Source of the DNA: Patescibacteria group bacterium UBA926 | GTDB taxonomy: Bacteria > Patescibacteriota > Doudnabacteria > UBA920 | Length of the DNA: 64,000 nt | Assembly (NCBI GenBank): GCA_002293685.1 | Contig: DBDS01000006.1 | Coordinates: forward strand, 180,909 to 244,908 | Direction: 5' to 3' | Shown here: piece by piece, positions 1 through 64,000 of the stretch | Numbering within the stretch: position 1 is the first letter of the stretch | Layout of the letters: every line of letters begins with the position of its first letter | Made by a program: the position numbers and the translations under genes | Notes under the pieces: model-generated | Databases searched by the model: none | Told to the model about the DNA's origin: nothing | The model's input: the letters and a program-made list of their open reading frames with translations, nothing else

Positions 1-645
1 CAGTACATGTTTAGCAACAAAGAGATTGTGGATGCTGTTGTTAAAATCAAAGATAAAATCATTCCAATCGATTCTAAATTTTCTCTTGAGAACTATAACC
101 GTTTAACAGAAGCCACTGATCCATCCGAGAAACTTCGACTCGAAAAAGCTTTCCTCAACGATTTGAAGCTTCGTATTACCGAAACTGCAAAGTATATTCG
201 TCCAGAAGAGGGAACAATGGAGTTTGCGTTCATGTTTATTCCACACGAAGCTATTTACTACGACTTACTTATTAACAAAGTTGGGGCGGTTTCTGAAGAT
301 ACCGAAAACTTAATCCAACGCGCCGCTGGAAAATACAAAGTAATTATTGTCTCACCAACTTCATTTTTGGCGTACTTACAAACTGTTCTTCAGGGATTGA
401 AGGCTATGCAAATTGAAGAGTCTGCGAAGCAGATTAAGGTAAATGTAGAGAACCTTCAAAAGCATTTAAAATCTTACGAAGAATATCACACCAAAATGGG
501 AACCACTTTGGGAACTGTAGTTAATCACTACAACGCTTCAACAAAGGAATTCGTAAAAGTCGACAAAGACATTATGCGAATCACAGGCGATTCAGTGTTA
601 GATGAAATCGCACTGCTAGATAAACCAGATATAAAACAAGACTAA
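1..645 (+). CDS. rmuC: DNA recombination protein RmuC, C-terminal portion (5' end lies outside window)
   Basis: ORF open to window edge; EFAFMFIPHEAIYYDLL and downstream region resemble RmuC C-terminal domain. Confidence 0.5.
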   Translation, partial: QYMFSNKEIVDAVVKIKDKIIPIDSKFSLENYNRLTEATDPSEKLRLEKAFLNDLKLRITETAKYIRPEEGTMEFAFMFIPHEAIYYDLLINKVGAVSEDTENLIQRAAGKYKVIIVSPTSFLAYLQTVLQGLKAMQIEESAKQIKVNVENLQKHLKSYEEYHTKMGTTLGTVVNHYNASTKEFVKVDKDIMRITGDSVLDEIALLDKPDIKQD

Positions 646-667
646 TTCATTCTTAACGAAAATAACT

Positions 668-1213
668 ATGTCTATAAGAAATCCAGACCAGCGCATCGGC
701 GTGTTCGTCGATGTGCAAAATCTATATTACAGCGCGAGAAATATTTACAACTCGCGTATCAACTTCAACGCTGTATTAGAAGAAGCTGTCGCAGGACGCA
801 AACTAATTCGCGCGATTGCATACGTCGTTAAAGCCGACATGCCTGAAGAGCAATCTTTTTTCGATGCTCTAGAAAAAGCTGGCTTTGAAGTGAAAGCAAA
901 GGATTTACAAACCTTCGCCGGAGGTAGTCAAAAAGGGGATTGGGACGTCGGCATCGCTATGGATATCATCAAGCAGATGAACAAGCTCGATGTAGTCGTT
1001 CTGGCTAGTGGTGATGGCGACTTCGCGCCGCTGTTAGAATATCTCCAAATGACCGGCCAGTTAACCGAAACTGTGGCTTTTGGTAAATCCACGAGCAGTA
1101 AGATTAAAGAGCTAACCGATTACTTTATCGATTTAGATGAAAACCCAAAGTTATTCTTAAGGCCTATTCGTGGCGGCAAAGCTGGTTCTCGTTCGCGAGG
1201 TAACAAGAAATAA
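668..1213 (+). CDS. NYN/LabA-like (PIN-fold) domain protein
   Basis: RIGVFVDVQNLYYSAR...LASGDGDFAPLLEYLQ pattern typical of NYN/LabA (DUF88) proteins. Confidence 0.65.
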   Translation: MSIRNPDQRIGVFVDVQNLYYSARNIYNSRINFNAVLEEAVAGRKLIRAIAYVVKADMPEEQSFFDALEKAGFEVKAKDLQTFAGGSQKGDWDVGIAMDIIKQMNKLDVVVLASGDGDFAPLLEYLQMTGQLTETVAFGKSTSSKIKELTDYFIDLDENPKLFLRPIRGGKAGSRSRGNKK

Positions 1214-1219
1214 CAGAAT

Positions 1220-1277
1220 CCCTGGAAACCCGGAGGGTTATCCGGGGTCCAGACCCCGGTTCTTCGGCCGGGGATAC
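1220..1277. repeat. repeat family C (..CCCGGARGSYYAAGGGYTATCCGGGGTC.AGA..CCCGG..GGGGATAC), copy 1
   Basis: shares core with 35211-35269 and 36941-37007. Confidence 0.55.
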
Positions 1278-1282
1278 ATATT

Positions 1283-1726
1283 ATGAAAATAGTAATAGAT
1301 ACAAATGTTATCATCGATGGAATTAAAGATGATTACTCATACGAAAAACAGATTCTTGACGCAGTGATTTCAGGGGAAATTGAAGCTTACGCAAATCACG
1401 GAACTTTGAGTGAGAATAAACTCATCATGAAGCAACTCATTAATGATCCAAACTACGCCGAGGAAATCAATAACTTGTTCGCGCAAATCAACATGGTGCA
1501 AAACCGTCGGCAAATAAATATTGTCCGCGACCCTGAAGATAATAAAATTTTAGAAAGCGCTGTTGAATCAAAGGCGGACTACTTAGTAACCCGCGATAAC
1601 GATTTACTCTCGCTAGGAAAGTACGAAGATATTCAAATAGTAAATCCATCTCAGTTCTGGGTGAGATACAAAGACGAGAGCAATGACACTTGGAAAGAAT
1701 GGGCAGGATTCTTTGCTGGAAAATAA
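1283..1726 (+). CDS. PIN-domain nuclease, putative toxin-like (TIGR00305-type)
   Basis: MKIVIDTNVII start and VTRDNDLL near C-terminus typical of PIN family. Confidence 0.55.
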   Translation: MKIVIDTNVIIDGIKDDYSYEKQILDAVISGEIEAYANHGTLSENKLIMKQLINDPNYAEEINNLFAQINMVQNRRQINIVRDPEDNKILESAVESKADYLVTRDNDLLSLGKYEDIQIVNPSQFWVRYKDESNDTWKEWAGFFAGK

Positions 1727-1728
1727 AA

Positions 1729-1752
1729 AAGCGAGTGGAAGCACTCGCTAAT
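1729..1752. terminator. hairpin terminator between convergent PIN gene and minus-strand small gene
   Basis: agcgagtg gaag cactcgct flanked by A/T runs. Confidence 0.45.
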
Positions 1753-1777
1753 ATCAACTGAACTTGTCTTAACCTGC

Positions 1778-2050
1778 TCAACGTTCAATTTTTGTGTAAG
1801 AAATTACAAAAGAAATGGTCCCGTCCAATTCATAAGTTCCGCCGACAGCCTCCCCTAACACAAAACTATCAGCTCCATCAGGAACAGTTACATGATCAAA
1901 ATAAATTTCCTGAGGCTCATCACCTTCACCAGCAGGGAGCTCAATAAGTGTTGGTAACTCAACTAGGAATGCTCTAACCTCTCCATTTTGAAACTCACCA
2001 TCAATACCGAACTTACCAGGCTCATTCGCTGGAATTAGTCTCTTCAACAT
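1778..2050 (-). CDS. hypothetical small acidic protein
   Basis: ORF with AGGAGG RBS 8 nt upstream of ATG at 2048-2050; no recognisable family. Confidence 0.35.
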   Translation of the reverse strand: MLKRLIPANEPGKFGIDGEFQNGEVRAFLVELPTLIELPAGEGDEPQEIYFDHVTVPDGADSFVLGEAVGGTYELDGTISFVISYTKIER

Positions 2051-2107
2051 AATTTTTCCTCCTAACTTCATACTAAAGGTAGCTTATTATAAAATTTTTA
2101 CTAAACT

Positions 2108-5107
2108 ATGTCAACTCTTCTCGAAAATTTAAATAAAGAGCAGCTCGAGGCGGTCACCCATAAGGATGGTCCGCTTTTGATTATTGCTGGTGCGGGTACT
2201 GGAAAGACCACGGTCATCACGCGTCGGATTGCATACATTCTCGAGCAAGAACTGGCTAAGCCTGAGGAAATTCTTGCTCTAACTTTTACTGATAAAGCGG
2301 CAGGTGAAATGGAAGAACGAGTCGATCAGTTACTCCCGCTAGGTAGTTATGATTTATGGATTTCGACATTCCATAGTTTTTGCGAACGAATTCTAAAACA
2401 ACATGGCTTACATATCGGTTTACCTAACGACTTTAAATTATTAGATAAGACCAAACAGTGGGTTTTTCTGCACAACAATTTTTCTAAATTTGAACTGGAT
2501 TACTACAAACCACTGGGCAATCCAAATAAGTTTATTGATGCGCTGATAGATCATTTTTCAAAGTGTAAAGACGAACTAATTACTCCTGAAGATTACGCAC
2601 TCCATGCAAAAAAACTTCTTGAAAAGAAAAACCCAGACGAAGACGAACAAATGGAAGCGGCTCGGGTTAACGAAATTGCAAAAGCATACCAAACTTATCA
2701 GCAGCTTATGCTTGATAACGGGTATTTGGATTTCGCCGACTTAATTTGGTACACAATTGAATTACTAAAACGTCGTCCAAACATTCGCAAACTGTACCAA
2801 CAGCAGTTTAAGTTTGTGATGGTTGATGAATTTCAAGATACAAACCTTGCACAGTACGAATTGATTAAGTTACTTACTGATAGTGTCATCCTGAGCACAG
2901 CGAAGGATCCCAAAAGTGATTCTTCGGCTTCGCCTCAGAATGACGTCAAACGAAAATCAGTGAAAGATATTGGTCCCAATTTAGTAGTAGTAGGCGACGA
3001 CGACCAGTCAATTTATAAATTCCGCGGTGCTTCTGTTTCGAATATACTCAAGCTCAAAACTGACTATCCAAGCCTAAAAGAACTAACTCTAATCGATAAT
3101 TACAGAAGCAGTCAGCCAATCTTGGACTTGGCTTATAACTTTATTCAAGCTAATAATCCAAATCGTCTCGAACCGAAGTTGGGGATAAATAAACGCTTAA
3201 AAGGTCATAATAAAGCCAAAAGTACTATCACAGTAATTGAAGGGAAAGATTTAAACGAGGAGCTGAACTTAGTTGTTGATAAAATTTTAGACCTCAAAGA
3301 TGCTCATCCAAACTCAAGCTGGAATGATTTTGCAATTCTCATTCGCGCTAACAACACAGCAGGTGAAGTAATTCCTGTCCTCGAAGCTAAACAAATTCCA
3401 TACAGCTTCGTTGCCAACAAAGGCTTGTATAAAAAGCCACTTATTGCGGATATAATTTCTTATTTAAAATTGCTCGATAATTACCACGAATCGGACGCAC
3501 TTTATAGAGTTCTAAATTTCCCCAAATTTAAGTTACCCGCGCTCGAACTAGCTCACTTAACACAATTTACCAAACGTAAAGCTCACTCACTTTATCAAGC
3601 TATGCACGAACAGGAAGCCCTTGCTGAACTTACTGAAGATTCGAGAAACATAATAGGACTGTTACTCAAATTTCTAGAGGAGCATGCTAAATTATCCACC
3701 GAAAAATCCGCAATTGAATTTTTCGTGCAGATGGTTTCTGACTTAGGAATTGACCAAATACTCATCAAAGAAACTTTAGAAAATGCTCAAAATCGAGAAA
3801 TGCTTGAACAGTTCTACAAACGTATCGAAACTTACACACAAGAAAATGATGATAGAACCATGAGAGGTTTCATGAATTACCTCAAGCTCGAGCAAAATGC
3901 AGGGGAAGAGGGTACAATCAAATTCGATCCGAATAGTGGTCCCGAATCACTCAAAATAATGACAATTCATAGCGCTAAAGGCTTAGAATTCGAATACGTA
4001 TTTTTGGTTAGTATGGTTGACCAAAAATTTCCTTCGCGGTCACATAAAGATGCCATAGAAATCCCTGAACCATTAATCAAAGATATATTGCCAGAAGGTG
4101 ACTTTCATCTTCAGGAAGAACGAAGATTATTTTACGTTGCGGTGACGCGTGCCAAAACTCACTTGTATCTTTCTTGGGCATTGGATTATGGCGGAGCTCG
4201 TTCAAAGAAACCATCTCTGTTCTTAACTGAGACTGGTTTGGTGCCTACTGAAAACGCCCACAAAGCGACGGGTAAGGTTGTATTTACTAAATCAAAGACT
4301 AAAGCCAAGCAAGTTGTCTACAAACAATTGCCAGACAAATTTTCGTTTAGTCAGCTGTCCACATTCCAAAAGTGCCCGCTCGAATACAAATATGCTTATT
4401 ATCTAAGACTACCTATGCCGGGCAGCCATTATCTTAGTTTTGGCTCAACCATACACGCAGTTCTGGAAAGATATCTGCAAGCTTACCAATTTAGCCTCGA
4501 AACCTCTAAATTAGAAATTGCAGAACTGAAAACTGATAGAAAATTACCTCCACAAAACTTATTAAATGATTTATTTGAATCTGAATGGATTGATGATTGG
4601 TATAAAAGTCATGAACAAAAAGAGCAATATCGAGCTCGGGGTTTAAGTATTCTGAAAACTTTTTACAAAGCAACTTCGGAGAATATTCCGAAACCAAAAC
4701 TCATCGAACAACCATTTTCATTAAAACTAGGGAACAAGCAACAATACTTATTTAATGGAAAAATAGACCGTGCTGATTCTATGGATTCAGGGTTAATGAT
4801 TATTGATTATAAAACTTCTGAAAAAGTTCCATCCCGCACAGACACTAATGATGTGAATCAGCTACGAATTTACCAGTTGGCCTGTGAAGAATTCTTTCAT
4901 GAAAAGGTTGCAGGATTACAATATTGGTACCTTGTGCCAAACGAAACAGTGGCGGTTAAACTAGCAACACCTGAAGAACTTCAAAAATTAAAGCAAAGTT
5001 TAACTGATACAATAGAACAAATCAGAGACACTGTAAAATACGACCGATTTGCAGAGCTTCATAAGAAATCCAAAAAGCATGATTGTAATTACCTAGATTT
5101 GATATAA
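2108..5107 (+). CDS. UvrD/PcrA-like ATP-dependent DNA helicase fused to C-terminal PD-(D/E)XK (RecB/AddB-like) nuclease domain
   Basis: Walker A GAGTGKTT, motif II DEFQD, motif III VGDDDQSIYKFRGA, motif VI VAVTRAK; C-terminal DYKTS nuclease core with Cys residues. Confidence 0.8.
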   Translation: MSTLLENLNKEQLEAVTHKDGPLLIIAGAGTGKTTVITRRIAYILEQELAKPEEILALTFTDKAAGEMEERVDQLLPLGSYDLWISTFHSFCERILKQHGLHIGLPNDFKLLDKTKQWVFLHNNFSKFELDYYKPLGNPNKFIDALIDHFSKCKDELITPEDYALHAKKLLEKKNPDEDEQMEAARVNEIAKAYQTYQQLMLDNGYLDFADLIWYTIELLKRRPNIRKLYQQQFKFVMVDEFQDTNLAQYELIKLLTDSVILSTAKDPKSDSSASPQNDVKRKSVKDIGPNLVVVGDDDQSIYKFRGASVSNILKLKTDYPSLKELTLIDNYRSSQPILDLAYNFIQANNPNRLEPKLGINKRLKGHNKAKSTITVIEGKDLNEELNLVVDKILDLKDAHPNSSWNDFAILIRANNTAGEVIPVLEAKQIPYSFVANKGLYKKPLIADIISYLKLLDNYHESDALYRVLNFPKFKLPALELAHLTQFTKRKAHSLYQAMHEQEALAELTEDSRNIIGLLLKFLEEHAKLSTEKSAIEFFVQMVSDLGIDQILIKETLENAQNREMLEQFYKRIETYTQENDDRTMRGFMNYLKLEQNAGEEGTIKFDPNSGPESLKIMTIHSAKGLEFEYVFLVSMVDQKFPSRSHKDAIEIPEPLIKDILPEGDFHLQEERRLFYVAVTRAKTHLYLSWALDYGGARSKKPSLFLTETGLVPTENAHKATGKVVFTKSKTKAKQVVYKQLPDKFSFSQLSTFQKCPLEYKYAYYLRLPMPGSHYLSFGSTIHAVLERYLQAYQFSLETSKLEIAELKTDRKLPPQNLLNDLFESEWIDDWYKSHEQKEQYRARGLSILKTFYKATSENIPKPKLIEQPFSLKLGNKQQYLFNGKIDRADSMDSGLMIIDYKTSEKVPSRTDTNDVNQLRIYQLACEEFFHEKVAGLQYWYLVPNETVAVKLATPEELQKLKQSLTDTIEQIRDTVKYDRFAELHKKSKKHDCNYLDLI
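2885..2944. repeat. GC-rich palindromic repeat unit pair (GTCATCCTGAGC..GAAGGATC / GATTCTTCGG..CAGAATGAC) inserted in-frame in helicase CDS
   Basis: 60 nt = 20 codons; the two arms are an imperfect inverted repeat, separated by 7 nt; same family as intergenic copies. Confidence 0.6.
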
Positions 5108-5230
5108 TAGTTTTAGTAAGTAGCTAGAAATAAGTAGTAAGTAAAGGGTGCTTGTTTAGAACGATTCTCTAGGTTACATTCTACTATTTACCTCTTACTC
5201 TCTACTTCTTACTATTTACTATTTATTCAT

Positions 5231-5890
5231 ATGATCCCAGGATTTGATTTACCAGAATTAGTTCGTGCCGTCGGATACGTTGGTCTCTTTGGCATAGTCT
5301 TCGCTGAAACCGGTCTCTTAATAGGTTTTTTCCTCCCTGGGGACAGTCTATTATTCACAGCAGGTATTCTGGCTGGTCAAGGCTACCTAAATATTTACAC
5401 TACATTATTGGTCCTAATCTCTGCGGCAATCATCGGTGATAGTGTTGGTTACGCAATTGGTAAAAAGCTGGGCCCTAAAGTGTTCAAAAAAGAAAACTCA
5501 ATTCTGTTCAACAAAAAGCACATTGATAAAGCTCAGGCATATTTCGACAAGTACGGTGCGATGACAATAGTAATTGCTCGATTCGTGCCAATTGTTAGGA
5601 CTTTTGCACCAACCCTCGCTGGTGTAGGTAAAATGAATTACGGAAAGTTTTTGTTTTATAACATCAGTGGTGGTTTATTTTGGGTTTTATCAGTTACTTT
5701 ACTCGGATATTATCTCGGCATCAAAGTTGCAAATATCGAAGCGTTCATTATCCCGGGAATTATCATAATCGTACTAATTTCTATTTCACCTTACATATAT
5801 AAATTCTTAACAAACCCAAATATAAGAGAAGCATTAAAAAATCACTTAGTACAAATTTATCGAAAAGTTTGGCCAGTAAAACTTCCATAA
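5231..5890 (+). CDS. DedA/SNARE-associated family membrane protein
   Basis: GLFGIVFAETGLLIGFFLPGDSLLF signature, multi-TM. Confidence 0.7.
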   Translation: MIPGFDLPELVRAVGYVGLFGIVFAETGLLIGFFLPGDSLLFTAGILAGQGYLNIYTTLLVLISAAIIGDSVGYAIGKKLGPKVFKKENSILFNKKHIDKAQAYFDKYGAMTIVIARFVPIVRTFAPTLAGVGKMNYGKFLFYNISGGLFWVLSVTLLGYYLGIKVANIEAFIIPGIIIIVLISISPYIYKFLTNPNIREALKNHLVQIYRKVWPVKLP

Positions 5891-5892
5891 CT

Positions 5893-6285
5893 ATGGCAAA
5901 GAACGCAAAACAATTTGAAGAACGTCCGTGGGGGAATTTCTCGGTATTGAGTGAGCTTTCATATGAGGGTAATAATCGAGATGTTATTATTAAAAGATTA
6001 GAAATTCTACCTGGAAAGCGAATTTCTTACCAACAACACAAGCTTCGTCACGAACACTGGTTCGCAATATCTGGAAGTGGTTTTGCAATCATCAATGATG
6101 AAAAGATTGAGTTAAAAGCAGGAGAGAGCGTACAAATTAACATAGGCGATAAACATCGTATAGATAATAGACAAGGCACTGAACCATTAGTAATAATTGA
6201 AATCACTACAGGAGAATTCGATGAATACGACAATGAACGCCTTGAAGATGATTTCAATCGCGACTCAAATTGGAGAAATGAATAG
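5893..6285 (+). CDS. cupin domain protein (mannose-6-phosphate isomerase type II C-terminal-like)
   Basis: ERPWGNF...HWFAISG...GDKHRIDN cupin motifs; ATG at 5893 preferred over overlapping TTG at 5869. Confidence 0.5.
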   Translation: MAKNAKQFEERPWGNFSVLSELSYEGNNRDVIIKRLEILPGKRISYQQHKLRHEHWFAISGSGFAIINDEKIELKAGESVQINIGDKHRIDNRQGTEPLVIIEITTGEFDEYDNERLEDDFNRDSNWRNE

Positions 6286-6322
6286 GTTTGTGTTATAATT
6301 AACAAACCTAATTACCAAAGCA

Positions 6323-6697
6323 GTGCTCCACGCTACCACAAAAAAATACCTCTTGCCCTTGATATTCGGCAGCTCGGTAGCAACAGCTGGCTTAGTTTTG
6401 GTTCTTGCATTCGTTGACCCTTACACGTCTGGATGGATAGGACACTTCTTTCTCTATTGCACATTATTTTTGGCAACTACCGGTATCGCAACAACTATAA
6501 CATTGCTTTTACGACAGAGCTTCTTTCCAGGAATTTATGCGGAACTTTTCCGTGTGAGCTTAAGACAAGGGGTATTGGTGGCAATCTTGTTAAGTGGTCT
6601 TGTCTTTCTTGAAGCACAAAATTTTCTTTACTGGTGGGTAGGGCTTACATTCGCACTATTCTTAATAGCCATTGAATCATTCTTTTCGGCAAACTAA
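6323..6697 (+). CDS. hypothetical integral membrane protein
   Basis: four predicted hydrophobic helices; no family recognised. Confidence 0.35.
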   Translation: MLHATTKKYLLPLIFGSSVATAGLVLVLAFVDPYTSGWIGHFFLYCTLFLATTGIATTITLLLRQSFFPGIYAELFRVSLRQGVLVAILLSGLVFLEAQNFLYWWVGLTFALFLIAIESFFSAN

Positions 6698-6715
6698 ATC
6701 TGAAATTATAAACAA

Positions 6716-8089
6716 ATGACAACTCCTCCAGAGTCAAAAACTTTCTACAACGTAATGCCTGAAGTCACTAACGGACCTGTTATAAAACCAAAGGTAGCAA
6801 CCCCGCTACCACCAACCCCTCAAGCTAAAATCTCTATCCCTCAAGCACCTTCCGCTAAAAAGAATGGCAAGAAAATTTTTCTGTTTATCGTCTTAGGAAT
6901 AATTATTCTCGGAGCTATAGGTGCGGGAATCTATTTCTTAATAGCTAAATCACCAGACCAATCTGCAAATACCGAAAATACTATTTCTGACACCACACCA
7001 GAAGTACCACCTATAGCCGATGTATCAACTCCTGCAGATTGGCTGTTGAAATATTTTGGCAATGAAACTTGTACGGAACTAGTTGTTTGCGGTGATAAAT
7101 CTGATCCAGACCGTGATGGCCTTGACAACTACTCTGAATTTATCAGTGGAACTGACCCAAATAATCCCGATACAGATGGTGATGGAATTGCCGACGGTGA
7201 CGAAGTAAATATTTTTAATACCGACCCATTACTTTCTAGAACTTTTAGAACGGGTGAGTATTCAGATTTAGAATTTATAAAAGGTGGTTACGATATCACC
7301 ACTAACGAACCTTACACCAGTCAAAAGTTAATAGAAATTAAATCTAAAATTCAACAATTCGGTTTACATCAACCAACTTTATCTTCGCTTGGCCCTCTCA
7401 GTTTCCAACTTTATGAATTTACAGATCCAAACCAACCCACACTACCTGCGGATTTAGACATGACTCCTGAAGCAAAATTAGATAGAGATAGCCAACGCCA
7501 GAGCACTATAAAAAAAATTGGTGGGGCTTTACTTAAATACAAAGATGATAAAAAATCCTATCCACCGACTGATGATTTTATTGTGATGTCCGATATGGTT
7601 CGTTCTTATAACACAGTCGCTACAAACTACAATGACCCCATTGATATTCAACCGTACAAATACGGTTACCAGTCTATCAACAATAATACTGAATTCACAT
7701 TAACTTACTACAGCGAAACTCAAAATCAATTGATTAAGTACTCTCAGAAAAACGCCGAGGACGACGCAGCAAAGGAAAATACTAAAGCTTTTGATGATCA
7801 AAGAAAACTAGATTTGGAGCGCATGCAGGAAGCATTGCTAGTGTGGTCAACGGTTCAATTAGACCCAGCTAGTGATAAAGAATTTGTATTCCCAACAGTT
7901 CAGGGACTAAAAGCTGAACTTGTACCACGTTACATGACCACCATTCCAACTGACCCAGTCACAAAGCAGGATTATCAGTATGAAGTTGGGCCTAACTTTG
8001 ATACTTTTACGATCCGGGCGGCATTGCAAAATCCAGAAGCTGGAACAACTGGTTACATGTGCAATCAGACTGAATGTAGAAATTACTAA
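6716..8089 (+). CDS. exported/membrane-anchored protein with thrombospondin type-3-like calcium-binding repeats
   Basis: N-terminal TM helix; DPDRDGLDNYSEFISGTDPNNPDTDGDGIADGDE repeats. Confidence 0.45.
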   Translation: MTTPPESKTFYNVMPEVTNGPVIKPKVATPLPPTPQAKISIPQAPSAKKNGKKIFLFIVLGIIILGAIGAGIYFLIAKSPDQSANTENTISDTTPEVPPIADVSTPADWLLKYFGNETCTELVVCGDKSDPDRDGLDNYSEFISGTDPNNPDTDGDGIADGDEVNIFNTDPLLSRTFRTGEYSDLEFIKGGYDITTNEPYTSQKLIEIKSKIQQFGLHQPTLSSLGPLSFQLYEFTDPNQPTLPADLDMTPEAKLDRDSQRQSTIKKIGGALLKYKDDKKSYPPTDDFIVMSDMVRSYNTVATNYNDPIDIQPYKYGYQSINNNTEFTLTYYSETQNQLIKYSQKNAEDDAAKENTKAFDDQRKLDLERMQEALLVWSTVQLDPASDKEFVFPTVQGLKAELVPRYMTTIPTDPVTKQDYQYEVGPNFDTFTIRAALQNPEAGTTGYMCNQTECRNY

Positions 8090-8101
8090 TAACTTAATTT
8101 T

Positions 8102-8500
8102 ATGTTGAACTTTTTAAAAAATCTGTTCGGAGCTTCGAAACCTAACAGCAAAATAATTGCGGCGAAAGTTACAAAAATAGAAAAGCATCCTAACGCGGAC
8201 CGTCTCCGCGTTATTAGTTTAACCGATGGGGTAAAGATTATTGAACCGGTTGTTTGTGGTGCGTTCAATTTCGAAGTAGGGGACATCGTTGCATTAGCTC
8301 TGCCTGGCGCGACTATTGCCCAGAACATTCATTCAGAAGAGCATGAATCGTTTGTATTAAGTACAGCCAAGATCCGCGGCATAGAAAGTCAGGGAATGAT
8401 TTGCGCTGAATTTGAACTCGGACTAACCAATACTCCAGGCGATAAACCCGAAATTATGATATTGCCACCAGACACAAAACTTGGTAAAATGGTTGTCTAA
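8102..8500 (+). CDS. stand-alone tRNA-binding domain protein (homolog of PheT N-terminal B1 domain / CsaA-Myf fold)
   Basis: KHPNADRLRVI...GMICAEFELG matches PheT N-terminal tRNA-binding domain. Confidence 0.6.
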   Translation: MLNFLKNLFGASKPNSKIIAAKVTKIEKHPNADRLRVISLTDGVKIIEPVVCGAFNFEVGDIVALALPGATIAQNIHSEEHESFVLSTAKIRGIESQGMICAEFELGLTNTPGDKPEIMILPPDTKLGKMVV

Positions 8501-8501
8501 T

Positions 8502-9641
8502 ATGTCACATTTAATTATTCCCTCAGACGAAGAAAACCGTCTTAAAATTGAACTCGATAAACGAACCGACGCAGAAGCTGGCCGCATCCGTAGGTATTTA
8601 GAGATGGAGGATCTGTCTCGTGCAGAGTCAGGGCCGCTTCGTGAACTAATCGACAGAATCACAAGTCTTCCACAGTTCAACGATTTTGATATTATTCAAA
8701 TTCCTGAAATCGTTCCGGCGAGCGAAAGCTTTGATTTGTTCAATTTTCCGGCAGACCATCCAGCACGCAGCAAAAGTGATACTTATTACGTAGACGAAGA
8801 AAATATTCTTCGCACTCACACCACCGTGATGTGGTACTACTACTTCGCCCAAGAAGAGATTCGTACCAAAATCGCCGAGAACAAACCGTTAGGTGTTTTG
8901 TCTTACGGAAAAGTTTACCGTAAAGATGAAATTGACCGTAATCACATGAACATCTTCCATCAAGTTGATGGTTTGTACTTACATCCAACAAGCGAAAAAA
9001 CTATCACTCAAGATGACTTGAAAGATATTTTAGTTAATGTTGTGAAAGCTGCTTTCGGTGAAGATATCAAATATCGATTCAACGATGACAATTTCCCTTA
9101 CACGCATTCATCCCTCGAAATGGAAGTAGACAAAGACGGGAAATGGGTAGAAGTGCTTGGCGCAGGTTTAGTACAACCAGGCGTTTTAGAAAAACTGAAC
9201 GTTGATCCTAATCAATACAATGGTTGGGCGTTTGGTTTCGGCTTAGAGCGCTTAGCGATTATTGGCATGGAGCTTCCAGATATTCGTTTACTATGGAGTA
9301 AAGATGAACGCGTAATCAAACAACTCAAACTCGGTCAGAAATATGTTGAAGTAAGTAAGTACCCACCAATTGTCCGTGATATTTCCTTTATTGTTGATAA
9401 AACTTTTGAACCGAACAATTATTTCGACTTAATTCGCGATATCGGCGGCGACCTTGTAGAGGAAGTAGAACTACTTGATAAGTACGAAAACGCAGAAAAG
9501 TTTGGCGCCGACAAAGTTTCATACACTTACCGAATCACTTATCGTTCAACTGAACGAACCTTAGAAACCTCAGAAGTAGACCCACTGCAAGACGAAGTTT
9601 ACAAACAAACAGCTGAACAATTTAACGCGGAGTTGCGCTAA
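8502..9641 (+). CDS. pheS: phenylalanine--tRNA ligase alpha subunit with C-terminal FDX-ACB anticodon-binding domain
   Basis: FNFPADHPAR, RTHTT, FHQVDGLYL, GFGLERLAI class II motifs; C-terminal YPPIVRDISFIVD...VSYTYRITYRS matches PheT C-terminal FDX-ACB domain. Confidence 0.8.
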   Translation: MSHLIIPSDEENRLKIELDKRTDAEAGRIRRYLEMEDLSRAESGPLRELIDRITSLPQFNDFDIIQIPEIVPASESFDLFNFPADHPARSKSDTYYVDEENILRTHTTVMWYYYFAQEEIRTKIAENKPLGVLSYGKVYRKDEIDRNHMNIFHQVDGLYLHPTSEKTITQDDLKDILVNVVKAAFGEDIKYRFNDDNFPYTHSSLEMEVDKDGKWVEVLGAGLVQPGVLEKLNVDPNQYNGWAFGFGLERLAIIGMELPDIRLLWSKDERVIKQLKLGQKYVEVSKYPPIVRDISFIVDKTFEPNNYFDLIRDIGGDLVEEVELLDKYENAEKFGADKVSYTYRITYRSTERTLETSEVDPLQDEVYKQTAEQFNAELR

Positions 9642-9688
9642 TTTTTATACAGAGTATAATTACTTTAACCCATTATTAAAGAGAAAAA

Positions 9689-10321
9689 ATGAATCAGAAG
9701 AAGTTAATCACTGTTTTATCTATTGCTATCCTCGCACTCATAGTAGTGGGTTATACTTATTGGAATAATTCCAACAATAACAAGCTAGCAGAGCAGTCAC
9801 TTACGGATATATTTCCGAATAGTAATACAGTGGACAATAACAGCGCTCCTCTAAAATCATTGAACACAAACACTCAACAATCCTCCAACTCAAACCCAGC
9901 CCAAAGAGACGAGACCGCTAGCTGGAAAATTTATACTAGCTCTCAATATGGATACACAATCAAGTATCCAGAAAACTTCTCCATACAAACAGGCAGTAGC
10001 GGTCCCGGAGGTACAATCTTTACATTGGCTATTAACTCTGAACCTGTTAATACAGAAGGCGCGGGTCAGTCAAAATATCTTTGGATCGGGGTTGAGCCAA
10101 AACGCACATTATCACAATGTGAAAACTCAGAAGGCAAAATCACTATTGATGGCTACTCGGTGGAAAAATGCATCGAGCAAGGTTCATTCTTTGGACAAGG
10201 CAAAGGCATGCTAGCTAGTATCAATCACGGTAATTACTCTTATTTTTTTAGCGCAGACTACTACGACAAAAATAGTGCCACTGTAGACAAAATTATCGCT
10301 ACTTTCAGATTCATAAAATAA
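9689..10321 (+). CDS. hypothetical exported protein
   Basis: N-terminal signal/anchor helix, Asn/Ser-rich linker. Confidence 0.4.
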   Translation: MNQKKLITVLSIAILALIVVGYTYWNNSNNNKLAEQSLTDIFPNSNTVDNNSAPLKSLNTNTQQSSNSNPAQRDETASWKIYTSSQYGYTIKYPENFSIQTGSSGPGGTIFTLAINSEPVNTEGAGQSKYLWIGVEPKRTLSQCENSEGKITIDGYSVEKCIEQGSFFGQGKGMLASINHGNYSYFFSADYYDKNSATVDKIIATFRFIK

Positions 10322-10338
10322 ATCTAATTCCATACTGA

Positions 10339-10365
10339 AACCCGCTAAAACAAGCGGGTTTTTCT
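10339..10365 (+). terminator. rho-independent terminator
   Basis: aaacccgct aaaacaa gcgggttttt. Confidence 0.65.
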
Positions 10366-10455
10366 GTGTAAAAGTAGTGGTTTAGTAAGGAATAATTTGC
10401 TATAATTTAGGTAGTTATTTAGCCACTATTTTGGCTAATTTTTAAGTAAATTCAG

Positions 10456-12600
<2,145 letters not shown>

Positions 12601-12616
12601 GCTATGAAAAATAAAG

Positions 12617-12646
12617 ATCGGAAGCGATTTATACCGCTTCCGATTA
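12617..12646. terminator. hairpin between gyrB (+) and convergent minus gene; T-run on minus side
   Basis: atcggaagcg atttatacc gcttccgat. Confidence 0.45.
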
Positions 12647-12659
12647 TACAACATGAGCA

Positions 12660-13031
12660 TTAGCAAACTGAAATATGCAAAAGATGGTCTATTGGCTCTC
12701 CATCTTCCAAAGCATCCTTGCTGACAGGAGAGGTACTAACAAGTATTCTATCAAGTAGTCTATTACCGAACAAACTGTTCAACTGTAGTACAAAAAAATT
12801 GTTTTGAGCCTGTACCTTCCTTGTCTCAATAATTAGCCCATTTACAAACTTTGCTCGAGCATCCCCTTTCATCTTATCCAAAAAGCGGATCAGTTCTGAA
12901 GAAAAAGTAATTATTTTAACAATACCACCACCGGGCGTGTAGTACAGCCCCTCTTGATACTGCTCTGATAAATCCGTTGCAGTTTCTTCAAAAGTAAACC
13001 CATGTAAACCCTCAAAATTCCTATAATCCAT
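12660..13031 (-). CDS. hypothetical protein
   Basis: ORF only. Confidence 0.3.
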   Translation of the reverse strand: MDYRNFEGLHGFTFEETATDLSEQYQEGLYYTPGGGIVKIITFSSELIRFLDKMKGDARAKFVNGLIIETRKVQAQNNFFVLQLNSLFGNRLLDRILVSTSPVSKDALEDGEPIDHLLHISVC

Positions 13032-13260
13032 GTTAACAATGAACCTCCTTTAAATTCAAAATCTAACCAAAATTTACTCAAATAATTATACATTGTCAAC
13101 CAATTGACTTATATGTCTAAATAAAGTATTATTTATTCAAAGCCCCGAAGCGGGTTTTAAAAAAGCTTCAGATTACTTTAAAATCTGGCTTAATTAAAGG
13201 GAATATGACAAATTAGATCCCGCACTCGCTATGCCCGTTCGGGATGAATGCATACATAAT

Positions 13261-13443
13261 ATGAATAAAGTTATTCAATTTTTTAAAGAAGTTAAAGCAG
13301 AATTATGGAAGGTAGTTTGGCCAAGTCGCCGCGACGCAATCCGTTACACTATCACTATCCTTGTCTTTTCTTTAGTAGTCGCTGCCATTCTTGGTGCCGC
13401 TGACTTTGGATTATTAAAAGGCTTCGAGGCCTTGATTAACTAA
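13261..13443 (+). CDS. secE: preprotein translocase subunit SecE
   Basis: FFKEVKAELWKVVWPSRRD + single TM; position before nusG. Confidence 0.7.
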   Translation: MNKVIQFFKEVKAELWKVVWPSRRDAIRYTITILVFSLVVAAILGAADFGLLKGFEALIN

Positions 13444-13444
13444 T

Positions 13445-13990
13445 ATGAGTAAACAGCAAGTAACGGGTGAGCGTCATTGGTACGTTCTTCATACATATAG
13501 TGGTTATGAAGATAGCGTGGCGATCAACCTTAAACAGCGTATCGAAAACTTAAACATGCAGGACAAAATCTTCGACGCGATTGTACCGAAAGAAAAGAAG
13601 ATTAAAATCCGCGATGGAAAACGTTCAACTGTTGAAGAGAAAATCTTCCCAGGTTACGTGCTCGTCAACATGATCGTAACCGACGACTCTTGGTATGTTG
13701 TTCGTAACACACCAAACGTAACAGGTTTCGTAGGAAGCGGAACTATTCCAACTCCTGTGTCAGAAGAAGAATGGTCATTCCTTAACAAGCGCATGGGCGC
13801 TGATGAACCAAAGTTCAAAGTCGACTTCGAAGTTGGCGAACTCGTTCAGATTACCGACGGTCCTTTCAAGGACTATGAAGGTAAGATTGGTGAAATCGAC
13901 CAAGCTAAAGGTAAAGTAAAAGTATTCGTAACTATTTTCGGTCGCGAAACTCCTGTCGAACTAGATTTCTTACAAGTTAAAAAAGTTTAA
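13445..13990 (+). CDS. nusG: transcription termination/antitermination factor NusG
   Basis: NGN domain WYVLHTYSGYE and KOW GELVQITDGPFKDYEGKI. Confidence 0.85.
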   Translation: MSKQQVTGERHWYVLHTYSGYEDSVAINLKQRIENLNMQDKIFDAIVPKEKKIKIRDGKRSTVEEKIFPGYVLVNMIVTDDSWYVVRNTPNVTGFVGSGTIPTPVSEEEWSFLNKRMGADEPKFKVDFEVGELVQITDGPFKDYEGKIGEIDQAKGKVKVFVTIFGRETPVELDFLQVKKV

Positions 13991-14037
13991 AATTACCAAT
14001 TACGAATTGAGCGAATGTACTAATTCGAAATATCAAT

Positions 14038-14104
14038 GTCATTCTGACCCCGCACTTGATGCGGGGGAAGAATCCCATAGATCCTTCACTGCGTTCAGGG
14101 TGAC
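14038..14104. repeat. hairpin repeat, GTCATYCTGA...GAAGRATC family
   Basis: gtcattctgaccccgca..gcgggggaagaatc + gatccttcactgcgttcagggtgac. Confidence 0.55.
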
Positions 14105-14178
14105 ACAACAATTAATAAGTAGTCGGTTCCGGTTAAGACTTGGAATCTCGCCGCTAATAACGGTTACTACTCAACACA

Positions 14179-14604
14179 ATGGCAAAAAAAGTCAAATCAA
14201 TGGTGAAGCTTCAGCTTCCCGCTGGTAAAGCAACTCCAGCACCTCCTGTAGGTACTGCACTTGGACCGCATGGTATCAACATCGCGGACTTTACCAAAGC
14301 ATTCAACGAGCAAACCGCTCCAATGGGCGACACAATTGTTCCAGTTGAAATGACTATCTATGAAGATCGGTCATTCACATTTATTCTAAAAACTCCTCCG
14401 GCATCTGTACTTGTCCGCAAGGCAGCTGGTCTGGCTAAAGGATCGAGCAATCCTCTTACAACCAAAGTAGGAAAGATTACATCGGCTCAACTCCGTGAAA
14501 TCGCTGAGACCAAGATGCCTGATCTTAACGCTGTAGACATAGAAGCCGCTGAACAGATTATTCGTGGAACAGCGAGAAGCATGGGTATCGAAATTAAGGA
14601 TTAG
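14179..14604 (+). CDS. rplK: 50S ribosomal protein L11
   Basis: [14 protein letters not shown], classic L11. Confidence 0.9.
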
Positions 14605-14759
14605 GTGCTACAACTTCCATATTTGGGCAATTCTTTGTCGTAACGCTTACGTTTGCGCTCACCGTAACTTTTATTACGCTTCGCGCAATCCGCGCGTTAC
14701 TCATCGAACTTGCCTCAAATCTGAAAGTTGTTTCAGTCAAGTCATTAAGTATCAAAACT

Positions 14760-15101
14760 ATGAATCTAAGTTGGATCAAAAAAGTGTACCTATATTTGGT
14801 ATCACTTATCTCACTAGTCATTCTAGTAATTGCGAGTATAATTCTAATCAACCTAGCTTTGAAAACTTGGGTTTTTCCAAAAGCTGATATGAATTACTAC
14901 ACAGCATACTGTCCGAGTATCGTCGAGAGAGCTCCAGATGGTGAAGAAATTTCTCAACCGCGGGAGTGTACAGACGAACAGTACGCAAAAGACCAACGCT
15001 CTGCCCAAAAACAACGCGACGCGTCTCAAGCTCTAGCCATGATTCTTGTAGCAAGTCCAGTATTCTATTATCACTGGAAGCTCGCTCGCAAAGAAGCTTA
15101 A
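14760..15101 (+). CDS. small two-TM membrane protein inserted between rplK and rplA
   Basis: hydrophobic N- and C-terminal helices; ORF only. Confidence 0.4.
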   Translation: MNLSWIKKVYLYLVSLISLVILVIASIILINLALKTWVFPKADMNYYTAYCPSIVERAPDGEEISQPRECTDEQYAKDQRSAQKQRDASQALAMILVASPVFYYHWKLARKEA

Positions 15102-15109
15102 TCGACGAA

Positions 15110-15163
15110 GTCGTCCCGGCAGCCACAAGACTTGCCTTGCAAATCGCGGGCTAGCCGGTATCT
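15110..15163. repeat. repeat GTCRTCCCGGCAGCCACAAG...GCGGGCTAGCCGGKATC, copy 1
   Basis: near-identical to 23122-23165. Confidence 0.6.
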
Positions 15164-15253
15164 AAATAATAGATCCCTGCTTTCGCAGGGATTACTACCA
15201 TTAATAAGTGGGACCCTGAGCTCAGCCGAAGGGGCAGACCACTAAAGGAATTT

Positions 15254-15934
15254 ATGAAAGTATCAAAACGTATTAAGAGTAACCTCGAAGCAATCGAGAA
15301 AGACCGCGTCTACACCGCAGAAGAAGCAATTGATTTAGTAAAGAAGACAGCTACCACCAAGTTTACAGGTTCTGTAGAAGTTCATCTTAAAACTGCAATC
15401 GATGCTAAAAAAACTGATCAAGCGATTCGTGGCGCAGTAACCCTGCCTCACGGTACAGGTAAGACTAAGAAAATTGCGGCATTCGTAACTGAAGGTAAAG
15501 AAGCTGAAGCAAAAGCAGCTGGTGCTGAAATCGTTGGTGGTGAAGAATTGATTAAGAAAATCAAAGAAACCGAAAAAACTGATTTCGATGTAGCGGTTGC
15601 CGAACCAGCAATGATGCCGAAGTTAGCGACTATCGCTAAAATTCTTGGAACTCGTGGCATAATGCCAAATCCAAAAACTGGTACAGTGTCCGAAAATATC
15701 ACTACAGCAATTGCAGAAATTGCTGGTGGTAAAGTAAACTTCAAAAACGATAACTCTGGAAACGTTCATCAAGTCATTGGTAAGACCGATTTTGATAACA
15801 CCAAAATTTTGGAAAACTTAAAGAAGTTTATGGAAGCGCTTCATGCGTCAAAGCCAAGTGCGGTGAAAAAGAATTTCATCACAACAGCGACCATGAATGC
15901 AACAATGGGACCAGGAATTCGATTCAAGATTTAA
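15254..15934 (+). CDS. rplA: 50S ribosomal protein L1
   Basis: classic L1 sequence. Confidence 0.9.
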   Translation: MKVSKRIKSNLEAIEKDRVYTAEEAIDLVKKTATTKFTGSVEVHLKTAIDAKKTDQAIRGAVTLPHGTGKTKKIAAFVTEGKEAEAKAAGAEIVGGEELIKKIKETEKTDFDVAVAEPAMMPKLATIAKILGTRGIMPNPKTGTVSENITTAIAEIAGGKVNFKNDNSGNVHQVIGKTDFDNTKILENLKKFMEALHASKPSAVKKNFITTATMNATMGPGIRFKI

Positions 15935-15935
15935 G

Positions 15936-15965
15936 AAAAAGCAGCTCCAAATGGAGCTGTTTTTA
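15936..15965 (+). terminator. rho-independent terminator after rplA
   Basis: gcagctcca aat ggagctg ttttt. Confidence 0.7.
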
Positions 15966-16025
15966 ATTTGCCACAACCCAAAATTGTTAGGTATACTGAG
16001 TCAAAACTGATAAGGAGGAAATGAG

Positions 16026-16694
16026 ATGTCGAACTCTATAGCCATTGAATTTTCAATGTCCTTGTTATCAAACAAGGACCGATCTAATTGTATAGAAAAG
16101 ATACGGGACCCAAGCGAGAAGACAGATTTCGAACTCGCTAAACTCACAGGAAAAGGAGATATGTTGGCATTTGAAGTCCTCTACCTCCGCCATCATGGTC
16201 GGGTTTACAGTATTTGCTTGAAAATGCTTCACAATGTTCACGAGGCAGAGGATCTAACTCAAGAAGTGTTTATCCAAGTAAAGAGAAAAGCCTCTACATT
16301 CAGAGGTGATGCTCAATTCACTACTTGGCTTCATCGCCTAACTGTCAATCAAGTTTTGATGTACTTCCGGAAAGGTCAAGTTAAGTTCGAAAAACTTACC
16401 TCCCAAGGTCAACTACCTGTCGACAATTCACCGGAAGCCATTCATGCTCGTAAGAACTTCATCGATGAGAGAATGGCTTTAGTAGCGGCTGTGGGAAAAT
16501 TACCCGATGGTTATCGAAATGTGTTCATACTTCATGACATCGAAGGATTCGAGCATAATGAAGTGGCAAGGATTTTAGGCTGCTCTGAAGGTACTTCAAA
16601 GTCACAGCTCTTCAAAGCACGGCTATCCTTAAGAAAGCTACTTCGAAGGAAAGCGAATCCGAGAGTTTACAAGATTTGTCACAGCGCGCCGTAG
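16026..16694 (+). CDS. RNA polymerase sigma-70 factor, ECF subfamily
   Basis: region 2 [10 protein letters not shown]...[11 protein letters not shown] and region 4 [32 protein letters not shown]; GGAGG RBS. Confidence 0.7.
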
Positions 16695-16745
16695 ATTACT
16701 CTTCGGCGCCTCTCTCACCAATAGATGGTCATTGTAGTAACGAAT

Positions 16746-16773
16746 CTGCCGCCAATAAACTGGCGGTTTTTTT
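16746..16773 (+). terminator. rho-independent terminator after ECF sigma gene
   Basis: ccgcc aataaact ggcgg ttttttt. Confidence 0.65.
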
Positions 16774-16896
16774 AGTAAATTTTCCCTCATTTTTCGATTA
16801 ATTGATAATGCTATCCTGTCACTATTCCCATATCTGACAGGGTTTACCAAGCCAGTCACATATAGTAATATGAAAAAAGATTAACAAATATATTCT

Positions 16897-17487
16897 ATGA
16901 TATTATCCGATTCAGACATCCAAAAAGCCCTTAAAACAGGGTCGATCACAGTTGAGCCATTATTCCCTGGAGCAATTCAACCAGCCAGCGTAGACCTTCA
17001 CTTAGGAGCAGATTTTCTAGTTTTCGACGCCTCACATTATGCTTATATCGACCCGGCCCAACCAATCGATGACATGATGAAACCTGTTAGTATCAATGAC
17101 GAAAAACAGTTTATTTTACACCCAGGCGAGTTCGCTTTGGGTTTAACTTACGAGGTTGTCGGTGTTTCAGATTCGATGGTTGGTCGGTTGGAAGGGAAGT
17201 CTTCTTTGGGGCGTATCGGACTTATCATTCATGCCACTGCTGGATATTTAGATCCAGGTAATAAATTAAAAATGACATTAGAGCTTCACAACATTTCCGG
17301 CTTGCCTATTAAACTCTATTACAAAATGCCGATTGCGCAACTTTCATTTTCACCGCTCTCAAGCAAAGCAGATGTTCCTTACGGCGCTAACAAAATCGGA
17401 AGTAAGTACTACGGTGCAACCAAACCACAAGCTTCTCAGTATTTCAAAAACTTTCAGAATAATAACGCTTGGATGAAATTTGAATAA
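16897..17487 (+). CDS. dcd: dCTP deaminase
   Basis: MILSDSDI start, dUTPase-like fold motifs. Confidence 0.75.
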   Translation: MILSDSDIQKALKTGSITVEPLFPGAIQPASVDLHLGADFLVFDASHYAYIDPAQPIDDMMKPVSINDEKQFILHPGEFALGLTYEVVGVSDSMVGRLEGKSSLGRIGLIIHATAGYLDPGNKLKMTLELHNISGLPIKLYYKMPIAQLSFSPLSSKADVPYGANKIGSKYYGATKPQASQYFKNFQNNNAWMKFE

Positions 17488-17531
17488 AACCAAACCAACA
17501 GAACCATCAGTTAATCAGAAATAATAGAAAT

Positions 17532-18245
17532 ATGGCAATTTGGAATCGAACTAAGCCAGAACCAGTAATTCAACCAGGAAAGTTTATCGTCATTGAAGGA
17601 ACCGACGGCACTGGCAAAACCACTCAAGTCAAGCTCTTAGGAGAAACTCTTTCAAATTATAATTATGATGGAGTGATTTTTGACTTTCCACAATACACAA
17701 ATGTGTCGAGCGCACTTTTGGATAACTATTTGAAAGGGGCTTATGGTAAACTTGATCCGGAAGCGGCTTCAATTCTATATGCTGTAGACAGATTCGACGC
17801 AAGTTTTTCAGTGCGCGAGCATCTATCCGAAGGTAGGGTAGTGCTTGCTAATCGATATGTAAGCTCGAATGCTGGACACCAAGGTGCAAAAATTTTCGAC
17901 GCTCAAGATAGAATCAAATTTTTCAAATGGTTGGATCATTTGGAATACACTACATTTAATATTCCGCGTCCAGATTTAACAATAATTTTGCACTTACCAG
18001 TAGAGATGTCGATTGAGCTTATTAAGAAAGGTCATGAAGCTAAGGGTACTCGTCCCGATTTACACGACCAAGACATTGAACATCTTGAACGCGCTGAGCA
18101 AGTCTATTTAGAAATCGCAGAACTGTTTCCTAACACGAAGTTAGTAGAGTGTTCCGAAGACGGCCGCTTACTTTCCCCGCAAGAGATTCATTCCAAAGTT
18201 TGGGAATTAGTCCGTAGAATCGTTCTTAAAAATAATACTTTTTAA
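17532..18245 (+). CDS. tmk: thymidylate kinase
   Basis: KFIVIEGTDGTGKTTQ P-loop. Confidence 0.75.
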   Translation: MAIWNRTKPEPVIQPGKFIVIEGTDGTGKTTQVKLLGETLSNYNYDGVIFDFPQYTNVSSALLDNYLKGAYGKLDPEAASILYAVDRFDASFSVREHLSEGRVVLANRYVSSNAGHQGAKIFDAQDRIKFFKWLDHLEYTTFNIPRPDLTIILHLPVEMSIELIKKGHEAKGTRPDLHDQDIEHLERAEQVYLEIAELFPNTKLVECSEDGRLLSPQEIHSKVWELVRRIVLKNNTF

Positions 18246-18276
18246 AAACCAGTCGAAATAAAGAAAGGAAATAAAA

Positions 18277-19140
18277 ATGAAACAATACCAAGACGCTCTA
18301 AAGCAGATTCAAGCAGAAGGCATAAGCCATGATGACAGAACTAAAGTTGGGACAACTTCACTGTTTGGAGAAGTCCAAATGACTTTTGATATCAGTGAAA
18401 AATTTCCAATCTTAACTACAAAGAAAGTTCCGCTCAGATGGATTTTCGAAGAGCTGATGTGGTTCCTAAGAGGGGATACGGACAATCAATCCTTAGAGGC
18501 GACTGGTGTAACAATCTGGAAAGAATGGGCGACCGAAGAACAAACAGCCCGTTTTGGGCGATCTAAGGGCGACCTAGGTCCAATCTACGGATACACTTGG
18601 CGAAACTTTGGCGGAAAATATCCAGAAAAAAATGGGTTCGACCAAATCGCTCGCTTAATGAAAGACCTAAAAGAAAATCCTAACTCTCGAAGACACATAG
18701 TTTCAGGTTGGGATCCTGCCGAAGCAGATAATGTCGCACTACCACCATGTCATACTTTGTTTCAATTCAAAGTTGATGCAATCGGTGGAGAACAACACTT
18801 ATCTTGTAAACTCTACCAGCGTAGTGCCGACTTTTTCCTCGGCGTTCCTTTTAACATTTCTTCATATTCGCTACTAACTTACATGGTTGCTCACGTAATG
18901 GGAATGAAGCCTCGAAAGTTCGTTCACACTTTTGGCGACGCGCACATCTACAGCAATCACGAAGACGCAGTAAAGGAACTACTTTCCCGTGAGCCCAAAG
19001 AACTTCCAACTTTGAAATTCATCAACGCCGATCACTTAATCGGAAAAGGTGTTGAAGGACTTCTTGGTTTCAAATGGGAAAATATCGAATTGACCGGCTA
19101 TGAACCCTACGGTAAAATTGAAGCTCCAGTAGCAGTTTAG
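18277..19140 (+). CDS. thyA: thymidylate synthase
   Basis: LPPCHTLFQF active-site Cys motif. Confidence 0.9.
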   Translation: MKQYQDALKQIQAEGISHDDRTKVGTTSLFGEVQMTFDISEKFPILTTKKVPLRWIFEELMWFLRGDTDNQSLEATGVTIWKEWATEEQTARFGRSKGDLGPIYGYTWRNFGGKYPEKNGFDQIARLMKDLKENPNSRRHIVSGWDPAEADNVALPPCHTLFQFKVDAIGGEQHLSCKLYQRSADFFLGVPFNISSYSLLTYMVAHVMGMKPRKFVHTFGDAHIYSNHEDAVKELLSREPKELPTLKFINADHLIGKGVEGLLGFKWENIELTGYEPYGKIEAPVAV

Positions 19141-19149
19141 GAGGTCAAA

Positions 19150-19668
19150 ATGATTACAATCATCGCCGCCATTTCGCGGAATAACGTCATTGGGGTAGAT
19201 GAAAAAATTCCCTGGGAAATTCCCGCCGACCTACAACACTTCAAAGACTTAACTAAGGGTAATGTTTGCGTCATGGGTCGGGCTACTTGGGAATCTATTC
19301 CGGAACAGTTTCGGCCACTCTCAAACAGGCTCAATATTGTCCTCACTTCAAACCCTAACTACTCTCTGCCTGAAGGTGCCCTGAAAGCCAAAGATGAAAT
19401 CACTGCTATTCATTTAGCCGAGAAGACGTCATTTGCGGGGAGAGATATTTACTTCATTGGAGGGGAGAGCGTTTACAAAAACGCAATTAAGTTAGCCGAT
19501 GTTCTGGAAATCACCCACGTCGATATTGATGTTGACGAATCGCAGCATGAAATTGTCCGACGATTCCCAGAGATCGACCTGTCGATTTGGAAACCAAGTA
19601 CAGCTCAATGGCAAGAGCAAAACGGTTTCCGATTCAAAATGATCACCTACACACGCCTCGTCCGGTAA
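19150..19668 (+). CDS. folA: dihydrofolate reductase
   Basis: MITIIAAISRNNVIG, VMGRATWESI. Confidence 0.8.
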   Translation: MITIIAAISRNNVIGVDEKIPWEIPADLQHFKDLTKGNVCVMGRATWESIPEQFRPLSNRLNIVLTSNPNYSLPEGALKAKDEITAIHLAEKTSFAGRDIYFIGGESVYKNAIKLADVLEITHVDIDVDESQHEIVRRFPEIDLSIWKPSTAQWQEQNGFRFKMITYTRLVR

Positions 19669-19688
19669 TGACGAGGCTCTTTTTTTTA
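19654..19688 (+). terminator. rho-independent terminator after folA
   Basis: gcctcgtc cggtaat gacgaggc tctttttttt. Confidence 0.75.
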
Positions 19689-19703
19689 GGTATAATCTAG
19701 CTT

Positions 19704-20795
19704 ATGAAAGAACTCATTAATCGTCTCAACAAACTCTCCGAAGAGTCCAAAAGTCTAACAGGCAAATTAAATCTTGAGCAAAAGCAGCAAAAAATTCTTG
19801 AACTTGAAGATGCGATGCAGGTCAAAGATTTTTGGAACGATGCAGAACAAGCTCAGAGTATTTCCCAACAACACAGCGACCTCAGCACATTCGTCGATTT
19901 TTGGAAGAACCTCGAAACTAAAATCACCGAACTGACCGAGCTGATAAATTCTAATACTGACCATTCCGAAGAAACAAAAGCGTATCTAGAGCAACAAGTT
20001 AGAGAGTTAGAAACCGCTTATCAGCAAAATAGACTCCTAGTGATGATGTCCGGCAAATACGACAGTCATAATGCAATCTTTTCCATTCACGCTGGTGCAG
20101 GCGGAACCGATGCTCAAGACTGGGCGGAGATGTTACTCAGGCAATACTTAAGATTCTGTGAGCGCAAGAATTTAAAGACCGAAATTATCGACCAAAGCCG
20201 CGGCAGTGAAGCGGGGATTAAGTCTGTGACAGTTCATGTGACTGGTGAATTTGCTTATGGATTACTTAAAAGCGAGGCCGGCGTGCATCGCTTGGTTCGC
20301 CAATCTCCATTTAATCCTGCACACACCCGCGAAACCTCATTTGCTTTACTAGAACTTGTTCCAGAGTTACATGAAAAGGAAGCAATCACGCTCGATCCAA
20401 AAGATATCGAAATTGAGGCTAATACTTCATCTGGTGCTGGTGGGCAAAGTGTAAACACAACATATAGTGCTATCAGGATTACTCATAAACCGACTGGTAT
20501 ACGAGTCAGTATTCAAAACGAGCGCAGTCAACATCAAAACAAAGAATTGGCTATGAAGATTTTGCTTGGTAAGTTGCAAGCGCTTGAAAATGAAAAACTC
20601 GCTGAAGAAAAAAAAGAACTCCGCGGGGAGTTCAAGTCAGCAGAGTGGGGGAATCAGATTCGCTCTTATGTTTTGCACCCATACAAAATGGTGAAGGACC
20701 ATCGAACAGAGTATGAAGAAACTGATCCGGATAGTGTTTTGGATGGCAACCTAGATGCGTTTGTAGAAAAATATTTAGAGAGTCAGATAAAATAA
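19704..20795 (+). CDS. prfB: peptide chain release factor 2 (uninterrupted, no +1 frameshift site)
   Basis: SPF motif and SGAGGQSVN (GGQ). Confidence 0.85.
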   Translation: MKELINRLNKLSEESKSLTGKLNLEQKQQKILELEDAMQVKDFWNDAEQAQSISQQHSDLSTFVDFWKNLETKITELTELINSNTDHSEETKAYLEQQVRELETAYQQNRLLVMMSGKYDSHNAIFSIHAGAGGTDAQDWAEMLLRQYLRFCERKNLKTEIIDQSRGSEAGIKSVTVHVTGEFAYGLLKSEAGVHRLVRQSPFNPAHTRETSFALLELVPELHEKEAITLDPKDIEIEANTSSGAGGQSVNTTYSAIRITHKPTGIRVSIQNERSQHQNKELAMKILLGKLQALENEKLAEEKKELRGEFKSAEWGNQIRSYVLHPYKMVKDHRTEYEETDPDSVLDGNLDAFVEKYLESQIK

Positions 20796-20797
20796 AT

Positions 20798-20824
20798 CCG
20801 CACTCCAATTTAATTGAAGTGCGG
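20798..20824 (-). terminator. hairpin terminator serving minus-strand gene (T-run on minus side), possibly also prfB
   Basis: ccgcact ccaatttaattga agtgcgg. Confidence 0.45.
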
Positions 20825-20833
20825 GGCGATCAC

Positions 20834-21288
20834 CTAGCGGTGACTGTGGCCACGTTGGTTCTCAAGAAACACGAGCAGCTCCGGGTCAATAACCCTTTTA
20901 TCTGGCCGGCCGAAAATTTCGAACCACAGCCTTTGGGTCTCAGGTTTCAAAAGATCCTCCAAGTAAAGTAAATCGTCATGCTCCCCAAAATCATGTTGAA
21001 ACTCGATTCGCCGTGAGAACGGAACAAGTACCTTCTCCGCAAATGTTGTGTATGCGAACACGGTTCCGATTTCCGGAATCCACGACTCGTTCAGAACACA
21101 CACCACATGAGACAACACGAGCGTTGATTCACCTTGATTGGTGAAGAACTCATATGCCTTCTGTGGGGAACTGAAGCTTCGAACGTTTTGAAAGCCAAAG
21201 TGGTTTCGTAATCTCTCCTCCAGAATTTCTTCTCCTGGATAGTCGATGCCACTTCCCACAAAGGCGCAAACACGCGTACCTTTAATCA
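20834..21288 (-). CDS. hypothetical protein (151 aa form)
   Basis: GGAGGA RBS upstream of ATG at 21286-21288; longer 208-aa form has no RBS. Confidence 0.35.
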
Positions 21289-21434
21289 TTTTGTTAGTTC
21301 CTCCTCTAACTTTGTAACCGGGAGCCGCCGGCGCGGTTGCAGATTCATCTGCTTTTTGATTTTCTGTATTATACAACATTTTTAAGAACTTGGCAACCCC
21401 TAAAATCATAAGATATGTGGTATAATTATTTAGC

Positions 21435-22112
21435 ATGATTGAATTCAAAAAAGTTACCAAATACTATAACAACCATAAGGCACTCAACAATATAAACCTC
21501 CATGTTAAGCAGGGAGAGTTTATTTCGTTAGTAGGCATGAGCGGGGCAGGGAAGTCCACGATGCTCAAGCTTTTGGTTGGTGAAGAACAACTGGACGACG
21601 GAAGCATCCTTATCGACGATATCGATATGACTAAAATCCGTAAATCGGATTTGCCATACTTACGACGCAAAATTGGAGTTGTCTTTCAAGATATTAAACT
21701 TTTACCTAAACGAACCGCGTTTGAAAACGTTGCTTTCGCGATGGAAGTATCTGGTCACACCAAAGAACAAATCAACAAAGATGTACCGCGCATTCTAGAA
21801 CTTGTAGGCCTAACTCACAAAACTCACAACTTCCCACATGAAATGAGCGGTGGAGAAAAACAGCGTGTTGCCATTGCGCGTAGTTTGGCTCATCGGCCGG
21901 TTTTGCTTTTGGCAGATGAACCTACCGGCAACTTAGACGAAATCAACGCAGCCGAAGTAATCGACTTACTACTTAAAATCAACGAACTAGGAACAACAGT
22001 ACTTCTCGCAACTCACGCCTCCGACCTAGTAAACAAAATCAAGAAACGCGTAATCACAATTGAAGGCGGACAGATTACAATGGAACAAGAAAAAGGTAAG
22101 TACAAATTATAA
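21435..22112 (+). CDS. ftsE: cell division ATP-binding protein FtsE
   Basis: ABC ATPase motifs GMSGAGKST, LSGGEKQR, LLLADEPTGNLD. Confidence 0.85.
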   Translation: MIEFKKVTKYYNNHKALNNINLHVKQGEFISLVGMSGAGKSTMLKLLVGEEQLDDGSILIDDIDMTKIRKSDLPYLRRKIGVVFQDIKLLPKRTAFENVAFAMEVSGHTKEQINKDVPRILELVGLTHKTHNFPHEMSGGEKQRVAIARSLAHRPVLLLADEPTGNLDEINAAEVIDLLLKINELGTTVLLATHASDLVNKIKKRVITIEGGQITMEQEKGKYKL

Positions 22113-22115
22113 ACC

Positions 22116-23033
22116 ATGAAATTTTTCATCTCACTGCTACGAATTATAAAAAGCGGAGTAATGAACCTGCGCCGAAACATTTGGTTGGCAGCAGCTTCAA
22201 CTTTGATCATGACCATCACATTGATTATTCTCTCTGTGATGACGTTGCTATTTATAATTACTAGTTACAGTGTTCAATCAATTCAAGAACGAGTAGATAT
22301 TAGTACTTACTTCAAAAGTGATGTTTCAGAAGCGCGAATTTTAGTTATTCGTGATGAACTTCAGGGAGATTCAAGAATTGCAAGTGTAAATTATGTCTCT
22401 AGCGCAGAAGCAAGACAAAACTTTGAGGAGAATAATCGAGACGACCAACTAATCATTGATTCGCTCAACGAACTTACAGACAATCCATTTCCTTCTACAT
22501 TACAAATCAAAGCCAACAATCTAGAAGACTATCCAGCAATCGCTAATATGTTAGAAGAAAGCAGTTACCGAGATTTAATTCAAGAAATCAACTTTGAAGA
22601 TAACCGCATAATTATTGAAAGATTAAATTCACTTCTAACTTTCATTATCACTTTTGGGCTAATCCTCATGGTTGTATTCTGTTTGATTGCAATTTTGGTG
22701 ATTTTCAATACTATTGCGCTTACCATTTATAATCGCAGGGAAGAGGTTGAAATCATGCGTCTGGTTGGTGCGACCAATTGGTACATCCGTGGTCCGTTCT
22801 TAGTAGAAGCTTTAACATATAGCGTAATTGCAGCCATTATAACTAGTGCCTTAATCTTGCCAATTTACTTCCAAATGCTTCCAAAAATCAGCAATTATCT
22901 AACTCCGGGAGCTAATATTTTCTCTGGAGATATTAAGATATTCTTGGGTGTGATCGTAGTTCAGCTAATAATCGCCTTTATCTTAAGCGCTATTTCCAGC
23001 TTATTAGCTATGCGCAAATATCTTCGCATTTAA
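22116..23033 (+). CDS. ftsX: cell division permease FtsX
   Basis: TM-loop-3TM topology downstream of ftsE. Confidence 0.75.
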   Translation: MKFFISLLRIIKSGVMNLRRNIWLAAASTLIMTITLIILSVMTLLFIITSYSVQSIQERVDISTYFKSDVSEARILVIRDELQGDSRIASVNYVSSAEARQNFEENNRDDQLIIDSLNELTDNPFPSTLQIKANNLEDYPAIANMLEESSYRDLIQEINFEDNRIIIERLNSLLTFIITFGLILMVVFCLIAILVIFNTIALTIYNRREEVEIMRLVGATNWYIRGPFLVEALTYSVIAAIITSALILPIYFQMLPKISNYLTPGANIFSGDIKIFLGVIVVQLIIAFILSAISSLLAMRKYLRI

Positions 23034-23086
23034 GCCAATTATCCACTTGCAGAATAGAACCAGTGGTATATAATTAGAAAGAGCCA

Positions 23087-23116
23087 AAACTCTCATGATG
23101 AGGGTTTTTATTTTTT
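23087..23116 (+). terminator. terminator after ftsX
   Basis: aaactctcat g atgagggttt ttatttttt (two G-U wobbles in stem). Confidence 0.45.
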
Positions 23117-23121
23117 AATCT

Positions 23122-23165
23122 GTCATCCCGGCAGCCACAAGCGAAGCGCGGGCTAGCCGGGATCC
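23122..23165. repeat. repeat GTCATCCCGGCAGCCACAAG...GCGGGCTAGCCGGGATC, copy 2
   Basis: near-identical to 15110-15163; upstream of rplI. Confidence 0.6.
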
Positions 23166-23172
23166 ATTATTT

Positions 23173-23619
23173 ATGAAAGTCATTCTAATAAAAGATGTGC
23201 CGAAAATTGGTAGAAGAGGCGAAGTGAAAGAAGTTAGTGCCGGCTACGCCACCAATTTTCTAATCAAACAAGGATTGGCGAAAGCTGCAACAGTGGAAGC
23301 TCAAACCAAACTTGCTAGTGAGCAGCGTGAAAAAACAGCTAAACAAATTAAGGAGCGAGAGCAGGCCGAACGATACAAAAAGGAATTAGAGACTAGAACC
23401 TTTACTATCAAAGTTAAAACAGGAGACAAGGGACAAATTTTTAGCGGTGTGAATGAAAAAGATATTATTCGAGCCATCTTCCAGAAGACCAAAATTTCTT
23501 TAGAGAAGAAACAAATCACAGCACATCACGCTATCAAGCAACTCGGCCAACATACAATTGTCGTTAAACTGCATTCGGGATTATCTGCCCAAACCAAAAT
23601 TAATATAGAAAGTCTGTAA
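23173..23619 (+). CDS. rplI: 50S ribosomal protein L9
   Basis: [21 protein letters not shown]. Confidence 0.85.
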
Positions 23620-25313
23620 TGTCATACCACATTAAAACACGTAAAGCTAAAAAACTTCACACTAAATTTATTTTCGTTTCCGGAGGTGTCATCTCCGGAG
23701 TAGGGAAGGGTGTGACAACCTCGACAATCGCTGCACTTCTTCAATCCCGCGGCTACATTGTTGCACCTGTAAAATGCGATGCCTACCTGAACGTCGATGC
23801 CGGCACAATTCGACCCCAAGAGCACGGCGAAGTTTTTGTCACCGACGATGGAATGGAAACCGATCAAGACTTAGGAAATTACGAACGTTTTCTAAACACC
23901 GATTTATCTAAAGCAAACTACGTCACTAACGGTCAGCTGTATCAAACAATCATTCAAAAGGAACGTAATTTTGAATACGACGGCGAAGATGTGGAGGTTG
24001 CACTTCATGTGCCAGAAGAAATAATCAATCGATTAGAGCAAGCAGCGAAAGCTCGCAAAGCTGACTTTGTAATCTGTGAAATTGGTGGTACGGTTGGGGA
24101 ATATCAGAATATTTTGTTTATCGAAGCGAATCGAATCATGAAGTACCGTCATGGCCGCGACACCGCTCACGTTCATGTTGGTTATTTACCAACTCCGCCT
24201 AGCATAGGTGAAATGAAATCGAAGCCTGTCCAAAATTCTGTGAAGCAATTGATTTCTTCTGGAATTCAACCCGATTTTTTGATTGCCCGAGCCGAAACTA
24301 AGCTCGACGACCGTCGCAAGCAAACACTTGCCTGGACAACTAACATTCCTGTGGAAAACATTATTTCTGCACCAAATGTTGATAGCATTTACCGTGTACC
24401 GGCCAACTTTGATAAAGAAGGATTAACCGATCAATTACTCAGGCATTTCGAACTGCCTTCAAAAAAGCGTGATTTAAAGAACTGGAAAAAGTTCGCTGAA
24501 AAGATTACTCGAATTGAAAACTCAGATAAAGTGATTAACATTGCCGTTGTTGGTAAGTATTTTGAAACCGGTGACCACAAACTTTCTGATGTCTATGTTT
24601 CTGTGATTGAAGCATTAAAGCATGGCGGCTGGGCAAATAACGCCAAAGTAAATCTTGAATGGGTTTCAAGTGCGACCATCGAGAAACAGGGTGCTAAAAA
24701 GATTTTGTCCGGTTACGACGGAATTTGTGTGCCGGGTGGTTTCGGTAGTCGGGGAGTGGAAGGAATTATCTCAGCAATTGAATACGCGCGCAAACAAAAA
24801 ATCCCTTATTTGGGATTGTGTTATGGAATGCAATTAGCAACTATCGAATTCGCACGCAATGTTTGTCGATTACGAACAGCTCATACAACGGAAGTAGAGA
24901 AAGAAGCTCGTCATCCAATTATTCACATTATGCCCGATCAAGAGAAGATGCTTCTTAACCGAGAATACGGCGCTACGATGAGACTTGGTGCGTGGGATTG
25001 TTTAGTCACACGCGGAACCAAGGCAGAAAAAGCTTACTTGCGCGGCGGTTGGCTCAAAGCTAAAGGTGCTGCCAAAATTTCCGAACGTCATCGTCATCGT
25101 TACGAATTTAATAATGAGTATCGAGAAAAGTTAGAAAACGCAGGACTAGTAATTTCTGGGGCTACCCCAGATGGTCAACTTGTTGAAATCATCGAGCTGA
25201 AAGATCATCCGTTTTTCATCGCAACCCAATTTCATCCAGAATTTAAATCTCGACCCCTAGAACCGCATCCTTTATTCACAGAATTTGTCCGTGCAGTTAT
25301 AAAAAGAAAATAA
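23619..25313 (+). CDS. pyrG: CTP synthase
   Basis: KFIFVSGGVISGVGKG and GATase GLCYGMQ; start overlaps rplI stop (TAATG). Confidence 0.9.
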   Translation: MSYHIKTRKAKKLHTKFIFVSGGVISGVGKGVTTSTIAALLQSRGYIVAPVKCDAYLNVDAGTIRPQEHGEVFVTDDGMETDQDLGNYERFLNTDLSKANYVTNGQLYQTIIQKERNFEYDGEDVEVALHVPEEIINRLEQAAKARKADFVICEIGGTVGEYQNILFIEANRIMKYRHGRDTAHVHVGYLPTPPSIGEMKSKPVQNSVKQLISSGIQPDFLIARAETKLDDRRKQTLAWTTNIPVENIISAPNVDSIYRVPANFDKEGLTDQLLRHFELPSKKRDLKNWKKFAEKITRIENSDKVINIAVVGKYFETGDHKLSDVYVSVIEALKHGGWANNAKVNLEWVSSATIEKQGAKKILSGYDGICVPGGFGSRGVEGIISAIEYARKQKIPYLGLCYGMQLATIEFARNVCRLRTAHTTEVEKEARHPIIHIMPDQEKMLLNREYGATMRLGAWDCLVTRGTKAEKAYLRGGWLKAKGAAKISERHRHRYEFNNEYREKLENAGLVISGATPDGQLVEIIELKDHPFFIATQFHPEFKSRPLEPHPLFTEFVRAVIKRK

Positions 25314-25321
25314 ATATCAAA

Positions 25322-25351
25322 AAACCGCCCGATAAATCGAGGCGGTCTTTT
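25322..25351. terminator. bidirectional terminator between pyrG (+) and rpmA (-)
   Basis: aaaaaccgcc cgataaatcga ggcggt cttttt. Confidence 0.65.
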
Positions 25352-25360
25352 TATTTGTGG

Positions 25361-25681
25361 TTAAGCTGCTACTTTAGCAGGAGCTTTTGATTCTACTTTT
25401 GCAGTTACAGGCTCTACACTTACTACACGAGTGCTACGTAGGTTGCCATGAAACTTTCGAACCAATTTATTCTGGAACTTTACAACTCCATCGATTAAAG
25501 AGTAGAGAGTAGAGTCGCCAGCGGTTTTAACATTTTTTCCAGCATGGAATTTATTACCATGTTGACGAACGATGATTTCACCTTTTTGGACACGTTGGTC
25601 ACCAAAGATTTTTACACCAAGTCGTTTTGATACGGAGTCGCGCCCCAGGGCGGTTGAGCCTCCAGCTTTCTTATGAGCCAT
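25361..25681 (-). CDS. rpmA: 50S ribosomal protein L27 (with C-terminal extension)
   Basis: [16 protein letters not shown]. Confidence 0.9.
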
Positions 25682-25986
25682 AGCCTTATCGTATATCTCC
25701 GCATGTAGATTGCACAGAACTCAATCTGCCGTTCTTCACACAAAGTTAATTATCTATATTAAATGAGCGACTCGATAATTGGACTAGCAGAAAACTGTTC
25801 AATTAGTGAGTTGCCTAAAAGATAATGGTTTCTCGGTTGCGGCGAATTCGAGGAGCCAGTGAGCAACGAGCGAAGCGTACTTATAGGTACGCAGAGCGAG
25901 TAGCGGAGCTGGTGACAAAGAAGTCGCCCAAAGCTGTACGGAAGTCCGGACTTGTTCCGGACAGTAGTACAGCGACCGAGGAAGCA

Positions 25987-27276
25987 TTACAACTTTTCAA
26001 AAATGATAATCTCCCTGGCGACGATCTGGTCCTTCCGATCGTATATTGCCGTCGCTCGATCCGTGAGCTTTAAAAACGGCAGACTTTCGGCCAGATTGTT
26101 TGGGATCAAATCTACCAAATTATAGCCGATATCCTTAATAAAGTCAAGGTTTTCCAGCTGAATATAGCTGTCACCCTTCTTGTAAGCAGGGAGGCACATT
26201 ACAACTTTAGCCCCTTTTGATAAAAACTTTACGTAGTCTTGAAAGGCCTTTGTATATAATTGTGTTAGCTGCTCGAAGTTTGCCTTAATTTCGGCAGGGG
26301 AGGGGAATTCGCCATAGATCGGACCAAGATATCCTTCTGTGACAATTCCTGAAACCTGTGGAAAAGCTCCGACTTGTTTGAGATGCTCGATAACTTTAGA
26401 AACTTCTGCGACATCGGAAGTCTCGACATGATACTTGCCCTTAGAAATTTTATAACGGTTTCGGAACCATTCCAAGTTCTTTTCGCTGCCAGCGATTGCA
26501 ACTGGGTTGATATCTGTACCGAGCATTTTATAACCTTGAAGAACTCCTTCTTGAATAATCGTGCCGATACCACAAAATGGGTCGAGGAGGATTTCGTTAG
26601 GCTTCGCTCCAGCAAAGTTAACCATCATTTGAGCAACCTTTGGCGGAATCATGCCTTGCTTATCGTCACGGACAGGACGCTGATAATCACGACGGCCGTA
26701 ATCTTCAAAATCTTGAACCGATAATGTTTTGGCAACATATAACTTAGTCGGAGAGGCGAGTACACAAATCTCTGCTCCTTTAGTGAGTAAGTTGTTATGA
26801 GTGACGACAACCGAAGCAAGGGTCAAGCTATTGAACTGAGGAAGGACCAATCGAATACTGGCGCCAGCTTCTTGCATAGCGCGCTTAATAAACATACCCA
26901 AACGTTTCGGTTCACCGAAAGCACTCAATTCTGGGTCGAGTAAATAAACGCTAATCCCGAATTGAATCTTCCCTTTGAGGTTGTGTAAAAAGTCACGCTT
27001 CAGTTTACTAGGCTTAAAATAATTCTGCAGGGCAAAATTAATATAATCAGTTTCTTTTTTCTTTACCTCGTCTAAGACTTTAAGAATCTTAACGACTCCG
27101 CCCAGCTCCCGTTGAATCTTTTGAACTTCGAGTTGCTCATCGGTTTCGACGATTAATACCTCGTGCGAGATATCGACTATCTTCACTGTCCAACCGTGAT
27201 TTTGAAAATAAAAAAACAGCTCGGCTAAAGAGAGCGTGTAAACTCGACCTAACACAAATGCGTATCGATATGTCAT
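25987..27276 (-). CDS. putative RNA (tRNA/rRNA) N-methyltransferase with N-terminal ferredoxin/THUMP-like domain
   Basis: SAM-binding LLDPFCGIGTI motif; start at MTYRY chosen, upstream 26 codons are GC-rich and atypical. Confidence 0.5.
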   Translation of the reverse strand: MTYRYAFVLGRVYTLSLAELFFYFQNHGWTVKIVDISHEVLIVETDEQLEVQKIQRELGGVVKILKVLDEVKKKETDYINFALQNYFKPSKLKRDFLHNLKGKIQFGISVYLLDPELSAFGEPKRLGMFIKRAMQEAGASIRLVLPQFNSLTLASVVVTHNNLLTKGAEICVLASPTKLYVAKTLSVQDFEDYGRRDYQRPVRDDKQGMIPPKVAQMMVNFAGAKPNEILLDPFCGIGTIIQEGVLQGYKMLGTDINPVAIAGSEKNLEWFRNRYKISKGKYHVETSDVAEVSKVIEHLKQVGAFPQVSGIVTEGYLGPIYGEFPSPAEIKANFEQLTQLYTKAFQDYVKFLSKGAKVVMCLPAYKKGDSYIQLENLDFIKDIGYNLVDLIPNNLAESLPFLKLTDRATAIYDRKDQIVAREIIIFEKL

Positions 27277-27383
27277 GTTTATAGTGCCGGACTTGACCCC
27301 GTCTCGCCGGTGGCGAGTCGTGGAAGGCCGGTATTCGCCACCTAACGGAGGCATTCATTAATAATTAACCCTCAAAAAATTGT

Positions 27384-27737
27384 ATGAATAAACTTATGGA
27401 AACACACAAACCAAAATTAAAGATTCTAGCTTTAGTTTGTTTAGTTCAACTTGGAAGTTTTGGCGCCGGATTGTACAGCGGTCATACGTACTGGCCGAAG
27501 CAATCGGTGCAAGTAGCTTTGCCTAATTATACCACGGAGAATGTGAAAGCTCCAAAACCTACTGCGCCGACTAATACCACGCAGCCAACACCAAACACAG
27601 AATGTAATATCAAAGGAAGTAAAAGCAGGTTGTACCATTTACCAGGTGGTGCGTTCTATGATCGAACCAACCCGCAAGTTTGCTTTGAAACCGAAGCCGA
27701 AGCGCAGGCAGCTGGATACACTAAATCAAGTCGATAA
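27384..27737 (+). CDS. hypothetical secreted protein with C-terminal Cys...YHLPGGAFYDRT...C motif
   Basis: signal peptide-like N-terminus; conserved-looking C-terminal module. Confidence 0.4.
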   Translation: MNKLMETHKPKLKILALVCLVQLGSFGAGLYSGHTYWPKQSVQVALPNYTTENVKAPKPTAPTNTTQPTPNTECNIKGSKSRLYHLPGGAFYDRTNPQVCFETEAEAQAAGYTKSSR

Positions 27738-27745
27738 AAAAAGAC

Positions 27746-27772
27746 CGCTACCAATAAATTGGCAGCGGTAAA
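27746..27772 (-). terminator. terminator for minus-strand gene 27787-28141
   Basis: ccgctacc aataaatt ggcagcgg with A-run on plus side = T-run on minus. Confidence 0.5.
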
Positions 27773-27786
27773 TACAGAAGTTTCAC

Positions 27787-28141
27787 TTAGCATTCACACA
27801 TAACTCGTCCGCGCCCCTTCCTATTTCCTGGGCTATATTTAGCCCAAATCTCGGTCCAGCGAACATCGATGTTGGGATTCAATCTCAGAAGAGCGTCAAA
27901 GTTCTCTTGAGTGCTAGCAACCTTTCCCTTGACGAAGTAACTTGTCCGTCCATAACGACAGACCTCTTCGACCACAATCGTCAGCTTAATCTTCTTTGAA
28001 TGATCAGTGTCATTCCTTAGGGTTAAGGGAAACAGTCTACGCTTACCGTCAGGTAATGTATCAAATAAACACAATTCCAATTCGCGAAGATTACCCCCAT
28101 GGGTAATCTCAACCTCAGCATACTTTTTAAACCAACCCATA
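27787..28141 (-). CDS. hypothetical protein
   Basis: GGAGGAG RBS before MGWFKK. Confidence 0.35.
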
Positions 28142-28304
28142 TTCTCCTCCAATATCGGATTTTTGCCTCGTGTTAAGTGTTGGTACACTCTGACCTGTCA
28201 AAGCAGGCGACCTAGAATACACTAGGAATTTCCTCAATTACTTGAGATGCAAATTATATCATAATATTGCATAATTGTCAATTGAATGATAAACTAAGTG
28301 CAAT

Positions 28305-29534
28305 ATGAAATCAAAGATCTACTTAGACAACGCAGCCTCAACGAAACCTGCTAAGGCCGTTTTAGACGCTATGAAGCCCTACCTAAAGGGATATTTTGGC
28401 AATCCTAGCAGTTTACACGAACTTGGAGTTTCTTCTAGACAGGCGATTGATGGCGCAAGAGAACAGGTCGCGGGAGTGTTGAATAGCCGACCTTCAGAAA
28501 TAATTTTTACCGGCGGGGGAACAGAGAGTATCAATCTAGCAATTTTTGGTGTCGCCAAGGCCTATCTAAAGCAGCACAAGAAGCCTGGTCGAATTATTGT
28601 TTCCAAAATCGAACACGAAGCGGTTTTAGAATCTGTAAAAGCTTTAGAAGCCGATGGTTGGAAAATTGATTTCCTTCAGGTAGATAAACTTGGATTCGTG
28701 AACCCGAAAGATTTATCAAAACTAATCAAACCAGACACTGCGTTAGTGTCAGTTATGTATGCCAATAATGAAGTTGGTACCATCCAACCTCTTGTACAAC
28801 TTGGCAGTGTAATAGCTGGAGTGAACCGTAACCGCAGATTAAAGAAGTTATCTAATGTGGTTTTTCACACTGATGCGTGTCAGGCTGGAGGCAATCTAGA
28901 ATTAGATGTTCAGAAACTGAAAGTTGATTTACTCACTCTCAACGGAAGCAAGATTAACGGACCGAAAGGTGCGGGAATTCTTTTTGTTCGAACTGGAACT
29001 AAGATTGAACCATTGATTTATGGTGGGGGACAAGAGCGGGGACTACGAAGCGGAACAGAGAATACTCCGGCGATTATCGGCTTCGCGACTGCTCTTCAAC
29101 TTGCGCAAAAAAATCGTTTGAAGAATGTAAAAACTTTGCACAGCCTGCAAACTTTTTTAGAAACCAATCTTAAGAAAATTTCTGGAGTCACCATAAACGG
29201 TCCAAAGAATTCTAAACTTATTCAAGACGAATTTAATTTTGGACTCCTTAAGTTACCGGGCACAATCAACTTTTCGGTTAAGAATACTGAAGGCGAATCA
29301 CTGATGCTGTATTTAGACGCAGCTGGATTTGCTGTGGCAACTGGGAGTGCATGCACAACAGGTTCAGAAGATCCTTCACACGTGCTATTAGCGATGGGAG
29401 TTGAACCTGTATTGGCCAAGTCGACAATTAGACTCAGTTTAGGTTATGATGTAACCAAAGCAAACCTTTCGAAGTTAACCACCGTTTTATCTAAGACGGT
29501 CGACATGCTGAAAAAAACAAAACAAGAAATCTAA
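28305..29534 (+). CDS. cysteine desulfurase (class V aminotransferase, NifS/IscS-like)
   Basis: PLP-Lys region HTDACQAGG...NGSKINGPKG and catalytic loop GSACTTG. Confidence 0.8.
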   Translation: MKSKIYLDNAASTKPAKAVLDAMKPYLKGYFGNPSSLHELGVSSRQAIDGAREQVAGVLNSRPSEIIFTGGGTESINLAIFGVAKAYLKQHKKPGRIIVSKIEHEAVLESVKALEADGWKIDFLQVDKLGFVNPKDLSKLIKPDTALVSVMYANNEVGTIQPLVQLGSVIAGVNRNRRLKKLSNVVFHTDACQAGGNLELDVQKLKVDLLTLNGSKINGPKGAGILFVRTGTKIEPLIYGGGQERGLRSGTENTPAIIGFATALQLAQKNRLKNVKTLHSLQTFLETNLKKISGVTINGPKNSKLIQDEFNFGLLKLPGTINFSVKNTEGESLMLYLDAAGFAVATGSACTTGSEDPSHVLLAMGVEPVLAKSTIRLSLGYDVTKANLSKLTTVLSKTVDMLKKTKQEI

Positions 29535-29558
29535 ACACTTTACAGGAGGTAAAAATTA

Positions 29559-29765
29559 ATGCAAAGAAAACCAGGCGAAACCCCTGAACAACTAAGGCAA
29601 AGAATTCATGAAATTTATCCCGATCTAACTGAAGTCGAAACAGAAGTTATGCTGGTAGGCTTAATCGGTACGAGGATCGACCAACATGGACGCATCTTAG
29701 GCCCTAAACTTACTCATCATTATGACGAGGATGCAAACCCTGTAAAAGGTACTAAGGTACCTTAA
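29559..29765 (+). CDS. hypothetical small protein
   Basis: AGGAGG RBS; ORF only. Confidence 0.3.
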   Translation: MQRKPGETPEQLRQRIHEIYPDLTEVETEVMLVGLIGTRIDQHGRILGPKLTHHYDEDANPVKGTKVP

Positions 29766-30007
29766 CCTACGTAGTAAAGATCTAAATTGATTCTTTGCTA
29801 CTTTTTTTATATGACGACCGTCAATCAAATAACAAGTATCCTTAAGTGGAGAGTGTATAATAATCAGAAGTAGAATTATATGTAGGTCAGGGCAATATAA
29901 TGAAAAGAGATAGAGAATAACGCAAAATTCAAATCATACTACGGACATTGAACAATATACATAGGGGAGCATGTGTTTTGAGATTAACACCGTGTCGCAC
30001 AATGTAT

Positions 30008-30155
30008 GTTCTACGACATGCACATGCATGTCGTAGAACATCCGTCATATTTTGCGACAAATTTTTTGTCGCAAAATATGACAATCATCGCGCCGCTCAA
30101 TTTCATGACTATCACTTCCACCGTCTATGCATCAGGAAATAAATTCCTGATGCAT
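30008..30155. repeat. three consecutive perfect inverted repeats (13-bp, 15-bp and 12-bp stems) in a convergent intergenic region
   Basis: gttctacgacatg/catgtcgtagaac; atattttgcgacaaa/tttgtcgcaaaatat; atgcatcaggaa/ttcctgatgcat. Confidence 0.7.
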
Positions 30156-30226
30156 GGACTTAAACTCAACTTATAAATATTCTAAGGTAGTGCTCTCCCC
30201 TCCTTATAGGTAGGGGATTCGCAAAT

Positions 30227-30261
30227 CAAAAAAACCGCCCAAGGCGGTTTTGAATTTTCAC
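30227..30261. terminator. bidirectional terminator
   Basis: aaaaaaaccgcc caa ggcggttttgaatttt. Confidence 0.65.
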
Positions 30262-30282
30262 GACACTTTCTCCCCTCTTAAA

Positions 30283-31281
30283 CTAAAAACATTTTCCTTG
30301 CTCTTTAGGATGACATGAAAAGTGCATATAATCTTTCAAGCTTCTCCACTCTCCACCCCAACCAAAGCCTGCAGCTTTAAAAGTTCTAACAACTGTACCA
30401 TTAATGGGTAAAGATAATAGATCACACCCCGTAGACGGGCAAGGTCTCCAATAGTCACCAACTCGTTTATTTCCTTTTATATAATAATTTTGTTTCCAGT
30501 TAATATCAAAGGTTAATCCGAATGAATGAGTTGATAACTTAGAGCTACCCACTGCTTGTCTCCAAGTAAAACTTCCCAGATCATTAATTGGTGGCTTTTC
30601 TGGACTATCATAAATTTGCTGAAACACAGCTTTTACTTTCTGCTCCAGACATCGCTGAACTGTTACATTATACTGTGTTGGAGATTTTGTATTACCAGAA
30701 AGTTTCCAAGCAGGTACAGAAAAAGTTACCATGTTGGCACGGGCTTCTGACTCAGAAGCAAAGGTACTTTTACAACCACTACTACTAGGCATATCAGCGC
30801 TATCATAGAAATCACCTGCTAAACAACCAGAACCAAAACCCACCTCTTCACAACCTGGGATGGGTTCTGCGTCAAAAATCGGTGGCTGGATCGGTTTAAA
30901 AGCGACGAGCGACGGATTAATAAAGTACAATAACATATAGCTTCCGCCCAGTATCGCAATACCAACTAAAGAGTTCATCAAAATTGATTTGGCTTTTCCT
31001 TTGCCAGTCTCCCCGCTTGTAATATATAAATAACCAGCCAAGACCAAGAAGAAAACCAAGACCAACGCACCGGCACTTAAACTAAATCGGTAAAGTCGAT
31101 TTATACATCGCTCTAAATCTTTTCCATCAGCCGGTTCACTCGGTGTGCACAAATAATCTTTCAAACTCGAATCAACGCCACTATAAGTTGGCAGTGCATT
31201 TGTCTCTTGTGCAAATACAAAAACAGGGTTGAGCGCAACCAAGACAAATCCGATTATAACCAGTATCTTTATAAACTTCAT
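30283..31281 (-). CDS. exported protein: conserved N-terminal signal-peptide + double-TM Cys module fused to peptidase M15 (VanY/LAS-like) domain
   Basis: STHSFGLTFDI (SxHxxGxAxD) and DYMHF (DxxH) zinc motifs; N-terminal module paralogous to 32527-33654. Confidence 0.6.
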   Translation of the reverse strand: MKFIKILVIIGFVLVALNPVFVFAQETNALPTYSGVDSSLKDYLCTPSEPADGKDLERCINRLYRFSLSAGALVLVFFLVLAGYLYITSGETGKGKAKSILMNSLVGIAILGGSYMLLYFINPSLVAFKPIQPPIFDAEPIPGCEEVGFGSGCLAGDFYDSADMPSSSGCKSTFASESEARANMVTFSVPAWKLSGNTKSPTQYNVTVQRCLEQKVKAVFQQIYDSPEKPPINDLGSFTWRQAVGSSKLSTHSFGLTFDINWKQNYYIKGNKRVGDYWRPCPSTGCDLLSLPINGTVVRTFKAAGFGWGGEWRSLKDYMHFSCHPKEQGKCF

Positions 31282-32024
31282 TTAGCTAATTCAGTTTCAA
31301 TAACTTGCTGGTAAGTTTCCCACGGGAGTACGCCTTCAAACTTAAGACCATTTATAAATACTGTAGGTGTCGAGCCAACTCCGTAATTCACTCCTTGATT
31401 AGTCAAGTCTTCTACAATTGGTTTATTTATCCTAGCATCAAAGCATTCAGAAAAAGAGGTCGCATTAAGTCCAGTATTTTGAGCAATCTGTTTTAAAGAT
31501 GTGTCACTCAAGGGATTATCAGTTTCAGAAGCTTGGGCTACAAACAAAGCGTCATGGTACTCCCAAAATTTTCCTTGCGCGCTGGAGCACATCGCAGCTT
31601 CAGCTGCCTTGAAAGACTCTTCGCCCAAGAAAGCGAAGTCCCAAAACGCAAACTTAATTTTCCCGGTGTCAATGTATTCAGATTTCAATTTAGAAAAAAT
31701 ATCAAAGTGCCACTGCGCGCAATATGGACATTGATAGTCAGCAAATTCTATTACCGTTACTTTCGCATCATCACTTCCAAGCCTCGGTACACTTTCTGGA
31801 ATTTGAATATCGATCGGTGAATTAATCCCCTGCTCTTGCAAACCTGAGCCAGCAAACTGAGTACCTTGTTTAGATATTTCATTAGCTATTAACCAGCCAG
31901 CGCCCAAGATAGCCATGCCGATTAACCAGGCTGCGATTAAAATAGTGACTATCCAGGGCATTAAGTTCTGCTGTTTTTTAGCCTGATTTCCAGCTTCAGC
32001 TTCTAATTCATTCTGTTCCGTCAT
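31278..32024 (-). CDS. membrane-anchored DsbA-like thiol:disulfide oxidoreductase
   Basis: TM anchor then thioredoxin fold with CPYC active site. Confidence 0.7.
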   Translation of the reverse strand: MTEQNELEAEAGNQAKKQQNLMPWIVTILIAAWLIGMAILGAGWLIANEISKQGTQFAGSGLQEQGINSPIDIQIPESVPRLGSDDAKVTVIEFADYQCPYCAQWHFDIFSKLKSEYIDTGKIKFAFWDFAFLGEESFKAAEAAMCSSAQGKFWEYHDALFVAQASETDNPLSDTSLKQIAQNTGLNATSFSECFDARINKPIVEDLTNQGVNYGVGSTPTVFINGLKFEGVLPWETYQQVIETELAK

Positions 32025-32542
32025 AAATCTCCAATATTTACTGCGCCTGGACAGGTACTTAAACCATAATTAATCTCACCACCAGGCCTAAATTCATCAG
32101 CTATTTCCGTTTGTGTATAGACCTCAATAGGAAGTTTACAAATTTCCGAGCCTGCTCCTAAAAGATTCCCCAAAACCTGTTCAGCTTTAGCTCTAGATCC
32201 AGAATACGGCTGTGACAATAAAATAACCTCAATAAAATCACCCTGTATTACATATGAAATTGAAAATTCTGTTGCTGAGTGCAATACCATAACCTCTTCA
32301 TCTTGACGAATTATATTCTCGAAAATATTATTTATTCTAACTGGTCCAGATGAAGTATTCCATACGATTCCAGAATCACTTTGCTCCTTCACATCTGCAC
32401 CTTCAAAATTTGCAACCTGAAGTGACCCTACGGTGGAGGTACTTCTAAAAAACAAATAAACCAATATCAACACAACTGAAAGACTCAGAATTATCGCTCC
32501 TATTAGAATATATTTTTTTTCTATGATCATGATGATGGACAA
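32021..32542 (-). CDS. hypothetical membrane-anchored protein
   Basis: N-terminal TM; ORF only. Confidence 0.35.
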   Translation of the reverse strand: MSIIMIIEKKYILIGAIILSLSVVLILVYLFFRSTSTVGSLQVANFEGADVKEQSDSGIVWNTSSGPVRINNIFENIIRQDEEVMVLHSATEFSISYVIQGDFIEVILLSQPYSGSRAKAEQVLGNLLGAGSEICKLPIEVYTQTEIADEFRPGGEINYGLSTCPGAVNIGDL

Positions 32543-33654
32543 GCCTTAAATTCATTATACCAACGCGAGACAGTCACAACATAGTTACGAGTCTGCATGT
32601 AACCATTAATATTGGTTGAGCATACAGTCTTAGAACTATTAGTAAAAGGGCATTCCCACACTCTGAGACCCGAACAAATCGAACTCGGACCCTGGCTCTT
32701 TCTACCAGGTCCAGCATTGTATGCTGAGATAACGTATTTCGTGGAAGAATTCACAGCTGTATTTCGTAGTAGAGTCGCTAAATATTTTGTACCGCAATCA
32801 ATATTTTTCACCCCGTCAGTTTGCCAGCCAGATTGGCATCCAATTGACCTAGCTGTCTCCGTCTTAATCTGCATCAAACCATGACAACACCCAGTCCAGC
32901 TGGTAATTACTTCTCTCCAACCACTTTCTTTTTGAATTATGGCTTTAATCAAAGCCTGGTCCACACCATATCGTTGTGAAGCAGCGCTGATTGCTGCCTG
33001 ATATCTGGACTCTATTGCGCACTTCGCTCTAGTGCTTGCCAACTTGTCATCTCCTAAACTACAACTAACACCATTACCCTGAATCATTTGTCCAGAAGCT
33101 ACATTCACATTTCCTGTACTCACTTGCCCCGCACTTGGTCCAGTCGAAATAATACACCTTGCACTAAAGCCAATGGCTTCACAGCTCGGTAAATCCTGCG
33201 TGCTAAAAATCGGCGGTTGAATTGGTCGAATTTGAGTGAGCGTTGGGTTTATAAAGTTCAGCAACACAAAACTTCCAAGCAAGATTCCCATTCCAGTCAC
33301 AGCAGAAAGCAAAATATTTTTCGCCTTCCCCTTCCCCGCTTCCCCACTTGTAATATACAAATATCCTGCTAAAACTAAAAAGAAAATTAACGCGATAGCC
33401 CCGGCTGAGATTCCGAATCGATATAATCTACCGACACAATCTAGGAGATCTGTCCCCTGCCCTTTTGGGGTACACAAAAATGCTTCTATGCTTTCATCAA
33501 CACCGGAATATGTTGGCAAAGCAGTTGGTGCATCTGTTGGTTGCAATGGTCCGTGATTATCTGCCAACGCCATTGGCGCTAAAAAACCCGCTGCTATTGT
33601 GAGAAATACTGCAGTTAAGAATAAAGCACGGGCTTTTAGAATTATTGAGTACAT
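32527..33654 (-). CDS. exported protein: same N-terminal signal-peptide + double-TM Cys module fused to lytic transglycosylase (SLT) domain
   Basis: AIIQKESGW...GLMQI...AYNAGPG SLT motifs; N-terminal 150 aa paralogous to 30283-31281. Confidence 0.6.
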   Translation of the reverse strand: MYSIILKARALFLTAVFLTIAAGFLAPMALADNHGPLQPTDAPTALPTYSGVDESIEAFLCTPKGQGTDLLDCVGRLYRFGISAGAIALIFFLVLAGYLYITSGEAGKGKAKNILLSAVTGMGILLGSFVLLNFINPTLTQIRPIQPPIFSTQDLPSCEAIGFSARCIISTGPSAGQVSTGNVNVASGQMIQGNGVSCSLGDDKLASTRAKCAIESRYQAAISAASQRYGVDQALIKAIIQKESGWREVITSWTGCCHGLMQIKTETARSIGCQSGWQTDGVKNIDCGTKYLATLLRNTAVNSSTKYVISAYNAGPGRKSQGPSSICSGLRVWECPFTNSSKTVCSTNINGYMQTRNYVVTVSRWYNEFKACPSS

Positions 33655-33721
33655 TTTGTTTTTGATTTCATTTGCAGAATTTCGGCACAGTATTTTGTTG
33701 GTCGAACGAGGAAGTGCTGCA

Positions 33722-35053
33722 TTACCTACTCAAGAAGTTCATCGGATTATATGTTACTCCAGATGGTACAGAATACGGTCCATAAACAGCCGAATGCTGA
33801 CCTGGGGTTACAGAATAACCGTTACAATCAAATACCGTGAAGTGAAGATGGTAACCACGTTCTGGTCCATAAAGCAAGCGAGTTGTGTTTCCGGTGTTAC
33901 CCTCGTAACCAACTAAGTCGCCACGCTTCACACTTTGACCACCGGCAACTTTGATGGTTCGCATATGAGCATACAACGTTATTACACATCTATCTGCTCC
34001 AGAACTAGATTTAATGTTATGACGAATCGTACACCAATTTCCGTAAGCCGCTTCACCTGTATCACACTTTGCCACAGTTCCATCTGCTGCTGCATAAATC
34101 GGTTTTCCCGCAGGGGCGGCTATATCGATACCGTTGTGGAAATTATAACCAAGCGCTCGAAAACCAGTGTTACCATAACCTTGCGTTAATACACCATCCA
34201 TTGGCCATCCCATCACACCTTTATTAACCGAAATTGTAGTATTACCAGCTTTTGCGCGAGCAGCTGCATCGAGCGAATCAATTTCTTCCATGATTTTATT
34301 TTGCTCATTACGGCTCGCAGACAATAACCGCTGATAATTTCCTTCGACTCCTTTAGTTTCCGCTAATAAGCGTTCTTTATTCTGACGCTCTGACTCTAAA
34401 CTTGTTTGAGTGATACTCAACTCTTCCTTAAGTGACTCTAATTTAGCAAGTGAAACTTTTAAGTCCTGTTGTTGAATAACTAACTTTTCCTTAATCTCCT
34501 TAATTCGAGACATTAATGTATAAACCTGATCATTAACACTGCGGACGTATTGAATTTGGTCTAAGAAACTTGAAAAGTCGTCCGTTCCCAAACTGATTTG
34601 AAGAAAAGTATTATTTTCTAACTTAGACATTTGAACAATCAGCTGCGCTAAAATTTTTCGGTTTTCATCGATTTCTTTTTCACGACGTTCAATCTGAATT
34701 TCTAACTCATTGATTTGAAGAGAGGTATCTTCACGCTGAGTATCATTTGCTTCAATTTGCAATTCCAATGAACGAATTTGATTATCATAAATCTTCATTT
34801 CGTTCTGCAAGCTGGCGGCTTGGTTTCGAGTCTGACTGATTTGAGTTTGATAAGAATTAATCTGGCTTTGAATCTGTTGCAATCTTAAATCTAAACGAGC
34901 GCGGTCGTTATTTTGAGCTTGAACAATGCTTGTAGATTGAGTATTGAAAAAATAAAAAACAGCTAGTCCTAAGACAGCTAAAAGACCCGCAAAAACAGCG
35001 GATATAATAACAATTCGTTTGATAATGTTTGTTTCAAATAAAGGTTTATCCAT
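33722..35053 (-). CDS. peptidase M23 (LytM-type) with N-terminal TM and long coiled coil (EnvC-like)
   Basis: HNGIDIAAPAG...HLHF M23 motifs; heptad-rich central region. Confidence 0.75.
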   Translation of the reverse strand: MDKPLFETNIIKRIVIISAVFAGLLAVLGLAVFYFFNTQSTSIVQAQNNDRARLDLRLQQIQSQINSYQTQISQTRNQAASLQNEMKIYDNQIRSLELQIEANDTQREDTSLQINELEIQIERREKEIDENRKILAQLIVQMSKLENNTFLQISLGTDDFSSFLDQIQYVRSVNDQVYTLMSRIKEIKEKLVIQQQDLKVSLAKLESLKEELSITQTSLESERQNKERLLAETKGVEGNYQRLLSASRNEQNKIMEEIDSLDAAARAKAGNTTISVNKGVMGWPMDGVLTQGYGNTGFRALGYNFHNGIDIAAPAGKPIYAAADGTVAKCDTGEAAYGNWCTIRHNIKSSSGADRCVITLYAHMRTIKVAGGQSVKRGDLVGYEGNTGNTTRLLYGPERGYHLHFTVFDCNGYSVTPGQHSAVYGPYSVPSGVTYNPMNFLSR

Positions 35054-35091
35054 CTACCTAATTATACCATAAAATTTCGCTATTTTTTGAG

Positions 35092-35123
35092 AAAAAAGCC
35101 CTCAAAAATATGAGGGCTTTTTC
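35092..35123. terminator. bidirectional terminator downstream of gltX (-)
   Basis: aaaaaagccctca aaaatat gagggcttttt. Confidence 0.7.
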
Positions 35124-35140
35124 TTATATGAAATGTAATT

Positions 35141-35269
35141 CTCGGACCGAGCGAAGTCCACCAAAATCTCGTTTAGATTTTGGGCGTACGGAGCGAGAAT
35201 GAGTTAAAAGTATCCCCAGAAGCCCGAAGGGCTATCCGGGGTCTAGATCCCGAGGCCCCACCAGGGATT
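35141..35269. repeat. repeat cluster: core D copy (cgaagtccaccaaaatctcgtttagattttgggcg) followed by family C copy 2
   Basis: sequence similarity to 43117-43172 and 1220-1277. Confidence 0.5.
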
Positions 35270-35334
35270 ACTTACAAACTATGCCGTCGTAGATCCCGGA
35301 CAATCCTCACTGCGTTCGGATTTCCAGGAATTCT

Positions 35335-36849
35335 TTAGCTAAGCTTATCAATAGCGGTTTGAATTCGAGAAATAACATTGCTCAACCCCCCATTTTTGTA
35401 CAAAGCAGAGATAAGTTCAAACGGGCTTGGGCTTCTTTCCAAACCTGATAATGACACGCGAAGTGGCCAAAGCACAGAGCCTGTATCATACTGATTTTCA
35501 GCAATCCATGCTTTGAGTTTTTCTTCGACTATAGTTGTCTGAAAATCGGTTTCGGAGAGAGTGTTAAGAAATTCAATCACAGCTGAAAGCTTTTGTTTAG
35601 CATCTGCACTATCTGCTTTTTTCCAAACCAAGATTGATGCATCATACTCTGGTTGTGAAAAATAAAAACTGGCATGTTCAACAATTTGTGACAAAACTTT
35701 CAAACGCTCTTTTTCAATCTCAATTACTGCTAACAAAAACTCGTTAGGATAGTCGGCAATTTTTACTCCGCCTTGTTCTAAGAATGGTGATACAAGATTC
35801 AAAAGATTTTCATTGTCTAACTCACGCAAATACATCCCGTTCATCCAATTCAATTTTTCAATATCAAACACAGCGCCAGACTTGTTAACTTTTTCTAAAT
35901 CAAATTGTTGAATAAGCTCTTCTTTGGTAAATATTTCTTGCTCAGTTTTGGGATTCCAGCCAAGTAAAGCAACAAAGTTTAGTAGCGCTTCCGGTAAATA
36001 ACCTTTTGCCAAAAAATCTTCAACAGTCACATCACCCTGTCGTTTTGATAATTTAGTTTTATCAGGGTTTAAAATCAGTGGTAAATGTGCGAAGTTTGGT
36101 GCTTCCCATCCAAAAGCTTGAAACAACAAGATATGTTTTGGTGTTGAAGGTATCCATTCCTCTCCGCGAATGACATGAGAAATTTCCATAAAGTGATCAT
36201 CCACCACAACTGCCAAATGATAAGTTGGGAAACCATCACTTTTAAGAAGAACCTGGTCGTCAAGTAATTCATGATCGTAACTAATCTCGCCATAAACTAA
36301 ATCCTTCACAACTGTTTTACCTTCTTCAGGAATCACTTGGCGGACGACAGGTTGTTTTCCTACAGATTCAAATTCATTTAATTTTGCTTCGATGTCTTCA
36401 TCAGATAACTTTCGACAGAGCTTATCATACATAGGTGGCTTCTTTAGCGCAGTTTGTTCTGTGCGTAATTCGGCTAAACGTTCTGCACTACAGAAACAAT
36501 AATAAGCCTTTTTCTGTGCAATGAGTTCTTTGACTTGAGTGTGGTATAAATTTAATCTTTGTGATTGAATATACGGACCAAACTCCCCCGCTTGTGCAAC
36601 TTCTCCGTCTTTTAGAACAACGCCTTCATCGAATTCAATCCCAACTTTACTCATCACTGAAATCATATTTTCTATTGCTCCTTCGACTTTTCTAGATTGA
36701 TCCGTGTCTTCAACTCGAAGGACACTCACTCCCCCGTTATGCTTAGCAAATAAATATGAAAACAGCGCTGTGCGAATACTTCCAATATGCACCTCACCTG
36801 TGGGGCTAGGAGCAAAGCGTGTGCGGACTTGTTGTGATGGATTATTCAT
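35335..36849 (-). CDS. gltX: glutamate--tRNA ligase
   Basis: RFAPSPTGEVHIGS (HIGH) and KLSKR. Confidence 0.85.
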   Translation of the reverse strand: MNNPSQQVRTRFAPSPTGEVHIGSIRTALFSYLFAKHNGGVSVLRVEDTDQSRKVEGAIENMISVMSKVGIEFDEGVVLKDGEVAQAGEFGPYIQSQRLNLYHTQVKELIAQKKAYYCFCSAERLAELRTEQTALKKPPMYDKLCRKLSDEDIEAKLNEFESVGKQPVVRQVIPEEGKTVVKDLVYGEISYDHELLDDQVLLKSDGFPTYHLAVVVDDHFMEISHVIRGEEWIPSTPKHILLFQAFGWEAPNFAHLPLILNPDKTKLSKRQGDVTVEDFLAKGYLPEALLNFVALLGWNPKTEQEIFTKEELIQQFDLEKVNKSGAVFDIEKLNWMNGMYLRELDNENLLNLVSPFLEQGGVKIADYPNEFLLAVIEIEKERLKVLSQIVEHASFYFSQPEYDASILVWKKADSADAKQKLSAVIEFLNTLSETDFQTTIVEEKLKAWIAENQYDTGSVLWPLRVSLSGLERSPSPFELISALYKNGGLSNVISRIQTAIDKLS

Positions 36850-36940
36850 AACTAAAATATACTATATTTATGCGGATTTTTCAAGGAATTTTTGTCATTC
36901 CTAAAAAGTATTCCTGGACGGCTGAAGTGTTTCAAGGTAA

Positions 36941-37007
36941 GCATTCCCGGAAGCCCAAAGGGCTATCCGGGATCTGTGGTTGAGACCCCGGCCTTCGTCG
37001 GGGATAC
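36941..37007. repeat. repeat family C, copy 3
   Basis: tcccggaagcccaaagggctatccgggatctg..gaccccggccttcgtcggggatac. Confidence 0.55.
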
Positions 37008-37053
37008 TGTGCTTCGACCGGAATTCTTCTGTACGTTCAGGATAACAAAGTGA

Positions 37054-38373
37054 CTATGCGGATTTTTTAAGGTATTCAGACAGCTCTTTTAAAACGTTTT
37101 CGGCGTGATGCTTACGTTCGGGTGCAATTCGCTGCAGCACATCTTTAACTGAAAGCCATTCATATTCTTCAAACTCACGACCATCTACTACTATCTCGGA
37201 ATTATCACCAAAGAATCTAAACAGTACGGTTTGTTGAGTTTGTCCATTGTAAGGTCGTTGATTAAAGACAACAGGTCGATTACCATGCAGCCATTCATAA
37301 GAATTTAAAAAGTTAGAAGTTAACAGTGGCTTTACGGAAGTGATTCCAGTTTCTTCTTCAAGTTCTCTTGCAGCTGCAGAAAGCAACTCTTCACCTTCGT
37401 CAATTCCGCCTTGAGGGAACTGCCAATAATTATCTAAGAATACTCGGCTTTGGCCATTCTTTGGTGGCGCGACAATTCGTTTAAACAACAAAATTTTATT
37501 ATCTTCATTCACTACAACAGCTACAGCGTTCGAACGAAACGGATACGATTTAAACACTTTGTAACGAATGAGTGAAACTATCAATCCGATTGTCGCTCGA
37601 TAAATTCGTGGGACCCGACGCGGCTGAGTGAATAATCGAAACAACCATTCGAGCCCAATCCTTCGTACAAACTTTGGCGGACGAAGCTTATTACCTGCTG
37701 CATAATCAAAAGTACCTCCAACACCCATAGCCATTTTCACAGGCAAATCTTTTAAGTGCTCTGCTATCCAACGCTCTTGTTTAATATTACCGTAGCCAAC
37801 AAATAGCATATCAGGCGAAACTTCTGCGATATCTACTTTAACACTCTGATCGTCAATTTTTTTATTTGAGACACCAGCAATTTTGAGTTTTGGATATTTT
37901 ATCTTTAGTAACTCGGCTGTTTTCTGAGCAGAATCACTCCAGTCATTTAATAGAAAGACTGAGAAGTTTTCTTTCTCGGCAAGTGCGCATAAATCAAAAA
38001 ACACCTCTGCTCCCACAATTTTTTCGGGGATATTTTGGTATAAGTAACTTGGAGTTAATAAAATTCGTGCGCCAGTTATAATCGCACCAAACCATGCTTC
38101 AACGATTTTTCCATAGTGAGATTTCGCTGCAAGAGGTTTGCTTAAAAAGCGTTCGGCCCAAAAAATTCCAATCCCATCAGCAATAGCAATATCCGCTTTG
38201 GCTAATAAGTCACGTACTTCCCCACTTCTCAAAGCGGCGTATAAAAATTCAGAGTAAGGTGTGGTGACAAAAGTTTGTTCATCACTAGAGACTCGTCGTT
38301 TTACCTCAGCCAAAAATTCCGCTTTGGAAATAGCGGAAATTTTGATCGGACCAATTGTAATTGGTTTATACAT
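37054..38373 (-). CDS. WecB/TagA/CpsF-family glycosyltransferase fused to C-terminal NUDIX hydrolase
   Basis: GLEWLFRLFTQPRR TagA signature; Nudix box GGIDEGEELLSAAARELEEETGI. Confidence 0.6.
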   Translation of the reverse strand: MYKPITIGPIKISAISKAEFLAEVKRRVSSDEQTFVTTPYSEFLYAALRSGEVRDLLAKADIAIADGIGIFWAERFLSKPLAAKSHYGKIVEAWFGAIITGARILLTPSYLYQNIPEKIVGAEVFFDLCALAEKENFSVFLLNDWSDSAQKTAELLKIKYPKLKIAGVSNKKIDDQSVKVDIAEVSPDMLFVGYGNIKQERWIAEHLKDLPVKMAMGVGGTFDYAAGNKLRPPKFVRRIGLEWLFRLFTQPRRVPRIYRATIGLIVSLIRYKVFKSYPFRSNAVAVVVNEDNKILLFKRIVAPPKNGQSRVFLDNYWQFPQGGIDEGEELLSAAARELEEETGITSVKPLLTSNFLNSYEWLHGNRPVVFNQRPYNGQTQQTVLFRFFGDNSEIVVDGREFEEYEWLSVKDVLQRIAPERKHHAENVLKELSEYLKKSA

Positions 38374-39220
38374 TTTTTTCTAAACACTCATTAAATGAAC
38401 TAACCTGATTATTATATGAATTGACCAGAGATTTTGTGGATTCAATTAGACTATTGAGTTCGTTGGCCAATTCATTATATTCCTGTACAGCTTCATTATA
38501 TGCCTGCCGCGATGAATATTGATTTCTATCAACTTGTTGCTTTTTAGTCTGTAATTCTGCTTCAAGTCGAGCTATCCTATCTCGATTTCCATCGATGCGA
38601 ATCTTTAGGTTAGGCTCTGGAGTTGGACAGTTGGATAACGGTGAACCGAATTCCTGAACAGCCATCCAAACTTCTTTGCCTTCAAACATCCCTTTACCAA
38701 CCGCAACGCCAATCTCATTAAATTTAATATCCAAAATATTTGCACGATGACCTGGGCTATCCATCCAAGCCTGAACTAATATTTCATCATTGCGATAATT
38801 ACCTAAAGCTAAGTTTTCACCCACTACCAAGAAATCATAACCCGCGGCTTTAATTACATCGGCTGGAGTCTTCCCATCTGGAGATTCATGTTCAAAATAC
38901 TGTTGACGAAACATATCATCTAATTTTGCCTTAGCAGCCAAATTCAATTTTTCATTTGTACGAAGTGGAACAAGACCATTTTGTTCGCGTTGCTTATTCG
39001 TCTCTACGACCACACCTTCTTGGGTTAAATCACTTAGAGCTGCCTCAAGCGGTCCAAGTAATGGACCTGGTAGTGATTCAGGCAAATTAACCTTGGATAA
39101 TAACCCTGCAAACTGATTATCACTTTTAATCCACTCAACAGCTCGTTGAGGCATGCCTTCCATTACAGCAACCAGCAAAAACCCCCCTAATAATATCCCT
39201 GCAAACAATTTATTCTTCAT
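38366..39220 (-). CDS. CAP/SCP (YkwD-like) domain secreted protein with C-terminal coiled coil
   Basis: DSPGHRANILDIKFNEIGVA motif; start at MKNK (ATG 39218-39220). Confidence 0.55.
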   Translation of the reverse strand: MKNKLFAGILLGGFLLVAVMEGMPQRAVEWIKSDNQFAGLLSKVNLPESLPGPLLGPLEAALSDLTQEGVVVETNKQREQNGLVPLRTNEKLNLAAKAKLDDMFRQQYFEHESPDGKTPADVIKAAGYDFLVVGENLALGNYRNDEILVQAWMDSPGHRANILDIKFNEIGVAVGKGMFEGKEVWMAVQEFGSPLSNCPTPEPNLKIRIDGNRDRIARLEAELQTKKQQVDRNQYSSRQAYNEAVQEYNELANELNSLIESTKSLVNSYNNQVSSFNECLEKNV

Positions 39221-39278
39221 AATCAACAGTATAGCAAAATATGTAGATTTTTCTAGTAATTTTCGATATAATGCCCTC

Positions 39279-39551
39279 ATGGATTCGCTCAAAAACCTCA
39301 CCGATAAGAAGCGTTTTCCGGCCAAACGAAACCCTAAGCTTCACTCTGCCAATCATGTACTGGCCGATGAACTCGCCGCAAAACTTAACGACCCGAAGCA
39401 TTTCGGTTTCTATTTACGAATGGCAGGTACTATTCCCCATCCTGTACTGCAAAGATTAGCTGGTCAAGTTTTAGAAAATCCGAAAGTGGATAACAAAGGG
39501 CGACTATTCGCTTACTTAATTAAAAAATATAACGAAGAGTCCAAAAAGTAA
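39279..39551 (+). CDS. hypothetical small protein
   Basis: ORF only; longer form would overlap CAP gene. Confidence 0.25.
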   Translation: MDSLKNLTDKKRFPAKRNPKLHSANHVLADELAAKLNDPKHFGFYLRMAGTIPHPVLQRLAGQVLENPKVDNKGRLFAYLIKKYNEESKK

Positions 39552-39647
39552 CCCCACTAATTACAAATCAAATTGATGTACGAAATCGAAATGTTTGATT
39601 TGTGAGTTTCTACTATTCGTTAAATTCGTAATTCGTAATAATTTCAA

Positions 39648-40142
39648 ATGATTTTACCAATCTCCAAACTCCCCGTAAAAGTTTTGCGCAAACCAGTTGT
39701 AAATGTGGAACTGCCTGCAGACAAAAAAATGCTCCGCTTAATCAAAGATATGATTGCTACATGTAAGGCTGCCGACGGTGTTGGGCTCGCTGCTCCGCAA
39801 ATCGGTCAGAATTTAAATCTGGCAATTATTTATTTAGAAGAAGCTGGATTACCAGCATTCCCCATCATCAATCCCGTGATAATTAAAACTTCCAAGGAGA
39901 CGACAGAAATGGAGGAAGGTTGTCTATCGACTCCTGGTCTTTTTGGTAAGGTGAAACGTCCAAAAAAAATCACTATTGAAGCGTATAACGTGGAAGGTGA
40001 AAAATTTACGATCACTGATGACACTTTTTTAGCGCGCGTTATTCAACATGAAATTGATCATTTAAAAAATACTCTCATCATTGATAAATTTGAAGAAATC
40101 ACTACTGGAAAAGAATTGCTTAAAAAATATCAGGACAAATAA
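39648..40142 (+). CDS. def: peptide deformylase
   Basis: GVGLAAPQIG, EGCLS, HEIDHL motifs. Confidence 0.85.
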   Translation: MILPISKLPVKVLRKPVVNVELPADKKMLRLIKDMIATCKAADGVGLAAPQIGQNLNLAIIYLEEAGLPAFPIINPVIIKTSKETTEMEEGCLSTPGLFGKVKRPKKITIEAYNVEGEKFTITDDTFLARVIQHEIDHLKNTLIIDKFEEITTGKELLKKYQDK

Positions 40143-40148
40143 TTCATT

Positions 40149-40676
40149 ATGAAGCTCATTAAAGATCTATTAGTTTTTCATATTGAAACAACAGGTCCCG
40201 ACCCAGAACGTGATCATATTATTCAAATTGCGGCTGTATTGCTCGACAAGGATAGTTTGCTTGAGAAAAATTTTCAAAATTCATTTGTGAAAGTTAGTTT
40301 CTTAGATGGCACGATTCAAAAACACTCAGAACAACTTGGAATAAGTTTTGATGAATTGAGACAGAGTCCAAAGATCACAGAAGCTATTAAGGATTTCATT
40401 AATACATTTGGTTTCGAGCCACTTCTTGCAACAAACTCCACAGCAAGTTTGTTATTCCTGCGTAATGCTTTCAAAAAAAGCCTACAACCATTTAAGTATG
40501 ATAAACACGTCCTCGATGTTTGGTCGCTCAGTTACATTTATGCCCTGCATATCGGTATCAAAAAAATTCCATCGCTTACCACTTTAGCGGATCACTTTAA
40601 TCTCCCAACAGCAAAAACTGGCCTAGATAAAGCTCGTCTAACTGCTCAAATTTTACGAAAAATCATTAATGGATAA
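40149..40676 (+). CDS. DnaQ-like DEDD 3'-5' exonuclease homolog, catalytic residues degenerate (FHIETTG)
   Basis: Exo I motif has His in place of first Asp; Exo II/III acidic and His residues not found. Confidence 0.5.
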   Translation: MKLIKDLLVFHIETTGPDPERDHIIQIAAVLLDKDSLLEKNFQNSFVKVSFLDGTIQKHSEQLGISFDELRQSPKITEAIKDFINTFGFEPLLATNSTASLLFLRNAFKKSLQPFKYDKHVLDVWSLSYIYALHIGIKKIPSLTTLADHFNLPTAKTGLDKARLTAQILRKIING

Positions 40677-40678
40677 TT

Positions 40679-41242
40679 ATGTTTAATAAAGACTTGTTAA
40701 TAATCGACGTAGAAGCAACGGGTGTTGATTATCAGAAACACGAATTAATAGAGCTGGCAGCTGTATTAATCGACAAAAAGACACTAAAAGAAAAGAAGTT
40801 TTTTTCTTCATTTATTAAACCTAAACACTGGAGTCGCCGTGATCCTGAAGCAATGGCGGTAAATAATATCTCTCGAGAGGAACTAAAATCAGCCCCAGAA
40901 TTAAAATCTGTTCTAAAAAAGTTCGAAAAAACTTTCGGTACGAACGTGATTCTCTCCCCTTACGGAACGATCATGGATACAGCAATGCTTCGCTTGGCAT
41001 ACAAACAATGCAAAATGCCATATAGATTCGATTATCATGTGTTTGATATTTGGCCACTCTGCTATGTATACATGGCAAGAAAAAAGTTACTTACCAATCG
41101 TAAACGTTTTTCCGGATTCTCCTTAGATGACCTCGCGAAGCATCTCAAACTCAATGTCCCAACCAATCGCCACACTGCACTAGCAGACTGCAGATTGCAA
41201 GCTGATGTTTTGCGCAAATTAATGAAAAGTTTTAAAGTCTAA
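40679..41242 (+). CDS. DnaQ-like DEDD 3'-5' exonuclease (intact motifs)
   Basis: IIDVEATG (Exo I), IMDTAML (Exo II), HTALAD (Exo III). Confidence 0.6.
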   Translation: MFNKDLLIIDVEATGVDYQKHELIELAAVLIDKKTLKEKKFFSSFIKPKHWSRRDPEAMAVNNISREELKSAPELKSVLKKFEKTFGTNVILSPYGTIMDTAMLRLAYKQCKMPYRFDYHVFDIWPLCYVYMARKKLLTNRKRFSGFSLDDLAKHLKLNVPTNRHTALADCRLQADVLRKLMKSFKV

Positions 41243-41258
41243 GAATTAAACTAAGTCT

Positions 41259-42176
41259 GTGAAAATAATATTTTTTGGAACTTCTGAAATTGGCAGACCA
41301 ATTTTACAAAAGCTAATTGAAAAGCACGAAGTGCTTGCAGTTATTACTTCTCCCGATAAACCTGTTGGTCGAAAACAAATTCTCACACCGAGCCCAATTG
41401 CAACTCTGGCAGAAGAAAACAATCTAACTACCATCAAGCCTGAGAAAGTGAAAAATAATTCTGAATTTATCGAAACCCTTAGGGATTTTGACGCAGATAT
41501 TTTTATTGTTGTCTCTTACGGAAAAATTTTGCCTCTTGAACTTCTATCAATTCCTCCTCTAAAAACTATCAATGTCCACTTTTCATTGCTTCCAAGATAT
41601 CGTGGACCAGCTCCGGTTCAGTTTGCGCTACTTAATGGCGAAACTAAAACTGGTTCAACAATTTTTATATTAGATGAATTAGTTGATCATGGTCCAATTT
41701 TAGGAACAGTGGAGCTAGATATTTTACCAGATGACACTAACCCTACTCTACAGCATAGACTTGCTGAATCCTCATCTGATTTACTTTTAGATATACTCCC
41801 AAAATATCAATCAGGTGTAATCACTCCACAAGAACAAAATCACGAACTCGCAACTCCCACAAAAATAATTTCTAAAGACGACGGTCGTATTGATTGGAAA
41901 GAAACGGCCAAGCAGATACATAATAAATGGCGAGCATATCAACCATGGCCTGGAATTTATACAGAATGGGATGGTAAACTGCTAAAAATTATTGAATGCG
42001 CAGTAAACGACGAGTCGACTACATTTCCAGTCGGCACAACCCAAGATGATCTGGTATCTTGTGGCGACAACACAACCCTTAAGCTAATTACTGTTCAGCT
42101 AGAAGGAAAAAACTCTTCCCCTATAAAAGATTTCCTTAACGGACATCCTAAATTTAAATCAACTCAACTAATATAA
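41259..42176 (+). CDS. fmt: methionyl-tRNA formyltransferase (GTG start)
   Basis: NVHFSLLPRYRGPAPVQ formyltransferase motif. Confidence 0.85.
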   Translation: MKIIFFGTSEIGRPILQKLIEKHEVLAVITSPDKPVGRKQILTPSPIATLAEENNLTTIKPEKVKNNSEFIETLRDFDADIFIVVSYGKILPLELLSIPPLKTINVHFSLLPRYRGPAPVQFALLNGETKTGSTIFILDELVDHGPILGTVELDILPDDTNPTLQHRLAESSSDLLLDILPKYQSGVITPQEQNHELATPTKIISKDDGRIDWKETAKQIHNKWRAYQPWPGIYTEWDGKLLKIIECAVNDESTTFPVGTTQDDLVSCGDNTTLKLITVQLEGKNSSPIKDFLNGHPKFKSTQLI

Positions 42177-42181
42177 ACCTT

Positions 42182-43078
42182 ATGTGGATTGCCTTAGCCC
42201 TGCTTGCACCATTACTCTGGGCTGCTTCAAACATCTTCGACAAATATGCGCTTAGCAAGCTTTCTAAAGGCTCTTACGAGTTTATCTTTTTAGGATCACT
42301 TGCAAGCTTCCTGATTATTTTCCTGACGATTCCAATTTTTGGTTTAGAAAAAATTGGTGTGGTTGCTTTGTGGGCAATTCTATCAGGAGTGTCATTGCAA
42401 TTTTCATATCTCTTCTATTCGTATGCACTAGAAGAAGAAGATGCGTCCTATGTAATCCCTCTCTACATAACTTACGCGGTTGTAGTTTTACTCTTAGGAC
42501 CTTTGTTTGGTGAAAGTATAACCACACATCAATATATTTCGTTTGCGATCGTATTTATCGGTGCATTAATATTATCTCAAGTCAAATTATCGTTAAGTAT
42601 TCATAAATATAGAAAAGGTGCATTATGGATGATTCCTGCAATCATACTGTTAAGCTTCTATACTCTATTTTTTCATAACTCTCTCCAATACCTAACTTTT
42701 ACAGATGCATTTATTTATACTGAAATCGGGTTTGCCCTATCAGGGGTATCTCTCTTAATTGTTCCGAAATGGCGAAAAGAGATTCTCTCAGGAATCAAAG
42801 AAGCCAGTTTGAAAAAAATGAAGTTCTTCCTGCTGAACGATGTTGTGGATCTATCTGGTCATTTACTATTTCAATACGCACTATTTATAGCTCCAAGCGC
42901 TAGCTTGATTGCTGTTATCGGTGGTGTTCAACCATTCTATGTACTAGTTCTTGGCTTATTCTTCACTTTCTTATTCCCACAAATCGTTTCAGAGAAAGTC
43001 ACAAAGCAAGAAATTACACAAAAGCTAATTGGTACAGTAATAATACTATTTGGAATTATCTATCTGAATCTATTTTAA
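42182..43078 (+). CDS. EamA/DMT-superfamily transporter
   Basis: 10 TM helices, two EamA-like halves. Confidence 0.6.
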   Translation: MWIALALLAPLLWAASNIFDKYALSKLSKGSYEFIFLGSLASFLIIFLTIPIFGLEKIGVVALWAILSGVSLQFSYLFYSYALEEEDASYVIPLYITYAVVVLLLGPLFGESITTHQYISFAIVFIGALILSQVKLSLSIHKYRKGALWMIPAIILLSFYTLFFHNSLQYLTFTDAFIYTEIGFALSGVSLLIVPKWRKEILSGIKEASLKKMKFFLLNDVVDLSGHLLFQYALFIAPSASLIAVIGGVQPFYVLVLGLFFTFLFPQIVSEKVTKQEITQKLIGTVIILFGIIYLNLF

Positions 43079-43109
43079 TAATGCCGACATTAACAAAACC
43101 ATTTCCTCT

Positions 43110-43212
43110 GTCATTCTGAACGAAGTCCTTCTAAATCTTGTAGAGATTTTGTGCGGACTTAGTGAAGAATCTCAACATAGATCCTTCGGTTGCTTCGCTC
43201 TCTCAGGATGAC
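43110..43212. repeat. composite MITE-like element (GTCATTCTGA arm + CGAAGTCC..AAATCTTGTAGAGATTT core + GATCC..CAGGATGAC arm)
   Basis: inverted terminal arms and internal hairpin; core shared with 35141-35203 and 58945-58995. Confidence 0.55.
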
Positions 43213-43289
43213 AGTGCTTAAAAACGCTTGCTAGGGATGACATACTCTCAACTCAACTATAAAACCGTCCCCTTAAGGACGGTTTTATA

Positions 43290-44165
43290 TTATTGCCTTG
43301 CTCTTATGTGATCGGCAAAAGTCTTGCTGAACACAACTTCACCCGAAGGTTGTTTATGCAAGAAGTAGTAAAAGTCTGACTTAATTGGTTTAAGGGCGGC
43401 CTGGATACTTCCAAGCGATGGTGATCCAATTGGACCAGGCGGTAAGCCAGCAAACTTGTAAGTATTATAAGGCGAATCAATTTCTGTATCACGCAAACTT
43501 ACACCAGGAGTATTTTTTCCAGTGATATAGTTTACTGTCGCATCACTTTCTAGACCTTGACCAATCATCAACCGGTTATAGAAAACGCCGGCAATTAATC
43601 CGCGCTCTTCAGCTAGAGGCATTGGTCCGCCTCCCCCACCTTCTCGCTCAATAATTGATGCTAGAGTAATTACATCATATAAAGACATTCCACTAATACC
43701 ATCACCACCAGCGGGTTCCAAATTTTCGAAAGAAGGAATTACAAAATCATTTCCCGCAGATTCAACTCCTATATTGGTCACCCGTCTAGAAAAATTTTCT
43801 AACATTTTATCGATGACCTGTACGGGCGTTGAGCCTTTTGCGAATCGGTATGTATCGGGAAAAAGATAACCTTCAAGACTAGTTCCTTGTGGTTTTTGAA
43901 CTAATGGGTATTTAGTAGAATCATAAGCTTCGGCAGCACTAACAAAATCGTCTGCTGAAAACATTTCGGCTTCTTCAAACTTTGCCCCCATCTGAGCTAT
44001 TGTCCAACCTTCAATGATAGTAACCTGTATCTCCTCAGCTTTTTGCTGCATAGCAACAATTCGACGCTGTTGCTCTGCTCTATAATCCTGAACCTGCCTA
44101 TAAATTACCACGCCAATAATTATAAAGATTATTAGTATGATAAATGGCCAATATTTTCTTATCAT
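43290..44165 (-). CDS. mltG: endolytic murein transglycosylase MltG/YceG family
   Basis: GLESDATVNY...GLPPGPIGSP signature. Confidence 0.75.
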   Translation of the reverse strand: MIRKYWPFIILIIFIIIGVVIYRQVQDYRAEQQRRIVAMQQKAEEIQVTIIEGWTIAQMGAKFEEAEMFSADDFVSAAEAYDSTKYPLVQKPQGTSLEGYLFPDTYRFAKGSTPVQVIDKMLENFSRRVTNIGVESAGNDFVIPSFENLEPAGGDGISGMSLYDVITLASIIEREGGGGGPMPLAEERGLIAGVFYNRLMIGQGLESDATVNYITGKNTPGVSLRDTEIDSPYNTYKFAGLPPGPIGSPSLGSIQAALKPIKSDFYYFLHKQPSGEVVFSKTFADHIRARQ

Positions 44166-44237
44166 TTCTAAAGTATACCATTGAGTAAATAAAAAATCTC
44201 CCTACCCTTTCGGATAAGGAGATTTTGAAAACTAAAG

Positions 44238-44930
44238 TTAATCTCTGGAAGACATTCCCGATTCCACATGGTCGAGCACCTTGCGAGCGTGGTCTTTTCC
44301 ACCCAAACCAAAGGCCAAACCACCGGCAATTGCCAACATAGCAATTACAGCTCTGAACAAGTCTTGCAAAAAAGTTTGCGCAATTTGAAGTTCAGATAAC
44401 GCAGCAATGATTGCAAAAATCATAATTGCCCAGCGAGTAAGAGAACCTAACATATTTGCTGTGGCAAAACCACCAGCCTTAACAGTCCCCTTCACTACAT
44501 CGCCAAGGAAGTTTGCAGCAAGCATACCAAGTAAAATTATCACCATAGCGATAATTACATGACCTGCATAGCCCATTACATCGTTGTAGAAGAAATTGGT
44601 GATTGTGCTAAGCCCCATAATATCCGCTGCAGCAATGATGCTAGCTAAGATAAAGAACCATTTCACAATCCATTGAACAATACCTGAAACACGAATGGAT
44701 CGACCACTTCGTTCTGAAAGACGTTTCAGACCAAGTTGATCTCCTAAACCATCGATACCAATTGATATCAACGCTCGCTTCAATAAATTGCCCAAAAACA
44801 TACCAACAATCCAACCAAGCAATAATACAATTATTGCGGCTAGAATATTTGGTAAGAACTGAATTGCCCGATCATAGAGATTATAAACGGAATCCTGCAC
44901 CACGATTGGGTAATCGTTATAATAATTCAT
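44238..44930 (-). CDS. membrane protein with conserved-TM-helix repeats (mechanosensitive-channel-like)
   Basis: multiple TM helices; ATG at 44928-44930. Confidence 0.35.
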   Translation of the reverse strand: MNYYNDYPIVVQDSVYNLYDRAIQFLPNILAAIIVLLLGWIVGMFLGNLLKRALISIGIDGLGDQLGLKRLSERSGRSIRVSGIVQWIVKWFFILASIIAAADIMGLSTITNFFYNDVMGYAGHVIIAMVIILLGMLAANFLGDVVKGTVKAGGFATANMLGSLTRWAIMIFAIIAALSELQIAQTFLQDLFRAVIAMLAIAGGLAFGLGGKDHARKVLDHVESGMSSRD

Positions 44931-45037
44931 GATTAATCCTTTCTTTAGATTGATTTGATTACAAATCAATCCTGATTTAGCCTCCGGCCATCGACCTTAA
45001 ACCGGAATAAAAAATAATAAAAAGCAATAAGAAATTT

Positions 45038-45481
45038 CTATTGCTCTCCATAAATAACGATATTAAAATCACGCTTGCGACCACCATCACATTCAACAAA
45101 GAAAATACTTTGTTTCTTCCCGAGCAACAGCTTACCGTTTTGAATAGGAACGGTTTCACTACTACCCAACAAGAATGATTTTACATGAGAATGCCCGTTA
45201 CTGCGTTCGTTTACTTCTACCTCAGTGCGGGTTTCAAACAAATCATGGCCATAGCTTTCTTCTAAGGGCACAGTCCGATACAACATTTTCATAATGTCTT
45301 GCATCAGCATGGGTTCATTATGAGTTAGTCTTACACTTGCGGTTGTGTGAGGATTATAGATCACTGCCAAACCATTTTGTTGACCTGAAGTCGCGACAGC
45401 TTCAGCAACAAAACTCGTAACATCTATGAGCTCAAATTGTTTTTTAGAAGTCACTTCAATTGTTTTAAAGAAAGTTGACAT
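45038..45481 (-). CDS. YjbQ/UPF0047 family protein
   Basis: TASVRLTHNE...GHSHVKS...DGGRKR pattern. Confidence 0.7.
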   Translation of the reverse strand: MSTFFKTIEVTSKKQFELIDVTSFVAEAVATSGQQNGLAVIYNPHTTASVRLTHNEPMLMQDIMKMLYRTVPLEESYGHDLFETRTEVEVNERSNGHSHVKSFLLGSSETVPIQNGKLLLGKKQSIFFVECDGGRKRDFNIVIYGEQ

Positions 45482-45575
45482 CGAATAAGCCGTTTGTTTC
45501 TATTTCTAGGTTATCCCCAGATTGTTTTATTGATTACCTATATTATACCATTATTTGGAGTAAATATATGTGAAA

Positions 45576-46967
45576 TCAGGCTTCAGAATTTGCTAAATCA
45601 ACCGTAGTAGCGCCTATTTTGCTCTTAATTGGGAGGGAAAATGCAAAGGTGGAGCCTTTGCCAATTCCAGGGCTTTCGGCCCAAATCCGGCCATTGTGCT
45701 GCTCTACAATGACCTTCGCAACGTACATTCCCAAGCCTAGGCCTGTGGCGTGAGTCGCCGAATCAGAACCTCTTGAATATTTCTTAAACAAAGCTTCTTG
45801 AGTCTCTTTGTCCATCCCCTTTCCAGTATCTTTAACTTTCACCGTAATATTCTCAGCATCGTGCTCTACCATCACTTCAATGTCACCTTGCTTAGAATAT
45901 TTAATAGCGTTATCGATCATGTTGTTTATCACTTGGCGGATTTTTTCGCCATCCATCATAATGTTAGGCAAAGTTTCGCTAGGCGGACGATAAGCAATGT
46001 GTTGCTTGTGCATTTGAGCAAGTGGTTCGAGTTGCTCAACCAATGCAGTTACCATCGGCACAATGTTTGCATCTTGAAAGAAGAATTCCAACTTCCCACG
46101 TTCAATGCGTGATGCGTTTAGCAAATCATCGATGGTAGAAATTTGCGCTTCGTTAGTAACGTTTGTTCTCGCCAATGCGGCTCGAAGCTCTTCAGATAAC
46201 TCGCCAAAGTCCCCCGATAAAATTGCACCAAGATACCACTTAATTGTGGCTGGTGGCGTGCGCAACTGATGACTAGCAATCGAAATAAATTCCGCACGCG
46301 CTTTATCGAGAGCTTTTAGTTGTTCGTTGGCGATTTTTAACTTGTCATAAACTAAGGCTTTATCTAAAGCAACAGCTACTACATCAGCCAGGCTGCTTAT
46401 TGCCTCTTGTTCGAAATCACTTAGCGTGTCATAGCCTCGATTTAAACCAAACATTAACAGACCAATAAGTTCGTCCTGAGTTACAAGAGGATAAATTAGA
46501 ACTGTATCAATATGCCCTTTGATATCTAATTCTTTTAACTTTGATGGCTCAACCCATTCACTAAACAAATCTTGAAAACTTTTTGCAGTTAACCACTTTT
46601 TATCAGATATCACTTCATTCAATACGGCATTCTTTGAAGCATCAAAAGATTGTGTTTTATCCCAAGCAATTCCTTCTGCATTGACAGCGTCAGCAAAACG
46701 CTCGGACATTGAAAAAGGCTGTGGTGTAATCTGTTTAGTTTCCCCAACAACAATGAATATCCCAACCATCTCCATATTTAAATCAACCCGGACGGTGTCC
46801 GAAATCTTTTCGGAAAGTTTATCCGGGTCTAAAGTGAGTAAGCTTATCTGATACAGCTTACGAAGCAGTGAAAGAGTTTTATTGATTACGGCAAGTTCTA
46901 AGCTATGCTTATAGATTTGCTCATTCAACTGCTGCAAATTTGGTTCACTTGCAGCTGTGTTAGCCAT
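45576..46967 (-). CDS. sensor histidine kinase (GAF-like N-terminal region, HisKA, HATPase_c); no adjacent response regulator
   Basis: H-box SIASHQLRTP, N/G boxes DNAIKYS, DTGKGMD, GLGLGMY. Confidence 0.8.
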   Translation of the reverse strand: MANTAASEPNLQQLNEQIYKHSLELAVINKTLSLLRKLYQISLLTLDPDKLSEKISDTVRVDLNMEMVGIFIVVGETKQITPQPFSMSERFADAVNAEGIAWDKTQSFDASKNAVLNEVISDKKWLTAKSFQDLFSEWVEPSKLKELDIKGHIDTVLIYPLVTQDELIGLLMFGLNRGYDTLSDFEQEAISSLADVVAVALDKALVYDKLKIANEQLKALDKARAEFISIASHQLRTPPATIKWYLGAILSGDFGELSEELRAALARTNVTNEAQISTIDDLLNASRIERGKLEFFFQDANIVPMVTALVEQLEPLAQMHKQHIAYRPPSETLPNIMMDGEKIRQVINNMIDNAIKYSKQGDIEVMVEHDAENITVKVKDTGKGMDKETQEALFKKYSRGSDSATHATGLGLGMYVAKVIVEQHNGRIWAESPGIGKGSTFAFSLPIKSKIGATTVDLANSEA

Positions 46968-46983
46968 TTTTTATTTTTTTAAA

Positions 46984-47289
46984 CTATCTTAAATTTGAAG
47001 GGATATCGTTTGCAGGAAGCTCAGCCAACAAATCTTGAACAGCATCTTTACAAACTTCTCTAGAAACCTGTCCGAAAAGACGAGAATACTGTTCGACTAA
47101 TCGGTTAAGCACTTCTTTTGAATCCCCTTCAAAAGTAACTTGCTCGTTGTTTGCGTCAGAAATATTGAACCCGACAACTTTCTTAGCTTCTTGCCATGCG
47201 ACTGGACCAATAACAAGCTCTTGCTCTTTGATTATTCTCAAAGAGATTTGAGTGAATACTGCTAATTCATCTTGAGTAGTAGTTGTCAT
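46984..47289 (-). CDS. hypothetical protein
   Basis: ORF only. Confidence 0.3.
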   Translation of the reverse strand: MTTTTQDELAVFTQISLRIIKEQELVIGPVAWQEAKKVVGFNISDANNEQVTFEGDSKEVLNRLVEQYSRLFGQVSREVCKDAVQDLLAELPANDIPSNLR

Positions 47290-47293
47290 ATAT

Positions 47294-48121
47294 TTAAGAT
47301 TTTTGAATCTTATAGTAAATATTGCCGATTGAGAATATAGCTAGGGTCATTAAGTACAGTGAGAGCATGAAAACATAATCGTTGAAACCACCAACGTACC
47401 ACGTTTCATTATTTACTTGGTAAGAGAACTGGAAATCTGATATGAACTGGACTGTAAGTGCGGCGATCAATAAAATAATCGGTTTTCTCATTAACCCACC
47501 CAATGAGTTATTAGAAATAAATAGAGTAAATAAAGCTATTGATATATAAATGACTTGACCAATTTGCCAACCAAAATCCAAGAATATTAACAAAGGTGTG
47601 CTATCAGTGAAATCATATTCGCGTAATAGGATTAAATATGAACCCAATAATGCAACAAATGGAATTAATATTGCAACAAATTTATTAATAAATGATTGAG
47701 AACTAAATTGCACACCCAAAACTTTAGCAAGTTGATATGCTCCTAAAATATATAACAAAACACTAACATAAAAGAAAACATCCCCAATTGATGGATATGG
47801 AACTTCAATACCTAATATATAAATGTAGTAATTATATAATAATGTACCTATAAATTGGGCCAATAAACCTGAAGACAAAGAGAAAATAGCCATACCAAAT
47901 TTACTCTTAAGACCGCCCCATAATTTAGCGTAATAAAGTCCTGCGATTCCACCAAATAAAGGGAACAAAATCAAAAGATTTGTAAACAGATCATTTTCTA
48001 TACCTTCGGTTAAAAACCGAAGGTAAATTGACAACCACCATAAACTTAAGGCTATAAAGAGTATGGTCGCGACCATAAATCCCTTACTTTCCTTAAATTG
48101 TTCCAAAAAATATTGTCTCAT
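47294..48121 (-). CDS. hypothetical polytopic membrane protein
   Basis: 7-8 hydrophobic helices. Confidence 0.4.
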   Translation of the reverse strand: MRQYFLEQFKESKGFMVATILFIALSLWWLSIYLRFLTEGIENDLFTNLLILFPLFGGIAGLYYAKLWGGLKSKFGMAIFSLSSGLLAQFIGTLLYNYYIYILGIEVPYPSIGDVFFYVSVLLYILGAYQLAKVLGVQFSSQSFINKFVAILIPFVALLGSYLILLREYDFTDSTPLLIFLDFGWQIGQVIYISIALFTLFISNNSLGGLMRKPIILLIAALTVQFISDFQFSYQVNNETWYVGGFNDYVFMLSLYLMTLAIFSIGNIYYKIQKS

Positions 48122-48227
48122 AAATTACATACTATATATTAATATATATCATAAAAATTTCCTTTCTACAATTTTACAAGAAGTATCCACATAATTAGAA
48201 CGAAATTTAATGGAAGGTTGATCGAAA

Positions 48228-48905
48228 TTATTTTCTTATGATTGGTGCAACAATGGTTTTGTGTTTCCAGTAAATACAATCCTTTGGAGGATTAACTGCG
48301 CAAACTTTGAACTTTATGTCTTTGAAACCAGCCTTCTTTAATAACGCTTTATGCTCAGCAGAGATTGTTTTAGGTTCATCAGAAAAATAAGTAAAGACAC
48401 CATCGTCTTTTAATAATCTATGTGCTTCTTTAAAGAATGGGAAGAATTGAAAGAATTCTACTTCCTTGTCCAACGGACATGAATCAAAGAGAATACCATC
48501 AAAACTTTTATCGGGGAGGTTTTTTGTAACATCTTCCCAGAAACCTTTTAAGATTTTTAGTCTTTCGCTTTTAATCGCTGCTGGAAATTTCTTCTTTGCT
48601 GAAGCTATTACCAATGGGTGGCATTCAACAACAACGTGTGATTTCATTTTTTTAACACTTTGAATAAATCCAGCTGAAATCCCCATACCAAATCCAACTT
48701 CTAAAACAGAACCGCCTTTTGAAGTCGCTATAGTTGCCAACTCTTTCATATAGGGCTTTTCCCAGTCCTGCATAATCTGATTAACTAACTTTTTATTTCC
48801 CTTATTAAAATGCATCACCAACTCTTTTTTGTTGAAATCTAAGACAGTTTTTAGATACTTATCTTTAACTTTTTTTGAATACTTCCCAACAGTTTTGCTT
48901 ATCAT
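48228..48905 (-). CDS. guanidinoacetate N-methyltransferase-like (RMT2 family) SAM-dependent methyltransferase
   Basis: WEKPYMKELATIATSKGGSVLEVGFGMGISAG and downstream region closely follow the GAMT pattern WETPYM...SKGGRVLEVGFGMAIAA. Confidence 0.6.
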   Translation of the reverse strand: MISKTVGKYSKKVKDKYLKTVLDFNKKELVMHFNKGNKKLVNQIMQDWEKPYMKELATIATSKGGSVLEVGFGMGISAGFIQSVKKMKSHVVVECHPLVIASAKKKFPAAIKSERLKILKGFWEDVTKNLPDKSFDGILFDSCPLDKEVEFFQFFPFFKEAHRLLKDDGVFTYFSDEPKTISAEHKALLKKAGFKDIKFKVCAVNPPKDCIYWKHKTIVAPIIRK

Positions 48906-48934
48906 GTTTATACTAAAATTAATTATTATTAGAA

Positions 48935-49327
48935 TTATATCAAATTATGGTCCGGATATTTGGTACCCCTTATCACAAAATTCACTTCTAAGTCCTTAAG
49001 GTCAAACAGGTCAATAAAATATCGCTTAATCTTTTCTTGATCTAAACCATTCTGGCATGTATATACATCTGCACTAATAAATCCACGCTTCGGGAATGTA
49101 TGGATACTAATATGACTCTCGGCTATAATAACAAAACCACTCCAGCCACCTGGGTCTTTTAAGTCATTTTCTGGAGCAAATACCACCAAAGGTTCGATTA
49201 AGGCATTCATGCCCAACTCTTTTGGTAACTCATTTAACAATCTCTTAACTAAAGCTTCGTCATTAAGTAATTCTGCACTCCCCCCATATCCATCAAGGGT
49301 GAGATGTTCTCCAAAATGCTGACTCAT
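48935..49327 (-). CDS. speH: S-adenosylmethionine decarboxylase proenzyme, pyruvoyl-dependent (class 1b, SpeH-like)
   Basis: AESHISIHTFP self-cleavage motif; 130 aa. Confidence 0.7.
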   Translation of the reverse strand: MSQHFGEHLTLDGYGGSAELLNDEALVKRLLNELPKELGMNALIEPLVVFAPENDLKDPGGWSGFVIIAESHISIHTFPKRGFISADVYTCQNGLDQEKIKRYFIDLFDLKDLEVNFVIRGTKYPDHNLI

Positions 49328-49404
49328 AATATGTGAAAATTATGTGAATATCTAAGTACCTTAATTATAGCAGATTGGTCCGAAATCAAAGTAAATACTA
49401 AGTT

Positions 49405-50109
49405 TTATAACTCATCTGCGAAACTTTCCCAGATAGCTGTGGAAAATTTATCATCCTGGGTTTCTATGTGATTTTGAAGAAGTAAAGCAAAATGGTCTAA
49501 GCTCACTGCTTCCAATCCTTCAATTAACCCATCAGCACTTTTCGCATTCATCCTCAAACCGTTTCCAATTTTATCTACAGACTGGTGATGAGCACAATTC
49601 ACAGGCTTCTCACCTTCTCCAGTCATATCAGCTAACCGCGTACCACTTTCCACAATCATTTTATTACCATGATAAGTAGACACGTTATCGTAACTTGAAC
49701 CCTCTGGAACCATATGACCTTCAACGTGCTGAATTAAACTTCCACCCAACACAACATTCACCAACTGCATTCCTCTGCAAATTCCAAGCAGAGGTTTTTT
49801 ATCGGTCATCACCATTTTAATAATTTTCGTTTCAAGCAAATCACGAAGTGGATTTGTCACTTTCGTTTCAGGAACAGCCTCTTGTGAATACATCTTTGGA
49901 TTTATATCCGAACCCCCGGCCAATAGCACACCATCACACTGATGATATAATCTCGTCACCATCTCCTCACTGAACAAAACTGAACACAACAACGGCATCA
50001 CTCCCCGCTCAGTCAATTTTTTCACATACGTTTGATACAAAAAATCAATTTGCTGAACTTTCGCCCCCGCATCAACTTTGTACGGCAAGATAACTAATAC
50101 TTTTTTCAT
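49405..50109 (-). CDS. gamma-glutamyl-amine hydrolase, PuuD/peptidase C26 family (class I GATase-like)
   Basis: LLAGGSDINP, LLGICRGMQ, AHHQSV motifs. Confidence 0.7.
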   Translation of the reverse strand: MKKVLVILPYKVDAGAKVQQIDFLYQTYVKKLTERGVMPLLCSVLFSEEMVTRLYHQCDGVLLAGGSDINPKMYSQEAVPETKVTNPLRDLLETKIIKMVMTDKKPLLGICRGMQLVNVVLGGSLIQHVEGHMVPEGSSYDNVSTYHGNKMIVESGTRLADMTGEGEKPVNCAHHQSVDKIGNGLRMNAKSADGLIEGLEAVSLDHFALLLQNHIETQDDKFSTAIWESFADEL

Positions 50110-50159
50110 AAATTTGAATTTAATAAATTTGGAAAGGGGTAGATTGTACCCCTTTCACA

Positions 50160-50951
50160 CTAAACAGTTCGCACAAATTGCAAACTTAGCCGAATAAGAG
50201 CGTCCTGGCAAAGCTGATGACACCTAGCCGCGAACTTTTGAATCTTCTCATAATCAGCAGTTGAACCGCCCATTCGGAACTCAATAGTTCCATGAACAGT
50301 AATGCGAATCAACTGCCAATTCTTGCGCGGGTCTTTGTCGAAGCCTTTCTCCAAAGCGTCCTCATAAAACGCTCCAACAGACTCATAAGGTTTAGGAATG
50401 TAATCAGGCGCCATCGTCTGATAAATCCGAAGCCTCTCACCGTTACTATTATTGATGCACTCACACAAATCTTCCCACTCAGGAATGACTTTGTTGTATA
50501 CCAATAGCGCTGTTTCGAGATCTGGCATACCAACATGAACATGTGTACCAGCGACTCGACAAGCTGCCAACAAAGTTTCTCTTGGCATATCTTTGACAAT
50601 GCGCTGATATCTGCCCGTGGGGTCATTGTAAACCGACAGATCCATATCCTCACCGGCGACTTCCATGAATGAATCATAGATTTCCAGCTCAGCTAATGCT
50701 TTAGTAATTTCTCTATCGTTTTCACGGAGAGCATCTACAAGAGCATACAGCCTGACCGGCCCTACCCGATCCTCTAGCTGACAACCAGAAAGTTCGTAAC
50801 CAAACCTTCCATCAGTTGGTAAAATCTTCAGAACTCTTTCCGTTTCAGGAATTGGTTCTCCAAGAATATTTACCAAAAACCTCTCGCGTTCAACTCCGAT
50901 ATTTAGAACCTTATCGGGATTGAACTTAAACAACTGCTTGAACTTTTTCAT
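50160..50951 (-). CDS. carboxylate-amine ligase, GCS2 (YbdK) family
   Basis: IGVERERF, GTHVHVG, GTIEFR motifs. Confidence 0.7.
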   Translation of the reverse strand: MKKFKQLFKFNPDKVLNIGVERERFLVNILGEPIPETERVLKILPTDGRFGYELSGCQLEDRVGPVRLYALVDALRENDREITKALAELEIYDSFMEVAGEDMDLSVYNDPTGRYQRIVKDMPRETLLAACRVAGTHVHVGMPDLETALLVYNKVIPEWEDLCECINNSNGERLRIYQTMAPDYIPKPYESVGAFYEDALEKGFDKDPRKNWQLIRITVHGTIEFRMGGSTADYEKIQKFAARCHQLCQDALIRLSLQFVRTV

Positions 50952-51347
50952 ATTTCCTCCTAACTTTTTTGTTTTCTAGGCCACGACGATGAATTCACCG
51001 AGGCCATGAAAAACAAAAAAGCTCCTCATCTTTGTAAACAGAATAATACTGTTTACAAGGACGAAAAGCTTTGCTTTCGTGGTGCCACCTTGTTTTGCCA
51101 TGTGATTAAACATGACCTCGGCCCTTACTCCAAAATGGATATAAAGAATCTTTTGTTTACGGGAGATTAATCCCCGTACCGCCACATCTCACAAATTGAG
51201 TAGCAGAGGTCGCCGCGTTCTTCTGAACTATCTTGACCCAACCCCGTTTTGGTTTTGCAACCTGACGGGATCAAGATATCGGTTTTAGAATTGTGCCTAT
51301 ACAATAATCGATTTTTAGTTTGATGTCAAGGGAGATTATTTGTATGA

Positions 51348-51884
51348 TCAATTGTCCCTAATCATCGCTATCAGCTCCATAGCCTTCTCCACAGCCTCTT
51401 TAGCATTTACAGCTGGTTCAACCATTAGGCGGTTTCGATCATCAAAGTATTTTCCAGCCATTTTATCTGCCCAACCACCAGTACCAGTTACAGCCACAAT
51501 AGGAATGTTCGCCTGATATGCTATCGCCATTTCAGTAAGGGTACCACTACCACCATTGATTGCTATGATAGCGTCGCAAGAAAGTACGAGGTTCAGCTCT
51601 CTGCCACCTCCACGCTCCATACCACTTACGATGATGATATCGACATTTTCTTCGACTATATCCTTACCTTTTCCGTAAGTAACTCCTACGGTAGTCCCAC
51701 CAGCTTTCTTAGCTCCCCTACACGCCGCAGTAGATAAAGAGTCAAAATCCTTTTCCGCACCAAAAAACAGCACAGCTCCTTGTTGAGCAACTTCATAGCC
51801 CACCTCCTCAGCTATTGCTTCAAATTCTTTTGAGTAGTTCAAATCACTGCAACTACCCATCACACCTATTTGAATTGTTTTCAT
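51348..51884 (-). CDS. LOG/TIGR00725-family Rossmann-fold nucleotide-binding protein
   Basis: INGGSGTLTE (GGxGTxxE) motif. Confidence 0.5.
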   Translation of the reverse strand: MKTIQIGVMGSCSDLNYSKEFEAIAEEVGYEVAQQGAVLFFGAEKDFDSLSTAACRGAKKAGGTTVGVTYGKGKDIVEENVDIIIVSGMERGGGRELNLVLSCDAIIAINGGSGTLTEMAIAYQANIPIVAVTGTGGWADKMAGKYFDDRNRLMVEPAVNAKEAVEKAMELIAMIRDN

Positions 51885-52114
51885 AATAATTATTTAGTTA
51901 AACTGTTAAATCTGTTCCCGTAATCTAATATAATTATTTATACTAAACTTCTTTAAAACTTCGCTATTTCATATAATGTACTTGAATAGATTTTATTCAT
52001 ACTGTTATTCTACTTTTAGTTTGAGAAAAAATCTACTGCACTATGACAAATTTTAACAACAAATAAAAAAGGTGTCGGGGACACCTTTTAATTTATGGTA
52101 GGTCAAGTGCATGA

Positions 52115-52579
52115 TCAATGCACGTCTGATATTTCACAATGCATTTGATTAATGGAAATTTCATCACCCACCTCTTTTCCCAAGCATGCTTGAGCAAGTG
52201 GGGCAGCGACTGAAATACTTACTACCTTAACCCCATCAATAGTAATCTCTTCACCCCCAGAACTAGTAACCAAGTAATACATCTTTCGCTTCTTGGTTAG
52301 TATGTCTGTGAGCTCAAATACCGCTCCTAGATAAACTTTATCCTGAGAATTTGCTTGCAATCTACCTAGCGACGAAATCACCTCGCGCAAATCACCTAAC
52401 TGTCGACTTTGAGCCAAAGCTAGATTACTAAGCGAAAATTTATTAGTATCAGAATGACTCACATTCGCACCCGGAGAATCCCACGCCCGCTTTTTATTGC
52501 CTTCGATGGACTCAGTAATAGAGCTTAGTATCTCCTTATACCGTTCCAAAAATTTAGACCTGACAGTTTCTTTATCCAT
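52115..52579 (-). CDS. GreA/GreB C-terminal (FKBP-like) domain protein, Rnk-like
   Basis: C-terminal ...ITIDGVKVVSISVAAPLAQACLGKEVGDEISI matches Gre C-domain; AGGAGG RBS before MDKETV. Confidence 0.4.
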   Translation of the reverse strand: MDKETVRSKFLERYKEILSSITESIEGNKKRAWDSPGANVSHSDTNKFSLSNLALAQSRQLGDLREVISSLGRLQANSQDKVYLGAVFELTDILTKKRKMYYLVTSSGGEEITIDGVKVVSISVAAPLAQACLGKEVGDEISINQMHCEISDVH

Positions 52580-52590
52580 ATTTCCTCCTA

Positions 52591-53676
52591 TCAAAGCACG
52601 GAATCTTCTAACTTCAACCTTTCGGTTTTGGTTTTCAGTAGAAGATATTCTAAAATTTCCAGATCATAACCACCGCTTCCCACAGAATTCGTGGGCCTTA
52701 TTGCCATATTTTCCTTTGCTATTTTCAAATGAGGCTGGCGGAATTTCTCCATCCCTAGGAGAATCGACACCAATCCCTTGATAGAGTTCTGAGCAATAGG
52801 GTTTTCCAAGGACGAACACCTTGAAACTTGCAAAGCAATTGATGGCCTAACCATTATTTTACCAATGCGATTCCTGTACGCTTTTGGTAAATATTGCGTA
52901 CTTTCGTTCCAATAGCGAACATAGCTGATCTCATTACAATCTACGCCCCACAATATGAGATCCATAAGACATATAGGCATCTGAGCACCTCCAGGAGCAA
53001 AGTACTTCTTACCCCCGATTATCTTTGGCTCAAAAAAAGGTCGCAATGAATGAGTAAAAACCTCTGGAGAGATCTGCTTTCTCACTACGACTATATTTTT
53101 AACCATTTCTGAAAAATGATTTACGACTTCTTCACAAATGTTTGCATATTCGGGGTCTAGTAAGTCAAGTGACTGCAGAATCTCGAGCCCTGCTATGCAT
53201 ACTGGTAAATGACGCATTCCACTCACAAAAGAGTCTATAAATATCCTTTCTTCAGAATACATTGTAAAACGTCTCTGATTTTCACCTTTGGGATTTCTTG
53301 GCCCGTAGGTATAGACAGTATCAACTGGTAGCTCACGTGTAACTTCCCCAAGTTTTAACAAGACAGGCTCGAGCAGTGGAATGCTAGCAATTTTTACACC
53401 CCAACGATTAAGGGATGAGGCTAACATGCTCAAATCCCTGGTAACAGCCATGGCTGGTAACGCACTCATGGAAATGATGTTTTGGTATCCTACACTTGAG
53501 AAAGTCTTATCAAGTAGATTTAACATCTTAGAGGTGTCACCCGTTTGACTCAAGAAAGGAAATTCATTCATAAAACCCTTATCCCAGCCCAACGGATCAA
53601 GTTCAGCCACTGTTGCATCAATAAGATTCGAAAGTTTATACACGGAATACTCCGAACTCTCTTTAATAATATTCAT
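52591..53676 (-). CDS. indoleamine 2,3-dioxygenase-like (IDO/PrnB fold) heme enzyme
   Basis: FAPGGAQMPICLMDLILWGV ~ IDO [21 protein letters not shown]; proximal-His-like RQPHLKI; C-terminal GSGGYDLEILEYL ~ GTGGTDLMNFL. Confidence 0.5.
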   Translation of the reverse strand: MNIIKESSEYSVYKLSNLIDATVAELDPLGWDKGFMNEFPFLSQTGDTSKMLNLLDKTFSSVGYQNIISMSALPAMAVTRDLSMLASSLNRWGVKIASIPLLEPVLLKLGEVTRELPVDTVYTYGPRNPKGENQRRFTMYSEERIFIDSFVSGMRHLPVCIAGLEILQSLDLLDPEYANICEEVVNHFSEMVKNIVVVRKQISPEVFTHSLRPFFEPKIIGGKKYFAPGGAQMPICLMDLILWGVDCNEISYVRYWNESTQYLPKAYRNRIGKIMVRPSIALQVSRCSSLENPIAQNSIKGLVSILLGMEKFRQPHLKIAKENMAIRPTNSVGSGGYDLEILEYLLLKTKTERLKLEDSVL

Positions 53677-53822
53677 AATTCCTCCTTCAATTCTATTCCT
53701 GGATTAAATCAACCGCAGGTTACGACCCCAGACCAAATCTAGAGGCAAAATCTATGGTAGATTTTTTTAACTCTTTATATCTGCTAAAATATATTCATAA
53801 TTTAATAACATAATTTAATAGC

Positions 53823-54371
53823 ATGGAAATTTACTTAGTCACAAAAAATCAAGGAAAGCTGATGGCGGCTCAAAAAGTTTTTAAAGACTCTAATATTAAA
53901 CTTCTCCCTGTTGAAAAAGATTACCCAGAAATTCAAGCCAACTCCTCCATCCAAATTGCTGAACATACAAGTATACAGGTCTCCGCTGAACTTGGAAAGC
54001 CAGCACTAAGGGAAGATCATAGTATTTGCCTATACGCCCTGAATGGATTACCAGGACCTTTTATGAGCTATTTTGGAGAGAAGATGTCTGATAAGGATTT
54101 ATTAAATCTTTTTAAGAATCAACAGAATCGAACTGGGTATTTTGAGGTTGCAACTGTATTAGCTTTTCCCGATGGTAAAACCATCAACTCAATATTTAAA
54201 GTAAATTTTACTCTAAGCGAACAGAGTAAGGGAGAACTACAAAGCGGATGGAATAGGATTATTATGCTTGAAGGAGAAACAAGAACCCTAGCTGAGTACC
54301 CAGAATCTGAAAGGCTACATATATGGGAACAAGGATATAAATCCATTGCAAATCAATTAGGGAGAGCCTAA
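53823..54371 (+). CDS. Ham1/RdgB-family non-canonical purine NTP pyrophosphatase homolog (divergent)
   Basis: LVTKNQGKL, REDHSICLYALNGLPGPF, ATVLAFPDG motifs. Confidence 0.55.
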   Translation: MEIYLVTKNQGKLMAAQKVFKDSNIKLLPVEKDYPEIQANSSIQIAEHTSIQVSAELGKPALREDHSICLYALNGLPGPFMSYFGEKMSDKDLLNLFKNQQNRTGYFEVATVLAFPDGKTINSIFKVNFTLSEQSKGELQSGWNRIIMLEGETRTLAEYPESERLHIWEQGYKSIANQLGRA

Positions 54372-55031
54372 TCTAATAAAGACACCGCGCAGAACATCAC
54401 GTGCGCCCTCACTGGTTTTTGAGCTATACTCATGTACTTGACCATTGGGTTCAATTTTGTTTTTCTGTAATAATTCCAATACCTGCTGATATGTAAGTAA
54501 TATCATCGGGAGTCCTAAGTTATTAAAATAAATAGGTCCGTTCAGTGCTTTTTTTAATTTACTCTCACCTCCATTTGCTACAAAAATATTTAAACACAAA
54601 AAGCCACCATGTTTCAGAATTCTAGATATTTCTGAAATTCCATTTTCTAAAATTTGTATAGAATTTCCATTATGCAATACCCCGCTTGCTATAACTACAT
54701 CAAATTGTGAATTTTTATAAGGGACATTTTGAAAGTCAGCTTTAATCACCCTATTTTCCGTATATCGATCACTAAACCCAAATGTACTGAATTTTTTTCT
54801 TGTCGCATTAACCATCTCAGTATGATAATCGCAAGCATAGACATCGAACCCCAGCTTTAAAGATAGCTCGGAGTTTCTTCCCGCACCACTTCCTAAGTCT
54901 AATAACTTAAGATTAAATGGATCTTTAAAGCCCCGCAAAAAATCTTCCCAGTATTTAGGATGGGGATAATTCTCAAACTCATTTACCACATGCAGATCAT
55001 TCCAATAATCCGACTGGGTCATAGTCTTCAT
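54357..55031 (-). CDS. class I SAM-dependent methyltransferase
   Basis: LLDLGSGAGRNS motif I. Confidence 0.65.
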   Translation of the reverse strand: MKTMTQSDYWNDLHVVNEFENYPHPKYWEDFLRGFKDPFNLKLLDLGSGAGRNSELSLKLGFDVYACDYHTEMVNATRKKFSTFGFSDRYTENRVIKADFQNVPYKNSQFDVVIASGVLHNGNSIQILENGISEISRILKHGGFLCLNIFVANGGESKLKKALNGPIYFNNLGLPMILLTYQQVLELLQKNKIEPNGQVHEYSSKTSEGARDVLRGVFIRLGSP

Positions 55032-55041
55032 GGTTAATAAA

Positions 55042-56115
55042 TTATAGTTTACTTAATACTCTATACCCTCGATTATGAACCTTCGTGATAATGCAATCTA
55101 ATCCAGCTTTGGAAAATTCCTTAATACACTTCTTCTCATCACTTGTTATTGCAAAAAAAGCTGGTCCTACACTAGACAATGATAATGTATATACCTTGGG
55201 GTCCAAAAAGAGCTTCTTAATTCTCCGTGCAATACCTACCACAAGAGGATAAGCAAATGAGCAATTTTCTATGCTCCCATACAAAAACCTATAATTATAG
55301 ATAACTTTCGAGGCTGATTTCAGATCTCCGACTAACATCGCAGGGAGTGTGAAATGAATAAGCTGGTAGGCGACTTGCGTCCCCCATTTTTTTCCAGTTT
55401 CAATAAATTTTTTTATATTCTTTACTTCTTGCTTAATGAGTTCAGTAGAATCTCTTGGATTATAGTTTCTGGGAATCCCTATTACCACTTTCAAATCCTT
55501 TGAAATATTCATCTTAGCTATAATCTTGCTTTCCCCCGATATAACTATAAACCCAGCCTTAACTAGTGATGCGGCGGCGGCACCTCCAATGCACTGAACA
55601 TGTTGTAGCTCCGTAGAATTTCCATCAATTTCTTCTCCATGATTCTGAGCTAAATATAAAATTAAATCTGAATTCTTAATTGGCTTGCCATATATTTCAT
55701 TTATGGCAATAGCAATAGACGAAATCAACCCACTGCTAGAACCGAAACCGTAATGATTAAGGTTAACCTCTTCTTTAATGCTAATATCAAAACCATTCTT
55801 AGTATTTAAAGCTCTTTTCATCAACCTAGCTGCATGGACCGCTAACTGAGGCCTCGAACATCCGGGTAATACATTAATCCTAGAATCCTTTCGTATCCTA
55901 ACTAGAACTATTCGGTAAAGCTGTATTGGGAATACGATTTCTCCCGGGGTGTAAATTTTTGAATCATTAATTGCTATTAGTGAAGGATCTAAAGCCATAG
56001 CATTTAATCTGTACGGACATTTTATCACTACGCTTGAGTACGCAGGTCTAACCCTACCAACTACCATCTTTGGTGAGTTAAGAATCGTTCCAATCTTAAA
56101 TTTGGGAGATTTCAT
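55042..56115 (-). CDS. GHMP kinase family protein
   Basis: HYGFGSSSGLISSIAIA (GHMP motif II). Confidence 0.55.
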   Translation of the reverse strand: MKSPKFKIGTILNSPKMVVGRVRPAYSSVVIKCPYRLNAMALDPSLIAINDSKIYTPGEIVFPIQLYRIVLVRIRKDSRINVLPGCSRPQLAVHAARLMKRALNTKNGFDISIKEEVNLNHYGFGSSSGLISSIAIAINEIYGKPIKNSDLILYLAQNHGEEIDGNSTELQHVQCIGGAAAASLVKAGFIVISGESKIIAKMNISKDLKVVIGIPRNYNPRDSTELIKQEVKNIKKFIETGKKWGTQVAYQLIHFTLPAMLVGDLKSASKVIYNYRFLYGSIENCSFAYPLVVGIARRIKKLFLDPKVYTLSLSSVGPAFFAITSDEKKCIKEFSKAGLDCIITKVHNRGYRVLSKL

Positions 56116-56629
56116 GGCGGGCCTTTACTTTGTTAATAGATTGAATAAAAATCACAGCTCTAGATACAGTTTTTTCTACCTCCCCTTCTAAGTTTGAGCA
56201 GATTAGCAATGGAATTTCTAATTGTTCAGACAAGCGATAAGCTTCATTTCTAGACCGCTTTAAGTCTAATTGTAAACTTGCCAGTTCAGTAAATCTTTTT
56301 TTCTTCTTGTCTGCTTTCAGTCTTTTTAACAAATGCTCGAGTGGTGGATCAAGTAAAATTAGTGCTTTTGTCCTTTCATTAGTATAATTCGTAGCTCTGT
56401 TTGGATTTTCAAACTCTAAATGCTCATCAATGAGCACCAAACCATTTGTATTATCCAATATCTCATACATAGCAAAGTCAGCCAGCGCCTTCTCTTGATA
56501 CTGACGAAATAACTCACTGTAGGTGATAGTCCTGCAATCCAGATCTTTGATTGAACCAATCATGGATAATAGAGTAGTCTTACCGCTCCCACTGACACCC
56601 GCAACCTTCACCGTCCAAAAATTTCCCAT
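56096..56629 (-). CDS. P-loop NTPase / small-molecule kinase-like protein
   Basis: VAGVSGSGKTTL Walker A; overlaps downstream GHMP gene start. Confidence 0.5.
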   Translation of the reverse strand: MGNFWTVKVAGVSGSGKTTLLSMIGSIKDLDCRTITYSELFRQYQEKALADFAMYEILDNTNGLVLIDEHLEFENPNRATNYTNERTKALILLDPPLEHLLKRLKADKKKKRFTELASLQLDLKRSRNEAYRLSEQLEIPLLICSNLEGEVEKTVSRAVIFIQSINKVKARHEISQI

Positions 56630-56812
56630 ATAAATGGTTTAATTTAAAGTTAAATAAAATATACAAATACATTATCCATGTTGTCAATAGTTGACAACAA
56701 AGAAAATTGTTGCTAAAAATTAATAACAAGAGAGGTTGTTTGAAACCCTCAATTTCTCAGTATATTTACTATTTTATTTGTTTTTTAGTTATATTTCATT
56801 AACAGTGGAAAA

Positions 56813-57577
56813 ATGAACGAACTTGAACAACAGCTTCAGAAAATCGGTCTATCTGATAAAGAAGCCAAGCTATATCTTGCACTACTTAGTGCTGGCCCTG
56901 TAACCGCTAGAGAAGTCGCGCATTTAGCCAAAATTAACCGTAGTACTACATACGTTATTTTAGAATCGTTGGTTAAAAAAGGCCTAGTCAGTAGTATAGA
57001 ACAAAACAAAATCCGAAAATATTCTTCAGTGAGCCCTGAGCGTCTACTTTCACATATAGAAGACCAGATTAGAGAATATACGAGTATGGTTGGTCAAGTG
57101 AATTCAATGCTACCTCAGTTAAAAAGCATCTACACAGGAATCGGCCCTAAACCCAAGATTCAGTACTTTGAAGAAGCTGAGGGAATAAAAACAGTTTACG
57201 AAGACACTTTAACCTCAAATGAAACCATCCGAGCATTCGCGTCTATTGATGATATGCATGAAGCTTTAGGTGAGTACTTCCCTGCCTACTATCATCGCCG
57301 AGCAGCAAAGAAGATTCATATCAAATCTATTCACCCCGACACTACAGCATCGAGAGAGAGAATGAAGCATAACAAAAAGGAAGCTCGCGAAGGATTGTTA
57401 ATACCTCAGGACAAGTTTGGTTTTACTCCTGAAATTAATATCTACAATGACAAAATTGCATTTATGTCACTGACAGAAAAGCATGCGATGGTAATTGAGA
57501 GTAAAGAGTTAGCCGACGCCCTCCGTAAAATTTTTGATTTAGCATGGATTGGTGCGAAATCAATCAGTAAGAAGTAA
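56813..57577 (+). CDS. TrmB-family transcriptional regulator
   Basis: N-terminal wHTH LSDKEAKLYLALLSAGPVTAREVA...RSTTYVILESLVKKGLV. Confidence 0.65.
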   Translation: MNELEQQLQKIGLSDKEAKLYLALLSAGPVTAREVAHLAKINRSTTYVILESLVKKGLVSSIEQNKIRKYSSVSPERLLSHIEDQIREYTSMVGQVNSMLPQLKSIYTGIGPKPKIQYFEEAEGIKTVYEDTLTSNETIRAFASIDDMHEALGEYFPAYYHRRAAKKIHIKSIHPDTTASRERMKHNKKEAREGLLIPQDKFGFTPEINIYNDKIAFMSLTEKHAMVIESKELADALRKIFDLAWIGAKSISKK

Positions 57578-57586
57578 ATCCATATC

Positions 57587-58396
57587 ATGTCACAGACACC
57601 ATTTAAAAAACTTGATAATCATTGGGGCCAAAAGTTTAATGCTTTTATCAAAGATGAAAGCACTAATATAAGTGGGACCATCAAAGACCGGAGAAATAAA
57701 CACATAATCTCCCGTGCTCAAGCTCTCCACGTCGATAAGTTGGTTATTATTACCTCAGGTAATAACGGATATAGCCTTGGGAATTTAGCAAGAAAAAGCA
57801 ATATTAAAATAGTTTCCATTATCGATAAAAATCGACCGCAGAAAGTCAAAAAAGAACTACTTCAGGTTTGCTATGACGTTATCGAACTTAATCTACACAG
57901 CAAATATCTCCTACCCGAAGATACAGTTAGATATGCCCGTGAAAATGATCAGGAGGTGATTTGGGACGTTACAAATGGCTATGAGGAAGGCTATGAAGAT
58001 GTGATTAAAGAAATCTATGCCAAAATCACCCCAGATTATATAGTAGTCCCTATCGGCAGCGGTGGAATTTTTTTCGCTTTTGCAGAAAAAACCGAACAAC
58101 TCAAACTGCCAACTAAAATCATTGGGGTCGATCTACAGCATAAAGCCTATAGCTTCGCAGATAAATTATATAACCCTTGGCCTTCTCCTTACGAGAAAAG
58201 TATCGAAAATTTCCGCCTTAACGGTCATAAAATAATTAGTCTTTCTGACACTGAAATCAAGCAAACTTATAACAAGTTTAAAAAACATATTGATTGTGAG
58301 CCTTCTGCCAGTGTCGTATTCGCCGCCCCAGATAAGTTCAAATTTGAACCAGCTGACAAAGTGGTATTTCTAAACACAGGAAAAGGCCTAATTTAA
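57587..58396 (+). CDS. fold-type II PLP-dependent enzyme (Trp-synthase-beta/cysteine-synthase/threonine-synthase superfamily)
   Basis: ESTNISGTIKDRRN (SFKDRG-like PLP-Lys motif), glycine loop GSGGIF. Confidence 0.5.
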   Translation: MSQTPFKKLDNHWGQKFNAFIKDESTNISGTIKDRRNKHIISRAQALHVDKLVIITSGNNGYSLGNLARKSNIKIVSIIDKNRPQKVKKELLQVCYDVIELNLHSKYLLPEDTVRYARENDQEVIWDVTNGYEEGYEDVIKEIYAKITPDYIVVPIGSGGIFFAFAEKTEQLKLPTKIIGVDLQHKAYSFADKLYNPWPSPYEKSIENFRLNGHKIISLSDTEIKQTYNKFKKHIDCEPSASVVFAAPDKFKFEPADKVVFLNTGKGLI

Positions 58397-58446
58397 ACTA
58401 AAGGCAGATTATTGTGCTATAATATAGCCAGAAATATTGGAGCACT

Positions 58447-58899
58447 ATGCCCCCAGAAACAGAACTCAAAACTATCGTAATAGTTGAGGACGATGTTGCG
58501 ATGCGGGAAATTGTCACCCATAAGCTTTCGGCCAGCGGTTTCGTTGTCAAAGAAGCTGAGGATGGTAAAGCCGGCATCGATCTTATCGTGGAAACCAAGC
58601 CTAGCTTGGTATTGTTAGATTTAATGCTTCCCGAGGTTGATGGCTTCGCGGTTTTGGAAACCATCCGTAAACATAAAGATCCAGAAATAGCTAACACTCC
58701 AATCATCATTTTATCCAACCTTTGGAGCAATAAAGATATCCTCAAAACCAAAGCGCTTCACGTTCAAGCATATTTAGTTAAAGCCTACTTTACCACCGAG
58801 GAAATCTTGAAGAAAGTACAAGAAGTCCTCGCTAATCCAGAAAAATTTGCCGAGTTGTCTGTAAATAATCAATCTGGCGGTCCGCCGATAAATCAATAA
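58447..58899 (+). CDS. single-domain response regulator (CheY-like receiver)
   Basis: IVEDD...LLDLMLP...K receiver residues. Confidence 0.7.
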   Translation: MPPETELKTIVIVEDDVAMREIVTHKLSASGFVVKEAEDGKAGIDLIVETKPSLVLLDLMLPEVDGFAVLETIRKHKDPEIANTPIIILSNLWSNKDILKTKALHVQAYLVKAYFTTEEILKKVQEVLANPEKFAELSVNNQSGGPPINQ

Positions 58900-58916
58900 A
58901 CTTCTTCTAATATATA

Positions 58917-59026
58917 GATCCCCTCTTCTCCTCGCTTCGTCAACACAAAATCTCTACAAGATTTAGACGGACTTCGCTCTCAGACCAGAGATGACATCAG
59001 AGATCCTTCGCTACGCTCAGGATGAC
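58917..59026. repeat. composite MITE-like element, inverted copy of the 43110-43212 type
   Basis: cacaaaatctctacaagatttag is reverse complement of core at 43127-43149; ends atgtcatcctgagcgtagcgaaggatc (rc). Confidence 0.55.
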
Positions 59027-59093
59027 ATAATTCTTTGACTATAGTGACAAAACAAAATCCCAGCATGTGCTGGGATTTATTTTAAATAAAAAT

Positions 59094-59172
59094 CACCTCG
59101 TTGCAGAACTCATGGATCCCCGGTCGGTCGCTTCGCGACCACCGAGGATGACATCTGTACGAGGTGATAGTT
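59094..59172 (-). terminator. long hairpin terminator of hup with repeat unit in the loop
   Basis: atcacctcg...cgaggtgat outer stem, T-run on minus strand. Confidence 0.45.
59115..59152. repeat. hairpin repeat unit embedded in the loop of the hup terminator hairpin
   Basis: gatccccggtcggtcgcttcgcgaccaccgaggatgac. Confidence 0.5.
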
Positions 59173-59173
59173 T

Positions 59174-59446
59174 TTAAAGGATAGCGTCCTTTGCAGCTTT
59201 TGCTACAGTGAACTTTACTACAGTCTTAGCAGGAATAGAAATAGATTCACCTGTTGCTGGGTTGCGACCCATGCGAGCATCACGGTGCTTCTTTTTTAAC
59301 TTACCAAGGCCAGGAATTGAAAATTCGCCAGCAGATTTGGTTTCTTTGTAAGCCAATTCAACCATGGCTTCCATGAATTCTACTACTTCTTTTTTTGTCT
59401 TGCCGGTTTTTTCGGCTAAGTGTTGTAAAACTTCTGACTTAGTCAT
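59174..59446 (-). CDS. hup: DNA-binding protein HU
   Basis: classic HU/IHF sequence with RNPATGE arm. Confidence 0.85.
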   Translation of the reverse strand: MTKSEVLQHLAEKTGKTKKEVVEFMEAMVELAYKETKSAGEFSIPGLGKLKKKHRDARMGRNPATGESISIPAKTVVKFTVAKAAKDAIL

Positions 59447-59721
59447 TGTTTTTCCTTAAATCTCCGTAGAGATATTTAATTGCTATCCCAAGACTCTAAT
59501 CTAAGAGTTGAGGTTATACAATTATCGTATACAAAAAACCTCGAAAAAACAAGGGTTTTTTGAACTTTCGTCAAGGGTTTATTAGGAAAAGTGAATATAA
59601 ATATTTTAGCGTTAGAAAAACTGGCTTATTGTTGAGGAAATTATACTTTATCCCCTATTTTATCGGAACTTTAAAATTTCTTAATTGGGACTTCATCGCA
59701 CTGTGAAATGATTAAATAAGT

Positions 59722-59792
59722 GGGCCCGATCCGGTGATAACACTAGGGTCGACACCTAAGTGTTGGCGGTTCAACCCCGCTCGGGTCCACCA
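59722..59792 (+). other. tRNA-like element: 7-bp acceptor-like stem, T-arm-like hairpin (GGCGG TTCAACC CCGCT), ACCA 3' end, but no D or anticodon arm
   Basis: gggcccg pairs with cgggtcc; T-loop-like TTCAACC; 8-bp hairpin with CTAA loop replaces D/anticodon arms. Confidence 0.3.
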
Positions 59793-59866
59793 GATTGACA
59801 TGCGTACGTTTAAATGCTAAGTTTGAAATGTCGATCCTAGTGTTATTTGTCCCGAACCGGACAAAG

Positions 59867-59899
59867 CAAAAAGAACCCTCTACCGAGGGTTCTTTTTAT
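59867..59899. terminator. terminator hairpin
   Basis: aaaaagaaccctc taccg agggttctttttatt. Confidence 0.65.
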
Positions 59900-60033
59900 T
59901 AAGCACGATATTTAAAATTAAGTAATTTAATCGAAAACCCCGCAAGCGGGGTTTTCTCGGAGCCATAATGGCACTTTAGATATTTTAGGATATCGATTAT
60001 ATGTCTAGTTGTCAAGATGGCGATCTATCACAA

Positions 60034-60642
60034 CTATTCAGGTTTCAATTCGGCTTTCACAATGTATCTTTGCAGTGCCGTACCAATTGGATACGACGTC
60101 TGTAATGTTAGAATCTTTTTCCCTTTGGTATCTTGATCTAATAAATATGTGGCAGTATTCTCTGCTACAAACTTTTCGTAAACTATATATTTGAATTGCT
60201 CTGCTCTTTCGTTGGTAACAATAATCTCGGCACCAATTTCAACTTTTGGGAGCAATGCAAACACAGTTTTATAATCTCCTTTTGCAAATGCATAATCGGA
60301 AGAGTGGCCAAAGATATATGTGTTCCCGACCACACCTACAGGAGCTGTTCCCGGGTAAAGCACTACACCTCTCTGCAAGGCAGGTTGGAAGATTTCCTCC
60401 CCTACTCCATCAATGAATATAATCGGCGCGCGAATGTCTAATGTTGGAATATATAACTCATTGGCCTCCGAAACAATCTTCATTTCATCTCGTCGAATTT
60501 CTCTCTGAACCTCAGTTACGAATATTCGGTTTATATAATATCTAACTTGTTGATTAAAGTAATCAAAATTTAATAACACAAAACCAATCACCAATATACC
60601 GATAATGCCGAGAAGGATTTTTAAAATTTTACTTGGGACCAT
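60034..60642 (-). CDS. sortase-family protein with Ser in place of the catalytic Cys (TLQTSYP)
   Basis: N-terminal TM, sortase beta-barrel motifs LYIPTLDI, GNTYIFGH, LTLQTSYP, downstream conserved Arg; codon TCG confirmed on minus strand. Confidence 0.6.
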   Translation of the reverse strand: MVPSKILKILLGIIGILVIGFVLLNFDYFNQQVRYYINRIFVTEVQREIRRDEMKIVSEANELYIPTLDIRAPIIFIDGVGEEIFQPALQRGVVLYPGTAPVGVVGNTYIFGHSSDYAFAKGDYKTVFALLPKVEIGAEIIVTNERAEQFKYIVYEKFVAENTATYLLDQDTKGKKILTLQTSYPIGTALQRYIVKAELKPE

Positions 60643-60694
60643 ATATTTGTATTTATATTATATCACCTATTATTGCGGATCATGTGAGACCAAA

Positions 60695-60731
60695 AGAAAA
60701 GAACCCTATTCTTTCGAACAGGGTTCTTTTA
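60695..60731 (-). terminator. terminator downstream of LPXTG protein gene
   Basis: agaaccct attctttcgaac agggttctttt. Confidence 0.6.
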
Positions 60732-60737
60732 GATATT

Positions 60738-63700
60738 CTAGTCAGCTTTAGCGATTGAAAGTTTTGGAAGAATAATAATTCCCAAAATTGCAATGAAGCT
60801 AAATACTATTGATAACGGAGTTCCAGTTCTTGGAAGAGTTGTAACTTCTCCTAGAACTTGAGGATTCTCGTATGGAAGACCAGTAGAATCACCAGCTACA
60901 CGACCTTCATCTGGATTTGGAATTCGTGTTCCAGAGGAGCCACCGCCACCCGGGTTTCCACCACGGTCAGTTGGGTAGTTACCGAAATCTAGACCAGAGA
61001 CAGTGTAAACAATTTCAGCATGAGCAGTCTTGATTAAGCCATCCCAGAAACTAACATCTTCACCACTAGGGACTAGCTCAACCAAACCGTTTACTGCACC
61101 GGGACATGTTTCAAAAGGAACGCCCAAAGCTACAATGTACTCATTAGGAGCAGGAACTGGTTCTGTGATTTCCCAACCAGACTGCAAAACTTCACGAACA
61201 GTATGACAACCGGCTGGAAGGTTTAGAAGTTCATAATTTCCATTCACATCACTAGCACCAGATGGTTCTTCACCATCCAAAGAATCGTTGTTGTTTAAGT
61301 CGATGTATGCGATCCAGTTTTCGAGACCTAGATCAGGATCCTCGACATCATAATCACCATCATTATTTACATCATGGTAGATAGCACCCCTAATATTGTA
61401 ACCGTTTGGTTCAGTTGGGGTATCATCCTCACTGTTAACAAAATTGTATGGACCTTTGATGCCGTCAATTTGTTTATCTAAGGTCACCGAATGAAAACCT
61501 TCTGGAGAAACCTGAGTCCAACCGCTTTGATTTACTTCACGAACTTGGTAAGTACCAGTCGGTAAGTTAGCAAAAAAGTAGTTGCCTTCTGAATCTGTTA
61601 CGTCATAAGGTTCGCCATCATCTAGCGCGCCATTTTGATTCAAATCAACATAGATTGTCCAGCCAGAAGCATTGGCTTCTGTGTTTTGAACTTGCTTCTG
61701 TCCATAAATTCCATTACCACAAGTCGGCAATCCATCTTTCTTAATCAACCCGAGAATGAAGCCAATTAACTTTCCAAACTTAGAATCATACTTAAAGTCT
61801 TTTACAGTACATACCGGGTAGTTTCCAAAATCTTTATTCTTATGGTTCTTACCTGCGTCTAGAGTGTGAACAATGGTATTTGGAGCGCTTTGCATCCAAC
61901 CAGTTTTATGTTCTTCAGCAATTACTAACTCGCCTTCTAAGCCAGTGATATCAAATTCGTATTGACCCCAAATATTTGTATAATCAACATCAAGAATTTC
62001 ATAAATAGTAACTTCTAGTTCACCTGTATTGTTTGAACCAAAGGTGTCGTAAATCTGGAAGTCAGCTGGAGTTCCATCACCTGTGATTGTTGTCCAATAA
62101 GTGTGAGCAGAATTATACATTCCCCAATTTGGTGAAGAACCATCGATTTGAAGATCTAAGAGAGTTGGGCCGTAAACTTCATAGTTCTGAACTAAGTCAG
62201 TCCAGTAACCACTACTATTACGTTCTGAGTACTGAGCATCTGCTTCTATTCCATCACCGGCATCAAATGTACCAGTAACCTTCACCATGTAATCAACTGT
62301 GCTTGTTAAAGCACTAGAGCTCACTACTGGAGTATTCAAGGCAGTAACGTCAAAAGTTTCGACTTGCTTCATTAGATAAATCTTCCAGTTCCAGATTCCG
62401 TGTTCGAAGATTCCATTCTTTTTGCCGTTCTTGTTTAAATCTTTGTATTTCATACCAGAAACTTTAAATTCTGGTTCATTACAAAGCACAAGACTGACCT
62501 GAACTCCATCTACATCATAACCGTCAGTAGCATTATTGAATTTAGAGCTTGTCTTATCAGAAACATCTGTAAGTTTGATGTACTTGGCGTACTGAACAGC
62601 ACCCATTTCAACATTACGTTGTGTCTGGAAGTAGTCACCCAAATCTGTCCAAGGACCCGCCATAGACATAGCTACTTTAACATTCACCTTCTCAGGATAA
62701 TTTGCATCGGAAGGGCTACCAAAGCTTGTTTCAACAAGTTTAATATCTGTACCAGGAACATTTTGGAAGACTCCACCGAAAGATAGAATGATGCTTCCAC
62801 CGAATCCAAGGGATACAAAGTTAAGAGTATCGTTATCTTCTGCTTCGCCAAGAGCTTTGGTAGGGTCGCTACGTTCAGCTAACACAGGAGTCACTACTGG
62901 ATTCTTTTGATTTCCCTGTTTAAATTCATGATAAGCAGTAGCCCAAGCAGGACCATCTTTACAAGGCTCTGGTTCGCAAGCAGTTGTACACTTGTTTACT
63001 AAGGTGAATTTGGTGGTCTGAGCATTTACTTCTTTTTCACCGGCACCAGAGACATATTCCCAACCTTCCTTCATGATTTCATCTAAGTAGTAATCACCAA
63101 AAGGAACATTCTTAATAGTTACACAACCGTTCTCACCAGTTGTTCCCTTATAGATTGGAAAAATATCTACGGTTAGGAAACCAGAATTATCGCCGTAGTA
63201 GCTATCTAAAATCCTGAAGTCAATTTCATCACCGGCTATTAAAGTCTTGCTGGATGAATATTTATGGTTTACTAAATTCAACGGACCCCAGTTTGGATTC
63301 ACTCCGTCTACTTGAATTCCTAAGTAACCAGCCCATTCACCTGGCAAAGAATTTACATTGATCCAAGGGTTCTCGGCTGTCGCACCGAATTCTCCTGGTT
63401 CACGCTTTGTATAACCAGCATCACTGATGTCACCTGAACTTCCCGGTCGATAAACGTAAGTTCCGCTTGCTTCCAAAACATAATCACCAGCAGGTAACAC
63501 ATCAGAAGAATAAATAGTTCCATCCGGGTAAACCTTAACTGAATCAACTTCTTCACCCTTCAAGAATACTTCCCAACCTGGTAGAGGTTGCTGGGTTTTA
63601 TAATCAATCTTACATACTTCAATATCGGTCGCACAGTCTTCTTTAACAGAAACGTCATCTAAGAAACCGCCGAAAGAATCTCCAGGACCCACATCTTCAA

Positions 63701-63881
63701 ACTGGACTCGTGTTGTGGTCGAGCTTGCGATAAAGCTAAATGTGTATTCTGTCCAAACTGTTGCATCACCAGAATTCGGGATCGCTGTGGAATTCACAGT
63801 AACATCAAGATCACCTGCAGTTACTTTAATTGCATTGTTTGCAGCAACCTGACCTGGACGTGGGGATGCAGCGAAAGTCAA
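60738..63881 (-). CDS. large cell-surface protein with Cna-B/SdrD-B-like repeats and C-terminal LPRTG sorting signal (TTG start, N-terminus uncertain)
   Basis: C-terminal LPRTG + hydrophobic helix + KLSIAKAD tail; repeated GxYxV-E...GW modules. Confidence 0.6.
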   Translation of the reverse strand: MTFAASPRPGQVAANNAIKVTAGDLDVTVNSTAIPNSGDATVWTEYTFSFIASSTTTRVQFEDVGPGDSFGGFLDDVSVKEDCATDIEVCKIDYKTQQPLPGWEVFLKGEEVDSVKVYPDGTIYSSDVLPAGDYVLEASGTYVYRPGSSGDISDAGYTKREPGEFGATAENPWINVNSLPGEWAGYLGIQVDGVNPNWGPLNLVNHKYSSSKTLIAGDEIDFRILDSYYGDNSGFLTVDIFPIYKGTTGENGCVTIKNVPFGDYYLDEIMKEGWEYVSGAGEKEVNAQTTKFTLVNKCTTACEPEPCKDGPAWATAYHEFKQGNQKNPVVTPVLAERSDPTKALGEAEDNDTLNFVSLGFGGSIILSFGGVFQNVPGTDIKLVETSFGSPSDANYPEKVNVKVAMSMAGPWTDLGDYFQTQRNVEMGAVQYAKYIKLTDVSDKTSSKFNNATDGYDVDGVQVSLVLCNEPEFKVSGMKYKDLNKNGKKNGIFEHGIWNWKIYLMKQVETFDVTALNTPVVSSSALTSTVDYMVKVTGTFDAGDGIEADAQYSERNSSGYWTDLVQNYEVYGPTLLDLQIDGSSPNWGMYNSAHTYWTTITGDGTPADFQIYDTFGSNNTGELEVTIYEILDVDYTNIWGQYEFDITGLEGELVIAEEHKTGWMQSAPNTIVHTLDAGKNHKNKDFGNYPVCTVKDFKYDSKFGKLIGFILGLIKKDGLPTCGNGIYGQKQVQNTEANASGWTIYVDLNQNGALDDGEPYDVTDSEGNYFFANLPTGTYQVREVNQSGWTQVSPEGFHSVTLDKQIDGIKGPYNFVNSEDDTPTEPNGYNIRGAIYHDVNNDGDYDVEDPDLGLENWIAYIDLNNNDSLDGEEPSGASDVNGNYELLNLPAGCHTVREVLQSGWEITEPVPAPNEYIVALGVPFETCPGAVNGLVELVPSGEDVSFWDGLIKTAHAEIVYTVSGLDFGNYPTDRGGNPGGGGSSGTRIPNPDEGRVAGDSTGLPYENPQVLGEVTTLPRTGTPLSIVFSFIAILGIIILPKLSIAKAD

Positions 63882-64000
63882 AGTGTACTTCTTTCCGGCA
63901 GTTGTTGGAATATCTTGGTATAACTTTATTGATGCGTCTTCACCACTCTGTTTGATAGTTGGACCTTCCCAATCTGAATCTAATTCGGTGTACTAAGAAC

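Follow-up and report, generated by a model that had tools for sequence, protein, structure and literature searches.

Hairpin repeats of a distinct sequence class, probably related to Ssn-associated repeats, in a Doudnabacteria genome

Introduction

The GC-rich hairpin repeats scattered through a 64-kb stretch of a Patescibacteria metagenome-assembled genome (hereafter, the window) are probably relatives of the Ssn-related NTS and SRM repeats, and form a distinct sequence class. The assignment is weaker for their third subfamily, because its heads are degenerate (GTT/GTA). The copies are recent, lineage-specific insertions, and the gene-less doublets among them resemble non-autonomous versions of elements that carry a gene in other genomes.

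The NTS/SRM-Ssn system was described by Chenal et al. (Nat Commun 2025; PMC11893778), who found this type of repeat across bacteria and characterised the Neisseria NTS and SsnA, plus three other homologues. SsnA is a single-domain GIY-YIG protein of ~94 amino acids from a family classified as cd10448 (GIY-YIG_unchar_3) in CDD; it binds the repeat hairpin only as single-stranded DNA (ssDNA), not as RNA, and enzymes of its type cut ssDNA, but not dsDNA or RNA, at a position a few nucleotides 5' to the GTC head. Cleavage of the published NTS, CGTCATTCCCGCGMAVGCGGGAATCYRG, depends on this GTC, and binding depends on the C that follows the palindrome. Repeats typically flank the nuclease gene in the manner of an insertion sequence: 71% of SsnA homologues have at least one SRM and 42% have SRMs on both sides, while 81% of genomes with >200 SRMs encode an Ssn homologue, Rickettsia being among the genomes richest in SRMs. 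NTS constitute a subset (~50%) of the Neisseria dRS3 repeats and are rare inside genes (2%). The searches in that study used NCBI representative/reference (RefSeq) genomes, Patescibacteria are not named in its main text, and its experiments demonstrate cleavage and an effect on transformation, not transposition (PMC11893778). The description left open the role of the repeats outside Neisseria, and whether the repeat-gene-repeat arrangement is a mobile element. A literature search on palindromic or MITE repeats in Patescibacteria and the candidate phyla radiation (CPR) found nothing relevant, and querying the literature with sequence strings such as GTCATCCTGAG brought up nothing but primers and unrelated matches.

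Results

Repeat elements of the window

An initial annotation had proposed a superfamily of REP/MITE-like nested hairpins with several subfamilies, and all 15 of the intervals that it listed contain sequences as described; their GC content (0.43-0.70, against ~0.40 for the window) is elevated, as it had stated. The exact motif GTCATYCTGA occurs seven times, compared with 0.21 +/- 0.46 expected from dinucleotide shuffles (0/100 shuffles reach seven). Six of these matches are parts of elements, and the seventh, at 52449-52458 inside greA and without a closing arm, is probably a chance match. GAAGRATC alone is not significant in the window (9 versus 5.5 expected) and is meaningful only as the closing arm. 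The following list was compiled from strict matches and manual curation; a hairpin detector with relaxed settings (GTN[AGT]T head, 4-bp closure) was dropped as too loose, having produced 75 matches versus 28-63 in shuffles.

1214..1282: third-subfamily composite at the NYN/PIN junction, with degenerate heads (GTT/GTA) on opposite strands
2885..2944: inverted doublet of 60 nt (unit 2885-2909, plus strand; unit 2918-2944, minus strand), in frame within helicase ORF 2108-5107
10455..10513, minus strand: single unit in the gyrB 5' leader, GTCTTCCCGGG...CCCGGGATC, with nested CCTGAGGCGAAGCCGA core
13216..13251, minus strand: degenerate single unit just upstream of the secE start codon, GCATTCATCCCGAAC...GCGGGATC
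14038..14104: inverted doublet between nusG and rplK (unit 14038-14074, plus strand; unit 14080-14104, minus strand)
15110..15162, plus strand: second-subfamily unit upstream of rplA, GTCGTCCCGGCAGCC...GGCTAGCCGGTATC
15172..15195, minus strand: CCC-class minimal unit, GTAATCCCTGC-GAAA-GCAGGGATC
23122..23164, plus strand: second-subfamily unit, GTCATCCCGGCAGCC-..GCGAAGC..-GGCTAGCCGGGATC; z -3.85
35141..35203, plus strand: stand-alone nested-core module with weak terminus-like ends
35205..35275: third-subfamily composite, including minus-strand unit GTAATCCCTGGTGGGGCCTCGGGATC at 35246-35271
36939..37010: third-subfamily composite upstream of gltX; z -4.35
43110..43171, plus strand: left unit of the focal element, GTCATTCTGA...GAAGAATC, whose loop contains a second, nested hairpin, CGAAGTCC-TTCTAAATCT-loop-AGATTTTGTGC-GGACTT
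43180..43212, minus strand: right unit of the focal element, inverted, head outward (GTCATCCTGAGAGAGCGAAGCAACCGAAGGATC)
43225..43241, minus strand: solo head fragment beside the focal doublet, GTCATCCCTAGCAAGCG; probably a remnant of another unit
58917..58995, minus strand: nested-core unit, GTCATCTCTGGTCTGAGAGCGAAGTCC...GGGGATC
59002..59026, minus strand: canonical 25-nt minimal unit, GTCATCCTGAGCGTAGCGAAGGATC, in tandem with 58917-58995
59115..59152, minus strand: single unit, GTCATCCTCGGTGGTCGC-GAA-GCGACCGACCGGGGATC; z -3.79

The two focal units, 43110-43171 and 43180-43212, form a 103-nt doublet between the EamA stop codon and a separate terminator hairpin (about 43261-43288), which is conserved in relatives without the element; the suggestion that the repeats lie inside terminators thus does not apply here. 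Nor are all copies intergenic, as had been supposed, since the doublet at 2885..2944 lies within the gene for a 999-aa UvrD/PcrA-like helicase, where it encodes VILSTAKDPKSDSSASPQND, 20 in-frame codons between motif II (DEFQD) and motif III (VVGDDDQSIY). The elements had also been placed upstream of highly expressed genes; the gene names hold (gyrB, secE, rplK, rplA, rplI and gltX), but the copies at 35141-35269 are downstream of gltX. The unit in the gyrB leader follows a conserved TTG-N-TATAAT promoter-like box, and that at 23122..23164 lies 8 nt upstream of the rplI start codon (Ribosomal_L9 domain). Placement near such genes more likely reflects short spacers that tolerate insertions.

Structure of the repeat unit

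The basic unit consists of GTC, a hairpin closed by A and T, and a C, and in its simplest form reads T-GTCATYCTGAGC-GNA-GCGAAGRATC-T; the CTGAG minimal unit with its flanking T's is written T-GTCATCCTGAGCGAAGCGAAGGATC-T. An unpaired 5' head, (T)GTC, is followed by a stem with A-T and T-A closing pairs (ATYCN.../...NGRAT), which often contains tandem G.A mismatches and a GCGNAGC mini-hairpin at its tip, and an unpaired C stands directly after the stem. Units may stand alone, form inverted doublets with heads outward (2885-2944, 14038-14104 and 43110-43212), or carry a second, nested hairpin inside the loop. The GTC-AT...AT-C arrangement is present in the units that begin at 2885, 14038, 43110 and 23122 on the plus strand and at 2944, 43212, 59026 and 59152 on the minus strand; variant heads are GTCAC (14104, minus), GTCG (15110, plus), GTCT (10513, minus) and GTA/GTT (third subfamily).

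The subfamilies distinguished by the initial annotation were recovered. The core of the focal left unit recurs at 35149-35197, at 58929-58979 and in L213, a further stretch of the same organism: 43118-43168 is 84% complementary to 58929-58979 over 51 nt, and the corresponding value for 35149-35197 and 58931-58979 is 78% over 49 nt. The two second-subfamily copies agree in 19/20 nt of the 5' end and 16/17 nt of the 3' end, and the third subfamily is a direct family of three copies with 78-86% identity.

Folded as ssDNA, most copies are more stable than shuffled sequences (z -2.2 to -4.4), the exceptions being 58917-59026 (z +1.4), 13214-13253 (z -1.35) and the minus strand of 43110-43212 (z -1.5). 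The covariation that the initial annotation had looked to for support of the hairpins is clear, in the form of compensatory changes in the stem. Positions 6/22 are C-G in 86 units, T-A in 62 and mismatched in five (148/153 Watson-Crick), and in 97 units from protein-anchored loci, representing eight triplet types, Watson-Crick pairing holds for three stem pairs in 93, 92 and 93 cases respectively. Among 151 exact units, the free loop triplet G-N-A has G in 85% and A in 95%, and position -1 is T in 80%, in agreement with the H of the published SRM motif. Stem mismatches comprise four of the G/T type versus nine others, so that G-U wobble is not favoured. The DNA-type GNA mini-hairpin tip and this absence of wobble bias are indirect hints toward action as ssDNA.

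Insertion in separate lineages

At six sites the elements are missing from, or different at, the orthologous positions of relatives. The focal doublet, together with ~60 nt of extra spacer that includes the head fragment at 43225..43241, is missing at the orthologous MltG/EamA site of L210. L005 and L007 conserve the rplK leader downstream but lack the doublet at 14038..14104; they also lack the degenerate unit at 13216..13251, which folds weakly and has a possible duplication of ~12 nt in its flanks (AATATGAxxAAA). In the gyrB leader, L005 has a different canonical doublet and L007 a third, unrelated GC hairpin. The composite at 1214..1282 is missing in L005, L006 and L007, in which the NYN stop codon overlaps the PIN ATG, and the same junction in L214 carries a different doublet. 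The helicase doublet is present in decayed form in L006 and is missing from L007 and most of the 977-aa homologues. Different Doudnabacteria lineages have therefore gained copies at different sites. Three metagenomic loci of the same organism (L001-L003) differ by N-runs and 1.2% substitutions, which carry no information on the presence or absence of copies between strains.

Copies were also expected elsewhere in the genome, and six more units are present in the 10 kb past the window end (L213). Beyond this organism, the 25-nt unit pattern identical to 59002..59026 was found in at least 120 loci from many phyla. Among 50 doublets, no target-site duplication (TSD) was evident at k 1-7, with one 8-nt match only; direct-repeat flanks numbered 1, 1, 0, 0... 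for k = 1, 2, 3, 4, and inverted flanks, which extend the palindrome, were enriched (39, 17 and 9).

Association with GIY-YIG nuclease genes

Unbiased clustering of ORFs over 120 motif-bearing loci identified genes of ~95 amino acids with a GIY-YIG domain only (PF01541), flanked by units, in L032, L090, L101 and L017. We then considered 80 metagenome loci anchored on a ~95-aa GIY-YIG protein; these are the best matches to one subclade, and the association of units and genes applies to that subclade. Terminus motifs occur at 5.33/kb within 200 nt of the gene, 0.24/kb at more than 600 nt and 0.07/kb in shuffles, a 22-fold enrichment near the gene relative to the distal flanks. A terminus lies within 200 nt of the gene in 57/80 loci, on both sides in 39 and with heads outward in 25. 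The gene-less, heads-outward doublets, such as 43110-43212, have the end architecture of these gene-carrying elements elsewhere.

The GIY-YIG family comprises at least 7,976 proteins of 92-110 amino acids, and includes members from the CPR (Parcubacteria, Wildermuthbacteria and Gracilibacteria). PF01541 is the sole consistent domain, some members having a weak, overlapping match to PF10544 (T5orf172). The search covered ~84 kb of the host contig; in the 64-kb window, ~10 kb beyond each end and the relatives' loci there is no Ssn-like gene (best profile-HMM E-value 0.9), and precomputed Pfam lists for these regions contain no GIY-YIG domain. The search for an autonomous element between distant inverted units returned groES/groEL in L073 and housekeeping genes in L109, with no transposase.

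Comparison with the published SRM pattern

The window units share the principal features of SRM and NTS: a directional hairpin with GTC before the palindrome and C after it, a hairpin-forming inverted repeat of 20-50 nt (as seen from folds and covariation) and, for the CTGAG/CGAAG class in other genomes, a position flanking a small single-domain GIY-YIG gene. The published SRM pattern, HGTCWYN(0-2)YYVSBRHN(0-5)WNVSBRGN(0-2)RNCYNB, has no matches in the window (0.06 in shuffles) and none within 250 nt of the gene in the 80 GIY-anchored loci; the canonical CTGAG unit fails it, and the Neisseria NTS consensus passes. We have therefore treated the window units as a sequence variant, whose membership of SRM/NTS rests on architecture and gene association. 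The pattern does match NTS-like units in L007, L013, L033, L101, L102 and others, including the Doudnabacteria relatives L007 and L214. NTS-like and CTGAG units coexist in L013, L033, L101 and L102, and in L101, whose GIY gene shares 47% identity with the protein of L032, the flanking units satisfy the published pattern.

Discussion

The gene association, the shared unit architecture and the gains of copies in separate lineages make a relationship to the Ssn system the probable explanation of these repeats. On this explanation, we infer that the doublets are non-autonomous derivatives, spread in trans by an Ssn-type nuclease located elsewhere in the genome, or formerly present, by means of an ssDNA intermediate or of cleavage-stimulated repair; their main effect on the host would concern ssDNA transactions (recombination, or incoming DNA) and not transcripts. 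More tentatively, the heads-outward gene-less doublets may be mobile elements in the full sense, although not autonomous ones, with Ssn-type GIY-YIG nucleases copying them in trans by an ssDNA hairpin route that leaves no TSD.

The initial annotation had suggested mobile regulatory or terminator modules, or small RNAs. We consider an action at the RNA level, as terminators, mRNA stabilisers, translational regulators near start codons or small RNAs, unlikely. Every copy is in a probably transcribed region (5' leaders, operon spacers and convergent 3' ends), several, with a 3' arm of GGAT/GGGA, stop 7-15 nt short of a start codon, and the hairpins are stable. However, the same leaders and spacers exist in close relatives without the elements, which are therefore not conserved regulatory parts, and the real terminator at the focal site is the separate, conserved hairpin. 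The units lack T-tracts, are found in both orientations and once within an ORF, and their mismatches have no wobble bias, while the characterised partner enzyme does not bind RNA (PMC11893778). An Rfam gathering scan of the whole window gave no matches, Rfam E-value scans around 43110, 44970 and 59700 gave chance-level matches only, and scanning the window for tRNA and tmRNA genes gave none. The repeats may have secondary consequences for mRNA stability or translation.

Two established classes of mobile repeat also bear a resemblance to the window elements. REP/REPIN elements are mobilised by RAYT, a Y1 HUH enzyme that reads headed hairpins, and the table in PMC2817692 shows comparable units of a short head plus a palindrome; inverted doublets, intergenic sites and the lack of TSD likewise recall REPINs. 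Nevertheless, REP heads are GT[AG]G, all being GTAG or GTGG in Nunvar's table (PMC2817692), whereas canonical window units begin GTC-AT, and REP sequences are species-specific whereas the 25-mer here is identical across phyla. No called gene in the window, or in the 10 kb beyond each end, has a Y1 transposase domain (PF01797), and ORF clustering around the 120 units recovered GIY-YIG genes, not Y1 transposases, making a classical REP origin very improbable. We give still less credence to cut-and-paste MITEs of DDE-transposase insertion sequences, with the 25-nt unit as terminal inverted repeat (TIR). The doublets do look like TIR-spacer-TIR structures of 65-131 nt (5th-95th percentile) that begin TG...CA, and spacers are common to families within one genome (L112), but TSDs are lacking and many units are single or in tandem. 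DDE transposases are absent between and near the units, distant inverted units enclose housekeeping genes such as groES/groEL, and the bracketed gene, where there is one, is a GIY-YIG nuclease.

An Ssn relationship adds to the 2025 description a second major class of repeat sequence, missed by the published pattern, whose 25-nt unit is identical across many phyla. It further provides direct comparative evidence for TSD-free gains at different sites in closely related lineages, with positions that are targeted repeatedly (the gyrB leader, the NYN/PIN junction and a putative surface loop of the helicase), an in-frame insertion into a conserved helicase, and the occurrence of the repeats in CPR bacteria. 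If the doublets are indeed copied by Ssn-type nucleases, Ssn elements would represent a new mechanistic class of transposable or homing element, apart from DDE, HUH and serine- or tyrosine-recombinase elements, spread over most bacterial phyla with a near-invariant 25-nt end. Ssn-type elements would then be active in reduced CPR genomes, and in-frame insertion could remodel proteins, as Rickettsia palindromic elements do. For annotation, the units matter because they give rise to false small ORFs (VILSEAKDL..., ...SLRSG*, ...LRMT) and cause breaks in assemblies. Units and GIY-YIG genes together are candidate enzyme/site pairs for the ssDNA cleavage tools proposed in PMC11893778.

Comparison with known systems

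Two further likenesses were rejected: the hammerhead core, whose required nucleotides are missing, and the IncP nic-site ATCCTG, a 6-mer coincidence within the stem. The canonical unit tip, GC-GNA-GC, matches d(GCGAAGC)/d(GCGNAGC), reportedly found to form extra-stable DNA mini-hairpins by Hirao and colleagues in the 1990s; this is a motif of physical chemistry, not a genetic element, and accounts only for a tip that favours DNA folding.

Rickettsia palindromic elements are palindromic repeats that stand in frame in genes and add a peptide while the gene is kept (PMC10969869), although at ~150 bp and with consensus families of their own they differ from the window units, among which there is one in-frame case only. 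IS200/IS605 and their PATE derivatives, which transpose as single strands ('peel and paste'), resemble the repeats in having subterminal hairpins on one strand, cleavage beside the hairpin, no TSD and non-autonomous hairpin-ended derivatives. In IS200/IS605, however, a HUH enzyme processes the two ends on one strand and the element inserts after a specific tetranucleotide, whereas the heads of a doublet are on opposite strands and no flanking base is conserved except T at position -1. REP/REPIN repeats share a head and hairpin recognised as ssDNA, and intergenic clustering, but their enzyme is a Y1 HUH transposase and not a GIY-YIG nuclease; their spread has been attributed, as a proposal, to a single, unlinked, domesticated enzyme (PMC2817692; discussion in PMC11893778).

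The differences from NTS/SRM lie in the stem class (ATYCTGAG...CGAAGRAT, with tandem G.A mismatches and the GCGNAGC tip), in the many units with long nested hairpins and the frequent gene-less heads-outward doublets, and in the one copy that is in frame within a gene, where such positions account for 2% of NTS. The host, too, is a Patescibacteria genome, and the window contains no ssn gene. With NTS/SRM the repeats have in common a directional hairpin with a GTC head, an A-T-closed stem of the ATTCC/ATCCC type, a short loop rich in purines and a C directly after the stem; copies in the hundreds, which cluster around genes and are mostly intergenic, over a wide range of phyla; and, for the window's class in other genomes, the bracketing of a single-domain GIY-YIG gene of ~94 amino acids.

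Repeat units in the window

The GC-rich hairpin repeats that include the element at 43110-43212 are real and abundant, and their kind has been known since 2025; the new features are modest: the sequence class is a variant, the host belongs to the CPR, insertions are polymorphic and one of them is in frame. The sequences described in the initial annotation are present in all the intervals assigned to them, and repeat finding independently recovered both the shared internal core (I1, 84%, and I2, 78%, over ~50 nt) and the third subfamily (D1/D3, 78-86%). Dinucleotide shuffles predict 0.21 copies of exact GTCATYCTGA in the 64 kb, and the window has seven; six of these lie in elements and the remaining copy, at 52449 inside greA, is without the closing arm. 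The elements are indeed GC-rich (GC 0.43-0.70 versus ~0.40 for the window), and most copies clearly beat shuffled sequences in a single-strand folding check.

Compared with one another, the copies share one unit plan: GTC forms an unpaired head, the stem (ATYCN.../...NGRAT) opens with an A-T and a T-A pair, the interior varies and an unpaired C follows. The simplest unit is 25 nt long, GTCATYCTGAGC-NNN-GCGAAGRATC (2885, plus strand; 59026, minus strand), with a stem of five Watson-Crick pairs, two tandem G.A mismatches and two G-C pairs around a 3-nt loop; we call this CTGAG/CGAAG stem type the CTGAG class. Units are arranged as follows.

23122; 59115; 10455-10513: lone units, the last with a loop-nested CCTGAGGCGAAGCCGA core
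2885-2944; 14038-14104; 43110-43212: inverted doublets with heads outward and a short spacer
58917-59026: tandem units
43110-43171; 58917-58995: second hairpin nested in the loop, AAATCT...AGATTT core
15110; 23122: second subfamily, head and C kept, stem ATCCCGG
1214-1282; 35205-35275; 36939-37010: third subfamily, degenerate heads GTT/GTA, both strands

The family extends beyond this set, with six extra units among rpsD, rpoA, rplQ and rplM just past the window end (L213, the same organism). At 25832-25916, between rpmA and the gene for a DNA methyltransferase, there is an imperfect GC-rich palindrome (...GAGCGAAGCGTAC-TTATAG-GTACGCAGAGCGAG...) whose minus strand bears a GTCAC head; it had not been listed and could be a divergent relative of the repeat family.

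Host and gene context

Homologues of the helicase and MltG carry the names Candidatus Doudnabacteria or Patescibacteria, and the organism was also found in several metagenomes. Gene calls and precomputed Pfam annotation, covering the window and 10 kb on either side, confirmed the neighbouring genes gyrB, secE, nusG, rplK, rplA, rplI and gltX, and included no transposase or GIY-YIG gene. Every element probably lies within a transcribed region. The description of the elements as intergenic fails for 2885-2944, which sits inside the ORF of a 999-aa UvrD/PcrA-like helicase. In three independent metagenome assemblies of the organism (L001, L002 and L003), N runs occur at the same spot, ~6030-6350, upstream of the window start, consistent with an assembly-breaking repeat there.

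The helicase doublet is in frame and inserts VILSTAKDPKSDSSASPQND into the loop separating motifs II and III, where no insert is present in most homologues (977 aa); a decayed version of the same GTCAT doublet is found in the helicase of L006, a relative. The motif II-III loop of this UvrD/PcrA-PD-(D/E)XK helicase (window 2108-5107) is a repeated landing site. Among the other comparison loci, L214 (1501-4512) carries three CCCCT...AGGGG-type hairpins (SPPNKGELEGVESKTSPDPSLKGGEH) in this loop and L215 (1501-4497) a different GC palindrome (TLTRPSGHPLPEGEGRGEG), all in frame, and short inserts, 4-19 residues long, occur in several other homologues. The gap between the PIN and helicase genes (window 1727-2107) is ~370 nt long, with a 97-aa ORF (1778-2071, minus strand) and a terminator-like hairpin; it measures only ~0-8 nt in the relatives L005, L006 and L007, and L214 and L215 have a reverse ORF of 77-95 aa at the same position.

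Gains at orthologous sites

Syntenic relatives were compared (helicase identity 84%, 82%, 74% and 73%; MltG identity 72%), and their sequences indicate that the elements are gains in the window's lineage and in its relatives. At the NYN-PIN junction the window holds a 69-nt element where stop and start codons overlap in L005, L006 and L007; L214 has a different doublet there, one unit of which, GTCATTCCCGCGAAGGTGGGAATC, is nearly the Neisseria NTS. One position in the gyrB leader is occupied by a different hairpin element in each of the window, L005 and L007, always downstream of a conserved promoter-like box. The elements of the secE leader and the nusG-rplK spacer are found in the window only. 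At the focal site, L210 has convergent MltG/EamA genes with a 43-nt spacer containing a terminator hairpin; the window retains this terminator and adds ~165 nt, doublet included.

A flank duplication is possible only at the secE site (13150-13300). Here the element directly follows an apparent ancestral start codon (ATG ACA AAT TAG), and a second ~12-nt copy (AATATGAAyAAA) after the element now supplies the start codon. Upstream of rplK, at ~14120-14175, AGTAGTCGGTTCCGGTTAAGACTTGGAATCTCGCCGCTAATAACGGTTACTACT is almost identical in L005 and L007 and is probably a ribosomal-protein operon leader; the hairpin element is inserted immediately upstream, leaving it intact.

Two further sequence features lie elsewhere in the window. 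In the leader of a PF05552 (MS_channel_1st_1) gene (44970-45037, minus strand), TTATTCCGG-N5-6-AGGTCGATGRCCGGAGGCTAAATC is kept in four lineages (window; L208, 1174-1283; L209, 1894-1999; L210, 1930-2039); it could be a cis-regulatory RNA, and has no Rfam match even at E<=10. Between the HU and sortase genes (59722-59846), a 39-nt imperfect inverted repeat (I5) surrounds GGCGGTTCAACCCCGCTCGGGTCCACCA, a sequence resembling the T-arm and CCA-bearing acceptor 3' end of a tRNA or tmRNA; ARAGORN detected neither type of RNA anywhere in the window, and Rfam had no match.

Distribution and covariation

The 25-nt pattern has 22 specified positions, for which we estimate ~0.3 chance matches in 596 Gb; at least 120 stretches matched. 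Going by record titles, hosts among the matches listed include Nitrospirota, Chloroflexota, Acidobacteriota, Bacteroidota, Bacillota, Planctomycetota, Verrucomicrobiota, Omnitrophota, several proteobacterial classes, Cyanobacteria, Saccharibacteria, Gracilibacteria and others, cultured isolates among them. Across 151 matches, T occupies position -1 in 80% and +1 in 79%, the free loop triplet is G-N-A, and an inverted terminus lies within 140 nt in 54%.

The stem shows covariation. At its Y/R positions, C-G was counted 86 times, T-A 62 times and mismatches five times. Loci retrieved through a protein gave 97 distinct units, which were therefore not selected on a DNA motif. Of these, 93, 92 and 93 have Watson-Crick bases at three stem pairs, with eight different stem triplets and no G-T excess.

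In five loci (L015, L025, L030, L083 and L119), of Acidobacteriota type together with one Saccharimonadales-labelled contig, doublets are nested in a second inverted repeat, GGCTGCGGAAAAA...TTTTTCCGCAGCC, a layout suggesting that they inserted into a different family of palindromic repeats or were mobilised along with it.

An associated GIY-YIG gene

Clustering of ORFs from 120 unit-bearing loci returned mostly housekeeping families and one small GIY-YIG family of ~95 aa. Units bracket this gene in three loci (L032, L090 and L101), and in L017 two units follow a frameshifted copy. Scanning metagenome contigs with the protein gave 583 confirmed loci; in the 80 kept, the terminus motif is 22-fold denser less than 200 nt from the gene than more than 600 nt away. 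A terminus lies within 200 nt in 57 of the 80, on both sides in 39, with heads outward in 25. The flanking units belong to the window's CTGAG/CGAAG class, with variable interiors, and the gene association is shown for this class. The family counts at least 7,976 proteins (92-110 aa), CPR members included, often on very short contigs, as expected for genes flanked by repeats.

In the Gracilibacteria MAG L032 (5740-6700), a unit heads a ~200-nt segment (unit plus CCGTACTCCCAGTACACC...) present in three tandem copies directly upstream of the gene, whose 3' end enters another unit, such that the ORF terminates in the repeat-encoded peptide DSSLRSE.

Comparison with known systems

Among rival readings, a DDE-type MITE fails on target-site duplication, none being present in 50 doublets, whose flanks tend instead to prolong the palindrome, and it fails likewise on the transposase. 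REP/RAYT elements fit neither in head sequence nor, across the called genes of the window and 10 kb on either side and the ORFs of the 120 loci, in associated enzyme. A terminator, regulatory or small-RNA role, also put forward, is not supported as the primary identity, and side effects of the elements on transcripts are possible.

The window repeats share the architecture of the NTS/SsnA system of Chenal et al. 2025 (PMC11893778). We infer that the doublets are non-autonomous copies; an Ssn enzyme whose gene would lie elsewhere in the genome would assist their spread, along a route that involves single-stranded DNA. The Neisseria NTS, CGTCATTCCCGCGMAVGCGGGAATCYRG, extends the dRS3 repeat directionally; the nuclease SsnA (94 aa, with GIY-YIG as its single domain; cd10448) binds it solely in single-stranded form and cleaves the DNA a few nucleotides upstream, acting on neither dsDNA nor RNA (PMC11893778). 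The three nucleotides preceding the palindrome govern cleavage and the C following it governs binding; Ssn-related motifs (SRM) lie near 71% of SsnA homologues, on both sides in 42% (PMC11893778). In Neisseria, Ssn enzymes lower transformation by NTS-bearing DNA, and the authors likened NTS-ssnA-NTS to an insertion sequence, comparing it with REP/RAYT (PMC11893778). The published degenerate SRM pattern matches neither any stretch of the window nor the CTGAG unit; it does match NTS-like units in genomes also bearing CTGAG units, among them units that adjoin the GIY gene of L101 and one from a Doudnabacteria relative. Because the SRM pattern fails on them, we assign the window repeats to a system of the same kind, as a separate sequence class rather than as members by the published operational definition.

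Follow-up and report, generated by a model that had tools for sequence, protein, structure and literature searches.

Background

On several occasions, homologues of AdoMet decarboxylase (AdoMetDC) have turned into arginine decarboxylases, with cases known from candidate-phyla-radiation bacteria and from DPANN archaea, and the published discriminator of these converted forms is the loss of a proline conserved in true AdoMetDCs (PMC10407285). N-methylated agmatine, in turn, is known from a natural product that contains N-methylagmatine units (PMC12637814). The locus considered here, at 48228-51884 of the 64,000-nt stretch of DNA that was analysed (the window), carries an AdoMetDC-fold gene and a methyltransferase gene of the GAMT family next to a ligase/hydrolase pair and a SLOG/LOG-like gene. 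A sequence-only reading had taken all five genes for a single self-contained pathway making or recycling a modified polyamine or guanidino compound, an interpretation that is partly supported by the present analysis. The reading that we favor, at a probability of about 0.5, is that three units stand side by side as a mosaic in a variable genome slot, namely a ligase cassette (unit A), a decarboxylase/methyltransferase pair (unit B) and the SLOG gene (unit C), rather than one conserved pathway. The gene families, the structure of the T-box leader with its conservation, the patterns of replacement and the cassette swap between strains are observed; the substrates, the products and the direction of regulation we infer throughout this reading.

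Layout and separability of the locus

ORF calling confirmed the five co-directional genes, all of which lie on the minus strand, a point that the sequence-only reading lacked. In the order of transcription they encode a SLOG/LOG-like protein (51884..51348, 178 aa), a GCS2-like ligase (50951..50160, 263 aa), a C26 hydrolase (50109..49405, 234 aa), an AdoMetDC-fold protein (49327..48935, 130 aa, including ESHISIHTFP) and a GAMT-like protein (48905..48228, 225 aa), with intergenic gaps of 396, 50, 77 and 29 nt. Profile searches upheld the five family assignments and, as had been remarked, the genes scanned within or close to the cluster included no spermidine synthase. The nearest relatives of the window are Saccharibacteria/Patescibacteria assemblies, which fits the earlier remark on a reduced genome.

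The five genes occur together only in near-identical strains. Elsewhere, the AdoMetDC-like and GAMT-like genes stand alone, without the other units (L004), and the ligase and hydrolase are found at no fewer than 80 loci that have neither of them. The exact slot of the GAMT-like gene is taken in a sister strain by a PRMT-like methyltransferase, and the window segment 48950..47954 has no counterpart there; on sequence comparison, the GAMT-like gene is carried on a swappable cassette. These distributions speak against the single five-gene pathway. On the other hand, the ligase, C26 and decarboxylase genes follow one another directly, in one direction and at short distances, in three lineages (the window, L136-138 and L048); read-through from the T-box promoter is therefore possible, in which case a functional link between the units is conceivable.

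Downstream of the decarboxylase/methyltransferase slot, here as elsewhere in Patescibacteria, lies a conserved backbone (45576..48121, minus strand in the window) encoding a multi-pass membrane protein of 275 aa (48121..47294), a protein of 101 aa (47289..46984) and a histidine kinase (46967..45576), which is syntenic in L001, L004-L007, L010, L048 and L131-L138; the first two proteins matched no Pfam family. At the other end, a terminator-like hairpin (52089..52067) lies 5' of the SLOG gene, which is read as a separate transcription unit 5' of the T-box promoter. Its product belongs to SLOG cluster 4 (PF18306, 4.5e-31), scores under the cut-offs of PF03641 (Lysine_decarbox/LOG, 24 bits) and TIGR00725 (83 bits; cut-off 106.9), and has the Moco carrier protein 2iz5 and 1rcu as top PDB matches. 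It contains GGSGTLTE, resembling the LOG motif, which we take to be PGGxGTxxE. Outside the window, SLOG neighbours the ligase in just two cases, the sister strain (L136-138) and L075, which has the gene order GCS2-GGACT-LOG and a LOG protein of 61% identity.

The variable upstream block also includes a minus-strand gene (52591..53676) for a PrnB-family haem enzyme (PF08933, 3e-25; PDB matches PrnB 9dfg, 6e-48, and 2v7i, 3e-36). This family binds tryptophan, in keeping with the tryptophan theme of the surrounding genes, and the product is weakly similar (27% identity, E 5e-5) to that of a gene just 5' of the L129 T-box.

A tRNA-Trp T-box leader ahead of the ligase gene

Rather than being an empty spacer, the 396-nt gap between the SLOG and ligase genes contains a promoter-like site followed by a T-box leader, both on the minus strand and both missing from the sequence-only reading. 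The former (51301..51329) is sigma-70-like and lies ahead of the leader, with TTGACA and TATTGT spaced by 17 nt and 10 of 12 consensus matches; promoter-like sites in the region do not in total exceed those of shuffled sequence, and it stands as a consensus match only. The leader (51009..51277) is identified by Rfam RF00230 together with its structural elements: a Stem I (51277..51230) whose 5-nt 3' bulge, UUGGG, holds the specifier UGG (51240..51238), the T-box core GGUGGCACC (51089..51081), an antiterminator (51092..51056) and, overlapping it, a terminator hairpin with a U-run (51070..51009) that folds at -33 kcal/mol. The RF00230 match is of 31.5 bits (E=2.6e-5 in a 501-nt search) and does not reach the gathering score of 93; its Stem I is short, with 10 nt in place of 87 model positions.

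The same leader is found ahead of the compact YbdK/GCS2-type ligase across Patescibacteria. A motif search of 84 upstream regions placed the T-box core 130-400 nt 5' of the ligase gene in 61, and 17 of 20 further ligase loci gave Rfam T-box matches (30.6-74.4 bits, none reaching the gathering score). Across the compared leaders the bulge of Stem I always carries UGG, and 96.3% of Stem I cells are paired, with compensatory changes in 11 of 13 pairs and none of 500 shuffles as high, a count biased towards pairing by a register picked to maximise pairs. The most frequent tRNA at ligase loci is tRNA-Trp (eight genes). Of six distinct tRNA-Trp genes at these loci, five carry G73, the complement to the antiterminator's UGGC bulge; a tRNA-Trp of L047 has A73 facing a C in the bulge. 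Moreover, a class-Ib aminoacyl-tRNA synthetase gene lies inside the sampled flanks at 22 of 83 ligase loci, and all three representatives tested score above the TIGR00233 cut-off for trpS. A ligase cassette with a tRNA-Trp T-box, near trpS and tRNA-Trp, points to tryptophan and not to the polyamines previously suggested for the ligase and hydrolase. As a part of the three-unit reading, and with the even odds given to the whole, we propose that an unannotated T-box riboswitch sensing tRNA-Trp drives both genes.

The ligase and its exchangeable partner

The ligase scores barely over the cut-off of PF04107 GCS2 (22.3 bits versus 21) and reaches 35.7 bits with TIGR02050. Its AlphaFold model (AF2, pLDDT 95.8) aligns with the YbdK structures 1tt4 and 1r8g at TM 0.71 and 0.69, and Foldseek ranks YbdK first, followed by plant glutamate-cysteine ligase and then glutamine synthetases. 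It has 463 homologues, patescibacterial with few exceptions, and the motifs ERE, YELSxxQxE, HxHxGM and HGTIEFRM are invariant; the protein retains the YbdK/GCL fold as well as the family's catalytic motifs. We predict that 50160..50951, preceded by a Shine-Dalgarno GGAGG (50960..50956, minus strand), encodes a compact YbdK/GCS2-type ATP-dependent carboxylate-amine ligase and is the first gene under T-box control. The 50-nt spacer before the hydrolase gene holds a 10-bp GC-rich hairpin (50132..50156, minus strand) with a poor U-run (CAAAUUUAUU), which may act as a weak terminator, a processing site or a stabiliser. At L048, just 20 nt separate the two genes.

The hydrolase matches PF07722 Peptidase_C26 (3.9e-47), with Lin1909 (3fij, 7.9e-26), the P. 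aeruginosa glutamine amidotransferase 7d4r (5e-18) and PuuD (6vtv, 1e-14) in the PDB, and shows a GICRG nucleophile elbow and H-x-E. The product of 49405..50109 is predicted to be a gamma-glutamyl-amide hydrolase of the class-I glutamine-amidotransferase fold that acts as the partner of the ligase. At other loci, the slot after the ligase gene is filled by AstE/AspA (22-25 loci), GGACT (14), M20 (8-12), EgtC-like GATase-II (9) or again C26 proteins, with the pairing retained over about 80 loci. Four of the five families include known gamma-glutamyl-bond-cleaving members; AstE/AspA enzymes are known for alpha-N-acyl, not gamma-glutamyl, bonds. This swapping of the slot among five unrelated amide-cleaving families supports a transient gamma-glutamylation/deglutamylation pair, putatively one induced by tryptophan starvation.

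The decarboxylase/methyltransferase slot

The AdoMetDC-fold protein matches PF02675 AdoMet_dc (2e-25), slightly exceeds the TIGR03330 cut-off (77.6 versus 75.65 bits), and retains the processing Ser, His and Cys. It belongs to a Patescibacteria-wide subfamily and has more than 2213 homologues. Where T. maritima has W70-P71-E72, the window protein has F-P-K; at position 72, K (67), R (18), A (17) and L (9) prevail among 120 subfamily sequences and E is found in none (WPE to FP[K/R/A]), but a patescibacterial AdoMetDC-spermidine synthase (SpeE) fusion (L070) retains HTWPE. This Glu of the HTWPE motif is presumably the ribose-binding residue of AdoMetDC. The window protein does not carry the SpeDC ornithine-decarboxylase signature, and beside GAMT-like genes it is interchangeable with PvlArgDC. 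We conclude that the product of 48935..49327 is probably a class-1b AdoMetDC-fold pyruvoyl enzyme other than an AdoMet decarboxylase, in place of the speH-type enzyme suggested earlier, with arginine (or methylarginine) as its predicted substrate. Against this, it retains the likely proline (HTFP) and would by the published criterion be classed with bona fide AdoMetDCs (PMC10407285). The gene is also far more widespread than GAMT-like genes and often has EamA or LPG_synthase_C genes after it; its main role may therefore be unrelated to guanidino methylation.

The methyltransferase matches human and rat GAMT in the PDB (E=4.5e-32 and 1.5e-30), and PF27704 GuanidinoAc_N-MeTrfase is found in its homologues. 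An ordinary spermidine synthase was considered and rejected, as Spermine_synth gives 26 bits; in this respect the earlier account stood, but not in the co-conservation of the five genes beyond near-identical strains. The counterparts of rat GAMT E45 and D134 (E49 and D141) are invariant in the GAMT-like homologues; the roles ascribed to these residues and to L170/T171, like that of the WPE Glu, are presumed from the human, T. maritima and rat structures. An invariant FTYFSDE replaces the CNLTSWG loop of rat GAMT, and the residues after FTY follow the partner enzyme, being FSDE with decarboxylases and FSRV with AGAT. PvlArgDC lies immediately 5' of the GAMT-like gene in L011 and L025 and three genes 5' in L009; in Moorena, a near AGAT homologue (1jdx, 2.9e-117) lies 5' of it. 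These neighbours, the tracking motif and the PRMT-like swap favor the earlier suggestion of a guanidino substrate. We predict that 48228..48905 encodes a GAMT-family SAM-dependent guanidino N-methyltransferase acting on agmatine, and the pair probably makes a methylated agmatine and not a polyamine.

Competing explanations

The polyamine theme could be saved if a true AdoMetDC supplied dcSAM to the methyltransferase-fold neighbour as a non-canonical aminopropyltransferase, and GCS2 and C26 gamma-glutamylated and deglutamylated a polyamine like PuuA/PuuD. The cut-offs passed by the decarboxylase, its processing residues and HTxP proline, the absence of a nearby spermidine synthase, the likeness of C26 to PuuD and 7d4r, and the contiguity of three of the genes in three lineages are all consistent with this, as are weak Spermine_synth/polyamine-aminopropyltransferase matches of the GAMT-like protein (26-37 bits). 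The sister-strain methyltransferase (PRMT/Trm5-TYW2-like) also matches TRM5-TYW2, a family of enzymes that transfer SAM's aminocarboxypropyl group. However, the WPE Glu is missing throughout the subfamily, and the GAMT-like protein scores about 100 bits better against GAMT than against any aminopropyltransferase. Its motif I, LEVGFGMG, is of the SAM type as in GAMT and lacks the acid of the GGGDG of dcSAM users, making aminopropyl transfer unlikely. Elsewhere it pairs with PvlArgDC and AGAT, makers of guanidino compounds, and the tryptophan-linked cassette travels without the decarboxylase. We hence regard this explanation as improbable.

Slightly more doubtful still is that the slot encodes a protein arginine methyltransferase, targeting for example a ribosomal protein or the membrane or kinase proteins encoded nearby, next to a functionally unrelated decarboxylase. 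Ribosomal protein L12 is a substrate of yeast RMT2, a GAMT-family enzyme, and PRMTs act on proteins; the families of both slot occupants (GAMT/RMT2 and PRMT1/3/7/8) include such enzymes. The GAMT-like protein is conserved at 55-70% identity over distant Patescibacteria and DPANN lineages, as a housekeeping modifier would be, and consistently adjoins the same membrane protein, small protein and kinase. Yet, its neighbours are small-molecule enzymes and transporters (PvlArgDC, AGAT, SemiSWEET, MFS, EamA and SMR-like), the post-FTY motif varies with the product of the partner enzyme, and about 40 residues outside the catalytic core leave no evident protein-recognition domain. Finally, a chance packing of unrelated housekeeping genes in a small genome, for which one might cite the short gaps of gene-dense patescibacterial genomes (lending little weight to co-direction and spacing), the gene-replacement hot spot between near-identical strains and the strain-level variation of the SLOG gene and upstream block, is very improbable and already contradicted for both pairs by the retention of the ligase with its partners and T-box and by the recurrence of decarboxylase with guanidino-methyltransferase amid non-homologous parts on both sides.

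A proposed arrangement in three units

In the three-unit reading, the anticodon of uncharged tRNA-Trp would pair with the UGG of the Stem I bulge and its acceptor end with the UGGC bulge of the antiterminator, preventing the terminator and allowing transcription of the ligase and C26 genes of unit A. The ligase would most likely activate the gamma-carboxylate of glutamate with ATP and couple it to an amine, possibly tryptophan or a tryptophan-related amine, and the hydrolase would afterwards remove the gamma-glutamyl group. If so, the two enzymes would serve to trap, protect or salvage tryptophan in shortage; with no step in between, their opposing actions on one bond amount to a futile cycle, and the benefit for tryptophan supply is accordingly speculative. 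In unit B, the AdoMetDC-fold enzyme, having lost the ribose-binding Glu, would convert arginine to agmatine, whose guanidino group the GAMT-family enzyme would methylate with SAM to give N-methylagmatine; alternatively, methylation may come before decarboxylation. Handling of the product would probably fall to the membrane and transporter genes found alongside the slot. Unit C, the SLOG cluster-4 gene, would be transcribed separately and be no more than an occasional accessory to unit A. In its transient gamma-glutamylation, unit A would follow the logic of PuuA/PuuD or EgtA/EgtC, and an analogy with PuuA/PuuD and EgtA had already been drawn in the sequence-only reading.

A proposed mosaic of three gene units

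The five open reading frames of the cluster lie exactly at the coordinates claimed by the sequence-only reading, all on the minus strand, and profile and structure searches upheld each of its family assignments. In the order of transcription, they encode a SLOG/LOG-like protein (51884..51348), a GCS2-like ligase of 263 aa (50951..50160), a Peptidase C26 protein (50109..49405), an AdoMetDC-fold protein (49327..48935) and a GAMT-like methyltransferase (48905..48228), with intergenic gaps of 396, 50, 77 and 29 nt. That description was accurate, save that it overlooked on which strand the genes lie and what the long gap contains. Its observation is confirmed and its interpretation supported in part: the comparative evidence across genomes leads us to reject one five-gene operon or pathway. 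We favor a mosaic, with a probability of about one half overall, in which a cassette of a gamma-glutamyl ligase and hydrolase under a tRNA-Trp T-box adjoins a pair comprising an arginine decarboxylase and a guanidino methyltransferase, and a separate SLOG gene. Our confidence is high for the architecture and the pairing of the genes, and low for the substrates.

A minimal tRNA-Trp T-box precedes the ligase gene

Judged from its sequence, the 396-nt gap is a tRNA-Trp T-box leader. A promoter-like site matching the consensus (TTGACA-17-TATTGT; 51329..51301, minus strand) precedes the leader, and its 3' half is textbook: an antiterminator (CAAGGUGGCACCACGAAAG..UUCGUCCUUG; 51092..51056, minus strand), with the conserved T-box sequence GGUGGNACC in a 7-nt bulge, overlaps and is mutually exclusive with an intrinsic terminator (a 22-bp hairpin with a U-run; 51070..51009, minus strand; fold -33 kcal/mol), downstream of which come a GGAGG Shine-Dalgarno sequence and the ATG start codon for the ligase. 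The Rfam T-box model RF00230 recovers the leader with 31.5 bits (E=2.6e-5 in a 501-nt search), short of its gathering score of 93. Similarly, it matches 17 of the 20 short loci tested with 30.6-74.4 bits, none reaching the gathering score. Among the window and 83 loci fetched around ligase homologues, 61 of the 84 have the core motif GGUGG[CU]ACC at a distance of 130-400 nt upstream of the start of the ligase gene. A guanidine or other riboswitch was rejected for the gap, where nothing besides the T-box gave a match.

The window leader has no canonical long Stem I with K-turn, specifier-loop S-turn and distal tRNA-elbow platform; 87 positions of the model are replaced by 10 nt, leaving a 48-nt hairpin. 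Short-Stem-I T-boxes have been described for actinobacterial ileS leaders. In this hairpin, a 5-nt bulge on the 3' side, YUGGG, sets the lower helix apart from the upper one. In an anchored alignment of 35 sequences, 96.3% of the cells pair and 11 of the 13 pairs display compensatory changes, a level seen in 0 of 500 shuffles, with slid registers falling to 30-56% paired, values to be read with the caveat that the 5' register was picked by maximising pairs. Both of the flanking purines are possible pairing partners for the 5' U, so that the register is ambiguous, and the anchored one was used. Both helices covary, and the UGG of the bulge is invariant in 35/35 leaders.

Several lines converge on UGG (Trp) as the probable specifier. 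Beyond its invariance, the T-box bulge is mostly UGGC, which requires G73 in the tRNA. ARAGORN detected tRNA-Trp(CCA) genes in eight of the loci, far above any other tRNA, and five of the six distinct neighboring tRNA-Trp genes bear G73, complementary to the C of UGGC. Further, a class-Ib aminoacyl-tRNA synthetase gene lies within the sampled flanks of 22 of the 83 loci, and all three representatives tested score above the trpS equivalog cut-off. The variation of the first bulge base between U and C raised the alternative of a YUG (Leu) specifier, which we rejected on account of the UGGC bulge, G73 and the co-located trpS and tRNA-Trp genes. In these loci trpS itself showed no T-box ahead of it, and the 64-kb window has no trpS or tRNA genes. 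Uncharged tRNA-Trp is predicted to cause antitermination and turn on the ligase and hydrolase genes.

Two further features of these leaders deserve mention. In the minimum-free-energy fold of the full leader, a stretch preceding the T-box core, GGCCGAGGUCAUG, is paired with CAUGGCCUCGG, directly 3' of the terminator U-run (window 50985-51010 and 51115-51135, minus strand), which could be due to chance or constitute an extra layer of structure between terminator and ribosome-binding site. In three loci (L050, L051, L087), the T-box is separated from the ligase gene by a small gene, indicating that the regulated operon can have an extra first gene; in L050 (4636-4959), its product has 107 aa and a hydrophobic N-terminus.

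The ligase gene is accompanied by interchangeable genes for putative deglutamylating enzymes

The ligase matches the GCS2 profile PF04107 only over its N-terminal half (22.3 bits against a cut-off of 21). Its predicted structure (pLDDT 95.8) finds YbdK as the best Foldseek match (1tt4/1r8g; TM 0.71/0.69; E 7e-9), followed by plant glutamate-cysteine ligase (2gwc) and then by glutamine synthetases, with the YbdK match spanning about half of the target (TMt 0.52-0.54). At 263 aa it does not have the full-length YbdK architecture of about 350-380 aa, and it falls below the NCBIfam equivalog TIGR02050 (35.7 bits versus 176.4). Residues E21-R22-E23, E53, Q58, E60, H137, H139, E224 and R226 are invariant in 25 sequences and, by analogy, would form the metal-, ATP- and glutamate-binding motifs of the glutamate-activating GCL/GS superfamily. 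The homologues number 463, almost all patescibacterial. The tryptophan specificity predicted for the T-box argues against cysteine as the substrate.

The C26 protein is a clear PF07722 member (3.9e-47; 161 bits against a cut-off of 20.5), with the Cys-His-Glu triad in GICRG and H-x-E motifs and PuuD-like matches in the PDB. It is one of several alternatives: in the 77 loci where the gene directly downstream of the ligase on the same strand was read, this gene belongs to one of five unrelated families, viz., AstE/AspA deacylases (22-25 loci), GGACT/AIG2 gamma-glutamyl cyclotransferases (14 loci), M20 peptidases (8-12 loci), class-II glutamine amidotransferases closest to EgtC (9 loci), and Peptidase C26 (the window, its sister strain and locus L048). 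Gamma-glutamyl-bond cleavers are known in four of these five families (EgtC, BtrG/GGCT/ChaC, Dug and PuuD). The repeated swap of non-homologous deglutamylating partners beside the ligase bears out the transient gamma-glutamylation proposed by the sequence-only reading, and this replacement is the strongest evidence here for the prediction that the pair forms and then removes a gamma-glutamyl amide.

The T-box, trpS, tRNA-Trp, a tryptophan-binding heme enzyme of the PrnB family encoded in the window (52591-53676, minus strand; PDB PrnB 9dfg, 6e-48) and the chorismate-mutase-methyltransferase fusions present in 11 loci together point to tryptophan or a close relative as the glutamylated substrate. 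As a working hypothesis, the pair may constitute a capture or retention cycle for gamma-Glu-Trp, induced by uncharged tRNA-Trp. To be useful, a ligase and a hydrolase acting on one bond need an intervening step or a compartment.

The decarboxylase is probably not an AdoMet decarboxylase

The AdoMetDC-fold protein (PF02675, 2e-25, 89.6 bits) belongs to a subfamily of >2213 members with 65-70% identity across Patescibacteria; its self-processing E70-S71 and catalytic H76 and C91 are invariant. It differs from the Thermotoga maritima and Aquifex aeolicus AdoMetDCs in a 7-residue insertion and in the H-T-W-P-E motif, replaced by H-T-F-P-[K/R/A/L] in 120 of 120 subfamily members (F-P-K in the window). 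We take W70 and E72 of the T. maritima HTWPE to be AdoMet-binding, the Glu presumably corresponding to human E247, which binds the AdoMet ribose. A 378-aa AdoMetDC-spermidine synthase fusion from another locus (L070, 8266-9402; PF02675 and PF01564 with GGGDGY) keeps HTWPE and serves as an internal control. This fusion, encoded three genes downstream of a T-box/ligase/AstE cassette, also indicates that some Patescibacteria do have canonical spermidine synthesis.

The loss of the Glu in all 120 members and its retention in the fusion weigh against the true AdoMet decarboxylase assumed by the sequence-only reading, and hence against the rival explanation that such an enzyme works with a non-canonical aminopropyltransferase and a cycle recycling gamma-glutamyl-polyamines. 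We regard that explanation as unlikely. In favor of an AdoMetDC, the protein narrowly passes the TIGR03330 cut-off (77.6 versus 75.65) and keeps the Pro lost in the arginine-decarboxylase forms of Li et al. (2023), and because of these points we conclude only that it is probably, rather than provably, not an AdoMetDC. The genes scanned, those of the window and of nine neighborhoods of subfamily members, included no partner aminopropyltransferase. On at least three occasions AdoMetDC homologues have turned into arginine decarboxylases, and on one into ornithine decarboxylases, with CPR bacteria and DPANN archaea among the organisms concerned (Li et al., 2023; PMC10407285). We rejected an assignment as a SpeDC ornithine decarboxylase, as the signature in Fig. 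S5 of that study is missing: in place of the diagnostic pattern of Gln, Thr, Phe and Tyr around the processing site (QLIETS..GHF..Y), the window protein has IIAESHISIHTFP..VYTC.

The GAMT-like protein and guanidino chemistry

The strong GAMT resemblance claimed from sequence is genuine: the methyltransferase matches human GAMT over residues 42-225 with E=4.5e-32 (114.7 bits), the match to rat GAMT is likewise striking, and PF27704, a new Pfam family, is recorded for all its close homologues. A divergent spermidine synthase was considered and rejected, given GAMT scores of ~115 bits versus 16-20 for the PDB spermidine synthases and a GFGMG motif in place of GGGDG; the latter, which excludes the SAM carboxylate, is present as GGGDGY in the L070 fusion. 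PF01564 matches only the catalytic core (26 bits; no full-length match taking in the N-terminal tetramerisation domain), and the NCBIfam aminopropyltransferase equivalogs score 20-37 bits against cut-offs of 250-300.

The rat GAMT residues E45 and D134 are presumably its guanidino-binding and catalytic acids, and L170-T171 the loop binding the carboxylate of guanidinoacetate. The equivalents of the former, E49 and D141, and the SAM motif I LEVGFGMG are invariant in 25 sequences. The rat CNLTSWG loop is deleted, and its flank is an invariant FSDE when the gene is linked to a decarboxylase and FSRV when linked to an arginine:glycine amidinotransferase (AGAT). Given these residue roles, this difference fits a substrate with a distal ammonium versus one with a distal carboxylate.

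The gene neighborhoods have the same bearing. In two loci the AdoMetDC-like and GAMT-like genes are associated without ligase, C26 or SLOG genes: L004, an uncultured Saccharibacteria MAG with ~80% DNA identity over the shared block, and L006, a Staskawiczbacteria MAG in which a small EamA/SMR-like membrane protein separates the two and an NNMT/PNMT-type methyltransferase follows. Elsewhere a pyruvoyl-dependent arginine decarboxylase (PF01862, 4.6e-26 and 3.4e-28) lies directly upstream of the GAMT-like gene (L011, L025) or three genes upstream (L009), and in Moorena producens (L016), the upstream position is held by a close homologue of human AGAT (1jdx, 2.9e-117), so that the two enzymes of creatine synthesis stand together. 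In the sister strain (GCA_022842405.1), the GAMT slot is occupied by a 290-aa methyltransferase, the best solved relatives of which are PRMT8/7/3/1 (about 3e-8). The occurrence of two unrelated guanidino-N-methyltransferase families in one slot, and of two pyruvoyl decarboxylase families beside GAMT-like genes, points to arginine/agmatine chemistry carried out by a putative decarboxylase-methyltransferase unit distinct from the ligase cassette. The PRMT relationship of the replacement suits the rival view of the methyltransferase as a protein arginine methyltransferase, and the PvlArgDC, AGAT and transporter genes beside GAMT-like genes speak against it; we consider the rival unlikely. The product predicted for the favored arginine/agmatine route has a precedent, since N-methylagmatine is a known component of the antibiotic saskemycin, and a SznE-like arginine methyltransferase has been proposed for its formation (PMC12637814).

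Other contents of these neighborhoods merit separate record. A close homologue of human AGAT is encoded directly upstream of a GAMT-family gene in M. producens 3L (L016, 6755-8552) and in L015 and L031, which gives a cyanobacterium and a Bacteroidota MAG both enzymes of a complete creatine-type pathway. SemiSWEET, MFS, EamA and 190-aa multi-pass membrane proteins also adjoin GAMT-like genes. The last, a family of ~190 aa, apparently multi-pass and with no Pfam match, accompanies GAMT-like or AdoMetDC-like genes in Patescibacteria (L001 6362-6952, L007 374-952, L133 4392-4958, L130 5508-6089, L125 992-1528), with SemiSWEET in the equivalent position in cyanobacteria; by analogy, it may be a new family of transporters for cationic guanidino compounds. 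In L048, and likewise L131 and L132, the slot holds EamA and LPG_synthase_C genes. The latter, encoding the domain for aminoacyl-tRNA-dependent lipid aminoacylation, stand alone before a conserved 275-aa membrane protein (L048 8992-9909, L131 7459-8406, L132 5408-6307, L007 2179-3123) and may represent a split aminoacyl-lipid synthase.

Genomic setting, the SLOG gene and side genes

The nearest relatives of the region are Saccharibacteria/Patescibacteria assemblies, the sister strain (L136) sharing 93-97% identity with the window. Two conserved backbones flank the cluster, one with sortase, HU and response regulator genes, the other with genes for the 275-aa membrane protein, a 101-aa protein, a histidine kinase, YjbQ, and MscS-like and YceG proteins; the content between them varies even among near-identical strains. 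The block from SLOG through the T-box, ligase and C26 to the decarboxylase is 96.8% identical in the sister strain, and the ligase, C26 and decarboxylase genes are contiguous in the window, in L136-138 of the sister strain and in L048. We regard a chance juxtaposition of the cluster's genes as very improbable. The spacer that divides the ligase gene from the C26 gene has a 10-bp hairpin whose U-run is poor. Transcripts started at the T-box promoter may extend into the decarboxylase and methyltransferase genes.

The gene called LOG-like in the sequence-only reading is assigned by profile search to SLOG cluster 4 (PF18306, 4.5e-31, 107.9 bits) and not to the classical LOG family, for which it falls below both cut-offs (PF03641, 24.3 versus 27; TIGR00730, 34.9 versus 96). 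It is bounded by a strong terminator-like hairpin (52089..52067) and by the promoter-like site of the T-box, making its co-transcription with the ligase unlikely. Among the loci compared, its recurrence beside the ligase is confined to the sister strain and L075 (order ligase, GGACT, SLOG; 61% identity), which weakly suggests that it could be an accessory of the cassette. We dismissed a defense system made up of this gene and its neighbors, as PADLOC returned only generic methyltransferase matches.

Next to it, a 4.8-kb block is swapped between the strains of 93-97% identity (window 51887-56679; L136 4043-7442). The window version encodes GreA-like, PrnB, Ham1, methyltransferase, GHMP-kinase/beta-RFAP-synthase-like and AAA proteins, and that of the sister strain a Pol-beta nucleotidyltransferase, unknowns of 414 aa and 235 aa, and a class-II aldolase. 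The swap of the GAMT-like for the PRMT-like gene lies 3 kb away, and the two swaps mark the region as a replacement hot spot. PrnB, known from pyrrolnitrin biosynthesis, is unexpected in a reduced patescibacterial genome; the stop of its gene overlaps by 4 nt the start of one for a 159-aa protein (52115-52594, minus strand) with only the GreA/GreB C-terminal domain. The GHMP-kinase-like gene, weakly like beta-ribofuranosylaminobenzene 5'-phosphate synthase, and a 221-224-aa methyltransferase, with Ham1 nearby, recur (window 54357-56115, minus strand; L049 3179-4949), adjoining the T-box/ligase cassette in the latter, a Jorgensenbacteria locus, and may belong to the same tryptophan-related neighborhood. 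Finally, a 269-aa PLP-dependent PALP-family protein (57587-58396, plus strand), weakly like SbnA, cysteine synthase and threonine synthase, adjoins a TrmB-type regulator, and the pair is kept in the sister strain; its scores ruled out tryptophan synthase beta.

Implications for patescibacterial amino acid metabolism

A bolder reading, less likely than not, credits Patescibacteria with a dedicated response to tryptophan starvation that has so far gone unrecognised. Under it, a minimal tRNA-Trp T-box would control an ATP-driven ligase forming gamma-glutamyl-tryptophan, or the equivalent of a tryptophan precursor, together with an interchangeable deglutamylating enzyme, and the two would capture or retain the amino acid in a cycle of a new kind. 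On the same reading, many Patescibacteria and DPANN archaea would separately convert arginine to N-methylagmatine by an AdoMetDC-derived decarboxylase (or PvlArgDC) and a GAMT- or PRMT-type guanidino methyltransferase. To our knowledge, Patescibacteria cannot make tryptophan, and we know of no role for N-methylagmatine in these epibionts.

Much of bacterial diversity falls within the Patescibacteria, which rely on their hosts for amino acids, and how they sense or manage shortage is almost unknown. The T-box, missed by standard annotation, is a directly testable switch that connects many ligases of one large "hypothetical" family with tryptophan, and the five unrelated amide-cleaving families beside one ligase are a clean natural experiment defining what chemistry the pair performs. 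Caution is called for in annotating patescibacterial "S-adenosylmethionine decarboxylases", of which there are thousands, as polyamine enzymes. The predicted arginine-to-methylagmatine route also links to the arginine metabolism of Saccharibacteria, which is central and, in one species, essential (PMC11665869).

Comparison with known systems

Each part is a known kind of system in a new variant: a minimal, sub-threshold T-box whose target is unprecedented; a family of compact ligases, the deglutamylating partners of which are interchangeable; and an uncharacterised clade derived from AdoMetDC and paired with methyltransferases of GAMT or PRMT type. We found no description of the T-box target, the ligase family or the decarboxylase clade in the literature searched, nor any report of T-boxes in Patescibacteria, of a T-box-controlled GCS2 gene or of a bacterial GAMT/AdoMetDC link.

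The leader shares with the T-box riboswitches of RF00230 a T-box sequence in an antiterminator bulge competing with an intrinsic terminator, a codon-like specifier in Stem I, a bulge base complementing the tRNA discriminator base, and adjoining genes for the cognate synthetase and tRNA. It differs from them in its plain two-helix Stem I, with the specifier in a 3' bulge and neither K-turn, S-turn nor distal platform, and in that every example here scores below gathering (30-74 bits versus 93). Moreover, the genes it would control are those of a GCS2-type ligase and a deglutamylating enzyme rather than a synthetase, a biosynthetic operon or a transporter.

EgtA/EgtC of ergothioneine synthesis, PuuA/PuuD of putrescine use and BtrJ/BtrG of butirosin synthesis are pairs for transient gamma-glutamylation. 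As in these, an ATP-dependent ligase, predicted here to activate the glutamate gamma-carboxylate, is encoded beside an enzyme for the later removal of the gamma-glutamyl group, and the partner families here include EgtC-like, PuuD-like (C26) and BtrG-like (GGACT) enzymes. The ligase falls short of YbdK and EgtA by about 100 residues and constitutes a patescibacterial family of its own; in contrast to all three pairs, there is no conserved intervening modifying enzyme, and control is predicted to be by tRNA-Trp.

The decarboxylase resembles SpeDA and SpeDC in having the class-1b AdoMetDC fold, in keeping the Ser, His and Cys that form the pyruvoyl group, and in occurring without spermidine synthase in candidate-phyla-radiation bacteria (PMC10407285). 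However, it lacks the Q..ETS..GHF..Y signature of SpeDC, retains the Pro unlike SpeDA, and departs from true AdoMetDC in W70F, E72K/R/A and the 7-residue insertion; these differences set it apart as a further uncharacterised clade with a predicted activity only. Lastly, the methyltransferase parallels the creatine pair AGAT and GAMT in its GAMT-family core with two guanidino-binding acids and in being encoded beside an enzyme that makes a guanidino compound. Its partner is a decarboxylase, not an amidinotransferase, and the carboxylate loop of rat GAMT is replaced by the acidic FSDE; the predicted substrate is a guanidino amine, agmatine, not guanidinoacetate. That a PRMT-like enzyme can stand in for it recalls the SznE-type free-arginine N-methyltransferases and their link to N-methylagmatine (PMC12637814).

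Follow-up and report, generated by a model that had tools for sequence, protein, structure and literature searches.

A conserved Patescibacteria gene cassette with a predicted PrnB-family heme enzyme and a Gre-like factor

Patescibacteria carry a conserved gene cassette that encodes an NMP-kinase-like small kinase, a GHMP-superfamily protein, a SAM-dependent methyltransferase, a Ham1-family protein, a PrnB-like enzyme, and a Gre-like factor. The PrnB-like gene and a gene for a U32 protein exclude each other within this cassette and have been exchanged repeatedly across lineages; the U32 gene usually comes with one for a HisC/CobD-like PLP enzyme. No published description of this Patescibacteria cassette was found in the literature. 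The copy treated here lies in a window of 64,000 nucleotides, the whole stretch of DNA that was analysed, from Patescibacteria group bacterium UBA926.

It is quite plausible, if somewhat short of probable, that the PrnB-bearing form is the O2-dependent module of a pathway that converts an aromatic amino acid into a non-canonical, probably nucleotide-like metabolite tied to RNA polymerase. Patescibacteria represent a large share of bacterial diversity, and their tiny genomes have kept very few biosynthetic pathways. Since the cassette has been retained in spite of this, it is likely to be important to the biology of the group.

Arrangement of the Locus

The first gene of the cassette encodes a small P-loop kinase of 177 amino acids (56096..56629, minus strand). 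Its NMP-kinase-like character is suggested by the Pfam families AAA_17/AAA_18 and by a weak NCBIfam adenylate-kinase match. The stop of this gene overlaps the start of the next by 20 nt. The second gene encodes a protein of 357 amino acids (55042..56115, minus strand) assigned to the homoserine-kinase/beta-RFAP-synthase (ForT) branch of the GHMP superfamily (Pfam GHMP_kinases_N, 2.9e-9). Next comes a class I SAM-dependent methyltransferase of 224 amino acids (54357..55031, minus strand; Pfam Methyltransf_11, 1.8e-16). Upstream of these three genes is a promoter-like site, TTGACA-18-TATATT (56658..56687, minus strand; 11/12 positions), which is a pattern match from a consensus scan that finds no more such sites in this region than shuffling would lead one to expect.

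The Ham1/ITPase-family protein, a predicted non-canonical NTP pyrophosphatase of 182 amino acids, is encoded on the plus strand (53823..54371; Pfam Ham1p_like, 1.4e-22; Mj0226 in the PDB, 4.7e-15). Its gene is transcribed away from the PrnB-like gene and toward the methyltransferase gene.

The PrnB-like gene (52591..53676, minus strand; 361 amino acids) has a Shine-Dalgarno sequence, GGAGG, that can be read 4 nt upstream of its ATG (53681..53685, minus strand). It is followed by the Gre-like gene (52115..52579, minus strand; 154 amino acids). Both open reading frames had been recognized in the initial annotation, the downstream one by its end at 52115. The likely start of the Gre-like gene is the ATG at 52579 and not the TTG at 52594, which would give 159 amino acids, because public assemblies list an identical protein of 154 residues and the orthologues contain 152-156.

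The two genes had been described as translationally coupled, with the ribosome-binding site of the second (placed at 52581-52586) inside the 3' end of the first. The AGGAGG actually occupies 52584..52589 (minus strand), past the PrnB-like stop codon TGA (52593-52591) and before the ATG. The genes do not overlap, and the 11-nt spacer holds its own Shine-Dalgarno sequence. In orthologous loci the spacer can be as short as about 13 nt or as long as about 215 nt. Translational coupling is therefore not conserved, and that part of the annotation has to be given up.

At the 3' end of the pair there is an intrinsic-terminator-like hairpin with a 10-bp stem followed by TTATTTGTTG (52067..52089, minus strand). 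Its folding energy is -15.3 kcal/mol (z = -4.0), and none of 200 shuffled sequences folds equally well. The short spacer and the terminator after the Gre-like gene together suggest that the pair is co-transcribed and tightly linked. On these signals, the pair is a two-gene unit with a terminator of its own, and it supplies the distal part of the conserved cassette.

Conservation of the Cassette

The order GHMP protein, methyltransferase, Ham1, and PrnB-like enzyme is syntenic in 12/12 distinct genome loci, and is also found in metagenome loci. A cassette of six to seven genes has been kept across Saccharibacteria, Paceibacteria, and Minisyncoccia. The most conserved member is the GHMP gene, for which 362 homologues were found, some of them fused to a methyltransferase. 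The methyltransferase is syntenic in nearly all cassettes.

The other genes were counted in a set of 40 dereplicated cassettes, each flanked by 4 kb of sequence or more. Ham1 is found in 32 of them. The kinase is likewise represented in 32/40, either by an orthologue or by a second family of about 200 residues that resembles adenylate, UMP-CMP, and dephospho-CoA kinases. The Gre-like gene is present in 26 of the 40, in several gene orders and together with both types of oxidase gene; in the other 14 it was not detected within 5-6 kb.

In more distant clusters the GHMP gene often stands directly after the PrnB gene. Such distant PrnB clusters also hold fusions of a methyltransferase with a PLP-dependent decarboxylase (Pyridoxal_deC), an APH kinase, and a sulfotransferase.

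Alternation of the PrnB-Like and U32 Genes

Among the 40 cassettes, 20 have only the PrnB-like gene, 17 have only the U32 gene, 3 have neither, and none has both (Fisher p = 2.6e-8); loci L001-L017 were fetched by means of PrnB itself, which inflates the share of PrnB and not the exclusivity. The PLP enzyme, which is HisC/CobD-like, accompanies the U32 gene in 14/17 cassettes and the PrnB-like gene in 0/20. On a neighbor-joining tree of the GHMP proteins, which carries no support values, the two cassette types are interleaved. The mutual exclusivity shows that these are alternative modules, not that both catalyze the same reaction.

The U32 protein, which the window itself does not encode, matches PF01136 (47.8 bits against 22.4), and the nearest models are UbiU/TrhP. 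Three of its cysteines (C189, C193, and C216) are present in 16/16 sequences and a fourth (C320) in 15/16. Their spacing differs from the CX6CX15CX3/4C pattern of other U32 families (PMC6747719).

U32 proteins act as Fe-S hydroxylases that need no O2, and O2-dependent counterparts are known for them (PMC6747719, PMC6599085, PMC10990095). Examples are UbiI/H/F versus UbiU-UbiV and TrhO versus TrhP, where, as in the cassette, either an O2-using enzyme or a four-cysteine U32 Fe-S protein is employed (PMC6747719, PMC6599085, PMC10990095). The cassette differs from these dual systems in that its U32 side adds the HisC/CobD-like PLP enzyme, and its U32 subfamily is distant from UbiU/TrhP, with an E-value of about 1e-4. 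It also differs in using an IDO-fold heme enzyme on the O2-dependent side, and we know of no report of such an enzyme as a counterpart of U32. The cassette would extend the principle of O2-dependent and U32 Fe-S alternatives to an IDO-fold protein.

The PrnB-Family Enzyme

Homology searches identify the 361-residue protein as a genuine member of the PrnB family, with the IDO fold and a predicted His-ligated heme. With the Pfam PrnB model (PF08933) it reaches 89.3 bits, where the cut-off is 27 (E 3e-25). Full-length alignments were obtained with FbPrnB from Flavobacteriales (9dfg; 6e-48, residues 16-340) and with PrnB of P. fluorescens (PfPrnB, 2v7i; 3.2e-36, residues 21-355). The initial annotation had called the protein an IDO-like heme dioxygenase. 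The fold and family relationship is borne out through PrnB, whereas the Pfam IDO model itself (PF01231) stays below threshold at 14.8 bits against 26 (E 0.013), with no stretch passing alone.

The three peptide blocks on which that assignment rested are located at residues 226-245, 313-319, and 333-345. The second contains the predicted proximal ligand, His316. Alignment places it, within FRQPHLKIA, on the proximal histidine of PfPrnB, within FRAPHLKLA, as had been supposed, and it is invariant across 27 homologues.

In FbPrnB, Gly210, Gly211, and Ser319 bind the carboxylate of the substrate and Tyr104 narrows the pocket (PMC11791213). The carboxylate-binding residues predicted here are G229/G230 and S334, with Y124 in the pocket. 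By alignment, G230, S334, and Y124 are the conserved equivalents of Gly210, Ser319, and Tyr104, and the position of Gly211 is taken by an alanine, A231. Among the 27 homologues, S334 never varies and G230 is conserved in at least 90%. As the residues that hold the carboxylate and shape the pocket are conserved, a Trp-like aromatic amino acid is a reasonable substrate.

Heme synthesis is generally considered absent from Patescibacteria, so the cofactor would need to be scavenged. The cassette would give PrnB-family heme enzymes a functional context that is new for them, and in hosts from which heme production is not expected. Patescibacteria are also reported to be devoid of electron-transport chains (PMC7507113). 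Not even for the canonical enzyme has PrnB activity been reconstituted in vitro (PMC11791213). Given this, the enzymology of PrnB would gain fresh natural partners from the cassette.

A Possible Pathway and the Role of the GHMP Protein

In the proposed pathway, a Trp-like aromatic amino acid would be oxidized with O2 by the PrnB-like enzyme, and anaerobic relatives would carry out this oxidation with the O2-independent U32 enzyme and the PLP enzyme. The oxidation product would pass to the GHMP-fold enzyme. The reaction preferred for this enzyme resembles that of ForT or beta-RFAP synthase: an electron-rich aryl or pyrrole carboxylate would lose CO2 and be C-ribosylated with PRPP. The resulting ribotide may then be methylated and subsequently phosphorylated by the small kinase, and Ham1 would hydrolyze its triphosphate form. 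Finally, the Gre-like factor on RNA polymerase might exclude or excise the analogue, as a form of self-protection, or might sense it.

The assignment of the GHMP step is suggested chiefly by structure. The model of the protein has a pLDDT of 92, and its top three fold matches in the PDB are all ForT (E 5.5e-17 to 3.3e-15, TMq 0.63-0.67). The best of these has a TM of 0.67/0.73, compared with an E-value of 1.2e-14 and a TMq of 0.60 for the best kinase, a modest lead of about 2 log units and about 0.06 TM. ForT, PyfQ, and beta-RFAP synthase are PRPP-dependent C-glycoside synthases within the GHMP superfamily, which join an aromatic carboxylate to PRPP under loss of CO2 (PMC8183095). Such chemistry would suit an aryl or pyrrole carboxylate of the PrnB type.

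In other respects the protein differs from the ForT/PyfQ/beta-RFAP (RHP) synthase group. The NF040726 model of beta-RFAP synthase gives a weak full-length match of 37.7 bits against a cut-off of 328, and all NCBIfam scores of the protein are far under the cut-offs. The homoserine-kinase and beta-RFAP-synthase models of NCBIfam each match 32/32 family members and score equally. Partner genes of the formycin or methanopterin type are absent from the cassette. Of the PRPP ligands of ForT (Arg-19, His-99, Arg-135, and Glu-211) none is covered by the sequence alignment, which reaches only ForT residues 273-311. The invariant R36, H121, and E230 of the GHMP protein are candidate PRPP ligands by position only.

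Another model for the GHMP step is phosphorylation. Here the PrnB-like or U32 enzyme would hydroxylate the amino acid, and the GHMP protein would act like homoserine kinase on the new hydroxyl. A PLP enzyme, either the HisC/CobD-like protein or the methyltransferase-fused Pyridoxal_deC of distant clusters, would decarboxylate or transaminate the product. The methyltransferase would complete a phospho-amine, and the Gre-like factor would be a linked regulator only. The same set of reactions is found in psilocybin or phosphocholine-type pathways.

Besides the homoserine-kinase models that match all 32 family members, this model is favored by the best PDB sequence-profile match of the GHMP protein, which is a homoserine kinase (1.1e-6). 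The frequent HisC/CobD-like enzyme of the U32 cassettes suits the logic of a hydroxy-amino-acid kinase working with a PLP enzyme. A precedent is PduX, a GHMP L-threonine kinase that works with CobD. The decarboxylase fusions, APH kinase, and sulfotransferase of distant PrnB clusters point the same way. However, phosphorylation of this kind would give no role to the highly conserved NMP-kinase-like kinase and Ham1, the PLP enzyme is missing from all 20 PrnB-type Patescibacteria cassettes, and the closest fold is that of ForT. On balance this model is unlikely, although it has real points in its favor.

The Gre-Like Factor

The downstream protein had been described as a Gre C-terminal domain with a non-Gre N-terminus. 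The first half of this description holds, since the Pfam GreA_GreB C-terminal domain (PF01272) matches at 38.7 bits against a cut-off of 26.9 (9.8e-10). The second half is contradicted by the predicted structure. Although the Pfam GreA_GreB_N model does not match the protein, its AlphaFold model (pLDDT 79) consists of a two-helix hairpin (3-34, 43-73) and a beta domain. Foldseek aligns about 160 columns of this model with Gfh1 and GreA (E 2.5e-7, prob 1.0), and RNAP-bound Gfh1 is among the best fold matches. Gfh1 is also matched by sequence, at 2e-4.

Its parts, as read from the Pfam, Foldseek, and family-alignment results, are a hairpin at residues 3-73 with the conserved tip motif D34-SPGANVSHSDTNKF-48 and, near residues 83-154, the Gre C-domain. 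By its predicted fold, the product of 52115-52579 (minus strand) is a complete secondary-channel factor of RNA polymerase of the Gre/Gfh1 type and belongs to a distinct subgroup. It resembles Gfh1, GreA, GreB, and Rnk in its size and in its coiled-coil hairpin with a C-terminal globular domain. It differs from them in its genomic tie to a metabolic cassette and in its tip. In E. coli GreA the canonical acidic tip is formed by D41/E44. The family here has the conserved signature APGxxxSHSDT[ST][KR] with a single near-universal aspartate, D44 inside SHSDT, which is present in 156/158 sequences; the canonical two-acid pattern is absent, and the pLDDT of the model is below 50 at residues 38-40. 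With its 576 representative clusters and its new tip motif, the family would amount to a large and unstudied branch among the Gre-type factors of RNA polymerase.

The link between this factor and the cassette could be incidental, that is, the protein may be a housekeeping transcript-cleavage factor beside a metabolic operon. This would accord with the 14 cassettes in which it was not detected nearby, with its variable distance from PrnB, and with a different Gre-like type that heads the cassette near ribosomal-protein genes in locus L001. Yet the linkage holds over at least four gene orders and both oxidase types, and the tip motif of the family is strongly conserved and distinct from that of canonical Gre factors. 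A canonical GreA with both the N- and C-terminal Pfam domains also occurs near the cassette in locus L002, so that the Gre-like gene there is an extra paralogue. An incidental association is thus very unlikely.

A more far-reaching version of the proposed pathway is speculative and decidedly doubtful as a whole. It holds that a Patescibacteria-specific nucleotide derived from an aromatic amino acid, possibly a C-ribotide, acts on RNA polymerase through the Gre-like factor, whose SHSDT tip would bind or exclude it. The biosynthetic modules would be interchangeable, one aerobic (heme PrnB-like) and one anaerobic (U32 Fe-S with PLP). If true, this would be a control or immunity system made of a small molecule and a secondary-channel factor, analogous to ppGpp-DksA.

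The different Gre-like type seen in L001 occurs at the head of the cassette, beside ribosomal-protein genes, in some lineages.

Relation to Pyrrolnitrin Synthesis and Tryptophan Breakdown

PrnB is known as monodechloroaminopyrrolnitrin synthase, and the full-length homology extends to the proximal histidine, the carboxylate-binding serine and glycine, and the pocket tyrosine. A classical role would be the synthesis of pyrrolnitrin or a similar arylpyrrole antibiotic, or an indole-modifying pathway together with a fold-type-II PLP enzyme and a TrmB regulator, as the initial annotation proposed. Such PALP and TrmB-like genes do exist at 56813-58396 (plus strand), 3-5 kb from the PrnB-like gene. 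They are not conserved neighbors, being adjacent to it only in the genome of the window itself and absent from every other locus analysed, and the pathway built on them is not supported.

The flavin halogenases PrnA/PrnC and the Rieske oxygenase PrnD were not found near the gene in the window or in the PrnB-bearing loci examined, and without prnA, prnC, and prnD a chlorinated substrate is not expected. The pyrrolnitrin enzyme also differs in context, as the gene here stands in a cassette with the kinase, GHMP, methyltransferase, Ham1, and Gre-like genes and is interchangeable with a U32 Fe-S protein and a PLP enzyme. Such a widespread and vertically conserved cassette in lineages with tiny genomes is unlike a sporadic secondary-metabolite cluster. 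Judged by its gene content, the cassette does not encode a pyrrolnitrin pathway. The classical role, already largely refuted by synteny, is extremely improbable.

Equally far-fetched is an IDO- or TDO-like opening of tryptophan to N-formylkynurenine for NAD synthesis or detoxification, which the shared fold superfamily and the faint IDO match might suggest, since PrnB scores 75 bits higher than the sub-threshold IDO model, kynurenine-pathway genes are in none of the loci examined, and the conserved partners are of other kinds. These conserved partners, which the initial annotation had left out, are the small kinase, the GHMP-fold protein, the methyltransferase, and Ham1.

The PrnB-like enzyme and its partner gene

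The gene at 52591-53676 on the minus strand codes for a 361-residue protein that the initial annotation read as an IDO-like or PrnB-type heme enzyme. This reading is well supported. At 89.3 bits the match to Pfam PrnB is well above the cut-off of 27, the IDO model remains below threshold, and the protein aligns end to end with solved PrnB structures (FbPrnB from Flavobacteriales, 9dfg, 6e-48; PfPrnB from P. fluorescens, 2v7i, 3.2e-36). The three peptide blocks originally cited are found at residues 226-245, 313-319, and 333-345. In the alignment to solved PrnB, the proximal-histidine segment FRQPHLKIA pairs with FRAPHLKLA, and His316, R80, D81, Y124, R212, G229, S334, and G335 are invariant in 27 homologues.

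In the FbPrnB structures, the amino group of the substrate sits on the iron, while Gly210, Gly211, Ser319, and a heme propionate hold the carboxylate and Tyr104 narrows the indole pocket (PMC11791213). The alignment to solved PrnB places G230, A231, S334, and Y124 at these four residues. Homology to PrnB and the conserved residues thus speak for the assigned fold and heme ligand, and also for a site that takes a free aromatic amino acid. IDO/TDO-like catabolism is supported by neither profile nor context.

The downstream gene (52115-52579, minus strand) encodes the 154-residue Gre-like factor, and both claimed reading frames are real. Their junction reads ...GTG CTT TGA TAGGAGGAAAT ATG GAT AAA, with the stop codon at 52593-52591, an AGGAGG Shine-Dalgarno sequence at 52589-52584, and the first ATG at 52579. 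The ribosome-binding site had been placed inside the upstream gene at 52581-52586; these coordinates are 3 nt off, and the motif sits 3' of the stop codon. A mechanical ORF list starts the gene at TTG 52594 (159 residues). Public gene callers, however, report an identical 154-residue protein (P0057), a 159-residue variant also being known, and orthologues have 152-156 residues.

A 10-bp hairpin with a T-rich tail closes the pair at 52089-52067 on the minus strand (folding, z = -4.0). Together with the 11-nt spacer between the genes, this makes the pair a compact two-gene unit. Translational coupling, as first proposed, is not conserved, since spacer length in orthologous loci varies from 13 nt to over 200 nt.

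A conserved cassette in Patescibacteria

The PrnB-like gene has the same neighbours in 12 of 12 distinct genome loci: a small kinase, a GHMP-fold protein, a SAM methyltransferase, and Ham1 precede it in this order, and a gene for a protein of about 154 residues usually comes next. The window has exactly this order: small kinase (56096-56629), GHMP-fold protein (55042-56115), and methyltransferase (54357-55031) on the minus strand, Ham1 (53823-54371) on the plus strand, and then the PrnB-like and Gre-like genes. The gene identities and the cassette leave very little doubt; among the former is the assignment of the 361-residue protein to the PrnB family of heme enzymes. Close homologues of this protein are all metagenome-derived, and those with a name belong to Patescibacteria (Saccharibacteria, Paceibacterota or Minisyncoccia).

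Ham1 changes orientation from one lineage to another. In the window it is convergent with the methyltransferase gene, the two 3' ends overlapping by 15 nt, and divergent from the PrnB-like gene; the 146-bp region between Ham1 and the PrnB-like gene must contain both promoters. Two loci depart in their PrnB-like genes. In L014 (3699-4939) the gene is broken into two ORFs by a frameshift, pseudogene formation or an assembly error; in L013 (about 9001-10068 and upstream) three ORFs match, and the order is rearranged, with PrnB before GHMP. In L003, 9970-17116 directly adjoins the cassette and is a mobile or defence island; it holds a Y1 transposase, a reverse transcriptase with an HTH protein, HEPN_AbiU2, and a DNA methylase fused to LexA along with a fragment of a restriction enzyme.

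Distant PrnB homologues (37-38% identity) have a GHMP gene directly downstream, in clusters that carry a methyltransferase-PLP-decarboxylase fusion, an AAA_18 kinase, NUDIX or Ham1, and HAD. PrnB and GHMP are therefore, from gene order, the ancient core pair of the cassette. Natural fusions suggest consecutive steps: GHMP-fold protein with methyltransferase (P0121, P0165, P0176; about 580 residues), and, in distant PrnB clusters, methyltransferase with a Pyridoxal_deC decarboxylase (L016 10113-11984, L017 8693-10573; about 625 residues).

The initial annotation had instead proposed an indole or aromatic amino-acid pathway with a TrmB-family regulator and a fold-type-II PLP (PALP) enzyme (56813-58396, plus strand), which diverge from the cassette head. 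Synteny contradicts such a pathway, classical pyrrolnitrin synthesis included: both genes adjoin the cassette only in the window's own genome. A pyrrolnitrin gene is likewise ruled out, as neither a halogenase nor a Rieske oxygenase occurs near the PrnB-like gene in the window or in any homologous locus examined.

All cassette parts are members of known families. What appears new is the gene combination, the alternation of heme enzyme and U32 protein, and the Gre tip signature. In the literature searched, neither PrnB-family proteins of Patescibacteria nor this combination nor this Gre subgroup is described, though such a search does not prove absence.

Alternation of PrnB and U32

Some contigs of about 800 kb with GHMP homologues carry the cassette without PrnB and with an adjoining Peptidase_U32 gene. 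For a census, 80 further loci were fetched with the GHMP profile and searched with custom-built HMMs. Once the cassettes had been dereplicated at 90% GHMP identity and those with under 4 kb of flank on either side left out, 40 remained. PrnB alone lies near 20 of these and U32 alone near 17; three have neither and none has both (Fisher p = 2.6e-8 for mutual exclusion). In an unbiased neighbour census, a HisC/CobD-like PLP enzyme occurred in 14 of the 17 U32 cassettes and in none of the 20 with PrnB. The census also yielded a second small-kinase family, and a kinase of either family is present in 32/40. On a neighbour-joining tree of GHMP proteins, the two types are interleaved at no fewer than four places (>=4), so the exchange happened repeatedly.

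The cassette U32 proteins score above the Pfam cut-off, with UbiU and TrhP as nearest named relatives. They share four conserved cysteines, the 4Fe-4S hallmark, with the U32 hydroxylases, but the spacing differs (PMC6747719). As hydroxylases, U32 proteins depend on prephenate and work without O2, and dual systems with an O2-dependent counterpart are known in UbiU/V and TrhO/TrhP (PMC6599085, PMC10990095). The genomic pattern of the cassette suggests a similar alternation and, with these precedents, points to the PrnB-like enzyme as the O2-dependent alternative to U32 plus PLP enzyme. That the two are alternative O2-dependent and O2-independent modules is somewhat more likely than not; identical chemistry is not implied.

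The GHMP-fold protein and a possible pathway

The GHMP-fold family has 362 matches, some fused to a methyltransferase, and syntenic orthologues show 64% mean column identity. In a fold search with a confident structure model (pLDDT 92), ForT holds ranks 1-3 (E 5.5e-17, TM 0.67/0.73), and kinases follow behind (E >= 1.2e-14, TM about 0.60). ForT, the closest fold, belongs to the beta-RFAP-synthase branch and is a C-glycoside synthase that depends on PRPP. Homoserine-kinase and beta-RFAP-synthase models each match 32/32 members tested with similar E-values, the former partially and the latter over the full length. The protein is on the homoserine-kinase/ForT branch and is a candidate kinase or C-glycoside synthase.

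A tentative chain, given slightly less than an even chance as a whole, would lead from an aromatic amino acid to the Gre-like factor. The heme enzyme would oxidatively transform a Trp-type amino acid, a step that U32 and the PLP enzyme would take anaerobically, and the product would pass to the GHMP-fold enzyme. PrnB-type chemistry, by its proposed mechanism, gives electron-rich aminophenyl-pyrrole carboxylate intermediates. Just such aromatic carboxylates are substrates of ForT-type enzymes (PMC8183095); for this reason, and because the NMP-kinase-like kinase and the Ham1 NTP pyrophosphatase follow a nucleotide logic, ForT-like decarboxylative coupling to PRPP is favoured. The C-ribotide step itself is less likely than not. 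After it, the methyltransferase would tailor the product, Ham1 would act on the NTP pool, and the Gre-like factor on RNA polymerase; the last two might serve in self-protection or proofreading against the analogue, or as a sensor.

Alternatively, the amino acid could be hydroxylated, converted to a phospho-ester, and passed to PLP chemistry. This kinase route fits both the matches to homoserine-kinase models and the HisC/CobD partner, but it leaves the NMP-kinase-like kinase and Ham1 without explanation. A defence-system reading of the cassette was considered and found no support.

The Gre-like factor

Pfam detects the C-domain alone, and the protein had been described as having a non-Gre N-terminus. 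In the AlphaFold model (pLDDT 79, pTM 0.65), helices 3-34 and 43-73 pair into a hairpin, and a beta-rich domain comes after it. In Foldseek, about 160 columns align with GreA and with Gfh1 structures, RNAP-bound 3aoi among them, at probability 1.0, so that description is unsupported. As modelled, the protein is a complete Gre-type factor and represents a new subgroup.

An exhaustive search (E <= 1e-10) gives 576 representative clusters, nearly all of 150-165 residues. Among 158 representatives, conservation peaks at the hairpin tip, with the consensus A-P-G-x-x-x-S-H-S-D-T-[ST]-[KR], and D44 is present in 156. Cassette Gre-like proteins have two tip types, labelled GreL (the SHSDT type) and GreX; SHSDTSK occurs in the 156-residue protein of L022. 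The GreX type (L001 4614-5084; L023 5942-6451) has a more acidic tip, EDGEREHDNPELEDA, with the Asp alone common to both; in some lineages it heads the cassette, and some U32-type cassettes have it at their tail.

Of the 40 cassettes, 26 have a Gre-like gene; several gene orders and both oxidases occur among them, so the linkage is to the cassette and not to PrnB alone. In U32-type cassettes the gene holds the same post-Ham1 position, PrnB simply being missing. Persistence across gene orders contradicts an incidental linkage, as does the existence of canonical GreA besides; L002 has one nearby, making the cassette protein an additional paralogue.

Neighbouring genes

On the other side of the cassette, 48228-51884 (minus strand) encodes a SLOG cluster4/TIGR00725-like protein, a GCS2/YbdK-like carboxylate-amine ligase, a peptidase C26 of gamma-glutamyl hydrolase type, a SAM decarboxylase, and a spermidine-synthase/guanidinoacetate-methyltransferase-like protein. 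The run resembles a polyamine or gamma-glutamyl-amine module and lies beside the cassette only in the window's own genome. A SLOG cluster4 gene occurs about 4 kb from the L022 cassette, and a SAM decarboxylase in L005. Between the GCS2-like and SLOG genes, 50952-51347 (396 bp) is without a convincing ORF, a 69-residue GTG ORF alone overlapping it; Rfam gave no match there at gathering threshold.

At 60034-63881 on the minus strand, a sortase gene stands beside a 1047-residue protein with SpaA/SdrD_B/CarboxypepD_reg-type repeats (faint Pfam matches, identical public contig); the protein is probably a surface adhesin or pilin anchored by sortase.
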